64,000 nt of DNA. It comes from Stegostoma tigrinum. Its lineage: Eukaryota. The notes below the pieces were generated by a model, which worked only from the letters and a program-made list of their open reading frames with translations, was not told the origin of the DNA and ran no database searches. The stretch covers positions 9,772,035-9,836,034 of the forward strand of contig NC_081369.1 in the NCBI RefSeq assembly GCF_030684315.1. Reading direction: 5' to 3'. The first letter of the stretch is position 1. Each line of letters begins with the position of its first letter. Position numbers and translations under genes: made by a program. Shown here in pieces: positions 1 to 64,000 of the stretch.

Positions 1-3000
1 GATTTTGACTGAAAAATGAATTAACAGCTGAAATAAATCAGCTGTCATGTCAAACAAACTTATGGGATTTGACTTCCATTCTGCTCATTCAATGAATTTT
101 TATTTCATAAACTGAAGGAATGCAAAACAAAACAATATTGTGACAGCAGAAATACCACATTATAAATTGGTGAAAGAAATTTACAGACTAAGACTCAATG
201 CAGGATACAACTAAAGTTGGAGTCAGTAAAAGAGAAACAATCCAGTTTAAGGAAGTAGCAATTTGTCAACGTGAAAGTTGGCTTTCAATTTTTTCTAATT
301 TTTAAGAGGAAGCAAAGACTATCAGTGGTAGTGAGTTCCACTGTTTCAGCTGTTAGAATGAACCAGTTAACAAATGGAGGAAATGGTCAGAGTATGTACT
401 TCAACAAAATGACATTTATGGAACGGGTTTCAGTATGAATGTTGGCTTATTTGGAAATTAGGTTAAACAGATGAGAATTCAGTAGATAAATGACCATTGT
501 AGTATCTTACAAAGGCAAACAAATCAGAAAACAGTGGATACAAGAGGGGGGGGAAATGCCCTAAGAGGTTAAACGGTATGCTGAGACTTAAAAAGGAGGC
601 TATTTAAATATAGCAATAGTATTGAATCCAAGATAATATTTAAAACATGGAACTGTTGAAGATAACATAGATATTCAATCTGAAAATGGACATAACCTTC
701 TTAAAAGTAACGTTTTGTGCTCAAGTCTTGCAGACTTAGTGAACAATGAAGATGAGTAATTCAGTGCATGAAGGCCTACAGATTGAACCAACAAGAGAAG
801 AGATTTTGTTTAATTGCAAGTAACGTAAACAAAGTAGCTTTCTGAAAAATTGAGAACCAATTTATTTGTTGCACTGGAAGTTCAGTTATGAATTCACCTG
901 TGTATAATTATTTAAGAAATGTTGAGTTAAACAGATGCAAAAGGTTAGTAATGGTGGGAGAGGAAAATTTATGTAAGAGAGATTGAAAGGAATAATTAAG
1001 GGTTGTGTCACAATAGATGACAAACATTCAGAAAGCTAAGAAGCAATTTCAAACACTTAGAAATCCTTGGCAAGACTTTGAAAAAAAGAATTAAGAAACA
1101 GTCTGAAAAATAAAGGGAAAGGGACATCAGGTGCAGCAAGCAAGCAAATGGCAGCGATGCTAACACCCACCCTTCATTGGAACATATGAAATAGGAGCAG
1201 GAATAGACTGTTTGGTTTCTCACGCCTGCTGGAGAATTCAATAAAATCACGAATAATCTGATGAGACTTTAATTCCACTTCTCAACTACAACTCACTGTC
1301 CCCCGACCCCAATGACTCAACTTGGCCATTAACATTTGACTGCCTCATAGATCAGAAGTCTGTCTAACTCAGTCTTAAATATATTCAATGATCTAACTGC
1401 CACAGCTCTCAAAATAAAGAATTCCAAAGTTTAGATTGCCTTCTGACAGAAAAACTGATCTTCTTCATCTCCACCTTAAATGAGAAACCCAATACTTTTA
1501 AACTGTGACCCTTGTTCTTGATTGTCCTAAGGGGTAACACATTTTCAAGATCTACTCTGTAAACCCACCCTCAGAATCTTATATGATTTAATAACATCAC
1601 ATTACATTCTTCTAAAATCCAATGAGAAGATTCCAACCTGTTCAATGTGCTGTCATTAAAAAAAAACCCTTACATACCAGCATTAAATTGAGTAATGTTT
1701 TTCTCTCTACTTCTTACGTTGTAAGTATACCCTGTGCTGCAACTGCCCAAAACTGAAGTTGACCAGATGGCCACCTGGGGATGTTTTAGCTGACAAAAGA
1801 TGGGCAAAACGGGTTGACAGTTACTTGCAGCAGATGTTCACAGCCAGACTTGTGGCTTCTACTCAAGGTCACGGGATAAGACAATGAAATATCTCAGTAA
1901 GATAAGACAGGGGCAAGTTAGCAGTGAGGTAGTCCTGATAAGGGAGGCACAAATGAGCAGTTTTTTTTAGCAAACTACTGTAAAAGCTCCATTTAGTATA
2001 GAGCAGAAGGGGAACCTGGACCCATGTGGTTAAAGAAAACATTCAGGTAGTTGTAACTTACACAAAATACACTCTCAGAGATGTACGTTTGTACAATAAT
2101 AGTGTTACTTTTATTGTTACCATACAAGACGCTCATGAATTTAATTAAATTTCTGTAGACAGGCAGCTCTCAGCGCACAGGCATTTTTGATAAGAAAGCA
2201 TCCTTGAAAAATCAAGATGAGAGATGCTGAGTCACAACCAGTCTGAAGTTTAGAGTTTAACAAAAGCCAAAAATGTATGATTCTAAAATAATCTAGAGTG
2301 TTTGGGTAATAGTCATTACATATTAACGTACTGAGGTGTATGAGTGGTGTGAAAATAAAGGTGTAAACCTTAAAGTATCCAGATAAGGATTTAATTGAAT
2401 TCTTATAAGCAGCTAAAATAGCCAGTGAAAAAATCTCATCAGCAGGGAAGACAGAGCAACAAATCGTGTAAATAATCAATCTCTCAGAGAGCAAAAGAGG
2501 TTGTAAAATGCAAAGTAAACAGTTGTAGCTTCACAGCTCTGCTTGCAAAAAGCTGTGAAAATAATTGAATTTCATCCTTAGGAACTGAATTTGAATGTGC
2601 GCTAGTTGGTGGGGAAACTTATGTGAAAGTATTTGAAGTAAAGACAATGACGGGAGGAGTGTGGGCGTCTTGAACCAACTCACAGCTGCAAAATAAAAAG
2701 ACTGTGTATGTTTGATCTCCCCAATTTGTTACCTTTTTAAAGAACTTCAAGATTCAACGTAACTATATAACTTTATACACCTAACCAACTGTATATTTTA
2801 AGTGATAGTACACATTTCAGAATAACTGGTAGAAATTACCACCCTTTTGTATCTTTTATATTGACAGAAGTAAAATAGTTTGCAAAACAGAATGTAAAAG
2901 GTCCTTAGTGATAAATTATTGTTAATTAACGCGATGCAGCTGGCAAGCACCTGAGAAGGAGTGTGGTAATCAGTATACCGAAATCTGAATAAATGCAACT

Positions 3001-3424
3001 TCCATTGTAAGATTCCAAAGATGAGAAATAAAGATGTCTGGGAATGTCATGAGATCATGGGAAGACCTTCAGCTGTCCACAGAGATGTCAAACGCTGATT
3101 ATGTGTTTGCAGGATTGGATGCATAGCTTGGGGGGACATGGCTAATAGTGAGATAAATGTTGTATGTAATCATTGTAATGCAAAATATTCAAAAATGCTG
3201 TACTTGAGTGGGAAGGGCAGATTGGACACTATTCCACTCCCATGCTGCATGGTAAAGAACTCTGAATAAAGACTGACTTGTGCTGCTAGACACAGTACTG
3301 GAGGCATCATTTTGAGATCTCTCTCTCCCCATCATCCTGCTTAAGTAACGAAACCAAATTGTACACACCACCCCATGTGTCTTTTTTAAAAAATCAGTAC
3401 TTTGCACAGCTGCATCTAGATTTC

Positions 3425-3632
3425 GAGAGACCAAGAACTGCCGATGCTGGAGTCTGAGATAACACAGTATGGAATTGGAGGAATACAGCAGGTCAGGCAG
3501 GGTCCTGGCCCGAATCATCAGCTTTCCTGCCCCTCCCCCACTTCTGAAGGGTCTCTACCAGAAGTGTCGGCTTTCCTGCTCCTCTGATGCTGCCTGGCCT
3601 GCTGTGTTCCTCCAGCTCCACACTTTGCTATC
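3425..3632. mobile_element. older palindromic mini-PLE (family A-related)
   Basis: Inverted cagcagg...cctgctg arms; TSD TGCATCTAGA(T/C)TTC at 3411 and 3633. Confidence 0.75.
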
Positions 3633-4527
3633 TGCATCTAGACTTCCACACTTTTATAGCCCACATCACTTATGATAACGGCTAACATTCTATTTGCCTT
3701 TCCAATTATCTGTTGTATCCATGCATTAACTATTTTTGATTTGTACACACAAAAACTCAGATCCCTCTGTACCATAAGTATTCTGCAGTCTCTCTCCATG
3801 GAAATAATATTCTGCTATATGATTGCTACCTAAATTGTGGTGATGTTGCACGAGATGGTCAAGAGATGACTGCCCTCTGTGTTACATTATCATCTTTCCA
3901 TGGACCAGCATTGCAAGCAGGTTGTCGAAGGCATCCAGCCTCGCTTTAGGACACAACTGACTGTTACTATCCCTGCAAATGTGTTTTGAGGTAAAATGTA
4001 TTTGCATGTGATGGCAGAGTTCTGCACTACCTTTCTGTTGGCCTTAACCTTAAACAGACTATCTCCCATAGTCTTTGCTTGGTATGGGTTGTGAATCTTG
4101 GAAACTTGCTTCCCAAATGGCTGAGGATGCTACACCTTAAAATATCTAAGGCTTAGGTAGATAGATTTTGATCTCTCAGGGCATCAAGCAATAAGGCAAG
4201 CTGCCAGAAATATAGCATTGAAGCCAGATATCAGCAATGATTTTACTGAATGGCAGAGCAGACTCAATGAGCCTGATAACCTATGTCTGCCCCTCGTTCT
4301 TGTGTTATGAACTGAAGGGTTGCAGTTTGCCAGGTCCTCCAAATCTACTATCTTTAAAGATGACAATGCATTCCAGTCGCAGTGTAAAAAGTCTTGGGTG
4401 TATACCATTTTCAAAGCACCTCCACAGATAATCTTGCCACAGAGGCATCTTAAAATCTAATCCTTTGAATTGTATTCTATCCATGTGGAGAGAAGCAAAA
4501 CATTACTGTGCCTTTAAATATACTCAC

Positions 4528-4573
4528 CAAATCTGGATGTTCTTGATGCTTACAACAAAAGTTTTCGGTTCAC
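4528..4573 (-). CDS. possible small cytoplasmic exon of the receptor (GEPKTFVVSIKNIQI)
   Basis: Good donor TTG|GTGAGT and open in phase 1, but poor polypyrimidine tract (gtgtgtag) and no homology support. Confidence 0.2.
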
Positions 4574-4750
4574 CTACACACCTTACACGAATGAACTCAA
4601 AAGTAGATTTGTATAAAATGTTAACAATGCATCCAAAAATGAGCTATTGCAGATTTATCAGAGATAGCAAGAACTGTAGATACTGAAGTCAGAGACAACA
4701 CAGTATGGAATTGGAGGAACACAGCAGGCCAGGCAGCATCAGAGGAGCAG

Positions 4751-4778
4751 GACGTTTCGGGTCAGGACCCTTCTTCAG
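4751..4778 (-). ncRNA. minimal hammerhead ribozyme motif in a PLE terminal fragment (about 4660-4782)
   Basis: CTGAAGA-A-GGGTCCTGACCC-GAAAC-GTC. Confidence 0.5.
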
Positions 4779-5118
4779 AGAACAGATTCATTATAGTTTT
4801 GACAGCCATACGACATGGGAATAGACCTTTTGGTCTAACCAGTCTATGTCAACATAATTCCAAGCTAAAGTCGCCCCACCTATTTGCTCCCGATCTGTAT
4901 CCCTCCAAACCTTTCCCATTTGTGTAATTATCCAAACGTCTATTAAATTGTGTTATTGGGCCCACATCCATGACTTGCTCAGAAAATTTATTCCAAATGC
5001 AAACCAAACTCTGAAACATTTTCCCCAATGTCTTTCTTTATAATCTTTCTCATCTCACCTTAAAAATGCCCCTTCAAATCTTGAAAGCCTCTATCTTAGG
5101 GAAAAGATGCCGAGCATT

Positions 5119-5350
5119 AAAAACTGAAAGAATTGTGGATGCTGTAAATCAGGAACAAAAACAGAAGTTGCTAGAAGCTCAGCAGGTCTGGCAGCATCTG
5201 TGAAAATAAAATCAGAGTTCACGTTTGAGTCTGGTGACCCTTCCTCAGAATCCAGTTCTGTGGAAGGGTCACTGAACGCAAAACATTAACTCTGAATTTT
5301 TCTTCGCAGATGCTGCCAAGACCTGCTGAGCTTCTAGCAACTTCTGCTTT
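5119..5350. mobile_element. palindromic mini-PLE (family B)
   Basis: Inverted gctcagcaggtctggcagcatctg arms around a gacccttcctcag/gaagggtc centre. Confidence 0.8.
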
Positions 5351-5560
5351 TACATCTACCATCAACCCTATCTATACCACTCATTATTTTATAAACTTCT
5401 ATACGGTCACCTCCCACCCTCTTACATTCCAGTGAGAAAGGTCCCAGCCTACTTTGTAACTCAAACCTTCCATACCCAGCAAGATCCTGGTAAATCACTT
5501 CTGAAATCTCACCAGCTTAATAATATCCTTCCTATCACAAGGCAACCAAAATTCAAGTCT

Positions 5561-5804
5561 ATAAAATGTGAGGCTGGATGAACACAGCAGGCCAAGCAGC
5601 ATCTCAGGAGCACAAAAGCTGACGTTTCGGGCCTAGACCCTTCAGAGATCTCTGATGATCAGAGATCTTCATCATCTCTGATGAAGGGTCTAGGCCCGAA
5701 ACGTCAGCTTTTGTGCTCCTGAGATGCTGCTTGGCCTGCTGTGTTCATCCAGCCTCACATTTTATTATCTTGGAATTCTCCAGCATCTGCAGTTCCCATT
5801 ATCT
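5561..5804. mobile_element. palindromic mini-PLE (family A pLTR ends head-to-head)
   Basis: Near-perfect inverted arms; 15 bp TSD CCAAAATTCAAGTCT (5546-5560, 5805-5819). Confidence 0.88.
5674..5708 (+). ncRNA. minimal hammerhead ribozyme motif in PLE pLTR
   Basis: CTGATGA-A-GGGTCTAGGCCC-GAAAC-GTC^AG: intact core, stem II, palindromic ACGT in place of stem III; stem I only 2 bp. Confidence 0.6.
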
Positions 5805-6573
5805 CCAAAATTCAAGTCTGTTTTCCAGAAGAGGCCTTACCAATGTCCTCTACAACCTCAACATGACTTCTCATCTCCTATTACTCAAAGGGCTGAGCAA
5901 TGATGGCAAGTGTGTGAAAACATCTTTTTAATCACTTTGTCTAGATGTGAAACAAACTTTGAAAAATTGTGTACATTAACCCATAGATCTCTCTGTTCTA
6001 CAGCCCTACAATTAATTGTATAAGTCCAACCCCTGTTTGTGGTACCAATATGCAACAGCTCGCCTTATCCAGATGGAACAGCATCTGCCATTTTTCAGTC
6101 CTCTAACCCATTTGATCAAGATCTGTCTGTAATCTTAAAGAAGCCATCTGCATACCTGCTACTCCACCAATTTGCGTTGTCTGCAACCATGCCTTCTATC
6201 ATCTCATCCAAATCATTTATATCAAATGACAAACAAAAGAGGACAAAAGAACAAATCCCTGCAGAATGCTGCTGGTGACAGGCCTCCAGTCCAAAAAACA
6301 ACGCTCCACTACCTCTGTCTCCTGCTGTTAAGCCAATTATGTATCAAATCGGCAAGCTCACTCTGAATCCCGTGACTTAACTATACTGATTAGTCTATCA
6401 TACAGAAGCTTGTTGAAGGCTTTATTCAAATCTAAATAGATAACATCTACTGCTCTGCCCTCATCAATCTTTTTGGTAGCTTCCTCTAAAATCTCAAAAT
6501 CAGGATTATAAGACATGATTTTCCTCGCACAAAACAATGCTGACTGTCACTAATCAACTTTTACCTCTCTAAG

Positions 6574-8312
6574 TATTTCCACAATAAAAAAAAATGATAC
6601 CGCTGGAAAACTGCTTTCGCAATAATGTAGCGAATAATATGTAAGTTGTTTGTGAACACTTTGCGCCTACTTCCAACGAAATTGCAAACCTGTCTGCAGA
6701 GAACGCAAGTATAACTTCACTAGAAGCTCTGAATAGAATAGAACTTGGAAATGTGATTTGTCATTTGATATGTAACTATGACATGCTTCAATCCAACAGT
6801 AAATTTTCTTAATACATACTAAAGTAGTCAAATATTGAGTTATTAATTATTTAAAAAGAAATCACATGACTAATTTGGATACTTGATTTTTTTCCCCTAT
6901 CTATCCTGCTTTTCTACAATCCTTTTTTTCAAACAATCACTCCTAATAATTTACCCACAATCACAGGTCTAAAGTTCCTGGTTTCCCTCACAGCCCTTCT
7001 TAAACTTGCAAGATTAGCCAGCCTCAAGTCATCAGGGACCTCACCCGTGGTTATAGATGATGCAAATAGTTCTCACAATGTTCTGGCATAAATGAGTTTA
7101 GGTCTTATCCATCATTAATATTCTTTAAGACCTCCAGAACTTCCGCTTCTGTAATGTAAACTATTTTTAAAACATCAAAATTTATTTCTCTGTCTTCTCT
7201 AGCCTCCCCTTCTTTCCCCAGATAAAACTTTACAACTTGGTGTCTTTGTGTATTTGCATTATTCATTAGTATTAAATCTAGAAGTTCTAACTTTAATGTA
7301 ACTAGATGGCTACTTACCTTTACGTTTACAGCATTTACAACAAATGACCACCACAATAATAATCAGAAGCAGTGAAGATATTGCTATACAGATGTAGATC
7401 CACCAAGGAAAAGATTCACTGATACTGCGATCTGCAAGAAACACACAAAAAGAAAAAAGGTATTCAATTCTAGTAGAAAAACACTGGTGTGTTAGAACAA
7501 TAGATGCTGACTTAACTCAGCCTCCAGGTTATTCTGATGGCACTTTACAGATGATATTGTGAACTTAAGTTACCTGCACAATAACATCACGGCAGGCTTC
7601 GCATCCAACATTTCAATGTGGGCGATAACAGTACTTCAAACATATAAACTTCTCCCTCAAATACATTAGGTGTGGGTTTGAACATTTGAATGCAGGTCCT
7701 ATACAGTTTGGTTCAGAATAGCAATAGATTGGATATATCACATACAGAATCCATAAGCTTGGAAGTGAAAAATTGATGAATTGAAGGTTTCAATGGCTGC
7801 ACTCTTCAAAAGATGAATTTTATTCTCTGCATCTTATCTATATCATATTTAACTTGGATATATTTGCACAAAAAGAAAATGTCATTCTTCAGGACATTCA
7901 TTTTTGTTCGGCTAGAATAAACTATCCTCAAATATGAAAAATGCAAAAATATTTCCACGATAAACAAAAATAATGATACCGCTGGAAAAATGCATTTGCA
8001 AATGTAGCAAAAAATATGTAACTTGTTTTGTGAACAAATTTAATTGCTCTTACTTTCAAATAAACTGCAAATATGTTTGCAGACAACACAAGTATAACTT
8101 TTCTAGAAGATCTAGAGAATAGAATAGATCGCCAGAATAGATCTTGGAAATTTGATTTGTCACTTGAAATGTAACTACAAACGTTCGCCAATCCAACAGT
8201 AAATTTTCTTAACACATACTAGAGTAGTCAATGTTGAATTCTTTGTTATTTAAATAGAAAGCACATGATTAATTTGAATTCTTGATAATCTTTCTTTCCA
8301 TCAATCCTGCTT
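6574..8312 (+). repeat. diverged direct duplication, copies 6574-6911 and 7950-8312
   Basis: Colinear blocks TATTTCCAC, AATGATACCGCTGGAAAA, CAAGTATAACTT, CAATCCAACAGTAAATTTTCTTAA, ATCCTGCTT. Confidence 0.9.
7318..7431 (-). CDS. IgSF receptor exon 4: connecting peptide, transmembrane helix and stop-transfer
   Basis: Acceptor tgtgtttcttgcag; 114 nt, phase 1-1: DRSISESFPWWIYICIAISSLLLIIIVVVICCKCCKRK; donor AAG|GTAAGT. Not in the ORF track. Confidence 0.88.
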
Positions 8313-8764
8313 AATGAATTTATGTGTTGCAACCTTGGGATTTTGAAAGTGCTTTGCAGCCAGTTAAGAACATTTAAACATGTAGCCAATTTGTGTGCAG
8401 CAATGAGCATAGTGGAAAGTAAGCCAGGGCTATTGAAACAGAAATATGAATTTAAATTACACCACAGCTGCAGAAGAATTAGCATTCAATTAATCAATTA
8501 AATTTAACATAAAAATGGTACCATGTAGTAACTTTTGGATTGTCATAAAACCCCTACTGGTTCACCGATGTCTTTCAGAAAAGGAAATAAGCCATTTTTT
8601 CCCTATCTGGTTAGTACGAACACCTAGATTAATGCAACTCATTCTTATCCTTCTAGTATACCATGGGTAATTTGAAATAAATATTGTCAGTGTTATTCAC
8701 ATACTGTGACTAAAAAGCATGGTGAGGCTTCAGCTCATTGTGCTAACTTCTTGTTGACTTTTGA

Positions 8765-10240
8765 TCACAGGAACTGGAACTGCAGACCTATCGGCCTTAC
8801 ATCAGTAGTCAGGAAAATGCTACGATTAGAAAATGCATGAAAAATGAACACGTAAATAAAAATTCTTTGTTTGGTTGCATTCTGCATGGACAAATTTACT
8901 GATTTTTTTTGAGGATGCTGGTAGCAGAATTGGTAAAGGGGAGTCAATGTTTGTACTACATTAAGATTTTCAGAAGGCTATTGCTAAGGTCCCCCACAGA
9001 CATTTAGTTTGAAAAATTAAAGCATATGGTGCAGAAAATAATGTACTGACAAGGGTTTGAGATTATGTTCTGTGTTAGCCGATATAGGAGGAAGTGGGTT
9101 ATTCTCAGGTTGACAGACTGAGACTAGTGGGTTACTACTGGGCCCAGCTGTTCACAATACAGAAAATGATTTGGCTATCTGGAGTGAATGTAATATTTTC
9201 AAATTTGCAGATAATACAAAGCTAAGTAGGAATGTGTGTTAAGAGGAAGATATGAAACATTTTCAGGAGGATTTGGTCGGGCTGTGATTGCGCAACAACG
9301 TGCCAGATGGAATAAAATGTGGGGAAAAAAATCAGGTTACCACTATGGAGGGAAGCACAGGTGTGCAGAGTATTTCTTAAATAGTGAGAGGTTGGAAAAT
9401 GTATATGCTCAAAGGTGACTAGCTGTCCTTGTCAATAAATTACTGATGGCTAACATGCAGGTACAATAAGCTTGTAGGAAGGCAGAAAGAACATTAGCCT
9501 TTATTGCAAGAGGATTTGTGTACTGGTGAATCTTTGCTTTAATTATGAAAGAATTTAGTTTAGATTACAGATGAAAATAAATGCTGGCACAGCCAGTGAA
9601 TCCTCATTCCCTGAATGATTGAAAGATAAAAATGCCACACTTGGACTACTGTGTGCAGTTTTGGCCTCGTTATCTCAGGAAAGATAATATTTCCATTGTG
9701 GGAAAATAACAAAGTGTCACCAGACTTGCTCCAGGATGGCTGAATTGTATTATAAACACAGATTGGGCAAACTTGTTTCACTCAAGGGAAAAGTGATCTC
9801 GTTTGAAAACTATAAAACACTTAAAAGGAATAGACAGTGTAGATGCAGGTAAGATGCTTCCCCTGGCGAGAGTCTAGAATCAGGAGACAATTTAAAAATA
9901 AGGGGGATGACACTTAGGTCTGAGGTGAAGATAAACTTATTTTCAACTCAAGAGGTTGACGCTCCATGGAATTCTCAATCACAGAGGGCTGTGGAAGCCC
10001 AGTCTTTGAATATGTAGACATTGAGAAATTTCTGAATCCCCACAGGTGGTTTTGGGGATGGGGTAGGGAGCTGTTTAGGCAAGTTAATGTGCATCTTGTT
10101 CTCTGGTTTAGGTTGGAGGGACGAACTTGTTGATCTTTTTGATGGACTAGATTTGTTATTTTGAAAAAAACAACAGTTGTATGGAACGTTGACAAGATCG
10201 CAGTAAAGGAGGGGATGGGACATTCTGGATGTGAGAAGGA
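8765..10240 (+). mobile_element. decayed CR1-type LINE RT fragments
   Basis: DFQKA..KVPHR, KFADNTKL remnants; similar fragments at about 1180-1730(-), 15950-17090(+), 18115-18370(-), 32090-33130(-), 33600-34000(+), 42890-43245(+), 47150-47450(+). Confidence 0.65.
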
Positions 10241-10724
10241 GAAAAATAAAAGAATAAAAGAGTCATGGATTTATTTTCTGTGCGGCCACGTATACATGAA
10301 GCTGCAAGTGTAAATAACGGTACATTATACAATTGAAATGTCCAAAGATTGTCCCATAAATAGACAAGGAAATTTTTGAACTGTCAAGGTGCATCTTGAA
10401 ACAATCTGAGGATACTCTCCCCAAATGCATTTTTGTAATCAATAAGCTGTTGTTTGATTTACTTTGAAGTTTACTTGTGACGATTTAAAACAGAAATATA
10501 TTGAGTAAAATTAATCTTTAAAATTGGTGAAAAATTGTATCACTGAGGATGGTAGTTGCAGTTGATACACCAGGCCATCAGGCTTGATCAATTTTACCAA
10601 ATTTTTCAAAATCACCTGCCCTACATTTACAGCCTCTCAGGCATTTATGGTGAAAATGCTTCAAACCAAATGCAGTAAAGCCACAGCATGCTTGATTTCA
10701 CAACTAAATAAACATTGTTCTTAC

Positions 10725-11021
10725 CTGGAATATCAACTGTGTAATTGGTCCTAGTTGGATCCTTGAGGGTAGTGTGAGATACCTCACAGACATAAACAGT
10801 TCCAGTATGAACTGGCTGTGTTTCTACCAAATAACTGGTAACTTCATAAAGTCCCTCAGTGTTCTTCGCTCTGGATGTCTTTATTCCCGTTCCAACATTT
10901 TGACCATTTTTACGCCAAGCAATCGTGTAATTATCAGGATAGAATGCAGATGTTTTACATATACATGTTAGAAAGCCATCCGCAGAAAACTTTGGAATAA
11001 TCTTCAGAGGATGTGGAGAAG
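10725..11021 (-). CDS. IgSF receptor exon 3: C1-set domain
   Basis: Acceptor tttttttctgtag; 297 nt, phase 1-1, open: ASPHPLKIIPKFSADGFLTCICKTSAFYPDNYTIAWRKNGQ...GLYEVTSYL...YVCEVSHTTLKDPTRTNYTVDIP; C..FYP..W and YxCxVxH are C1-set hallmarks; donor G|GTAAGA. Only the 3' part appears in the ORF track (10645..10830). Confidence 0.92.
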
Positions 11022-12946
11022 CTACAGAAAAAAATAAAAAAAGGTTTCTTAATTTCCAAGTTAGACTGCATATACAGTATATTTCTTTGGGTAATGTTTA
11101 ACATCAATGTAGTTGTTTTTTACTTATTAACTGGTTCATAGAATCCTTTTATTTGATACGATTGTGAATTACTTTGTATTAATTTTTGAGCTTGGCTGTT
11201 GAGAAAATTCTGACATAACATTAAATAGAAACTTGGGGTATTTGCAACATATTGTAGTGTAATAAGACTACATACAAAAATGTGGATTATTCAAGAATTT
11301 ACTGGGTGAATACATTATTTGTTGGTTCAATCGCTGGGTCGGCATTGGATTAATTAGTGCCATTTTGCATGATTATAATTGGCTTAGGTTCAAGTCTGAC
11401 GTGCTCCAGAGATAGGTCATAACATCCCTGAACAAGTTGATTACAAATATCTCTGAGGCTAAATAGGGAAAATTAAATGAGCCATGTTTCAAATTGCTAT
11501 CCAACGATGCCTGTGAAAATGTTTACTGAGAATATCCACTCAGAACGCAATTGATTTTCTTGCAAATATTTTGTAAAATTCATTGTTCGTGCTAATTGAC
11601 AGAATAGCTTAGCTCTAGCTCTGCCCAACAGAAAAAGGACAATGATAATCACTATGTCAGCTACTTGCATGGAGCACACTAAATTTTATAAGACAAAATA
11701 CTGCAAGGCTGAATGGGGAGGATATTGAGTCGTCCTACTGCCGAGACCTGGCACTGACATAAAGGCTGAATGGCAAAGTATTATTCTGTAGCCATTGTAT
11801 GATTTAATTTTACATTTCTCAGTATTCTGGAATCAAGAAAAAATAATTCTGGTAATTTCCCCTGGAAAAGGTTTCAATAAAAATAATCATTACTCATTTG
11901 GCACATATTACTACATAAAAGATCCCAACAGAAGAATCAATATGACAAGTACAACACAGGAACAATTTGTTTAGGGAAACTAGAACATGTGCATATTTGC
12001 ATTTCTTTTTGGTCATTTGTGTAATGTGAATTTGGCCACATGTTCTGGTTGTTCTCAGTTGTTCTTGAGAAGGTGATGGTGAGCTGCCTTCTTGAACTGC
12101 TGCAGTCTATGAGCTGTAATGGGGCTGAAAGTGCCCTTTGGGTGATAATTTCAAGATTTCTCCCCAGTAGCAGTGAAGGAACGGTGATATGTCTCCAAGT
12201 CTAGATGGTGTGTGGCTTCGAGGGGAACTTGCAGGTAGTACTGTTCCAGTTTACCTGCTGCCCTTATCTTTCTAGATAGTAGTGCAAATAGAATTGGAAG
12301 ATGCTGTCTGAAGGTCTTTGGCAAATTTATGCAGGACATCTTGGAGATAATACAGTGTGAGCATTGTGATGGAGTGACTGAATGCTTATGGATGTGTTGC
12401 CAATCACATAGGCTGCTTTGTCCAGGCAATTGGGGAGAATTCCATCACTTTAGAGAATTTGGAGGTGTTATTCTTTGCAGTATTAGTAGACTCTGACCTG
12501 CTAACTAAACTAGAGATAAATAGCTTTAAAAGCAGGATGAAAAGATGGACCTTAAATTTAAACATGTAATTTGCATTTTTTAAAAGGGCACTGCATTTAT
12601 TTATGCCTGATCTAATGTGGGACTGTTTGCTGTTAGCACTGGGTGCCTGAATTGAAAGATTTCCATCCTATTCCATTAACCTAAATGAATCAACTGGACA
12701 ATAGGCGATTCATTTAATGCAATATTACAAAATGAGACAGTTAAATAGCAAATTTGCAAAAATAGAAACCTTCAAAAAAAGTAATCATAATGTAAGAAAT
12801 TTTATCTTTAGTTTGAAAGTTAAATCTAAAACTAATCTTAAGCTGAACTTCACTGGTTGGAGGAATGATATTAATTGGGAAGCTATAGTAAATGTTATGG
12901 TACTGCAAATGCAGTGGCTGTTTCAGTACAGCTTGAGCACTAGCAT

Positions 12947-14513
12947 AACAAAAAAAAAATCCAAAAGAACTGCGGACGCTGTAAATCAGGAACAAAAACA
13001 AATTTGTTGGAAAATCTCAGCATGTCCGGTAGCTGGGTGGTGAAGGAAAAAACAGGGTTGGCGTTTTGTCCGATGACCCTTCCCGAGAACTGATACTGGC
13101 TGGGAAAATGTCAGTTTATGTGCGCAGAAGAGGTGGAGGGGGAAATTGGGTAAAGAGTAAATAATAGGATACAGTCTCAAGTTAGGGAAGAGCAGTTGGA
13201 CAGATGAAGAGTTGATAATGATGGCTGGGAGAATGAATAGTTGTTAATGGGGACTAACAGTGACTACTAACAGGTAGTGTATAAGGGCAGGCTATGTGTT
13301 AACAAGGTCTGATGTGTGGGGTAGGGTGCTGGGGCATGGAAGAGCTTAGGTCTTAAAATTAAGCCTGTCTCCATTGCATATGTTCAGATGAGGCCAACTT
13401 TGACAAGGGAGCCTCCAAATTGTCCAAATTCTTCCTCAGCCAAGGATTCCTCTGCTCTGTTGTCAACAAGGTCCTCAATTGAATTCGACCCATCTCCCAC
13501 AGTTCTGCCCTCACTCCATTCTCTTCCCTCCCGCAACAGCGATGGGATTCCCCTTATTCTCACCTACCATGCCACCAGAATCCACATCCAGAAGAACATC
13601 AGACACCACTTCTGCCAGCTCCACCAAGATGCCATCACCAGACACATGTTCCCCTTCCCTCCCTTGCCCACCTTCCGCAGGGACCACTCCTGCCAGGAAA
13701 CCCTAGTCCATACTTCCTTCACCTCCAACACCTCCCCACAGCCCTACAGCACCTTCCCCTGTAAATGGCAAAGGTGCAACACCTGCACATTTACCTCCTC
13801 CCTCCCCAGTATCCAAGGCCCAAACATACCTTCTGGGTGAAGCAACACTTCACCTGCACTTCCAAGAATTTAGTCCACTGCATTCACTGCTCACAATGTG
13901 GTCTCCTCTACACTGGGGAAATGAAGCATAGACTTGGCGACCACTTTGCAAAACATCTACATTCTGCTTGCAAAAAAAAGACCCTGAACTACCTGTCGCC
14001 TGCCACTTCAATGCACCACTTTGCTAACAGTCGCCATTAACAACTATTCACCCTCCCAGCCTGATCGTGAGCAACTCCTTTGTCTGTCCAACTGTCTTTC
14101 TCTCTCTTTGGGCTCTATCCTATCATTTACTCCCTACCCCACCCTCCTCCCTATCTTTTGCATATAAGCTGATGTTTCCCCAGCCACCATCAGTTCTGAG
14201 GAAGGGTCATCAGATCCGAAAAGTTAACCATGTTTTCTCCTCCATAGTTGCTGCCAGACCTGCTGAACATTTCCAGCAACTTTGTTTTTCTTCCTTAAAA
14301 TTATTGAACTCATTATCAACTCTTTGTCTGTCCAACTCTTTAAACTCTATCCTATTGTTTACTCCCTACCCCATCTCCCTTCCCCTCTTTGCTGCATACA
14401 AACTGACATTTTCCCAGCCAGCATCAGTCCGAGGGAGTTTCACCCAAAATGTTAACTGATTTTTACCTTCACAGATACTGCCAGACCTGCTGAGCTTTTC
14501 CAGCAACTTTGTT
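12947..14513 (+). mobile_element. Penelope-like element (family B): inverted 5' pLTR, truncated body, tandem 3' pLTRs
   Basis: NLVHCIHCSQCGLLYTGEMKHRLGDHF; inverted terminal copy at about 12958-13360; repeated 3' ends; 15 bp TSD CTTGAGCACTAGCAT (12932-12946, 14514-14528). Confidence 0.88.
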
Positions 14514-14620
14514 CTTGAGCACTAGCATTGTAGCCTTATTTCAAACATACACAAAAATGCTCACTTCCAAAGTTGAAGTGAGAGTGACTGCTGTTCATAA
14601 GAAGGACATATTAGACTCAG

Positions 14621-14808
14621 TAAAAAAAAGTGATCGCTGTATATCAGAAACAAAAACAGAAATTGCTGGAACATCTCAGCAGTTCTGGCAGCAACTGTGG
14701 AGAGTAATCAGAGTTAAAGTTTTGGGTTGAGTGACCCTTCCTCAGAAAATGAACAGAACATTGAGAGGAAGTGTCACTTGATCTGAAATGTTAACTCTGA
14801 TTTTGTTC
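14621..14808. mobile_element. mini-PLE (family B)
   Basis: Inverted centre; TSD CATATTAGACT(C/T)AG at 14607 and 14809. Confidence 0.78.
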
Positions 14809-17800
14809 CATATTAGACTTAGCATGGCATCATGGAACTCTAACAAAATGCGAGTCAAAGGAAATAGGTGGAAAAATCTCCAATAGTTGGAGTCATATGT
14901 AACACAAAGGAAGAGCACAGTGTGGTTGAATACCTTCCTTCATCCTGAATAACTTCAGCACGAACAACTCTCAGGAATCTTGACACTTCAAAACCAAGCA
15001 ATTCTCTTATTTGGCACCACATCTACAAATATTCAACTGCTCCATGACCAATGTTCATGGGTGTAATGTGGACCATCTATCAGATGCACTGCAACATCTC
15101 AGCAAGGTTCCTCAGATAGCACATTCTAAACATTTGACAACTGCCATCTGAAAGGATAATGGCAGCAGATACATGGGAACAAGACCACCTGCAAATTCTG
15201 CTCCAAGCCATTCACCATCCAGACTTAGAAATACATTTCCATTCCTTCAGTTTTGCTGTGACAAAATCATAGAACTCTCCCCAAGTGGCATTTTGGGTGT
15301 ACCAAGCCAAATGGATTGCCGTCGTTCAAGAATGGTTCACCAGCGTCTTCTCAAGGCCAGTGAGGGATGGGCAGTAAATGCTGGGCCAGGATTAAAATGA
15401 ATGTTGGTAAGATGTTATGAGGACATAAGTTGATCCAAGAAATTGATTAGGCTAAAGAATGAGAGTATACTAGCAAGATATCCTTTCTTTTAAACAAAAG
15501 GTTGAAAATGCTTCAATAGAGTCAATACAAAAAGTTTCTTCTTGCATTTTCTGCCTGAAAACAGGTCTGATACCTTTGGCAAGAAGAGTGATCATGATAA
15601 CACTCTCAGCACAATTTGGACTGACAAAAGCTATTGACATCAGTACGATCAACAGCTGACTGAACTAACCATCCCCCAAGGAGACTAAGTTGCTGTGGCA
15701 ACATGCATGAAACTTTGGCAGAGGCTGTAGGTTTCTCACCTTCACCTGGATGTGTGATCAGGCAGTTGAACAGGTAGCTGTTGCTATTACTTCCCTCATT
15801 GGTGTGTGTTGGATGAATTTATAAGTTGATGCTCATACATTTAGTCATCTTATGGATACACCTTGCTTGCCATTAAAGCATGGATTGCAATTTGAACCAG
15901 AAGAATCTGGCTCAGAGGCAACAAAACTGTCATTGTACCATAAGACTTCCAGAGAGGAATCAGTAAAAAAGTAAATGTAGGCCTATTAGAAGCAGAAACA
16001 AGCAAAAGTATAATGAGGAAATGACAGAAGCACTGAACTGATACAATACAGCAGAAGACAAAAGGCTGCAAAAAGGGGCAACCAAATGCCCTGTAAAAAT
16101 TAGGAAACTAAAAGAAATCCATATCAGTAGAAAATCTAATGGTTTTAAGTGGTCATTAGTCCTCCGTTCCTGAAAATCTGTATCATAAAGTTTTAAAAGT
16201 GGTAGCAGCAGGGATCATTGGTGCATTATTTTTATTTCCAGAATTCCTTAGGTTAAATATAATTCATAAGAATCAACAGGTAGCTGACATAAACTTATTA
16301 TTTAACATAGGGGCAAGGGCTAAAACCAGAACTGTGGGCCAAATAATCGAGTATTCATAGGTAAAATGCTCGATGCTATTGTTAGAGGCAGGGTAACACA
16401 GCGCTTGGAAAATCATATGATTAAGCAGAGTTGACATGAAATGAAACAGTTTCTGTTAGGAGCTTTTTGAGGATGTAGTTACAAAGATTGTTCCGGTTGT
16501 TAGTTTTTTTTTGTTCTGAGGTTTCCAAAATGTATTCAATAAAGTTATGAAACAAAGTTAGTATTCACAAGGTTTGACGTCACATATTAGGATAGATTGA
16601 GAGCAAGTGAAAGGCAATGTGTAAAGGGAAGATATTCCCTTGGTAGTTATTCCGCAGAAGGGAATTGTCCTTCGACGAGGTTGAGTCGACTCATCAGTTA
16701 CTGCCTAGAATTGGGGAGACTGAGAGTTGATTTAACTGGAACTTGAAAAATATTTTGAACAGGGTGCCCAGGATAGAAAGTGTTCCTCCTGTCTGAGGTC
16801 GATCAACAAAGGTCGACCATTTTGGAATCCTAGGAGCAGTGGATGTTGAATGTGGTCAAGATTGACATCAATAATCTCGGGGTACCAAGGAAATAAATGT
16901 ATTTTGGGTCCAGGAATGAAATGATTAGTAATATTCAGTGCGCAGGTGCCTTTGGTGTATATCAGTCAGGGTATTGTTGAATATTAGGGTCAACCACTAG
17001 CTTCTACTTCTTAACATCCTTGTTTTTAACAACGTCTAGCCGTGAGCCGAACGGCCTATTTCCCTGTTCTATCTATGGTAAATCTATGCAATAAATATTT
17101 CACATTCAGCAACATAAAACATTTTTCTATTCTATCATAACTTGCAGCCATGGACTAGCGACTAATAACAAGGTTAACGGCGGAGTCTGTGCCAGTTCTC
17201 CACATTTCAAACTGCTGATAAAACCCAAAAATGAAGTCGGCGATTGGATTAAACTCACCACATCCCATTTTTATAATGAAGATTAGATTTCGGGCAGGTT
17301 AGCCTCTAGCCACTGACCTGGCTGCATTCTAAGCCACACCAACATCACAGTTTATATGCAAGCGAGATTTTACTTTTTTAGAAAAGCCTGGTTGTTAGCT
17401 TAGATAATAAATTATAGGGCCCCGCGACGACCGCAAATAGCCAGTCTCACCGCTGATTCGAACGACGTTTAAAAGTTACAAGGTCTCAAAATCAGACCTT
17501 GCGTTTTCTTACCCAATTGTTATCTACTCGTTTGAACTGTTCCTCTGGAGTTAGGTCAAGCTTTGAAACGCTAATGTAAAGCGAGTAGCTGGGCTTGAAT
17601 CCTCTGAATCGTTGACGATTCGGGAGCAACATGCATTTGACACGAAATTGAATCGTTAAACATTTTTACCATTTAGATACTAGATATTCTGTTCTAAAAG
17701 TTATGGCCTCTCACTTTTCAGGGGTTCGGATTGTTGTTATCTAGATTTGAGACCAATCTGCGTTTCACTTAGGCTGAGGCATGGTGAACCAGCCTTTCAA

Positions 17801-18378
17801 ATAAATAAAACAAAGGACAGCGGATGAACATCTGAAACAAAAGCAGATATTGTTGGTGAAACTCTGGCAGGCATCTGTGGAGGCAAAGTACAGCTAACGT
17901 TTCCAGTCCAGTGACCCTCCTTCAGAACAGACTCCTTTCGTACTATTTTTATGTGGGGCGACTCGCCCGCTCTTAACCATTACTCTCGAAATAATAGCCG
18001 CAGCTTCAGCACGGCTCAAATGGTGCTCTTATTGGGGAGGCAGTTTTGTGATGTTCAGTCTTGGAACTTCAGTGTTTCCTATTGTGATTGTCACAATATT
18101 AGGGTTTGGGCCGTCAGAGAGTCATAGAGATGTACAGTGCGGAAACAGACCCTTATGTCCCATGCTGACCAGATACCCGAAACTAATCCAGTCCTATTTG
18201 CCAGCATTTGGCTTATATCCCTCTAAACTTGTTCTATTCATATATCCATCAAGGTGCCATTTAAAATGTTGTAATTGTACCAGCTTTCACCACTTCCCCA
18301 GAAGTTAATTCCACACATGCACTACCCTTTGCGTGTAAAAGTTGTCCCTACGTCCTTTTCAAATCTTTCTCTTGTCAG

Positions 18379-18832
18379 TTTTACCGTGATTTCTAACTTG
18401 GCGCATGATCCAACATGGTTCATTTTACACAAGAGGCAAACAATTCAGTTACTCTCTGTACAGCCAATATGTCATAGCGATTCAGGGTGCGCAATTCGCG
18501 TCTCTGCCACATTTTATTATCGTTGAGATTATCCGTCTAATACAACCGCACCAATTCAGAATCACTTCCAGCGGCCCTTAACTGGTAATGCGAATTAGCT
18601 GCTGTTTCTTCAATAATTCGCATATATCAGTTAGGGCCGCTAGAAGAGATTCTGAATTGGTGCGGTGGTGTTAAACAGATAATCTCAACAATACTATAAT
18701 TTGGCAGAGACGCGAATTGCGCACGCTGAATCGCTATCATATTTTGGCGTACGAACAGTAAATGAATTATTATCCTCCGTGTAAAATAGACTATGTCGGA
18801 CGCTGCGCCAAGTTAGAAATGTCGGTTTAAAA
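18379..18832. repeat. ~450 bp imperfect palindrome (probable MITE/foldback element)
   Basis: Arms 18379-18597 and 18614-18832, 16 nt loop; e.g. ATTTCTAACTTGGCGCA / TGCGCCAAGTTAGAAAT and CCGCACCAATTCAGAATC / GATTCTGAATTGGTGCGG. Confidence 0.92.
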
Positions 18833-19940
18833 GCAAATGTAGTGAAGACAGAAGTGCCGTAGATAAAAGCAATATCGTCGGTCCGTCCTGTTGAAGAGTC
18901 AAGCTGTGACTCAGGCTAGCGGAATACACAATCTGACTGCAATTACTTTGAAACTCCTTCATATTTCCGAGTGCGATTATACTGCATTCGGGAGAATAAT
19001 GTTGCAGACTAGCTGGAGTAACTCGTTTTATAATAAGTTATTTCGGTCCAGAGACCCTACCATAAAAGAAACAAAACCTCAACTTGCTTCTACGGTCAGG
19101 ATTAGGAAAGCTCCCCGCGTTATTCTACAAGCTCAAACATTCTTCACCTTCCCGTGCTCATGTTATTCATACCGTTTAAAAAAAAATCGGCTTAAATAAT
19201 AGCCTCAGAACTTCTTCAATAAATCCTGGACAAGAGCCGTAATTTTTTTTCACTATTTCACGTTTCTCGTGGGCGAGATTCCATCTCTTTCGACTGGAGA
19301 AGGATGAGGATGCAAGGCACTGTAACTCGACACGGGCTGATTTATCTAAACCTCCAATGTAGATAAGATGGTGCAGCTTTCCTTACAAAAATGATTGAAC
19401 GTTAGTCGGTAAAAGTTTTTTTCCCCCCCCAAAAAAAATCCGACCCGCAGTCATCTAGCTTTGGTGTTGGCAAGTCCGCAGTTTTCATTTCGGGAATTCG
19501 CCGACAAACGGTTAGCAATTAAATGGTCAAACTGCGTCCGAAACTCTCAGATTTCATTACCGCGTAGAGGAAGGTCGAGAATAAGTTAGAGATTTCACTG
19601 GGTGGAAGGTGAACGATAATGAGAAACTCAGTTCACGATAACGATGCAAAATGTAACATCAGAGCAGACTGCGAAACATGTATTTTGAAAAATGTTATTT
19701 GACTCCCTGCAGCAAAAGATTTCGAAATAGCAACTAAAACAGAAGCGTGCTGTCGATACTCTCCCCTTGTTCTAGCCCACTGAATTGCCGAATATTCAAT
19801 TTTCGGCCCTGAATTTCCAGCAACAAGAGCGCATACTTCCCGCGCCCAGTGAGTAATATTGGTTAAAGCTGCACCCAAGTTGCTCCATTTTCCCGGATAC
19901 AAAAGCTTGTTGCACACCGGGTGTGCAATCTGTTTTGAAC

Positions 19941-20080
19941 TATAGAATCCCTACAGTGTGGGAAAAATGCCTTTGACCCATTGAGTCTGCACCGACCCTC
20001 TCAGGAGCATCGCAACCGAACCCAGTAATCCTGTATTTACCATTGCCAAGCCACCTCACCTACGCACATTTGGACTCTGA
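19941..20080 (-). mobile_element. HE1-type SINE 3' fragment
   Basis: Reverse complement of the cacactgtagggattcta tail and the agtccaaatgtgcgtagg core. Confidence 0.65.
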
Positions 20081-20202
20081 ATCTACGCTACAGGAGAGGA
20101 AATGCCTATTATTTGCATTATCCTTCCCAGCCGTCCTCTCGTTTCAACTTTCCCGTCCCTCTCACTGCCGTTTATTCCACGTTGCTGGGAGCGATTACTT
20201 AC

Positions 20203-20508
20203 CGCTTACATCCAGCCGTTTGCCAGTCCCATTTCCAGTATGTTCACCCTGCACTCTGCAATAGTAGACGCCGGCGTCTCCAAAACGCACATTGTGAATG
20301 CGCAGAATGGCGCTGGCTTTGCTCTCAATCTGGAACTCTCTCCTGGAATCCTGTTTCGAGCTCAAAAATTCGCGGTCGCCGTCTTTCCACCAGTGCACCG
20401 TGATTTTTTCTGGATTTCGGAAGAGCGGGAACGAGCAGTAAAGAGTCACTGTCTGTCCGACGACCGCGCTGGGCGGTTTCAGAAATTGAAGCACTTGAGC
20501 GGCCGCTG
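20203..20508 (-). CDS. IgSF receptor exon 2: V-set domain with germline J-like G strand
   Basis: Acceptor ttgttttctcag; 306 nt open; AAAAQVLQFLKPPSAVVGQTVTLYC...VHWWK...AILRIHNVRFGDAGVYYC...NGTGKRLDVS has B-strand Cys, C-strand Trp, DxGxYYC and GxGxxLxV; phase-1 donor G|GTAAGT. Confidence 0.95.
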
Positions 20509-20783
20509 CTGAGAAAACAAACAAAAACATCAAACATTTATTTGCAGGAGGACGGCGGTGAATGGAAAACTTGTAACAACAAACAAGCAAACAACTAGGG
20601 GAGCGGCAACGGCGCTTATGACTGCTTGCAAATTTTTTTTTCGAAAGACTAGAAACTCCAGAAAGAACATGTATTTACTGTTTACGGCTGAAGTTGTTAC
20701 AAGTCATGGCCATACAAAGAAAATGTTGTAAGTTGTACATGCGAAATCATTTATGTAGCAATCGTTGAATTGAAGACACGTAC

Positions 20784-20838
20784 CGGTACAAGAAAGGATC
20801 AGGATGAGCACGGGGCGAAGTTCCATTGCTCGGGACAT
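20784..20838 (-). CDS. IgSF V-C1-TM receptor, exon 1: signal peptide MSRAMELRPVLILILSCT (alternative ATG at 20826)
   Basis: ATG at 20838 and in-frame ATG at 20826 (gcaATGG context); hydrophobic core VLILILSC; phase-1 donor G|GTACGT; splices in frame to AAAA-QV of the V exon, giving a typical split leader. Confidence 0.85.
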
Positions 20839-21070
20839 AATGGTATTTGGAGCAGAGGCCCAGCTGAGTACCTGACCTCCAACTGGTTTGAGCGGGACGG
20901 CAGGGCGAGGGTGGTCACTTGTTTTTTTTCCACTCTCAAACTCATGTGAAGTGCAATCGTTCAGTATCACGCTTGCAGTCTTGCGGTTTCAGTACTGTTT
21001 TGGTAGGCAAGATCTACAAACCACGATGTGTATTTGAAACAGAAATAACGATGGTTTCGTTTTTCGTACC
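20839..21070 (-). promoter_or_regulatory. putative promoter/5'UTR of the IgSF receptor with RUNX-like and IRF-like motifs
   Basis: Immediately upstream of the leader ATG; TGCGGTTT at 20982-20989 (RUNX-like), GAAACAGAAA at 21036-21045 and GGTTTCGTTTTTC at 21053-21065 (IRF/ISRE-like). Short motifs that could be chance matches. Confidence 0.35.
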
Positions 21071-24000
21071 AAGCGTTCAAAACTTCTTATCTGAAGCAGA
21101 AATCAAATGTCATATCCATATGAGACGGCAATGTGTGTCTGTGGAGTGTTGTGACAAAGTTGAGGGAGCGAACTGTAATATCCAGCCAGTTTCCTGTGCT
21201 CAAGAGTGTTGCTACCTCCAGACTTTCAAAGTTAACAAGCTGTAGAGCTGGAAGAACACAGCAGGCCAAGCAGCATCTTAGGAGCAGGAAAAGTTAATGC
21301 TTCACAAAAGTTTCACGCACTAAAGGATCCCCATCCCCACCCAACCGGGCGGTTCCTCAATACCCACTAACTTTAATTGCGAACGCCACCTCACCCTCTG
21401 GCAACTGGCCTGCAGCCATCTCAAATTTATAGGGATTAAACGTGGACCTCGCCAAACATTCAAGCAACCCCCTCATCACACGCCCGTTTACTTGTCTCAC
21501 CAACCTGCCGCAAGCCAAAAAGGAGAAAATAGTTTGATTTGCTGATTGAAACAGAAGTAATTCCCACAATAGTAGTTGTTCAGGGACGTTTTTACTCAGA
21601 TTTAACAGTCACCATCTTTTACATTCACTGTTTCAGTGCCTTGTATAATACAGAGCACCAGAAACAGGTCATTAGGGCGAACCAGCCCATTCGTTTATGC
21701 TTCGTACCAGCCTTCCAAACCTATTCATATAAAATGCTCCTGTATTTCCTTCATACATTTAATACGTTTCCCTCCAAAATGCGTCCATTCTATTCGCCTC
21801 AACTCCACCAGGGTCGCAAATTAAGTACTCCACTCTCCAGATAGAGAAGTTTTTCCTGAGTTACCTGTCGGAGTTAGCATTCAGGGTCTCATATTTACAC
21901 CCTCGAGACTAAATCGTCCCACAAGTGGCAAAGTCTTCTGCAACAGCCTTAACCTTATTGATTTTAATCATTCATCAGCCTTCACAAAAGTTGTTTGACC
22001 CAAGGACAGAAATTCCTTGAAATAAGAGGAGCGCCGTCAACAAGCAGAAGCGTGAGGAATCAGTGTCGCCAAAACGGAACCGGAAGAGAAATCTCTCAAA
22101 GATTAAATGACCGAGAACCATAATAAAATGAACTAGATTTAACAATTACAGGATTTCGTACGATGAAACGTCTGCAAATTTTCAACTAATCCCAATAAAA
22201 CCAAAGCGGCGAAACATAAAATTGACCTTTTCTTTCCAGATCCTTACCAGCATCCCCTGCGATCTCGACTCATCTCCGGTATCCAACAATTGCATTTCTC
22301 ATTTTAGTTTTTGTACAACTTTGAGTGAGGTGTTGAGATTATCAGACCCCGCTGGGTGTACTTTAGGACAGAATGTTGAAATACTAATCCTATGTCCCCT
22401 AGTATTTAGCCTTCCAATAGCACAGTCTTTTTTAGCCAAGGCAGTCCATGGTCAGCGTTCACGCGAGCAGAAGCGAAATGGGAATATTTGAAAGTTCTCA
22501 GGTCTCCTAGATTGCCCTGAAGAGCTCCAGCTATTGAAGAATTATTTCCCGAATACTGCCAAAGGCGCCGGCTGAGGTTCAAAAACATTTCTTCACCAAG
22601 TTTCTTCCTTACGTTATATATCCGTTAAAGAAATATCGCAAAAGGGAAAATTAGGCTTTTTTTAGTGGGGCGGGTGAAGATTGCATGACGAAGCCTAGTG
22701 GAATGGATCTTACCAAAGTGGGTAGTTCTTACCACTTAAATCTATGTAAATAATACACTTACGGACTTTTACCTTAAGTATGAGGGAGAAGCAAATGGAA
22801 GGATCCGGTGATAATGAAATGTAGTCATGTGAGCGAGTATTAATTTGTGGGCAACTGATCTGTTCCAGCGCGATAAAATGTGCGTAACACCGAAGATACA
22901 GAGATTGATAAATTCTTGCTCTCACAAGGAATCAAGGGCTACGGGGAGAGTGCAGGGAAGTGGAGTTGAAATGCCCATCAGCCATGATGAAATGGCGGAG
23001 TGGACTCGATGGGCCGCATGGCCTTACTTCCACTCCTCTGTCTTATGGTCTTATATTCAAGAGAATTCTGACGGGCTAATAGACATTGACCAATGAAGGC
23101 AAAATGCTGACTGAGCAACTTGTAGCAGTTAGAATTGTCTTCAACATGGAGGCAAGTTCCCACGAGTAGGGTCCATCACAATAAGCAATGCTGATAACTA
23201 AACAACACAATATTCAAATCCTCCTCCGCCAAAAAAAACAAGGAAATAGAGGAGACAAATATTTAAAAAAAGGTTTAGAACAACTTAATTAGGGGAAAGA
23301 AAAAAGTCTGTTCAACAGCCCGACATAATCAAAACATTGGTTCAGGAAACAACAATGAAAACAAAACAAAACAAATTGCCCAACATATCTCATACGTCAC
23401 AGTATTTCAGCACAGTCCTAAGTTAGAGCCATAGCAGTAGAGGTGGGGTTTCCGTCAAAATTACACAGAAAGAAGCAATGTTGGTGTAAAATAGGATCAA
23501 GAATGTAACCTTTAAGTACTTTCTTCAAATCACGAGTTAATGGGGGTAAACATTGTATCATGTCATTAACTATAAGAATCATTTGCGAAATTAAATTGTG
23601 CAATCGTAAACTCTTAGCTCAAAGCACGAACCAAAACCTTTTCACTCATGGAACTGCTGATCACACTAACATTCGCTTGATAGATTACAGCGTGAAGTGG
23701 TACTCTAAGCATAAGGAATGCTGTTCATAAGGTAGATACATAGAAAAGTGAGTGGTCCATCTTATCCTAAAGACATCCAGAGGCACAATGATCCTTCAGT
23801 CAAACTAACCAATTGCTTATTAATTTAAATGGGTTTCAGCATATTAACCAAGGCATGTTATGTAAAACAAAACATCAAAAAGTATGCAATGTTTAGCATC
23901 CTGAAAACATTACAAAGTACCTTAAAAGCAACTACTTTTGAAATATATTTCAACCATGGAAATAAACAACACAATGATTTGTTTTTTGGTGGTGTTGTAT

Positions 24001-24989
24001 AGCTGAAGGTTAAATTTTGACCAAGATATGGGGATATCTGTGCCCAGAAATATTTGAACATGGTGTCAGGATCTCAAAAAGGCAGATGGAGCTCTGGTTT
24101 AATATTTCATTCAAAAGAAAATGGCTACAACATTCAGTATTGCTGACTGTTGAATGTACTGTATTCAAAACAATCAGCTATTTTCACACTAATGGCTGAC
24201 TGATTCTTCTAATTGTGGCTGAGCTAATAGAAGTGTTTTGTAGTTTATACTGTTACTTAAAGTTGGTGAGTCCACTGAAATGGATATGGCACGTGGTGAA
24301 GGCTTCAAGAGTTTTGTTCAGGCAATGTCCTCTTGATGTAACAGGACAGTCAGCTGAACTGGAACAGGGGAGGGCAAGTTGCTTGAAGAGGCAGATGAAG
24401 GAGGGGAGGGGAGAAGTCCATCTCATCTTCAGGAAATACTATTCTTAACAATGTCACTGAGGAGGAGTGTGTACAACATCTTCAGTTTTTTTCAAGGAAG
24501 TGCTCTCAACAATCAGGTGTCTCCTGTCAGCAGTCCAGAAGACTCAGAGCAGGCATAGAAAGTACTGTCAGTGGCTATGGCCACAAACGTCATACATCAA
24601 GATCCTTCAGAACAACATAGGCAAAATCTTTAACATCTCCTATTTTGGCTTCAATTGCTGTGCAAGAGTGGTGACTGATACTCAATGCCAGGTGAAGGTG
24701 ATTGATAACATTCTTTCATACCAGATAGGAGCAGTTTCAGCATTTAAGCCAACAGTCCAAACCAAAGGATGACTACTGGGTAAAGAGGGAAATCTACTGA
24801 TGACCATCTCTTGGTTCTAGAATGCAATGCTGTTAAAGGTATTGAGCAATCCTTTTGAAAGAAACATGACTGAGTAACCAACTAGCTGCCTGGAACTATA
24901 TCTTCCTGCATTGAGACTACTCTGGAGAAGCCCTGCAGTGCTCACATCATGATTTGCCCACTCACATCCACAACTCCTCCAATGCTTTA

Positions 24990-25290
24990 CACTAGTTTCA
25001 GAATTATCAGTTTGTGGGCTCCAGTTGCCTCATTTTTACCATGGATGTGTAATTCCTTTACACATCTGTCCCCCACCAGGATGGTCTCAGGGCTCTCCAC
25101 ATCTTTGTGGAACAAAGGCCTGATCTGACCCCATCCACCATCAGTCTCCTTCGCCTGGCCAAGCTTGTCCTTTCCTCTTAATTCGTTTCATTTTCTTCAG
25201 ATCAGAGGTGTGGTCATGGGTACCTGCATGGGCCCCAGCTATGCCTATCTCTTTGTGGGATACGTGGAACATTCCCTGTTCTAGTCCTAC
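24990..25290 (+). mobile_element. PLE reverse-transcriptase fragment
   Basis: Decayed LIFTMDV..LYTSVPHQDGLRAL...GVVMGTCMGPSYAYLFVGYVEHSLF. Confidence 0.75.
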
Positions 25291-26709
25291 TACACACCCA
25301 CACACAACCTTGTGAGAAAAACATTTCTCATTTCAGTTCACGGCTGCCTGCCCCCTTCCCTGACTATGAGTTTAGAGGAGTAACAGGCAACATGATTGAA
25401 TCACACAAGATCCTGGCAGGTTTGATACGGTGTATGTGGAAAGGTTGTCATCTTTGTGGAACTTGGGGTCACTTTCAAAATAGGGGCTCATCCCCATTTA
25501 AAACAATGATAAGGAGAATATTTTCTCAGAGTCACGAATCTTCAAAATTCTTGTCCTCAAAAGGCAAGTGAAAGCAGAGTTGAGGGAAGTGAAGGTCAGT
25601 AAGAATTTAGAGCAATCAGATCAATCATGATTTTATTCAATGGCAGAGCAGGCTGGAGGGTCACGTGCCTTACCCCTACTCTTAATTTGTGTTGACATAA
25701 CCATGAATTTCATAAATTTCTATGAAAGCACTGCCACATTTTTTAAACTTGAGAATATAGGACAAATTTAAATGATCTTGGCTCTTGGAATTAACATTCA
25801 TCTCAGGATTCAATCCGGCGAGCCTTTGAGATGAGTATTTCCTTCATTGGGTAACCCAATACTTCACGTGTGATCAAACCAATGCCACATATGACTCCAA
25901 CAAATATCTACACGCTTGCAATAAATATTAATATTCCTCTTGAACTGCTTATTCCATCTGTTGTTACGTGGATGCTTCCATCTCTTAAGTAGTATAATTT
26001 TTGGCCAAAGTGATTTTTTTTAAAACTAAAGTTGACTGACACGGTGAAATCAGCGTTCTCTTTAATTGGTGGTTTTGTTACATTATTTTGAAGGATATTT
26101 ATATATTTACTATCACATCTCAAACCATTAGTAAATTTTGCATCATTATTGAATAAATCTTGTTTAATAAAGAACAAAAAGGCAAAAGAAAGCTAGGTCA
26201 TGGATCTGTATTCTGAAACAAATAGATTAATATCTACAACTGGCTTTAACAAAAATTGGGCAAAAAATTCTCACACATTTGTGGTCAATGGGACTAATGA
26301 GAAACAATGCGGTCCTCCCACCTCAGTTTGATCTCTGTCTAGTGTTCACGCTCATTCTATACAAACTTACTCAGAAAACTATTGGCTAAATCATATGCTA
26401 TGTATCAACCTGGTTTTCAGTGTGTATGGACAGCTAATCTGAGAATTCATCATTGCAACGGAGGACAAAAGCAAGAAAGGAGTAGAACCTTTACTATTTT
26501 GTGCATCATGCAGCAGCATCAAGAATCCTGGAATAGGCAATTATCTTTATTTCTTCAGCCTAGTTAGATGCAAAGAAAATATTTGAATTCCAGACCTCAG
26601 AATTGTCACTCATCTTTGTAAGATTTTTATTAGACAGGCCAATTGTCTTTCCTGTTCCCCACAATGAGACCAATTTAACTTTAATGAATAACTAATATTT
26701 GATGTGAAA

Positions 26710-26925
26710 AAGTAAAGCTGTCATAGTCCTAGAGTAACATAGAACCGCTCTCTCATTAGAGAGATGACGGATGATGGGTTTAACCTGAGGATCACCACAT
26801 CTCAAGTGAGGGAGAGGTTGAGAAGTCAAGACCTCATGATAAACTCAGCCAGTAAAAGAATTGAACCTGTAATGTTGCAGTCACTCATCATCACAAACCA
26901 GCCATTCAGCTAACTGTGTTAACCA
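26710..26925 (-). mobile_element. old tRNA-derived SINE
   Basis: B-box-like ggttcaattc and ggtgatcctcaggttaaac core; a related plus-strand copy lies at about 54950-55130. Confidence 0.5.
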
Positions 26926-27359
26926 ACTGGCACAATAGAATGCAGAATAAAGCAAAGAAGCAATCTTGTTTTGCTACTCACATACCTTTCAGCAATTTGT
27001 TTGCAAGCAAAATTGGCTCAGGATTAGTAATAAATCACTTCCCCTGTCTCACCCAAGGCGAATGGAAGAAATTCAGAGAAAATAATGTTAACTGAAGGAA
27101 ACACCAGAGGATGTAACAAAATAAATCGTGAGATTATTCCATAATTACACATGCAGCGCACACGCTAAAATCTACATGACAAACCAAGCAACTTACCCTA
27201 CTGCCACATTCAATCGACAAAGTGTTTGAAATTTAGAGAAATTTACCACCACAAGAAGCTTGCAGCTGGCAAACTGAAGATGGATGATCATGAAGACTAC
27301 CCATTAGCAGAGAGATAAGGGAAATTTAAGGTCTAAGTCATGATTTCTACAAAAATGTT

Positions 27360-27365
27360 TTTAAT
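27360..27365 (-). terminator. candidate poly(A) signal (ATTAAA) of the OGFOD1 copy
   Basis: About 300 nt past the natural stop; an alternative AATAAA lies at 26626-26631. Confidence 0.3.
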
Positions 27366-27664
27366 TTAGAAAATTACAACTTTTCTCAGAATATTTTAGT
27401 TACAAATATAACAGATTGATAAGGCAACTGAGACTCAAACAACTTCTGCAAAGCCAACTAAGTCTTTTAACAAATGAACAAAGCCCCCGCCAGCCCATGA
27501 GAACTGCAAAAGTGATCTAACTGCCACCATCACAGAACAGATATTAGAAGGTACTGGTGCACATACCACAAAAAACTCTAACAGTACGGGCACATCATTT
27601 ATCATTTTGATGCTTTTATCACATATTAGATTCAAAGGATTAGGTAGAAAATGCAGTTGTGTCA

Positions 27665-27826
27665 TCATTCATAATACACAAATGAAAAGTCCCAGAATCC
27701 CTTTGTCTCATGTGACATTTTACACTGACTGATGCTTCACTGGTTAATGTATTTCACAAACTTGAGTGTTTCTTTATCTCGGTAGATCAAGGCCAACGAG
27801 TTGTCTTCTTGGCAAAGGGTAAGTAA
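27665..27826 (-). pseudogene. OGFOD1: OGFOD1 pseudo-exon 13 (last coding exon)
   Basis: [52 protein letters not shown]; premature TGA at 27739-27737 at an Arg position (consistent with CGA>TGA); natural stop at 27667-27665. Confidence 0.93.
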
Positions 27827-28128
27827 CTGAAATGCAATAGAGACCGTTAATACGATTTTTATTGAGTTACCTCTCAATTTCTTCTTTTCCTTTTCTCTAC
27901 AACTCCCTTCTTATACTTTATCTCTGGTCAACATGCAAGGCATGTGACAACTTCCAGCATTTTACATTTTGCCCAGAGTTAGTACCTTGCTGGTATGGGC
28001 GCTGAGACTGTCCTGGGCATTTCACATTTTGCAGCTTCACCTGACTGGAGTATTAATCCTTCACTTTCTATCTCCATCGGTGGCATGGGTCTATTCTCAG
28101 CCATTTAACTAAAACCAGCAATCCAATG

Positions 28129-28350
28129 AAAACTGAAAGAACTGCCAATGCCGTAAATCAGGAACAAAAACAAAATTTGCTGGAAAAGCTCATCAGGTCT
28201 GGCAGCATCTGTGAAGAAAAAAAAATCAGAGTTAACATTTCGGGTCCAGCGACCCTTCATCAGTCACCACACCCGAAACGTTAACTCTGACTTTTTCTTC
28301 ATAGATGCTGCCAGACCTGCTGAGCTCTTCCAGCAATTTCTATTTTTGTT
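28129..28350. mobile_element. palindromic mini-PLE (family B)
   Basis: Inverted arms; flanked by AATCCAATG on both sides. Confidence 0.8.
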
Positions 28351-28399
28351 ATAGAAATCCAATGTACTGATGATGACATTTAGACCCTTGCAACTTACA

Positions 28400-28730
28400 G
28401 GGGTGGCATACTGGCTCAGTGGTTAGCACTGCAGCCTCACAGCACCAGGGACCCAGGTTCAATTCCAGCCTCGGGTAACTGTCTCTGTGGAGTTTGCACA
28501 TTCTCTCCACGTCTGTGTGAGTTTCCTCCGGGTGCTCCGGTTTCCTCCCAAAGTCCAAAGATGTGCAGGCTAGATGGATCGGCCATGCTAAATTGCCCGT
28601 AGTGTTCAGGGGTGTGTGGGTTATAGGTGTTTGAGCCTGGGTGGAATGCTCCAAGGGGCTGTGTGGGCGTGTTCGGCCGAAGGGCCTGTCCCCACACTGT
28701 AGGGAATCTAAACTAATCTAATCTAATCTA
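28400..28730 (+). mobile_element. HE1-type tRNA-derived V-SINE, full length
   Basis: A box TGGCTCAGTGG, B box GGTTCAATTCC, V-domain ggtttcctccgggtgctccggtttcctccc-like core, (AATCT)n tail. Confidence 0.88.
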
Positions 28731-29049
28731 CTTTGGGGACCAGTTTGGTGTATCTAAGGGCAACCACTCTTCCAACCCAAATGGTTATTCTACCACTGAT
28801 GTTGTAAGGCCCTAAATGTAAGCCCACATCCTCCACTTGAGAGCACAGATACAACACACCACTGGTTCGTGTTATGTATTCATTAGCTGAGTTGCAGTTC
28901 CCAAATCAAATGGAAAAACTGACAGTTTTAATCTCCATAAGTGTAGAATGACTTGGCTGCACAGAGGTCTGCTTTTTGCTATTCCTGGCTGTTGTTACCT
29001 GGGCAACCACTCTATCTAAACTTATTAGCTTTGTATCAATTACAGTCTA

Positions 29050-31455
29050 ATATTAGTGATAGGCAGCATGGTATCGTGGAGGGGATGTCATGCCTCAATA
29101 ACACGATCGAATTTTTTAAGGAGGTGATGAAGATGCTTGATGAGGGAAAAGTGTTTTAAGTTGTCAACAGGGACATAAGTAAAGCCTATGACAAGGCCCC
29201 ATGGCAGACTGGTACAAAAGGCGAAGTCACGTAGTATTGGGGTGAACTGGCAAGCTATATACAGAATTGGCTTAGTCAGAGGAAACAGAGGGCAGTCATG
29301 GAAGGGTGTTTTTCATGATGGAGGGTTGTGATGAGTGGTGTTACACAGGGATCAGTTCATGGTCTACATAAACGATTTGGAAGAAAATGTGGTTGGTCCA
29401 ATTGGTAAGTTTGCAGACAATACAAAGATTGGTGGAGTTGCAGCTGGTTAGGAGAATTGTCAGAGGAGACAGCAGGATACAGATCAGTTGGAGGCATGGG
29501 CAGAAATATGGCATACGGAGTTTACTCCAGACAAATGTGAGGTGGTGCATTTTGGAAGGTCAAGTACAGGTGGAAATTATACAATCAATGGTAAAACTCT
29601 TAGGCGTATTGGTATGCAGAGGGATCTAGGTGTGCGGGTTCACAGATTACTGAAAGTAGCAGCACAGGTAGATAAATGCAGGAAAAAAATGCCTCTGACA
29701 TGCCTTCATTAGGATGGAGCATTGAGTATAAGGATAGACAAATCGTGTCTGAGCTTTACAGAACATTGGTTAGGCCACACTTGAAATATTGCCAACAGTT
29801 CTGTTTACTGCACTACCAGGAGGATGTGGATGCTTTGCAGAGGGTACAGAAAAGGTTTACCAGAATGTTGCCTGGTATGGGAGGTTTTAGCAATGGAGAT
29901 AGGTTGGCTAGACTAGGTTTGTTTTCACGGGAACGCAGAACATTGAGGAGTGACCTGATAGAAGTTAATAATATTATGAATGGCATGGATAGTGTGCAAA
30001 GATTGGGGCTTTTTTCCCCACCCAAGGTTCAGGGGGCAATTACTGGGGGACACAGATTTAGGGTATGGGATGGGGGTGAATTTAAAAGAGATGTGGGAGG
30101 CAAGTTTTTCCATGCAAAGGATGCTGAATGTCTGGAACATGCTGCCAGAGGTGGTGGTGGAAGCAGATATCATAGCAGAGGAGCATTCAAGAAGCTTTTG
30201 GTCAAATACATGAATAGAAAAGGAATACAAATCCTGTAACTGAGGACAGTTTTAGTATGATAACAAGGTGTGGAGCTGGATGAACACAGCAGGCCAAGCA
30301 GCATCTCAGGAGCACAAAAGCTGACATTTTGGGCCCAGACCCTTCATCAGAGAGGGGGATTGGGAGAGGGTTCTGAAATAAATAGGGAGAGCGGGGGAGG
30401 CAGACCAAAGATGGATAGAGAGGAGAAGATAGGTGGAGAGGAGAGTATAGGCGGGGAGGTGGGGAAGGGATAGGTCAGTCCGGGGGGGGGGGGGGGGGGG
30501 GGGGAGAGAAAGACTGACAGGTCAAGGAGGCGGGATGAGGTTGGTAGGTGGGAAAGGAGGTGTGGCTTGAGGTGGGAGTAGGGGATAGGTGAGGGGAAGA
30601 ACAGGTTAGGGAGGCGGGGACGACCTCGGCTGGTTTTGGGATGCAGAGGGGGAGGAGGAGATTTTGAAGCATGTGAAGTCCACATTGATACCATTGGGCT
30701 GCAGGGTTCCCAAGTTGAGTTGCTGTTCCTGCAACCTGCGGGTGGCATCATCGTGGCACTGCAGGAGGCCCATGATGGACATGTTGTCTAAGGAATGGGA
30801 GGGGGAGTTAAAATGGTTCGCGACTGGGAGGTGCAGTTGTTTATTGCGAACTGAGCAGAGGTGTTCTGTAAAGCAGTCCCCAGGCCTCTGCTTGGTTTCC
30901 CCAATGTAGAGGAGGCCACACCTGGTACAGTGGATACAGTATACTACATTGGCAGATGTGCAGGTGAACATCTGCTTAATATGGAAAGTCATCTTGGGGC
31001 CTGGGATGGGGGTGAGAGAGGAGGTGTGGGGGCAAGTGTAGCACTTCCTGCGGTTGCAGGGGAAGGTGCCGGGTGTCATGGGGTTGGAGGGGAGTGTGGA
31101 GCAGACAAGGGAGTCATGGAGAGAGTGGTCTCTCCGGAAGGCAAACAAGGGTGGGGATGGAAAAATGTCTTGGGTGGTGGGGTTGGATTGTAGATGGCGG
31201 AAGTGTCGGAGGATGATGTGTTGTATCCGGAGGCTGGTGGGGTGGTATGTGAGGGCAAGGGGGATTCTTTTGGGGCGGTTATTGCAGGGGCGGGGTGTGA
31301 GGGATGTGTTGCGGGAAACACGGTCAAGGGTGTTCTCGACCTCAGCGGGAGGGGGCAGTTGCGGTCCTTGAAGAACGCAGTGTGGAAGGGCAAAATGTGT
31401 CAGCACAGGCTTGGATGGCCAATGGGCCTGTTCCTGTGCTGTATTATTCTTTGTT
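29050..31455 (+). mobile_element. CR1-type LINE 3' part (RT), split by a PLE
   Basis: DKCEVVHFGRS, LYRTLVRPHLKYC..LQRVQKRFTRMLPG. Confidence 0.85.
30260..31378 (-). mobile_element. Penelope-like element (family A), 5'-truncated, inserted in a CR1 3' tail
   Basis: VVYCIHCTRCGLLYIGETKQR; closely similar to the 61.1-62.6 kb copy; CR1 tail sequence resumes at about 31380. Confidence 0.9.
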
Positions 31456-31614
31456 TTAACACAAGTACAGAGAAAGATAACAAAATAATCCGTTCTAGGC
31501 ATTCAGTCACACAGGCTAGTATTTGCCTTGTATTAGGGTATCTTATAACTTCTTCAATCTCACCACTTCACCATCATCTCCCACGTGAGATGTAGAGGTA
31601 CTGCAGGCAAATAT

Positions 31615-31905
31615 TGGTGCAATACTGAAGGACTACTGCAAATTAGAGGAGCTGTTTTGAGATTACCTTCTCAGGGACATATAAAAGACTTCATTGCAAT
31701 ATTTGAAAAACAGAGTTCTCCATGGAGTTCTGGCAAAAATTTATCCCTCAATCAAAATTGCTAAATCTGGCTGTAGTCACTGCCATTTTTGCACACTGCT
31801 GTACACAAAATAGTTTGCCTAGTTTTCCTGTATCATAATACTTAATTCCATTAAAAATCACTTCATTGATTGCCAAGGGCTACAGGGTATCCGGAGGTCA
31901 TTTAC
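31615..31905 (+). mobile_element. old Deu-domain-type SINE remnant
   Basis: atttatccctcaatcaa...tgctgtacacaaaat...cttcattgattg matches the recalled Deu-domain consensus; another remnant at about 60170-60300 (-). Confidence 0.5.
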
Positions 31906-31956
31906 AAACTGTCACTTTTCTTCACTGATTTGAAATTCAATCGACATACAGCATAC

Positions 31957-32015
31957 CTCCACATCTTCTCCCTTAGTGATAAATGAAGTAACAGCAACAA
32001 CTTCTTCATTCTTGC
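31957..32015 (-). pseudogene. OGFOD1: OGFOD1 pseudo-exon 12
   Basis: 59 nt, AG/GT intact: GKNEEVVAVTSFITKGEDVE (cf. [20 protein letters not shown]). Confidence 0.82.
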
Positions 32016-34792
32016 CTGAAACAAAGAAAAAGATGCATGGATATCTTCTGAATTAGCTCCCTTTTTCATGCCTTCTGCTTTCCTCTGAGGAACATAGGAA
32101 GAGGCGTAGAACACATGCAGACTGTACACCATTCAATACAATCATGGGTAATCAAATACTTCAGTACCTTTTACCATTCCATACCTATGGGTAAATCAGA
32201 AATCGAAGGAACTCTACATTAAACATACTGAAAGGCAGCTTCCACAGCCATCTGTGGTAAAGAATTCCAAAGATTCACAACACTCTGGGTCCACATCTTG
32301 GACCAAAGAAGCATTCTTCTAAAATTTTGATCATTGGTTCTAAACTCCTCAAAGAAGCTGTATTACTTGCATCTACCTTGTCCATTCATTTAACTGTTTG
32401 GTAGGCTTCAATGAGATCACCTCTTGTTCTGTAAAACACTGCAGAATACAGGCCCATTTTGCCCAATCTTTCTTCTTAAAGCAGTCCTTTCCTGTGAACA
32501 AATCTATTGACCTTCAATTACACTCCCTCTGTGGCAATAATATGCCTTCTCGCATATGAAAACCAAAACAGCAAACAATACTCCAAGTTCGTACAGAATT
32601 GAAGCAAGATTGCATTGCTCCCGTACACAAACTGTCTTTGCAAGCTTCGATAACATTCCGTTAGCCGTCCTAATAGTTTGCTGCAGCTCCAAGTTAACCT
32701 TCAGTGACTTATGGACAGGATATCTCGATTCCATTGTACGTCTACCTTCCAAATGTTTTATCGCTTAATTGACACTCTGTAACTCTGTCTCTCCAACCAA
32801 AGTGGATAACCTCACATCTTTGCACATTATGTTCACCTCCCATGATCTTGCCCATTCATTAAACCTAACCAAGTCCTCCTCAAGCTGTTTTACATCTTCA
32901 CAACACACATTCCCACTCGGTTTATTATCCTCCCCAAATGAGGAAATAGTACATTTGGTCCTAATCTCCAAATCAATAATACATGTTGAGAAGAGCTGAT
33001 TTAAGTACCGATCCTTGCTGTATCTACTCGTCACAGCATGCCATTGCAAGAATGATTTAATTCTGGTTCTGTTTTCTGTCTGTTGGTCAGTCTTTAATCC
33101 AGGTGAGTGTATTACCTCCCTAGCCACTCTGAAAATCTCCGTATATCATGCCCACCAAGTTTCTTTTATCCATTTTGTTGGAAACATCTTAAATAAAAAC
33201 TGCAACACGATATCTGGTTGGCCACTGGGTTTTCAAACAAAGGCATCTTATGGTTATTAAAGGATGATGGTTTCAAGAAACCACACCAGGCTCTGAGAAC
33301 TTTTCACCCATTCTTTCAATTGGCTATTCTTCACCACCAACTGCAGCACAACTAAGCCAGACAACCATCCACCGAAGACAATGCAAATCAATTTAAACCT
33401 CATATTATATAGTTTCCTGGAACGATACAGTGTGGAAATAACTAGAAATAAAGTTATATAAGAAAAAATGTTGTACAATCAGACAGTTTAATTTTTAATC
33501 TCATGTGAAGTTTGAGAGTGACATTCTCCAGTCCCATACAAAAATCTTAAAATTTAAACAAAGTCAGTTTTGTAAAAAGGAGAGCGAGAAGTTGGCTGAG
33601 TAAATAGATGAAAAGATATGACAGTAAATGACTAGTTTCAAAGAAACAATTCAGAGTCTTCAATAAACATATATTCCACTTAAGAACAAAAACATACCAA
33701 GTCATAATCATTGGCAACTCACTAGGGAGGTTAAGGTCAGTATCAGACTAAAAGATGAATATGATACTGCAAGGCTGAGGATTGGCAATGTTTTAGAAAG
33801 CAGTAAAGAATGAGCAAACTGTTGATAAAACAATGCAAAACAGATTGACAGTGAACTAGCCAGGAACATTATCGTAGAAAGCAAGAACTTTTGCAAATAA
33901 TCAAAAAGGCCAGTAAAAGCAAATGTTGGTCCTTTGGATGCTGGGTTAGGAGACGTTATCATAGGAAATGAGAAAATGGCCGAAATTTTCAACAAGTATG
34001 CACACTGCAAGAATTTTTATTTGGAATTGGGATGTTGACATTATAACTATATCTGGGTCCATACTGCATCAGTCTCAAATTCCCTGAACTTGGTCCAAAT
34101 TGAATGGAGTGGTTTAGTGGACAGCAATCGGCACTGAGCGGAAGATAACAGAGTATAAAAAGCACTGTCAATTTAAAGGCATGACAGCAGACATTACTGT
34201 GACAACTTAATATAAAACAACAGCAAATGGGAGGATCAGCAGAGGCCAGGCACCTGCACCAGGATTACATAAGAGTTTATCATTGCTGCCCTGTGAATGG
34301 TCAGCAAAAGTCAGCAGGAAGCCCCAAATGCTGTGTCACAAGAGGATTAAAAAGCTTCCTTGCTTGGCCAGGTCAGTTCAGCACGACACCCAGATGACAG
34401 GCCTTGTGGTCTGCAGCTGACAACACACACAGCTGCAAAGCAGCCCGGAAGCATGCTGCTCCTAAAAATGGGAGAAACATAGGTTGAAAGATAATCTCTA
34501 CCAATTACACTCCCATTTTGTTTTATTTTATTTGGCATGTTTTTGTTTTACTCACACCCTTGTCATTTTGTAAAATAAAGGTTCATCAGTTGACAATTAA
34601 TGCTCTGCTACAAATTTTTTTTGTATTTATCCTATTTTTACTCTATTCTACTCAGGTCTCCCTGATGAGGCTACAGTTGCTCACACGTTCCTGCACTTCT
34701 CACCATACTAGTTAAATTTAGCTGAATGGTCTTGCACCATCAACTCTATCATTTTATCTCTCCCGTCTTTCACATTAACACAGATCTACCCT

Positions 34793-34883
34793 CTGATAAA
34801 GGGTCTAGGTCCGAAACGTCAGCTTTTGTGCTCCTGAGACGCTGCTTGGCCTGCTGTGTTCATCCAGCTACACACTTAGTTAT
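34793..34883 (+). mobile_element. 91 bp PLE family A terminal fragment
   Basis: Begins at a mutated hammerhead core (CTGATAA); 14 bp TSD CACAGATCTACCCT (34779-34792, 34884-34897). Confidence 0.85.
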
Positions 34884-34981
34884 CACAGATCTACCCTTTT
34901 GGCTTTTTCTTTAATCTTTCCACTTTTATTGTTTAAAGTCTATTACATTTCGAAGTTTTCCCTTAACAGATGAAAGGTCAT

Positions 34982-35895
34982 TGTGATAATGTAAACTTTA
35001 GAACTTTAATAATTGTTCATGGATTATAACCTGATCAGCAACAAGGACAAATGGATTTGAAAGCAATTCGCCATGCCTGGGGAAAGGAGCAGTCAATTAC
35101 ACAAACAAAACCATTTTAACAACTGCTTGATAATGTTGGCCAGGAGCTGCTCACACAGAACAAAAACAGCAACTTGTGAACTCAAGTCACCCGGGCCCCA
35201 CCCTGTGCTGACCGGAAAAGTTCGAACCACGTTAGCTTAGAGGAATAACTTAAGATGTAAACCTTTAGTGGAAGAGAAACAAAGTAATCCGCATGGTGGC
35301 CTTGACGAGCCTATCATGAAAAGACCCAGACTTGGCAGATGAGCCAGAACGAATGGAGAATAAGATACCACAGTTCAGGAAGATATGAAAAAAAGAATAA
35401 AAAAAGGATATCTGGCATCCCAACAGCAAAACCTCAGGAGAACAACTTTCGCAAAGTTGACAACTCCGCACTTGAAAGCCTGGAGATAATATGGAGGATT
35501 TGTGGAATTGCCTGGCCAGCGTGAATATAGAACATCGAACATAGACCATTACAGCACAGTACAGGCCCTTTGGGTTTCGATGTTGTGCTGACCTGTCATA
35601 CCAATCTGAAGCCCATCTAACCTACACTTGCTCACACGTTCATGAGCTCCAATTCTTGGGTATTAGCCTTTATTTTCTGTGGCTGTACAGGGAACATCAG
35701 AGAAGCCTAGCGGGTGTAGGCAGGGATTTTAGTCTTGTAAGAATTGTCTGCCTGTTGTTAACCTTTTCTGAACCAAACGGTGTGAATTATACGTCTGTTT
35801 TTACGAGACTAATAAAGTTCTTGGTTAGTTAATACAGATTTGACTCTTTTTGTGCTGAGCCACTAGCTATCATATAGGGAGGTAACCAGATGACA
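34982..35895 (+). mobile_element. possible solo LTR (with small CR1 insert at about 35525-35630)
   Basis: TGTGAT...ATGACA inverted ends, AATAAA at 35811 near the 3' end; no clear TSD. Confidence 0.4.
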
Positions 35896-36245
35896 ATAAT
35901 CGGCAGCCTTGAAGAATAGAATAGCCATCGTTGGCAGCTGCGTTCGAATGAGTGCAGCAAAAAGTTTGCAATGTTGCCTCTCGGCACATTAGGTACAGAG
36001 TACCCAGGTACAGATATTTAAAGTGTTGTTACAGCATTGAAATGGTAAAAAAAAGTCTGTATTCCCACGCTAGAGTTTAAAAAGTCCAAAACGAAAATAA
36101 AAAATATTTTTAAAGTTATGGCGCTTTCTCACTGAATCCATGCCCGCCGGGCTTCAGAACACAAGGCCACACTGCATTCGCTCATTAGCCTGTTGTGCAT
36201 GAATCATTTCCCACGCTGGTCTGGGCCAGCTCTGCTCCAGCTCTG

Positions 36246-36525
36246 GCTGCGACTCAGCTCCCAGCTCAGCTTGCACTCATTCTGCTGCCATTCCAGCTGC
36301 GACTCACTTCTGGGGCTCAGCTCCTACTCGGTCTGCTCCCACTCCGGCTGCAACCTGCTTCCCGGGCTCGGCCCACGCTCACTCTGCTAATGCTCCGGGC
36401 TCCGACCACGATTCACTTCCAGGACTTGGCCCACGCTCACTCTGCTGTTCTAAGTGCGACTCACTACAGTGACTCGACTAGTGATCACTCTGCTGCTGCT
36501 CGGGCCGGCACTCGGCCCACGCACG
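36246..36525 (+). repeat. degenerate GC-rich minisatellite, ~50 bp unit, 5-6 copies
   Basis: Recurrent GCGACTCAC...GGCCCACGCTCACTCTGCT. Confidence 0.7.
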
Positions 36526-38024
36526 TTTTGCTCCGATGTGGGCCCCGAGATGTTTCCTGTGCCTGGCTGGTCTTGGACTCCATTTTCCATCGCCTCCAGG
36601 TAGAGTAATTTAAGAAATTTGAAGTTGGGAGGGAGTGTAGAAGAAAAACTTCAGCGAGAGGGGAATAAAAGAAAGAAAAAGTAGCTGGCGAGCAGGGGAC
36701 CTTTGGCTGGTGCATCTTACTCTATCACCACTTTAACTGGGAGACTGCCATGTACAAAAATTCAAGGAATTAATTGCAATAAAGTTGTGGTTTCAAACAG
36801 TCAATGCCAAATGTGACAAAGAACAGGGAAGTTCCTTCTGATAAGGAGGCAAGCTCCAGACTTGTTAGCTCCAGAGGTGTCATGAATATTGTGGGTGAAA
36901 GAATTTGAAAGACAATCAATGATGTCACACCATAAACTTGAAGAACAGAAAATGCTACCAGAATTCAACAGTCACTAAACTCCAGAGAACACTACATTAG
37001 GATTGAATGCTGGAGACAGAAGCTGGTGGTTGAAATTTTAGCTAAATTCCACCATTAACTGGGTGATAGCCAAGATTGGGTTGTGAAGCTTCATCTGGTT
37101 ATTTCAGGGGTCTGACTTTGGTCACTACATGAAATAAAGTAAGTGTTTCAGTATAAGATTGTGAAATTTCTTATTACTAGCCAAACTTGTGGCAACTTAT
37201 CCACCACATCATCAACCTGTTAGAAGTCTTTCACTCCACAGACCAATCAATTTGGGATGAGTTACTTCTTTTTTCATTTCAGATTTTCAGCATGTTTCTA
37301 TGAAATCTTAGAATCTGTTGTTTTTCTACCAATTCTTAAGTAATGAAGGCCACTTCACCCATTTTCATTCATCTTTCCAGTGATACTAAATTACTCATGA
37401 TTCAACATTCATGTCTTTTATAAACAGCTCTAGGGCTTTGTTACAAAGTGGGGCAAGAGGTTGAATCCCTCTATAAATTAACCTGAAACACCATCTCCAA
37501 TCTGTTACAGCAGGAGTTGAGGTTCCTTTCTAATAATTAAACCAGAAACACCTAGAGAAGCTGGTCTTGCCCCCTGTAATGTATTAAAAGAATAGTTAAA
37601 TGAAAGGAATCTCTGATACTCACTTTATAAACAAGTAACAAATTATTTATTTAACCATAACAGTGAACAACAGAACTACTAACAAACCAAACAATTTCTC
37701 CCTAATTCCTAACTATTCCCTCACTGAAGTAAATTCTACAGGTATGCTGTTCCTTTAAGCACAAGGCCAATTATATAATCCAAGTAATAATAAAAAAAAT
37801 AAAACTTAGTCTCTGGAAGATCACACAATGTGCCTTCTGGAATACTTGGCCTTCTCCACTGTCTTTCCACTATTTCTTCTGCTGATCCTGCTGTCAGGGA
37901 TGTTTTCTCTGCGATTTCTTCTGTAAGGACTCTTAGCTAGAAGTGCCATGGTGTCTTTGATCGTGCTTTTTAAAGGAAGCTTAATGATTTTGTGTGACAT
38001 CTAGGTTTATTTCTCTGATCTTTT

Positions 38025-39880
38025 TGTTATTCATTTGTGGGATGTGGGTATCGCTGGTGGGCTAGCATTTGTTGCCCATTCCTAGTTGCCCTTAAGAAAG
38101 TGGTGGTGAGCTGCCTTCTTGAACCGCTGCAGTCCTCCTGCTGAGAGTTGACCCGGAATACTGTTAGGGAGGGTATTCCGGGGTTTTGATGCAGTGACAG
38201 TGAAGGAACGGCGATATATTTCCAAGTCAGGATGGTGAGTGACTTGGAGCGGAACATGGAAGTGGTGGTGTTCCCATATATCTGCTGCCCTTGTCCTTCT
38301 AGATCAAAGTGGTTGTGGGTTTGGAAGATGCTGTCTGAGGATCTTTGCATAGAACACAGAACCTAGAACATTATAGTGCAGTACAGGCCCTTCGGCCCTC
38401 GATGTTGCGCCGACCTGAGAAACCAATCTGAAGCCCATTTAACTTGCATTATTCCATTATCATCCATACGTTTATCCAATGACCATTTAAATGCCCTTCA
38501 AGTGGGCAGGTGTACTACTGTTGCAGGCAGGGCATTCCACTTGAGTAAAGAACCTACCTCTGACATTTGTCCTACATCTATCACCCCTCAATTTAAAGCT
38601 ATGTCTCCTCGTCCTAACCATCACCTCAGAGGAAAAAGGCTCTCACTGTCCACCCTATCGAAACCTCTGATCATCTTGTTTGTCTCTATTAAGTCACCTC
38701 TTAACCTCCTTCTCTCTAACGAAAACAGCCTCAAGTCCCTCAGCCTTTCCTCATTCGACCTTCCCTCCATACCAGGCAACATACTGGTAAATCTCCTCTA
38801 CACCCTTTCCAATGCTTCCACATCCTTCCTATAATGTGACGACCAGAACTGTACAAAATACTCCAAGTGCAACTGCACCAGAGTTTTGTACATCTACAAC
38901 ACGACCTCATGGCTCCGAAACACAATCCCTCTAACAATAAAACCTAACACACTGTACGCTTTTGCAGTGCATCTTGTAGATAGTACACAATGCTGCTACT
39001 GAGCATCGATGGTGGAGTGGGTGAATGTTTATGGATGTGGTGCCAATCAAGCAGGCTGCTTTGTCCTGGATGGCATTAAGCTTGAGTGTTGTTGGGGCTG
39101 CACTCATCCAGGCAAGTGGAGTCTATTCCATCACACTCCTGACTTGTGCCTTGTAGAGGGTGGACAGACTTTGGGGAGTCAGGAGGTGAGTTACTCACTG
39201 CAGTATTCCCAGTTTCTGGCCTGCTCTTGCTGCCATTCTGTTAATGCGGTGAGTCCAGTTGAGTTTCTGGTCAATGGTGACCCCCAGAGTGTTGGTACTG
39301 GGGGATTTAGTGATGGCAACACCATTGAATGTCAAGGGGCGGTGGTTAGATTGTCTCTCATTGGTGATGGTCATATCTGGCATTTGTGTGGCTGAATGTC
39401 ACTTGCCACTTGTCAGCCCAAACCTAGATATAATCCAGATCTTATTGCATATGAACGTGGGTTGCTTCAGTATCTGAAGAGTCACAAATGATGCTGAACA
39501 TTATGCAATCATTGGCGAACATCTCCACTTCTGATTTAATTATGGAGGGAAGGTATTTGATGAAGCAGTTGAAGATGGCCGGTCCTAGGACACAACCCTG
39601 TGGAGCTCCTGCAGAGATGTCCTGGAGCTAAGATGATTGACCTCTCACAACCATGACCAGCTTCCTGTGTGTCAGGTATGACTCCAACGACTGGAGCTTG
39701 CCCCCTGATACCCATTGATTCCAGTTTTGCCAGGGGTCCTTGAGACCACACTCGGTCAAACGCAGCCTTGATATCAAGAGCTTTCGCTCTCACTTCACAT
39801 CTGGAATTCAGCTCTTTTTTCCACATTTGAACCAAGGCTGTAACGAGATCAGGAGCTGAGTGGCCTTCGCGTAACTCTAA
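38025..39880 (-). mobile_element. CR1/L2-group LINE 3' part with a second CR1 fragment nested at about 38350-38960
   Basis: ALDIKAAFDRVWSQG..KLESMGIRG, LGVTIDQKLNWT.H; related 3' ends at about 12010-12500 (-) and 14850-15400 (+). Confidence 0.8.
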
Positions 39881-40996
39881 CGGGCTGGATTTGCTTTCGC
39901 TCAAGATGGCAGCTGGCTCTCACCCCCATTTTCAAAGATCCCTTCTTATAAACCCTCAAATGACACATCAGTTTCTTGATGGTTGGCTTCAGGTTGTCAA
40001 AACCATCAGTTTTAAATTCAATCTATTTTCAATCACTGAGTTTTTGGGTTCAATTAATTGGCTGAATCCAGCTTGTTGCCAAAACAGCAAAACATGTCTG
40101 CTATAAGAGATAACAAGGTGTAGAGCTGGATGAACATGCAGCATCAGAGGAGCAGGGAAGCTGAAGTTTAGGCTCAAGCCTGCCAACTGTGAGGCCTTTT
40201 GATCCCCTTGTTTCAATTTAGGGCTGTCCAGACAACATTTGCAAACTTCCAAACACAGACAAAGCACAATATTTTATTTCCCCACTATCATTTGGACAAA
40301 CAAATTCTAACTTACTGCCTTCCAATTCATGAGTATTCTACACAACTTCATAATAGTTTCCATCTCCAATTCCCTATGACATACATTGATTACTCTGCGT
40401 AAAAGAAGTTCTCCTGATATCGATCCTGAATTTATGTTACATCAGTTTTCATAAAATGTTTGGTGCTTTGACAGTGAAACAGAAAAAGTGCAATTACGTA
40501 AAGTATACTGCTGGACAGAGTACTGTTCACTGTTACCTCTACTGAACTTTTCCAAACTGAGCCAAAGTCTTCTATAGTCTCACATCTATCAAATCGTGGG
40601 TATCATTTAACAAATCTTCAGTATGGAGTAGATTGATGAGGGCTTTTGATTCAACACAGGTTCACTGTGTTAAATTAGAAATGGAATATGTACAGATGCA
40701 GCTGACAAATTTTCACACAATAACAAATAATCAGTTTCACAGAATACAAGGTAAATGTGCAGGTTACAGCAAGAGAAAATGCAACTCATCAGAATGGGTC
40801 CACTAATGTATTAAATCCACATGGATCAGCAATACCTCAATAAATGTGGAATTGACTGTTGTTCACTCTGTACCTGTATTTTGATTTATCTCTTTGGCCA
40901 ATTTAGTTTTTTGGTCTCATGTTGACAGGACATTTCTTCACAACTCAACAACTGGTTAGTACTGGATTTTGGTAGAGTGAAACCATCATCTCCTAC

Positions 40997-41126
40997 CTTC
41001 ACATCCACAGTACAATGGCAAATAGAGAACAAACTCTGAATTTTCCACGTTGTTATCATGGATAACTGTGTAGCATCCATTTCTCCAATAATCGCAATTC
41101 CCCTCGGCAAACTGGAACACCAGGAT
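40997..41126 (-). pseudogene. OGFOD1: OGFOD1 pseudo-exon 11
   Basis: PGVPVCRGELR[+1]YWRNGCYTVIHDNNVENSEFVLYLPLYCGCE (cf. [21 protein letters not shown]...EFALDLILYCGCE). Confidence 0.9.
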
Positions 41127-42279
41127 CTGAGAAGGACAGACTAACAAAATTCCTTCATAAGTTTTAAATCATTGCTTCTAACACAGTGAAAAATTCTACA
41201 TTAATGTGACCTGTTACTTTTACTTACAACATATTATCACATTTTGTACATGTAGCTTCACTAGTCACCCCAACTCCTCCCCTCCATCTCCTCCTTCCCC
41301 CAAACATCTGGAAGTATGGGTACAGTTTCTAGATTTTGCCGAAGCACATGACTGTATCACAGAGACAGATTCCTGACATGCTGCTGAGCTATTAAGTTTA
41401 GAAGATATTTCCAGCAGCTGAACGCCAAGATTGATTTCACCAGCATCAGCACACCTCTGACACTATTATGTTTCCTTCCAGCTCCTCTTTTGATGCCTTC
41501 TGTTTTCCTCCTAAGAGCAGGCGAAGGCGAGTAGACCATTCACTTCATCTGCAAATTGAGCTCAAACCAAGTGGTACATAATCTGAGTGTTACATTAATT
41601 CACACTTCAGTCTAAGACCAGCTCCAAAGAAGTATTTGAATGCACCATGACCTCATCTACTCACACGTTGAAGTCTAAAACTCTGGGGGTCCGTATTAAA
41701 CTAGCTTATGCAAAGGCTTTTAAAAAATTATTTCATAGGCTGTGAGCAACATTGGCAAGGCCAACATTTGCTGTTCATCTGTAATTACTTTTGAGAATCA
41801 GGAGGTGAGGCAACATTGAGTGTGAATACACCCACAACCCTAACTTTGTTAGGAATAATTCCAGGACTGGTGTTGGATATATAAGTCATCAGTGGTGTCT
41901 AATACTGGGCACAAATAGAAAATGCTTGTTGGGCCCAATTTTGTCTGCTTCCTGAAAGGCAGTTCAGGTTAATATTTTCCTCAATGTCCACAACAGCCTC
42001 ATTAGCTTTGTAAACACCTGAAAATCATATCTAAGGATTGATCTTTATCATTCAGTACTACACCAGGGCATGGAATTTAGGTCACTGGAGCACCTTATCT
42101 AATTTATATTAAACCATCCAGTGATACACTCAGTCTTCAATTTGTGCATTTAGGTATCTAAAAGCAGAAATTTAATTTAACATGATTACACTGAGCTCAT
42201 TTAAAAATATATTAATTCTTATCCTCTAATATCAATTATTAATGTACTAGAGTCCAGAATGGTTTTCAGTGAAACTTAC

Positions 42280-42587
42280 TTTTGGAACTCTCACGTAGAA
42301 CCTCAATTTTCTTTAGTTTAATATTTTCTCTCCCTTTTTTCCCTATCTTTTCCCATCTGTTGAATCACATTTGTTTCTTTTCTCAAAGCTAGAACATGTG
42401 TGTTCATGGCCATTATGCTCCTCTGTTTCACTCTCCTGCTCAGCTGCATCATTATTAGAGGCTGCAAGAAAATGCAGTTTTAAGCCACTAAAATTGGCCA
42501 GAAGCATGATCATACCGCAGAACAAAAGAGCTCATACACTTGGCAAGCATATCAGGGAGGCCCTCTTCCTTTGCTTGATCATAACAT
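42280..42587 (-). pseudogene. OGFOD1: OGFOD1 pseudo-exon 10
   Basis: CYDQAKEEGLPDMLAKCM[-1]LFCSA[-1][27 protein letters not shown]... plus an acidic linker with an in-frame TAG (cf. [33 protein letters not shown]). Confidence 0.9.
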
Positions 42588-45458
42588 CTGTGAAACAAAG
42601 GGGGTAATACCACATTATGAATCATATATTTTGGAAATAATAGAACCAGATAGCAGTATTTCAAAATGAAATTTGTCACTTATTTTAGTGGCAAAAGAGG
42701 AATCAGTCATTATTCTGAGGTGTGTAATAAACTTCAGTATCAGTCAGGCTCCTCATAACATCTAAATATTGAAAGATCCCGTTAAATTACTCAACATTAG
42801 AAGGGCATTTCATGCTCTCTAGGGCAGAGATGCAAGCTGAGGTTAAGCCTTTAGCTGAAATGTAATGCAAATGGGCATAAGTTACCTGTCAGACCATGAG
42901 CATGTCAGACAATGGCAAAGGAGGACGCTGAATCAAGAGGGAGAAAACAAGGGAAAAGACCATCTCCAGAAGCAGGCTCACGACGAGGGGCCACATGTTT
43001 GGGGCAGATGTGAGGAAGAACACTTTTACCCAGTGGGTGATGATGGTCTGGAATGCAGTTTGGGGGAGTGGCAGAGGCAAATGGCCTCACATCCTTTAAA
43101 AAGTACCTGCATGAGTACTTAGCATGTCAGAACATTCAAGGCTACGTGCCATGTGCTAGTAAATGGGATAAGGTTGAAGATCACTTGTCAGTGCAGGCTC
43201 GATGGGGCAAAGGGCCTATTCTGCACTGAATGATTTTATGATTCCAAAGGGAGCGAGATGCCAGTTTAAGATCAAAAATGGAAGTTGAATTTTCATGGCT
43301 ATAAATGCAATTAATCTGTTTATCAAATAAGCCAGAATACCACATTATCATGACAGACCAAATGGCAAGATTAAAAAAACAGGTTCCTCAATCATGATAT
43401 GAACAAGAACACAGTAATCGGAGTTTTCTTCAAAAAGATAGCTGGCAACCCAGCTGTGTAAACAAAAGCTTCAGTTTTCTTCCCATCAGATCTGTTAAAG
43501 CTACAAAATAATTCAAAGCGAGGTACTGTGTTACAACAACACCATACTAATAGTCTTCAATAGTCAACAAATAGTCAACAACTATACAGAACTCCTCAGT
43601 CATACTGTTACAAGGAATAAAAGGATCAAAAGTACGCCCATTATACAATCTGACAAACCAGGTATCAAGACCCTTAAATCCCTTCTCATTTATGTGAAAA
43701 GAAATGGTTTGACATTGAAATTATACAAAAGTTTAATGGTTTTGCATTCTTGACAGAAGTGCAAACAATAATGCTTTGTTTTCTAAAGGAGGAAGTGCTG
43801 TTGTCTCCCAATCCAGGTTTAGACCTGCAGGATTTGTCAGTAAAATGGAAGATTACAAAACTTTCCTCTAGCATCTGCTCCACCAATGCTTTTCTTTCTA
43901 CATAACAGGAGGAAAATGTAGCTGTTACAGGGTGCCAATACAGTCAAGGCAGTCCCTTTGTATTATACATTGCTAGAAGAAAATAAATCATTTACTCCAT
44001 GGAATTGCACATCAAGTTGGTGTTAGGGTGCAGAGATAGAGTCCCTGCCTCTGAGCCAGAAGTTTCTGGCTCAAGATTCACTCCAGGACTCAATGGCCAC
44101 TGAAAATGAGTTCATAATGGAGCCAATGGTTGAATATCAACTTGTTAATCCTTGCAACATATACCAATTGCAAGCAGTAAGACAGTGATGGCATTCCTGG
44201 TCAGGCATGTGATGCAAAGTAATTGGAGTCTCAAAGAACCATTATCCATTGGTCAAGGATTCAACATGCATGTAAAGATATGTTTTGATACAGCAACTAA
44301 CATTCTTCGACAGCCGGTTGAGTCAGGTGGCTGGACACCCAGAGTGGATTCCAATGGTGCCAACAACATGGGGTTCAAACCACACTCCAGTTAAGGATTC
44401 AGAACCTACCTCATTACCTTCCTGTGATGGAGGCTGCGGCACCACCAGGACAGAGCTGCTTATTGGCCATAAAACTGAGACAACTGTGCACATCTTATAT
44501 TTCTAGAAACAACTGAATATAGTTGACCACCTGGAGATATTTTGGGTCATTCTTTGAGGATGAAAGGTGCACATAAATGCAAGTTCTTTCTAAATAAACG
44601 GATTTACAGAAGAAGAAAAACAGGAAAGATCATAACCAGCGCATTCAACAATTGAGAGTCCAAAGCAGCAATTTAAAGAATGGCAGCTTTTCTTTGAACT
44701 TTTTATTAATTTGATACTGCAAAATGGCTTTTATCCGATCTTAGTGATTTGAGCACAGCATTTTTCAAGGAATTGGCACATACTGTCCGATAACTAGTTC
44801 TATAGTGCAGGACTAAAAATTGTAACAATAGAATCCACTTTACGCGTATTCCTTCAATTTATCTGAAGACGGACCAAATTAATCTGAGGCAAAAATTTCT
44901 TCAAGCACCTTAGCTGTCCTGTGCAGTACAGTAAAGTTAAAAGAAAGTTTGCTTACTTTAAATCATACAATGCAGCTTCAAATAATAATACCAACAAATG
45001 ACCCCAATTCTACTTCAGTGGATCTTCCTGCTTGGTCCGAATAGAAGAATGCTTTCCATCCTACAATCCTGGGTCAGGACTTTTCTCCTTTCGGTTTTAT
45101 GTTTATTGCTGCCTTCTTGACTGGACCCAGTTTCCAAATGCCAGACCAACTTTCAGTGTCTATATTTCTTCAATTCCAGTGTCAACTTTTGGTCAAAAAC
45201 TAACAGCCTCATTTTCCCCACAAGAGTATATTCTTTTAAAATTAATGTATGTCAACAATATATGACAAACATTGTCTTTTTTAAAAAAAATCACTTACGA
45301 ATAAAATTGGACATCGTAAACCAACATCGGAACTAAGAATACAATTCACCTTATTGCAAATATCACTAAAACATGTCCATTTTCCTGAACGGGCTGCACA
45401 AACATTTTTACAAGGGTTCGCGCCTTTCTACCAAATCAATCCCAGACTAAACTTACAC

Positions 45459-45562
45459 CTTAAGAAAAATTCTTCGCAAGTATCTCTAATTCCTCCTGGA
45501 TATCGGCCAGAGTTGAAACATCAACGTAAATTGGGTTGATCCAGTCTTTCAGAATTTCCTTC
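45459..45562 (-). pseudogene. OGFOD1: OGFOD1 pseudo-exon 8
   Basis: EILKDWINPIYVDVSTLADIQEEL..EILAKNF[+1]LK (cf. HEILYDWINPTYLD...IQEEFEESSEILLKEFLK); frameshifts and a small deletion; AG/GT intact. Confidence 0.85.
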
Positions 45563-45849
45563 CTGAAAAATAATAAAAAGAAGCAAACATGTTTATTTTA
45601 CTGGTGTCAGTGCAATCATGAGGTCAGCCCAATGCGTCAGCATCCTGCTTTGTTCCATAATGGCATTAAATTCCTCAACTACACTAAAGAATTTACCCCA
45701 AACATTGGAAATCTTCAACTTTTTGCCTGTCCCTCTGGATTTCTGACATTTCTTAAAACCTAATACTTTTGAATATGTGGTTATGTGTCTCAACTATGTA
45801 TTGTAATGTTCGAGACAAGCATCTTGGCCATTTAGCTAAGTAAAACATA

Positions 45850-46187
45850 GGAGCAGCATGGTGGCTCAATAGCTATTATTGCTGTCTCACAGCACCAGGG
45901 GCCCAGGTGCAATTCCACCCTTGGGTGACTGTTTGGAGTTAGTACATTCACCCTGGGTGCTCCAGTTTCCTTTCACAGTCCAAAGATAAGCAGATTAGGT
46001 GGATTAGCTATGCTAAATCACTCACAGTATCCAGGGATGTGTAGATTAGGTGAATTAGCCGTGGGAAATGCAGGGTTGCAGAGAAAGGGTAGGTGGGTAG
46101 ATTTGGGAGGGATGCTCTTCGAATGAGTCGGGTTGACACGATGGGCTGAATGGTCTACTTCTACACTGTAAGGATTCTATGATTCTA
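45850..46187 (+). mobile_element. older HE1-type V-SINE
   Basis: Diverged A/B boxes, cagtccaaagat core, gattctatgattcta tail. Confidence 0.75.
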
Positions 46188-47590
46188 ACATACTATATGA
46201 GTAGAACTTGTGATTGGTGTTCTTTCTGCATCACAACTCAGTCTATTCCTGAGAAGTTCCAGAACTTTTCGCAATAACTAAATACGAGAACACAGGAAAA
46301 ACGTTTTAATTGTTGAATAATTAGGTCATAGCCCATTATTAATAAAATGATGCAAAGGCTTCTTGTAAAAGAAGTCGGGCGCTCCACTAGGTTGTACCCA
46401 GTTGCCAGAGGCAAGAGGCCCAAGTAGGGTAATCGTGAGATGGTCGTGGTTAAAGGGGTCAAATGTGGAATGATCGCTAGCATAGAGATTCAAATTTGCT
46501 AGTTAGTAAAGAAGGCCAAAATAAATTATTGAGGTGCTTGCCAGAAAATTATTGTGTCACCTCCGTGCAAACTGTGAGAACGTTATGTTATTTGGGGGTG
46601 AGGCGCAAGATCTGTAGGAATCGTAGTGACATACCTCAGACAGCAGTGGGGAAGAAGATCTGTAAGAAGTGGTGAATCACTGAGTACCTGTAACATTGGA
46701 GTTTGGCCAATAGGAGCACCAAGTATTGATTAGAGGGGGTTATGAGGAGAATTCACGCAATTAAAACATTTGTAACACCTACAATTTTTACTCCTGCAAG
46801 AGCCGTGAGTAATTGAGAACATGGAAACAGTTTGAAAAAATGCACGGATTTGCACTTTCCTCACGGCTGTTCACTATGTCAGAGCTCCATGGCAGTCACT
46901 GCTTCCTCAAAGCTCGCAAACCCAAAATTTTAGCTTATAACCCTATTTGTGTTCACAGGCACGGTGTGGGATGGGGCGGGGCGGGGGAGGTTATACAGTG
47001 AATCTTCAAATTCTAAATTAAAATGCAAAATCCAACAAGATCTGCTACGACAAATCTGGGTCATCTTGCTGGCTCAGAATCAGGTTACTTCTCAAGCTCA
47101 AAAATTGGATATGTATTGTAATTTACCAGAAGATCACTGGGTTTATAGGAATGTATTTTGAGGCCAGGTTGCATAAAGATGACTTGTATTCTCCAGAGCA
47201 TGGTAAACTGAAGGGGGATCTGGTTGAAATGCTTGAAAGGTTAAGTGGGTTTGTGTTGAAAAACTATTTCCTCCAGTGAAGGAAATCAAGAATATGGAGT
47301 TATAATCTTAAAATATAAAAGTGAGTCTATTTAGGAGGGAAATCAGGAAACAAATTTTCATTCGAAAGATAGAAGAATTCTGGAACTCTTTCCACCAAAG
47401 GATGTGGGTGATGGCTGAATTTTAAATACTGTGATACATGGGTTTTGCATCTTGTCTCAATTGCCTTGCACCGAATTTAAACTGAGTTTTAGAATTCAAA
47501 CAATAATATATTGTGCAGCAGCATTTAGCTCCCATTCCCCAAAAATTTAAGTATGCTGGTTGTGACCAGGATGGTCAAATCTGCACTTCC

Positions 47591-47721
47591 ATTACTTGCA
47601 ATATGTGGATATCGATTAGAAAGAGATTTGATATAATGACCTGGCCTCTCCAATGACTGCCCATGAAACCAGCCTTCTGACAGAGAGGCGATACTTTGAC
47701 TCCCAACAGAACTTCAGACAC
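47591..47721 (-). pseudogene. OGFOD1: OGFOD1 pseudo-exon 7
   Basis: VSEVLL[+1]ESKYRLSVR[+1]GWFHGQSLERPGHYIKSLSNRYPHIASN (cf. [23 protein letters not shown]...); 131 nt = 43 codons + 2; donor GGAAGT (GT lost). Confidence 0.88.
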
Positions 47722-48129
47722 CTGATTAGGGAAGGTATGCAGCATAGCACCGAGCATCAAATTTTAAAACAATGAAAAATTCTACACATTGCTCTAAGAA
47801 AAAAATGTATGCTGCCTAATAGATTCTCATGACAACAATGAATGGTTTTGCAAATAGCAAGCACTCCTCCATAAGAAATAAAACAATGGGAATACTTATT
47901 TCACCTTGCTATGTGACACTGAAACCAAACCAGTGCAAAAGCTACAAATTACACTTATAATGTCAAATGGTGGTAGATATTGCTACTCAAGCCCCAAAAA
48001 GGTCATAGTCAGATGAAGAATACTAAGCATACACTGTACCATTTCTGAGATTTCTATTTAAGCTTGAGTTAGTTGTTTTGAGTAAGTATAAATGGAGGCA
48101 TTCCCACAGTGCTGCATTGTCTGCACTTA

Positions 48130-51100
48130 CTGTTACTTGGGGTGTTCAGAGTTGGTGAGTTAAGTGGGAGTTCAGTGAAGAGAAGAGGTATTCTTTCATA
48201 TTCCTCTGTTTACACTCTCTGTAAATGGTTCTTAATTCAGTATGGGAGAAGAAAACGATCAGTGAGGGATTCTAAATTTTCTACTACTTTCATCAAAATA
48301 AATGGCTTTAAATTTGAGAGATGGTAAGTCATATCAGTCAGGTCGAGTGTACATCCAGCAATATTTGCAAAGTCGCAGGCTCATCATCTGTTTCAAATGA
48401 ACACAGTTGCAGGCTGCACAAGCTTCACCACCAAATTTTGGAACTTGAGCAATGGTTCAAATCACTATGGCACACAAAGAAGGCAGATGACAACATGGAT
48501 AGCATGTTTAGGAAGTGATAACACCACAGTTTAGAAGTGTCAAACAGCTTAGGAATGGGTGACCACCAGGTGGTCTAAGAATCCAGCAGACAATGGAGGA
48601 GTGCCCCATGTCTATTTTGCTTGATAATCAGCATACCATTATGGATACTGGTGAGGGTTTTGGCAACTCATGAGCATGCAACCAGAGCCAAATTGGTGGC
48701 ACCGCATGTGGCTAAGTTGTACTAGGCAAGAAGGTACATGTCGAGGAAGAATAGTGGAGCAGAATAGACATGGGGATTCCATACCCTGCAGAGCAGACAG
48801 ACATTTCTGTGGCACTTGACATGACTCTGGTACAGTACATTGTATCATACTTTACCTGGGCAGTAAGTAGGTAAAGTGGCTGGAGGGCATTCTTCTACGG
48901 TAGGGTAATACAAATTGGTACCAATAAATTTGGGTGGGAATGGGAATGAAGTTCTGAAAGATGACTTCAGGGAGCTAGGTAGGAGTTTGAAAAGCAAGAC
49001 AGTAGTCTCAAGTCCCTAATACCATTTAGAATAGTCATAGGACATTGGGGGGCAAACTCAAGAGCAGGGAATGGGAGGAAGAAGCTTAGCGAGTACTCTG
49101 AAATGCACAGGAAACAGGTTAAGACAGCATGTAAATACAAGAATATACTGAATCAAACCAATGAGCTGACAGCATATATGGCAGCAATATATCACTGATA
49201 ACAATGAACTCTTTGCTTAAAGGGGGCAATAACGGCAGCTCAACATCCCTGCAAAGTGAGTATTTAGCTAGGACAGTGAAAGGGCTTAAAAAATGGAGGT
49301 AGGACATTATCGATTCAAGAATAAATCAGTTATGATGAGGGACGATACACTAATTGAAACATGAAACGAGGCCATAAGGGTTAAGGTCAAAAACAAAAAA
49401 TAGGAGCAGCCGCAGTGTTAGGTATGCATTATGAACTCCCAAATAGTGGGAGAGAGTTAAAGAAATATGTTTTAGGCAAGCTGTTGAGTGCAAAATCAAT
49501 ATGATAACATAGCTAGGGACATCAATGACCCGAACAACAATTGAGAATCAAACAATGTGATGGCACAGAGTGCTCAAGTCTCGAACTATATTCAAAGTAA
49601 CTTTTCTAGCCACCGAAAAATATCCCAATGAATAGGTTTTATTTCCAGATATAGTCTTAGGAAATAAAGTTGGACAGGTGATTGAAGTTGTAGTGGATGA
49701 CAATTTTGGAGGTAGTGATCATAATAAGTTGATTTTGCGTCATCACAAAAAGGGACAAACTAGATGAGGTGTAAAATTTCTAAACTGGAGACGGGCAAAC
49801 TTTATAAAGCTGAGAAATGATCTCAAAAAAGCGGATATGTTACAGCTACTTGAAGGAAAATAGGTGGTTAATCAGTGGGCAACATTCGTAAGTGAGAATC
49901 TCCAGCCACACAGTCGACATGTCCCCCCACAAGAAAAAAAGGGTGGCAGCGCCAAATCTCCATATCCATGGATATCTGGAAGCATGCACAGTAAGATAAA
50001 GCAGAAAAGTAGAGCTTACTTCAATCTGGAAAACAGAAATAGTTTAGGAAACTTGCATGACATAGAAAGAATGGGAGAAAGTGAGAAAGGAAATTAGGAA
50101 AGCAAAGAAAGAAGAGAAAAAAAAATTAGCCTGTAAACTTAAGGAAAATCCAAAGGTGCTCCATTGGCATCTTTAGCGAAGAGGATGGTGAAGGAAAAAG
50201 TTGGACTTATCTGAAATGCACGTGGCAACTTTTGTGTGGATGCAGAAGTTGTAGACAGGGTTTTTGTCTTCACAAAGGAGAAGGGTAATGCAGAAATTCC
50301 AGCTCGGTAGGCAAATTACCAGGATGGAAAGTAATCTAAGCTGTTAGAGGAAAGAGGGAGGCAATAACAGATGCTTGGAAGTTCATTTACTAAAGCTTGC
50401 TAGATATAGGGAAGATACCAGAGAACTGGAGGTCTATGAACATCACCCGATTATTACTCAGGGATGAGCAGATAATGATAGATCAGTTCGTCTGACTTCT
50501 ATGAAGGGAGAATTATTAGAATACACATTATGAGGTAGGATTAACTGTTATTCAGGAAAGCACATATTATTTAGGTTTTGTTAAGCATGGTTTTGTAAAG
50601 TGAATGTTGGGCTTACTAATTTAATTAACTTTTTCAAGACATAACAAAGAGGAAGGATGAGGTTAGTGCAGCGAATGCTGTCAACGTGAATCTTGGTACG
50701 GTATTTGACAAGGTTCTAAATGGCAGACTGGTCAGAAAAATTCAACTCCACAGGATACTGGGGAATGTGGTGAATTGGATTCAAAGTTGACTCCAGTGGC
50801 AGAAAACAACAATTAACAGATGTATTGGGAAAGGAAAGTGATTTCCAATGGTGTTTCATGGGGTTTAGATGTGTTGTTTGTGGCATATTTTAATGATGGA
50901 TTTAAAGATGACAGGCACAATTGAAAAAAACTTCATAGAACATGACAATTGCCAGGCAGTGAAGAGGATGACTGTCGATCACACGATGATATTAACAGTT
51001 TAGTTGGATGGTTGGAAATATGGCAAATAGAATTCATTCCAAAGAATTCTGAGTTTACTCAGCTGGGGATAGGAAAACAAAGCAAGGAAATAAATGGGAC

Positions 51101-52165
51101 AGTGTTGACAGGGGCAGACGTAGTGAAAGACCTTAGAGTGCATGCCAACAGATACCCAGAAGTGGCAGGACAGGTAAATAAGGTGGTGAGGAAACCACAA
51201 GAAATGCTTTCCTTTACTGCACAAGGTGCTGAATATAAAAGCAGAGATAGGAATACAAAATACTGATACTGAATACAAAAGCAGAAACGGGAGGGGGGGG
51301 GCAGCACGGTGGCTCAGTGGTTGGCACTGCAGCCTCACAGTGCCAGGGACCCAGGTTTCCAGCCTCAGGCGACTGTCTGTATGGAGTGTGCACATTCTCC
51401 CCGTGTCTATGCGGGTATCCTCCAGGTGCTCCGGTTTCCTGCCACAGTCCAAAGATGTGCAGGTTAGGTAGATTGGCCAAGCTAAGTTGCCCGTAGTGTT
51501 CAGGGGTGTGTGGGTTATAGGGGGATGGGTCTGGGTGGGATGCTTCAAAGGGCGATGTGGACTTTTTGGGCCGAAGGGCCTGTTTCCACACTGTAGGGAA
51601 TCTAATCTAATCTATAATGCTGGAGCTATTTAAGACATTGGTCATTCCACAGGGTGGAGATTCTTGGACAGTTCTTACAGGAAGAATGTAATTGCCCTGT
51701 TGACAGCACAGAGAAAATTTACAAAAATGTTGCCAAGGTTTACATTTATGAGAACATATTGGATAAGCAAGACTTATTTTCCGTTAAACAGAGGAAGCTG
51801 AGGCCTAATTAATTCAGGTGTACAAGGTAATGAGGGGTTTTGCTAACATGGAGAAGAAAGACCTGATTCCCTGAGCAAAGAAACACAGATCTAAAGTGAC
51901 TATTAGAAGGACGAGCGTGCACAATCGTAAATAAGTGATAACTTGATAATAAGTGTCTGGAATTTGGTGCCCAGTTGCAGTAGTTAGGGTGGAAAACCTC
52001 AGTTCATTTACAAGGAAATTTGGTCAGCACAAGGAGCACTGTAACCTGTATGGCTATGGACCATGCGGTGGAAAGTAGGATTTGAATGAATGGATGGCCA
52101 GTTTATTCATGTACTATGGGCTGAATAGGATTTTCTACACTGCAATGTTTACTTCGTTCTATCCA
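48130..52165 (+). mobile_element. decayed near-full-length CR1-type LINE (ORF1 esterase-like region, APE endonuclease, RT)
   Basis: IGTN..G...EVLK.DFRELGRSLKSK (ORF1, about 48.9 kb), FGGSDHN (APE, about 49.7 kb), FDKV..GRLVRK (RT, about 50.7 kb), 3' tail at about 52.15 kb; many stops. Confidence 0.75.
51293..51613 (+). mobile_element. HE1-type V-SINE inserted in CR1 RT
   Basis: Same structure as the 28.4 kb copy; (AATCT)n tail. Confidence 0.88.
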
Positions 52166-52732
52166 TAAGGGCATAGATTCAACCAGACCTTAAACCTTTA
52201 TTTACAGGGTGCATGAGTTCCACTGAGCCAGGTTTTGGACACCCAACCCAGTTTAATGTGTTTACGTGGGGCAATAAGAAGCCAACAGTGAGAAGGGCAC
52301 ACTTCCCAAGATGAGAACTGCAACATGTTTTGAACAAGTAAAAGCACCCAAGGGGATAATTAACCATAGCCAGTTTGGCACATTAATTGGTGCAACATCT
52401 GGTATAACTTTATTCTGGCTGTCTCTGGACCCAGAATTTATGTAGTCAGCTGTATGCAATTACTGCATGCAAAGACCATGCCTCTATCTACACACTGACT
52501 GCCTCATGAACTCCCTGGCATTCATCTACCCCATTCTTCTCACAAAGAAAGACTGGGAAACCCACATTCACAACATTACAGGCACTCAAGAGCAGACCAA
52601 AACCAAAATACTTTGCAGAAACATCTCATCAATGTACCTGTAAACAAGAACTAAATAGTCTCAAAATTATTATGCACAGTATGACCACAAATTGTCATCA
52701 TGAGATTATCTTAAATATTGTTACATTCATAC

Positions 52733-52822
52733 ATGATAGACAGACAGAGAAACCGCCAAGAAAATTAATGTGCTCCATGAAGGAGTTAGAGATTTGACAA
52801 TCTGTTGAGGCTGATAAATGAT
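52733..52822 (-). pseudogene. OGFOD1: OGFOD1 pseudo-exon 6
   Basis: Acceptor gtcttttacag; DH[+1]YQPQQIVKSLTPSWSTLIFLAVSLSVYH (cf. [31 protein letters not shown]). Confidence 0.85.
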
Positions 52823-53599
52823 CTGTAAAAGACAACTAATTGAGTTGCGTGATTATAAGGCTAAAATTCCAAGTCATAAAAGTAGGGTAAATTTATTTAA
52901 TTGCTATTTATAACTTGTGATACAATTTTGTGTCCATCTCACATTACAGTCATGAGACACAAGCTTCTGTCCGCCACTACCTCCAATTCTGCTCTAACCT
53001 TAAATTTGAGTCTGCAAGTGAAATAAAGCCAAATCAATCTAAGCATTATCTATATCTAGATCAGAGGCTGGAAAGTTTCAACCACAATGCAGAATTGAGA
53101 TTCAAGTTGAATTTCAGGTAATTGGTTAGAATTCTAAACTAGCTTTTCAACCTCCCCACCTTCAAATGAGGAGGGATTAGTCTTTGAAATCTTCCCCCAG
53201 TTAGTGATACAAAAAAAAGAGGTTTCTGACATAATCCCTTGTACATAGACAGTGGCATTCTAGACACCTTCCATGTGATTTCTCCCATTTTCCTAAAACA
53301 AACATTTTGCATTTTCTCAATTTAATTCTTTCTACAACAATACTCATTATTGACCCAGATTTTCCACCAGGGTCAGAAAATTTATTTGCACCCCTGGTTG
53401 TATTTGACCTGATTAAGATATGTTTAGATGGTTTCCAAGCTGGAAATTCCCGGATGGAGCTTCCAGCCTGACCAGAAATCAATGAATCTATCAGCAAAGT
53501 GAGCCTTGGTAAAAGCCATGCCCTGTTTGCAAACAATTAGTGTCTAGTACTCCTCATTTAATGTTCAGCCACTTTGACAACTGCTGTAAAAGGGTGAGA

Positions 53600-54180
53600 A
53601 TGTAAGGCAAGTGTGGAGTCAAGATGGCAGTCGGTTAATGGGTAAGGTGCCAGGCAGGTGATGGAATGCTAAGGTTAGGTTGGTGTTAGTAATTGTGGTG
53701 GCAGGACCAATGGTTGGGGGGGAAGAAAGAGGACAGTGAGGGCCAGTGGCAGGAGGATGGATCAAGCCGGGGGGGGGTGGGGTGGTGGTTGATCCAGAAG
53801 TGGGGGACTAAATGATGACATCTGAAGAGAGTTGGAGGGTCAGTTAACATAGGTAGATGCCAGATGTCAAGTCCTGGGGTGTTCTGACCACCGGGGGGGG
53901 GTGGAGGTGGCGGCTATTGGGTCAGGGAGTATCAGGCTAACAGTCAGGGGTGGGTATCAGGTCCAAGACATTCAGATGAGCTCCTGAAGATGCAACCCAG
54001 CCAATAGATTGTGGGAGAGTCAGGCCGGTGGCAAAGGATGTCAGCTCTGGGGCTTCAAGTCTATCGAGGGTCAGGTTCTGGGTTTTCAGGCCAGGGATAT
54101 TTGTCAGGGTGATTTAAGGAAGTGATGTTGGCAAGGATTGGGGTGGTGGAGGGGAGGTGGTTGAATATTGAGTTAGGGAA
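53600..54180 (+). repeat. G-skewed low-complexity tract
   Basis: Many G-runs (up to 9 G) and recurrent GGTCAG/TCAGG. Confidence 0.55.
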
Positions 54181-54779
54181 TAAATTTAACACTTACCTGG
54201 GAGTTAGAGTCGGTCTTTAATCCTCAAACTTTTCGCAGGTAATTATTATAACTGATTTGGAGCCCACCAAATTCTTTGATGGTCTGACTCTTTCAGAGAT
54301 TTCTAGGGGTAGGAAAATGCCAATCAGAATCCTCAATTTACGAGATAATTCTCATGGATTCTGCTGTGTCTGGGATTCTGCAAGTTCCCAATGCACATCT
54401 CAATCCATTCTGCTTCCAGCAACTCTCTGGTTATGAGAATATCTGAGCCTCGAATTCTGAATTCCATTAGAAGCTTACCCAAGTCTCATGAGATACATTT
54501 ATCCTAATGTAACCTCACTGTCCAAAAAGACCCCAAATACTACCAAGAGTATTAATTCATATTACTTGCATTTTCACAGGTGCATTGTGGTAACACAATG
54601 GTTACGCCCAGCATTCAGTCCCAGGACATCCACAAACTTGCAAATCTCAACAACTGCCGTTAAGTTCAACATAAAACTTAAAGCCAGAATTATGATGGCA
54701 GTCAGGTAAACATTTCTGGGATGTAGGCATTACTGGGTCAGGGTTAAAGTTGGAGCATATAATTATTAATCCTACTTAG

Positions 54780-54896
54780 CATCTGCACCACAAAGGTCCA
54801 AATTTCCACTGTCCCATGCTCCCCATTTAGGAACAAGACACAGGATGAACACTATCCTCCACTCTTCTAATTCATCATCGAGATGGAGCAACACAT
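54780..54896 (-). pseudogene. OGFOD1: OGFOD1 pseudo-exon 5 (HxD exon)
   Basis: DVLLHLDDELEEWRIVFILCLVPKWGAWDSGNLDLCGAD (cf. [25 protein letters not shown]...GTLDLYSID); iron-binding His is now Leu; donor reads CTAAGT instead of GTAAGT. Confidence 0.88.
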
Positions 54897-55649
54897 CTGC
54901 AACAGCATGGGTTTAAATTTCAGCACAGCTTAAGCTTTACAATTGCAGTTTAACAGAGTGACACAACACAATCAGCACGGGCTCAAGTTCCCACAGAAGT
55001 TGAGGTTGCCAAGAATCCTCCTCCTCAATTTTCTGTCAACTGAAGCATGGTAAACCGCAGGTTAAATCACCACCAGTTACCTCCCTCCAATGAGAAAGCA
55101 GTCAGTCTCAGAGGGCTAATGTGACTTAAACTTTTGTTTGTATCCTGTTTCATATGAGAAAGAACATTTTGTGCAAAACATAAATAATGAGGGTCAACAC
55201 CCACAGCTGGTGGATGAAAAATGCTTCCAGGTAAGTCTTAACAGGAAATCTGAGCATTCCTGTGCAAATTCCAACAAAAATTAACATTAGCTCAGCCTAC
55301 TTGACAGCATTCGTTTCTTGTGATCGGAGATCAGGTCTTGCTCCAGTGTATTCCATGCCAATATAGTTGAGTTGTATTGCATGACTGAAGTAGTACACAG
55401 AGTAAGAGTAACATAGCATAGAAACAGGCCCTTCAGCCCAAACTGGTTCATGCTGATCGTCCTCTGGCATAACATCAAATACAGCCCCGTTCTGGGTCTA
55501 GTGAACAACAAGACAGAAAACACTCAGACTGTCCTGATCAGCTATTCCCATTCAAGTAACAACAAAAGGCTGTAAAGTACCCAATAGAAGCTAAGACTCA
55601 TCCTTACAATTTGAGAAGGGCTTCGCTAGAATATTGCAGCTAGCTTAGG

Positions 55650-57360
55650 TCGGATATGTTAGCATGCCAGAAAGATTGTGCATTGGAATGGCAGGTAACT
55701 GCAATGTTGCACTCATTCTTACAGACAGAGTAAAGGTGTTCTACAAAATGGTTACACAATTTATGTTCAGTATTCCCAATATAGGGAAGGCCACATTGTG
55801 AGCAGAGGACAGAGTAGTTAAATTAAAAGAATGACAAGTCTTTATGCTGCTTCACCGAAATGATACGTTTGGAACGTTGGACAGTAAGGTGGTAAAAGTC
55901 ACGTTACATCTTCTGCAAATGCAACAGGGTGGTATAAGGGAGTAGAGATAATAGAATGTGAGGCTGGATGAACACAGCAGGCCCAGCAGCATCTCAGGAG
56001 CACAAAAGCTGACGTTTTGGGCCTAGACCCTTTTGTGCTCCTGAGATGCTGCTGGGCCTGCTGTGTTCATCCAGCCTCACATTTTATTATCTTGGATTCT
56101 CCAGCATCTGCAGTTCCCATTATCACTGGTATAAGGGAGTGTCAGGTATGAAGAAAGATTGGACCAGGTGTCAGAGAGGTTGTGGCCCCTGTAGAATCCT
56201 GGCAAGGAAGGGGAGGGTAAGACGTGTTTGGTGATAGCAACCTGCTGGAGGAAGGTGACCATTTGAATGGAAAAGCTGGCGTGGTAGAAAGTGAGAACAA
56301 AGGGGACTGTTATCATTGTTTGAGGAGGGAGGGCAAGGAATGACAGAAAAATTGGGGGAAATGGTTCAAGAATGACTGAGGCCCCCAACAAAGTAGCTGG
56401 AAATCCTGAGTTGCAGAGAAAGGAGGATGCATCAGATGCATCCTTGTAGAATGCAGCTTCAGCAGTACAGATACAAGAGATAGAGAAACTGGGAGAATGG
56501 AATGTGGTTCTTAGGGAAAGCAATGTAAGACGGAAGTGTAGTCAAGTTAATTGTGGGAATCGTTAGGTTTGTAGTGGATATTAGTGAACAGCCTATCCTT
56601 TTTTAATTTATTCATTCATAGGATTTGGGCTTCACTGGTTTGGCTAGCATTTATTACCCATCCCTAATTTCCCAGAGGGCAGGTAAGAGTCAACTACACA
56701 TTGCTGTGCGTCTGGAGTCACATGTTGGCCAGACCAAGTAAGGATGGCAGCTTCCTTCCCTACAGGACATTAGTGACCCAGATGTTTTTTTCCTAACAAC
56801 CTGCAATGGTGTCATGGTCATCATTAGAATAGAAATTCCAGATTATTGTTGAATTCAAATTCCATCATTTGCCATGGTGGGATTCAAACCTGAGTCCCCA
56901 GAACATTCCCTGGGTCTCTGGATTAACATTCCAGTGACAATACCATGAGGCCATCACCTCCCCTATTCTGAGAAATGGAATTAGAGAAGTCAAGGAAGGG
57001 ACGGAAAGAGTCACAGATGGACAAATTGAAGAGGATGAAAATTGGAAGCAAATTTGATTAAGTTTTCCAACTCCAGGTGACAGCAGGAAGCAGCACTGAT
57101 GTAATTGATGTACTAAGAAAGACGAGTGAGAGGGGGCTCTGAGTAGGACTGGAGCAAGGAATGTTCTGTATATGCCAAAGTGATATCCATAATTGGGATC
57201 TATGCAGGTACCAATAGCTAACACCTTTGGCTTGGAGTAGTGAGGCACGTTAAAAGAGAAATAGTTTGAAGTGAGACTGACTTCAGCCGAGTGAAGGCTA
57301 TTGGTGCTGGATGGTGATTGTTCAGCCTTCCTTTGAGGAAGAAGCAAAGAGCCTTCCAAA
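55650..57360 (-). mobile_element. old decayed PLE with nested mini-PLE and a SINE-like insert (about 56600-56960)
   Basis: Degenerate GIY-YIG, thumb and GTC.GP.Y RT remnants colinear with the younger copies. Confidence 0.6.
55944..56126. mobile_element. palindromic mini-PLE (family A)
   Basis: Inverted arms; 14 bp TSD TGGTATAAGGGAGT (55930-55943, 56127-56140); nested in an older PLE. Confidence 0.88.
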
Positions 57361-58066
57361 AATTTGAACGTGCAGTGGACATGCAGAGAAATTGAACATA
57401 TCGTCTGAAGAAGGGTGCCGACCCTTTTCTGCTCCTCTGATGCTACCTGGCCTGCTGTGTTCCTCTAGCTCCACATGGCATCATCTCTTATTGTAGAGGT
57501 CAAAATAGTGTATGGGGCAAGAACAGTTACTCATAGTATGGGCATAAGGTTTAAATAAACAAATATGACAATTAAGGATTATATTGATCAGTCTGAGCCA
57601 GAGAAAATGCCTGGTACATAAGACCAAAGGAGAAAACATTTTTGGGAAAAGGCAGAAATCATCATATATTTGGAAATGATTCCAAGCATTTGCTCTGAAG
57701 AAACACCCGCTTGCGGAAACCAAAACTAAATCAAAGCAACAATACCTAGGCTTCTGTACAGTAACATAACTGAGATTAATTTACTTCTTAAATTTTTATC
57801 AAGGTATAGTTTACTTTCTGCCATCAACTCTTTCAACTAGCTTATTCATTATTCCATTTCACGCAGTTGTGCAGCAACAGCCTGCTCTCAATGGTGTCAA
57901 CTTCGCTTCCACACTAGCTCCCTCAACATGCACAAAGAATATGCAGGACAATTCAACTTAAAATCAGTGCCGTCACGAGAAAATCTTGCCTGAAAACACA
58001 CTGCATTTCAGTCCAATTATCTAGTTCACTTTGTGTCCTAGAAACGATGTTTTCCCAGTGACTGAC

Positions 58067-58113
58067 CTTAATGCTGAGATGTGATATTCTTCCTTCTTCC
58101 AGGGGTCATCAGA
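58067..58113 (-). pseudogene. OGFOD1: OGFOD1 pseudo-exon 3
   Basis: 47 nt between cctctgacag and gtcagt: SDDPWKKEEYHISALR (cf. SDDLKKRREPHISTLR). Confidence 0.85.
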
Positions 58114-59047
58114 CTGTCAGAGGAATGGAACATATTATTTATGTCTAAAACATCATATTATTTCCACCTGAAAATTTACTTTTTACACCTCTCCCTTAGT
58201 ACCTGCACCTGAAACTTAATTAGTTGTGAATGGTCGCAACCGAAGTCTCACTCTGTCAACTCTGTAGGGAAATCACAAAATCACCAATGTTTACAGACAG
58301 CCATTTCAGACATCTCAATGGATTTTTCTGCCCAGTTTCTGCAACTATGTTACACACTTGCAAATATTTGAAAACTCCCACAGTATACGATCTGCCTTAA
58401 GATATTATATATGACAACTGCAGTGGAAGATGGATAGATTGAACAGGTAATATGTTTGTTGTATATGATTCTGGAAAGGCTTTTTTTAAAAACATCCAAT
58501 CACCTCCCTCTATGTTACTCCAGCATGTCTACTGAACAAAGATTAGCACATGTAACATTACTCCAGGGTTTGCACCCTACTGGGATAACCTCATCTACAT
58601 CATTCCAAGAATATCCTTTCTCGTCAACTCAGGATTTCCAGCTACTTTGCTGGGGGCCTCAGTCATGCTTGAACGGTGACAGCACTTCAAAAGTTGTAAT
58701 GGCTGTAAAAGGCTTCAAAATCATCAGAGGTTGTGACGAGGCATGGTGTAAATGCAAATTTATCAGTTCTTTCCTTCATATTACTTTATTTGTTCAATAC
58801 GTTCACTCCACTTGAGTCCTTCATTATACCATAGTATCTGATCCTTCTGCCATACAGAAAATCTCTTAGCTTTCATTACTCCTGTACAGTCAGAGCACCT
58901 TGAAGTCCTTTCATTCAATAAGTCAGCAAATAATGGAACCATTAACTCCATGGCTCAGTTTGACTGTTGTGCAGATTATCAAAATTTCCTGCCCATTTTG
59001 CTACCTTTCTCCTACCAAACATTTGCTTCACACAATCTCTTTATTAC

Positions 59048-59193
59048 CTGTTTGAATTGATAGAGATCGTTCGACTTTTCACAGAAGTTCACCTGTAGAA
59101 GCTCATCCTGAAGCCCCTCCAGTAATCCGTGTCTCTGGATAGCATTTGGTATCACGCAATGTGCAAATGGCTGTGTGTCCACTGGAACAAAGA
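59048..59193 (-). pseudogene. OGFOD1: OGFOD1 pseudo-exon 2
   Basis: VDTQPFAHCVIPNAIQRHGLLEGLQDELLQVNFCEKSNDLYQFKQ (cf. DPFLHCVIPNFIQ...FHEKYNDLYKFQQ); donor CAG|GTAAT; 5' boundary uncertain (in-frame AG at 59183-59182). Confidence 0.88.
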
Positions 59194-61111
59194 TTCCACT
59201 AAATACCTTGGCAAGGAGCAGTTTTGTTAACAAACTATAACAGAAATGTAATATTTTATTAACATTAAGCACTTGTAAAAGTAAAACATAAATTAATCGA
59301 TTAGCCCCTTAAAGGCTACGAAGAAGAAATATCTATACACTATTTCAATGGTATTCTCTCATTTATGACCTGGTTTGACTGGAATTTTCTAGGTTAGATA
59401 TGATGAGCTTTCTTTCTAGCCATTAGCGTTGGAATGCACAAATTGGGGCAGTCAGTTCATTTACACTTTCCTTTAAATCAAAACATACTCAAATTTAAAA
59501 TATGTTCAAAAAGCATAATAGGCTTCTTGTGCATTTTATGGCATAGGTTCGGCACAGGAGTTGCACCCAACTGTTTAACCCAACCCTGCTGAGGCTGCGA
59601 CCTCTGGAAAACTTCACACCACTTCTCTCCAAAGGCAATCATGCACCTGATGCCAGATCCACACTGCAATCTTAGTGACAATAGCATATCTGAGCTTGCT
59701 TCTCAGTGTTTCTACATTTAATACAGAAATCCATCATACATGTATATAAAACCAACCCTAGACTTGATGCCTTAAACTTTGTTTCCAGCCCTTAAGGTGT
59801 GACGACGCCACTGGCCTGCCAGAAACATCCATTTTCTCTAACTTCTGGCATCTTGTCTACCCGCTGACCTTTTTGTCCATGTTGCTAGATTTTGAGGCTC
59901 CATTACATTTCCTCATTAAATACTTGATGTGTTCTGGCAAGCCATTTCGTAAGACAACATATCATTTGTCTCTTGAAAAATCCAGAAACAGATCTTAACA
60001 CATTCCTTTCTCCATCCAGCTATCTCTGCCAACCTAAATCCCATGAAGTTTGCAAAACATGACATTCATTTAACAAATTCAAGCTGATTGCCCTTGATTA
60101 GCCCACACATTTCTGAATGTTCACCAGTTACATCTTGAATTGTCATCTATCCAATTAGATAGACACAGATAACGTTTCCCACACAAGCTCTCAAACAAAC
60201 TTCAGGCATAAATGACCAGTTCATTTATTTTTAGTGGAGTGATTAAGGGATAAATGTTGCTTGGGACAGTAGTCGAACTCCATGCTCCATCACAACTGAT
60301 GCAGTCAGCTTTAAACTTCACCGAACACAAGCTGTGGATTTCATTGCTATCAGTGAAGCAACAGCACTCACTACTGACCTCATAGGAAGCTGCATACAAT
60401 TATAAACTAATTTATTAGGTATGGCTTTCCACTTTCTCAACATTAATCTGAATCTGGTGCCAAATCCAAAATCTAGCAGTGATATTGTTGAGAATGGTAA
60501 CCAGACTGTAATATTCTCAACCACAGGAAATTAGCAAGAAAAATGCAGTCAAATTTTTACCCTTGATCAAAACTTTGCTGAAAGCAAAATAAATTATTGG
60601 AAAATATACATGAGATGTAACTGTAAACTGCAAAGATAACTTGCTTTAAACATAAAACGTTTTAAAAGTTAATAAATTTAGCAATCCACAAATATAAAAA
60701 ATTAGTTTTCCACTGACACTGAAGCTATTCAGTAATTTGAGAGTGGGAGATCAGATCTTAGTCAGCAAAGTGTAACCTTGTCAACAGTTTTTACAGCGAT
60801 ATTAAGTACAAATTTGTCAGTTCAGAAGCTCATTGATTGCCGATCAGGGAACTTCAACAGCGTACCCTGTAGGGAAATGAAATCACGAACAGCAACTTGA
60901 GCACTTCATCATGTTACTGCGCACATGCAAAATTCAGATATTCCTATTAATATCCAAAACTCAAAAGATGCCTAACGTTGTTAGCTCAGTTGCAAATACG
61001 GTCACAAAAAAATACGGCTAACGTGTCATCTCAAACCAGCACGTCACCAATAAACCACTATCAATACTGTATTAAGTACTTTAAACATTAAAACAAAGTC
61101 ACTTGACCCCT

Positions 61112-62642
61112 GATAATAAAATGTGAGGCTGGATGAACACAGCAGGCCAAGCAGCATCTCAGGAGCACAAAAGCTGACGTTTCGGGCCTAGACCCTTCAT
61201 CAGAGAGGGGGATGGGGAGAGGGAACTGGAATAAATAGGGAGAGAGCGGGGAGGTGGACCAAAGATGGAGAGTAAAGAAGATAGGTGGAGAGGTAGGGAG
61301 GGGATAGGTCAGTCCAGGGAAGACGGACAGGTCAAGGAGGTGGGATGAGGTTAGTAGGTAGATGGGGGTGCGGCTTGGGGTGGGAGGAAGGGATGGGTGA
61401 GAGGAAGAACCGGTTAGGGAGGCAGAGACAGGTTGGACTGGTTTTGGGATGCGGGGGGGCGGGGGGAAGAGCTGGGCTGGTTGTGTGGTGCACTGGGGAC
61501 AGGGGACGAACTGGGCTGGTTTAGGGATGCAGTAGGGGAAGGGGAGATTTTGAAACTGGTGAAGTCCACATTGATACCATTAGGCTGCAGGGTTCCCAGG
61601 CAGAATATGAGTTGCTGTTCCTGCAACCTTCGGGTGGCATCATTGTGGCACTGCAGGAGGCCCATGACGGGCATGTCATCTAGAGAACGGGAGGGGGAGT
61701 GGAAATGGTTTGCGACTGGGAGGTGCAGTTGTTTGTTGCGAACTGAGCGGAGGTGTTCTGCAAAGCGGTCTCCAAGCCTCCGCTTGGTTTCCCCAATGTA
61801 GAGGAAGCCACACCGGGTACAGTGGATGCAGTATACCACCTTGGCAGATGTGCAGGTGAACCTCTGCTTAATGTGGAATGTCATCTTGGGGCATGGGATA
61901 GGGGTGAGGAGGTGTGGGGGTAAGTGTAGCATTTCCTGCGGTTGCAGGGGAAGGTGCCGGGTGTGGTGGGGTTGGAGGGCAGCGTGGAGCGAACAAGGGA
62001 GTCACGGAGAGAGTGGTCTCTCCGGAAAGCAGACAGGGGTGGGGATGGAAAAATGTCTTGGGTGGTGGGGTCGGATTGTAAATGGCGGAAGTGTCGGAGG
62101 ATGATGCGTTGTATCCGGAGGTTGGTAGGGTGGTGTGTGAGAACGAGGGGGATCCTCTTTGGGCGGTTGTGGCGGGGGCGGGGTGTGAGGGATGTGTTGC
62201 GGGAAATGCGGGAGACGCGGTCAAGGGTGTTCTCGATGACTGTGGGGGGAAAGTTGCGGTCCTTGAAGAACTTGGACATCTGGGATGTGCAGGAGTGGAA
62301 TGTCGTATCGTGGGAGCAGATGCGGCGGAGGCGGAGGAATTGGGAATAGGGGATGGAATTTTTGCAGGAGGGTGGGTGGGAGGAGGTGTATTCTAGGTAG
62401 CTGTGGGAGTCGGTGGGCTTGAAATGGACATCAGTTACAAGCTGGTTGGAGACTGAGAGGTCCAGGAAGGTGAGGGATGTGCTGGAGATGGCCCAGGTGA
62501 ACTGAAGGTTGGGGAAGGTGTTGAAGTGGATGAACTGTTCGAGCTCCTCTGGGAAGCAAGAGGCGGCGCCGATACAGTCATCAATGTACCAGAGGAAGAG
62601 GTGGGGTTTGGGGCCTGTGTAGGTGCGGAAGAGGGACTGTTC
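61112..62642 (-). mobile_element. Penelope-like element (family A), 5'-truncated, RT C-terminus + GIY-YIG endonuclease + pLTR
   Basis: YIDDCIG RT motif; VVYCIHCTRCGFLYIGETKRRLGDRFAEH GIY-YIG/CCHH region; one frameshift near 61905; 12 bp TSD CACTTGACCCCT (61100-61111, 62643-62654). Confidence 0.92.
61173..61206 (-). ncRNA. minimal hammerhead ribozyme motif in PLE pLTR
   Basis: Same intact CTGATGAAGGGTCTAGGCCCGAAACGTC on the coding strand of the element. Confidence 0.6.
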
Positions 62643-62789
62643 CACTTGACCCCTACTGTTAATTCTGCTTTCTCTCCAAAGATGCTGCCAGGCCTGCTGA
62701 GTTTTTTTCCAGCAATATCTGTGTTTGTTTCTGCATTGTACTTCATCTTCTGGCCAACACAGGAGAACATCCACTGAACTAACACAGCA

Positions 62790-63250
62790 TTTGCATTGTT
62801 TCGCGGGCTCGGTTACTCTGAGCTCCCCTTTTTTCCAGCCTACTACCCTCCCTTGGCTGTTATGCAAACCGTCGCTTCCTCTCACCATGTGAGTACTCGA
62901 GTCCCCGGCTCCAGGCCTCGCTCACTCGCTCCTTCGTTTTCAACAGTAATGAGTTCAGCTCCGCAAGCTCCCTCTCCTTTAGCTGTCTCTTCCCTCCGAC
63001 CCACTTCGCACCCTCTTGGAGCTCATTCCCAGCCCGTAACAGATGTTCTAAACTCAGAGAATCACCTGCGGTCGCTGTCTCGCCTCGGACTACATTTCCC
63101 GGCAACTCGCGGTTCGCCAATTGAAACTGTTCTTTCCTGCAACAGCGCCACCTGCAGACTGCAGCGGTGTTGAATTCTCCAGAGAGCGGCAGACAGTGGA
63201 GTGGTGAGATAGTGCATTCCTGTGGCAGCAGGCGGGACTGCAGCCACTCT
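62790..63250 (-). promoter_or_regulatory. CpG-island promoter of the OGFOD1 copy with ZNF143/THAP11-type and CTCF-type motifs
   Basis: CpG-dense around exon 1; GGACTACATTTCCCGGCAAC at 63087-63106 resembles the ACTACAnTTCCCAG motif; CAGCGCCACCTGCAGA at 63143-63158 resembles the CTCF core. Confidence 0.6.
62886..63026 (-). pseudogene. OGFOD1: OGFOD1 pseudo-exon 1
   Basis: ATG at 63026 gives MSSKRVRSGS then an early TAA; a shifted frame gives KERELAELNSLLLKTKERVSEAWSRGLEYSH (cf. KKEVMAEFS...QVAEAWSRRTPFSH); donor G|GTGAG. Confidence 0.8.
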
Positions 63251-63511
63251 GATTATATTGTCTCTTGCTGCCCTTATTTTCAATCAAACTGTTCAAGTGG
63301 TTATGACACACCTCCGGTGAAGGTGAGATTTGAACACGGAAAGCCAATGCCAGAGGGAGGGACACTACTACTCCATCATGTGCCATTGAAGGTGCTGTTG
63401 AAGGAGCTTTGGTGCATTGCTACAGTGCATGTTAGATAATAAACCCCACAGACACTGTGTGGTTGTCAAAAGACGGACTGTTGAAGGTGGTCGGCAGGGT
63501 GATAATCAAAC

Positions 63512-63828
63512 AGGCATGGTAGCACAGTGGTTAGCACTGCTGCCTCACAGTACCAGAGATCTGGGTTCGATTCTAGCCTTGGGTGACTCTCTGTGTGGAG
63601 TTTGCATATTCACCCCATGTCTGCATGAGTTTCTCCTTGGTGCCCTGGTTACCTCCCACAGTCCAAAGATGTGCAGGCTAGGTGAATTGGCCATGCAAAA
63701 TTGCCCATAGTGTTCAAGGAGGTGCAGATTGGGGGTTGGGTTTGGGTGGGATGTTCTGAGGTTTGGTGGGGACTTGTTGGGCCAAAGGGCCTGTTTCCAC
63801 AATGTAGGGATTCTAATTCTAATTCTAT
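63512..63828 (+). mobile_element. HE1-type V-SINE
   Basis: A/B boxes, V-domain, (ATTCTA)n tail. Confidence 0.85.
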
Positions 63829-63911
63829 TTTTCCTGGATGATCTCAAACTTGCTGAATGACTTTGGAGCTGCGCTTATCCAGGCAGATGATTTGTCATCC
63901 ATCACACTGTT

Positions 63912-64000
63912 GCCTCATGCTCCCAACAGGAGGTGGAACAGTTCATCCACTTCACCAATATGTTCCACCCCAACCTCAAGTTCACCTGGACCATCTCCAA
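63912..64000 (+). mobile_element. PLE RT fragment running off the window
   Basis: EVEQFIHFTNMFHPNLKFTWTIS matches the 62.5 kb copy (EQFIHFNTFPNLQFTWAIS). Confidence 0.75.

Follow-up and report, generated by a model that had tools for sequence, protein, structure and literature searches.

The 64-kb stretch of zebra shark (Stegostoma tigrinum) DNA analysed here, referred to as the window, contains exons 1 to 4 of the zebra shark version of an ancient VJ-C1 gene, whose product probably acts as a fixed recognition partner and not as a diversified antigen receptor. The encoded type I membrane protein combines a split leader, a germline VJ, one C1 domain, an uncharged transmembrane (TM) segment, a Cys-rich juxtamembrane region and a 66-aa basic tail. 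The gene is a slowly evolving, non-ITIM member of a large VJ-C1 family of cartilaginous fish, with the SIRPs as its likely nearest characterised relatives.

The gene lies on the reverse strand. Exon 1 (20838-20784, 55 nt) starts with the ATG at 20838, encodes the first 18 codons of the split leader and ends in phase 1 at a GT donor (20783); its translation is identical to the N-terminus of P0159/P0184, the S. tigrinum RefSeq proteins XP_048402917/XP_048402916. Exon 2 (20508-20203, 306 nt), with an acceptor AG at 20510-20509, a donor GT at 20202 and phase 1, encodes the end of the leader and a V-set domain whose J-like G strand is already fused to it in the germline. A second acceptor (cag/cag) 3 nt downstream moves the start of exon 2 to 20505 and gives the 323-aa isoform; RefSeq holds only two zebra shark isoforms, X1 and X2, which differ at this acceptor by a single Ala. 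Exon 3 (11021-10725, 297 nt) encodes the C1-set constant domain, and exon 4 (7431-7318, 114 nt) encodes a short stalk, the TM helix, which is uncharged, and CCKCCKRK, a juxtamembrane stretch rich in Cys and Lys; both have AG/GT borders and phase 1. Intron 2 (11022-20202, 9181 nt) contains no additional Ig-like exon, and intron 3 (7432-10724, 3293 nt) carries a high-copy repeat at about 9165-10080, the depth of which in DNA contigs was 4-20 times that of its flanks. The four sequencing runs compared consist of genomic DNA contigs with even intron coverage, and so carry no information on splicing.

The exons were searched individually, and the identical RefSeq protein P0159 was used for full-length comparisons. 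The BLASTP/HMMER check proposed in an earlier note on this DNA returned a protein of the same species that equals the exon translations residue for residue: all four are open and 100% identical to the corresponding parts of P0159/P0184. This protein is machine-annotated, has 323/324 aa and carries the product name "NCR3LG1-like". The four GT-AG, phase-1 exons that the note described were recovered at their coordinates, but its frame end at 7318 was not, as the RefSeq protein runs further. With a GT donor at the end of the TM exon and a further 66-residue cytoplasmic tail in RefSeq, the 257 codons cover exons 1 to 4 of a gene that continues beyond them. The start of intron 4 (1-7317) has no match to the P0159 tail or to profile positions 259-330; the tail is not encoded there, so its exons must sit beyond the start of the window. 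No extra or decayed Ig exon was found in the window by tblastn and a six-frame family-profile search, in which only the four exons matched, and the other long ORFs of the window had no curated Pfam match.

The V exon ends in YYC-RVQGEHT-GNGTGKRLDVS, with the J-like G strand in the same exon as V. It matched the Pfam models V-set (2e-10) and Ig_3 (2e-12), and the family profile at 1e-56. The combination of V and a J-like strand (GxGTxLxV) in one exon, following a leader split after codon 18, is that of a non-rearranging VJ gene, and in most orthologues a T follows the GxG of the motif. The FR2 region reads WWKDG and is not of the WYRQ type. No CACAGTG heptamer was present within 5 kb of the V exon, the nearest lying at 14916; the 64 kb contain 7 copies, compared with 10.5 expected, and no heptamer-spacer-nonamer was found anywhere in the window. 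The motif and these searches bear out the earlier description of a J strand fused in the germline without recombination signals.

Exon 3 scored 2.9e-11 with the Pfam C1-set model and 8e-4 with C2-set_2. A (F/Y)(F/Y/H)P motif at the start of the BC loop is a criterion of the C1-set (PMC2785349). The exon has FYP after Cys B, Y147 and P148 being invariant among the orthologues, 13 residues between Cys B (C141) and Trp C (W155; P0159 numbering), and the x-V-x-H motif after the strand F Cys, in the form C-E-V-S-H. The predicted C1 domain aligned to Ig CL, MHC II, IgNAR C and TCR C with Z 13-14 and an rmsd of about 2 Å over 94-102 residues. The C1-set call previously made on this exon is thus supported by the Pfam score and by all the C1 hallmarks.

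In the structure model, the TM helix spans residues 228-253. The stalk and TM segment, DRSISESFPWWIYICIAISSLLLIIIVVVI, has no charged residue inside the helix and no cysteine between C1 and the membrane. The tail contains no ITIM, no ITAM and no conserved tyrosine motif; in the ortholog alignment, CxRC is conserved and the end is basic. A penultimate cysteine is present in the tail of several shark orthologues and absent in catsharks, rays and the chimaera. Exon 4 (114 nt) is flanked by phase-1 junctions and can be skipped without a frameshift, and the TM-less RefSeq isoforms of five other species (P0157, P0158, P0164, P0168 and P0171) omit exactly the exon 4 segment, in frame.

Orthologues of the gene turned up in about 20 species of sharks, rays and chimaeras. 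Those with 35-89% identity come from Rhincodon, Hemiscyllium, Chiloscyllium (2 species), Heterodontus, Carcharodon, Cetorhinus, Mustelus, Scyliorhinus (2 species), Heptranchias, Pristiophorus, Narcine, Hemitrygon, Hypanus and Callorhinchus. All group in a single clade whose branching agrees with the species tree (SH-aLRT 91-100 on the main branches), and by this tree the gene predates the chimaera/elasmobranch split. Identity to the zebra shark protein was 48-78% in V, 35-76% in C1 and 18-69% in the tail. FPLF, WW, DAGVYYCRV and G-E-x-x-GNGTG-x-x-L-x-V, together with CxRC and KKH in the tail, are invariant throughout the clade, the CDR1- and CDR3-like loops hardly vary, and all aligned orthologues carry a single C1 domain. 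The white shark ortholog lies on a 193.5-Mb chromosome; the white shark MHC is on chromosome 19 (PMC10751288). RefSeq labels vary by species: NCR3LG1-like, SIRP-like (SHPS-1-like), Ig lambda-1 light chain-like, tapasin-like, CD276 homolog and PD-L1-like. The two labels that the earlier note had predicted from annotation pipelines, SIRP-like and NCR3LG1-like, are both among them.

The clade belongs to a large VJ-C1 family that we found only in cartilaginous fish and that fits the poorly characterised shark receptor family suggested beforehand; it is unnamed and SIRP-like. Other members have ITIM-like tails, and among the proteins looked up these paralogues came from cartilaginous fish only. The paralogues share a chromosome with the ortholog in each species; P0194, on the Stegostoma chromosome of 68 Mb, is an example. 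A skate member of the family contains two C1 domains. Outside cartilaginous fish, the best hit was a SIRP-alpha-like protein of a mammal (1.8e-24), following a drop from 7.8e-48. V and C1 align collinearly with it (29% identity over 227 residues, E 2e-15), and hhalign gave a probability of 98.9%. In the comparison of the family profile with the PDB, Ig, UrIg2 and B7-H6 scored similarly to SIRP. The SIRP-like placement of the family rests on these word-limited searches, in which the margins are modest. Clean orthology to SIRP or NCR3LG1, which according to the earlier note would remove the novelty, was not seen: SIRP-alpha reached 29% identity, and since Ig lambda C, UrIg2 and B7-H6 score close to SIRP, there is no clean orthology to a characterised gene. 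An ESM Atlas search returned only generic V/C1/B7-like clusters. Full-text literature searches found no paper describing the family, and the accessions and labels of the orthologues were not found in the available part of the PMC10751288 supplement.

Several known systems resemble the gene in part. NKp30 (NCR3) also has a V domain of the non-rearranging VJ type, whose J-like motif includes an N-glycosylation sequon, and it gave the highest identity among V-only structural matches to the model (28% over 99 residues, Z 12.3); NKp30 was not among the best 60 PDB sequence matches of the V exon and, unlike the shark gene, it has no C1 domain. PRARPs have a single V domain and are not known to have a C1, and for this reason the idea of a PRARP ortholog was dropped. 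The elasmobranch genes UrIg and UrIg2 (PDB 9dmx) likewise do not rearrange, have their VJ in one exon behind a split leader and encode C1-type domains; when the family profile was compared with the PDB, UrIg2 ranked second (1.5e-24). However, the number of C domains in UrIg2 is 9-11, and UrIg, as published, is a secreted protein with several of them (PMC12227049); the shark gene encodes a single C1 and is part of a separate multigene family. UrIg lies in the MHC (class III region), UrIg2 in the Ig/TCR complex (PMC12227049). Ig light chains and TCR chains share the split leader, a V domain ending in a J motif and one C1, and TCR chains also the TM; in the shark gene, by contrast, V and J are fused in the germline and the CDR3-like loop is invariant across species. 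The TCR-chain layout proposed earlier applies to the domain order VJ-C1-TM, but the likeness ends there, with no charged TM residue of the kind used in CD3 assembly and no stalk or interchain cysteine.

The order VJ-C1-TM with a split leader, as in antigen-receptor genes, and the age of the gene, older than the chimaera/elasmobranch split, would suit a direct and little-changed descendant of the VJ-C1-TM gene split by the RAG transposon, closer to Ig/TCR than SIRP, UrIg and NKp30 are. The structure model was also matched best by Ig light chains in Foldseek (about 1e-15), and the C1 exon by the Ig lambda constant domain (30 bits, followed by UrIg2 C domains) among single domains in PDB sequences, but Ig chains dominate the PDB, so such match lists are biased toward Ig. 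We consider this descent unlikely: the TM without charge, the stalk without a pairing cysteine and the FR2 sequence all argue against it, and the features in its favour are common to SIRP and UrIg/UrIg2. The link to a pre-RAG ancestor made in the earlier note is not specific to this gene, having already been argued for SIRP (PMC2785349) and for UrIg/UrIg2 (PMC12227049, PMC10751288). SIRP itself (alpha/beta/gamma; PDB 2wng) has a non-rearranging V with a J-like strand, followed directly by a true C1 and then the TM. A further reading makes the gene the functional ortholog, in cartilaginous fish, of a mammalian SIRP, a CD47-binding myeloid receptor. SIRP is the closest family outside cartilaginous fish, the V-C1 collinearity extends to the motif that follows the F-strand Cys of C1, several ITIM-like tyrosine motifs occur in the paralogues as they do in SIRP-alpha, and the two C1 domains of the skate member point in the same direction. 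However, the SIRP ectodomain consists of V and two C1 domains, while in the shark gene there is a single C1, and neither the stretch between the C1 and TM exons nor the rest of the window showed a trace of another. It also lacks the ITIM tail of SIRP-alpha and the basic TM residue (lysine) by which SIRP-beta uses DAP12, it has instead the conserved CxRC, the basic tail end and, in other species, the TM-skipping isoform, and the identity is only 29%. With the ITIM-bearing paralogues being better SIRP equivalents than this clade, if any are, such orthology is improbable.

The RefSeq name points to B7-H6 (NCR3LG1), which, like B7/butyrophilin proteins, has the V-C-TM layout. The family profile scored B7-H6 chains at 3.4e-21, high for a two-domain chain, and the modelled rigid V-C arrangement superposes on B7 ectodomains with Z of about 13 over 184-197 residues. 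Even so, orthology to B7-H6 is very unlikely: the match is limited to the end of V and the C domain, RefSeq names of the orthologues disagree among species, and the shark C domain has all the C1-set hallmarks, which would be expected to be absent from a B7 C domain, and scored poorly as C2-set_2. B7 V domains are not known to have the J-like GxG motif seen here. A silent or decaying copy, open by chance, would agree with the run search, in which no RNA run containing the V exon was found for zebra shark. We regard this as the remotest of the explanations, since the four exons are open with intact splice sites, the protein is conserved across cartilaginous fish, its tree agreeing with that of the species, and the sole difference of the C1 exon in another DNA data set is synonymous.

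As a fixed recognition partner, the protein would work as one side of a cell-cell recognition pair, by analogy with SIRP-CD47 or NKp30-B7H6. Judged from conservation of the sequence, the V domain may bind one conserved, probably host-encoded, ligand through the nearly invariant CDR1- and CDR3-like loops. The protein probably does not signal through ITIM, ITAM or DAP12-type adaptors; the juxtamembrane cysteines are presumably palmitoylated, and the CxRC motif of the tail could recruit a partner. Skipping of the TM exon may release a soluble form in zebra shark as in the five other species. There is a slim chance that the gene encodes the ligand, or a TM-less soluble decoy, of the fast-evolving ITIM-bearing VJ-C1 receptors on the same chromosome. 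Both receptor and ligand would then be VJ-C1 proteins, providing a living model of pre-RAG recognition between paired V-C1 chains. On this same speculative reading, the basic tail, with the penultimate cysteine of several shark orthologues, might play a role in the soluble form like that of the Ig secretory tailpiece.

In summary, non-rearranging V-C1 genes are the main material for picturing the antigen receptor before the arrival of the RAG transposon. The non-rearranging VJ-C1 architecture is already known from SIRP, UrIg and UrIg2, so the gene is not a new kind of receptor, and it opens no new question. It adds a slow-changing member with the minimal VJ-C1-TM layout and a putative invariant binding loop, present in every cartilaginous fish examined. 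The large, unnamed SIRP-like family of cartilaginous fish to which it belongs is labelled in six ways by annotation pipelines, and its recognition is useful for annotation and comparative immunology.

Reading of the minus strand confirmed the four exons proposed in the earlier note: a leader exon (20838-20784, 55 nt), a V exon (20508-20203, 306 nt), a C1 exon (11021-10725, 297 nt) and a TM exon (7431-7318, 114 nt). The introns are GT-AG with phase 1 at all junctions, and exon-by-exon translation showed an open frame in each exon. The exons were searched singly, each by its coordinates, and full-length work was carried out on P0159, a database protein. The V exon matched Pfam V-set (2e-10) and Ig_3, and the C1 exon matched Pfam C1-set (2.9e-11). 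Three sequence hallmarks of C1-set domains were defined by Hatherley et al. (PMC2785349), and the C1 exon carries all three: FYP, 13 residues between Cys and Trp, and x-V-x-H. The J-like strand is fused in the germline, as had been claimed, with the V exon ending in YYC, a nine-residue loop and GNGTGKRLDVS (GxGxxLxV). The absence of recombination signals also held: the 5 kb on either side of the V exon contain no CACAGTG, and the window as a whole contains no heptamer-spacer-nonamer and has a CACAGTG count below chance expectation. The gene therefore encodes a true VJ-C1 protein.

The V-exon HMMER scan returned a set of 260-380-aa proteins sharing the layout of the gene. A search with one of these matches (P0007) identified P0159, the Stegostoma tigrinum protein XP_048402917, whose gene is located on a 68,031,557-bp zebra shark chromosome. 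The exon translations from the window are identical to P0159, and the zebra shark gene is already present in RefSeq under an automatic name. The 257-codon frame of the earlier note is open across the four exons, but it is a partial CDS, as RefSeq has 66 residues after the TM exon. These tail residues were not found in window 1-7317 by tblastn or with the family profile; the 3' exons encoding them sit past the window start.

RefSeq isoforms X1 (P0184, 324 aa) and X2 (P0159, 323 aa) differ by one extra alanine in X1 at the leader-V junction. The V-exon acceptor is a tandem cag/cag, 3 nt apart (window 20505-20511, minus strand), which accounts for the two isoforms, and the 306-nt V exon is the X1 form. 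In five other species, RefSeq isoforms lack exactly the TM-exon segment (P0157, P0158, P0164, P0168 and P0171). Because this exon is 114 nt long and in phase 1 on both sides, a transcript without it stays in frame and still encodes the tail, and the five products have no TM but retain the basic tail. TM-exon skipping may yield a soluble form. The tail has a penultimate cysteine in several shark orthologues, though not in catsharks, rays or chimaera, and in this it loosely resembles the Ig secretory tailpiece.

Several other features of the window were observed. Position 10978, inside the C1 exon, is G instead of A in all four DNA runs; the coding change is GAT to GAC, so Asp is kept. Intron 3 contains a high-copy repeat (about 9165-10080), where the DNA contig depth is 4-20x that of the flanks and many joints are partial. 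Two related retroelement-like ORFs on the minus strand (30606-31502 and 61414-62888) both carry a Cys-rich stretch and, after it, a GIY-YIG-like motif; the Pfam GIY-YIG match (5e-4) is below the cut-off, and the ORFs may be Penelope-like elements. No further host genes were seen in the 64-kb window.

Orthologues were found in sharks (whale, epaulette, two bamboo, horn, white, basking, smooth-hound, two cat, sevengill and saw) and also in an electric ray, two stingrays and the elephant fish. A likelihood tree with 40 family members places them in a single clade that branches as the species tree. Its main branches have support of 91-100, and the protein of the window pairs with that of the whale shark (89% identity). 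In the V domain, the orthologue alignment shows invariant FPLF in the CDR1-like loop, WW in strand C and DAGVYYCRV, followed by an invariant G-E-x-x-GNGTG-x-x-L-x-V, which means that the CDR3-like loop does not vary across the whole class. The C1 cysteines, PWW/AWW at the TM start, and CxRC and KKH in the tail are also invariant. The alignment contains no conserved tyrosine motif, and neither it nor the TM exon shows a charged residue in the TM helix or a stalk cysteine.

The relation to known receptor families was evaluated by sequence and by structure. With the orthologue profile, the first match outside cartilaginous fish was a mammalian SIRP-alpha-like protein (1.8e-24), and the weakest family member above it scored 7.8e-48. 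BLASTP aligned the gene product with this protein collinearly, from V across the J-like strand to the first C1 (29% identity over 227 residues, E 2e-15), and hhalign gave a probability of 98.9%. SIRP is accordingly the nearest family by full-length sequence search. Against the PDB, the same profile placed Ig heavy chains and UrIg2 (1.5e-24) at the top, then B7-H6 (3.4e-21) and SIRP-alpha (1.5e-20), values that are not directly comparable as domain numbers differ among the chains. For the C1 exon, an Ig lambda constant domain was the top single-domain match, with UrIg2 C domains next. In the AlphaFold model, pLDDT is 80-94 for most of V and mainly 66-87 for C1, and the tail is disordered; the best Foldseek matches of the model were Ig light chains. 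Among cluster representatives, Ig CL, MHC II, IgNAR C and TCR C were tied for the C1 domain and B7-family ectodomains for the rigid two-domain shape, and NKp30 had the highest identity (28%) to the V domain alone. Ig light chain, UrIg2, SIRP and B7-H6 lie about equally far from the gene (20-30% identity). No clean orthology to a characterised gene was found, and this is mirrored in the six names that RefSeq uses for the orthologues.

Many more cartilaginous-fish proteins have the VJ-C1 ectodomain and between two and four ITIM- or ITSM-like motifs in the tail, P0194 of the zebra shark among them. In one member, from a skate, there are two C1 domains. All ITIM-like members looked up are from cartilaginous fish, and those looked up share a chromosome or scaffold with the orthologue of the gene in each species. 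P0061 of the sevengill Heptranchias perlo, which has ITIM-like tyrosines, is sister to the whole conserved clade; this position hints that the non-ITIM tail derives from an ITIM-bearing ancestor. The white shark orthologue lies on a 193.5-Mb chromosome and the white shark MHC on chromosome 19 (PMC10751288), so MHC linkage of the gene is unlikely, on this indirect evidence.

The gene encodes a type I membrane protein that has a germline-fixed V domain, a single C1 and no classical signalling motif. SIRP-alpha uses its V loops to bind CD47 (PMC2785349). In a similar way, the V domain would most likely bind one conserved host ligand, because its CDR-like loops are nearly invariant class-wide while the paralogues vary. 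Palmitoylation is likely at the Cys/Lys-rich stretch that follows the TM, and the CxRC motif with the basic tail end may bind a cytoplasmic partner.

Non-rearranging V-C1 genes have been proposed as kin of the receptor ancestor for SIRP (PMC2785349) and likewise for UrIg/UrIg2 (PMC10751288, PMC12227049). Our literature search found no published description of the present family, and an earlier description is possible. The gene is best described as a minimal and conserved member, lacking ITIMs, of a still unnamed SIRP-like family in cartilaginous fish.
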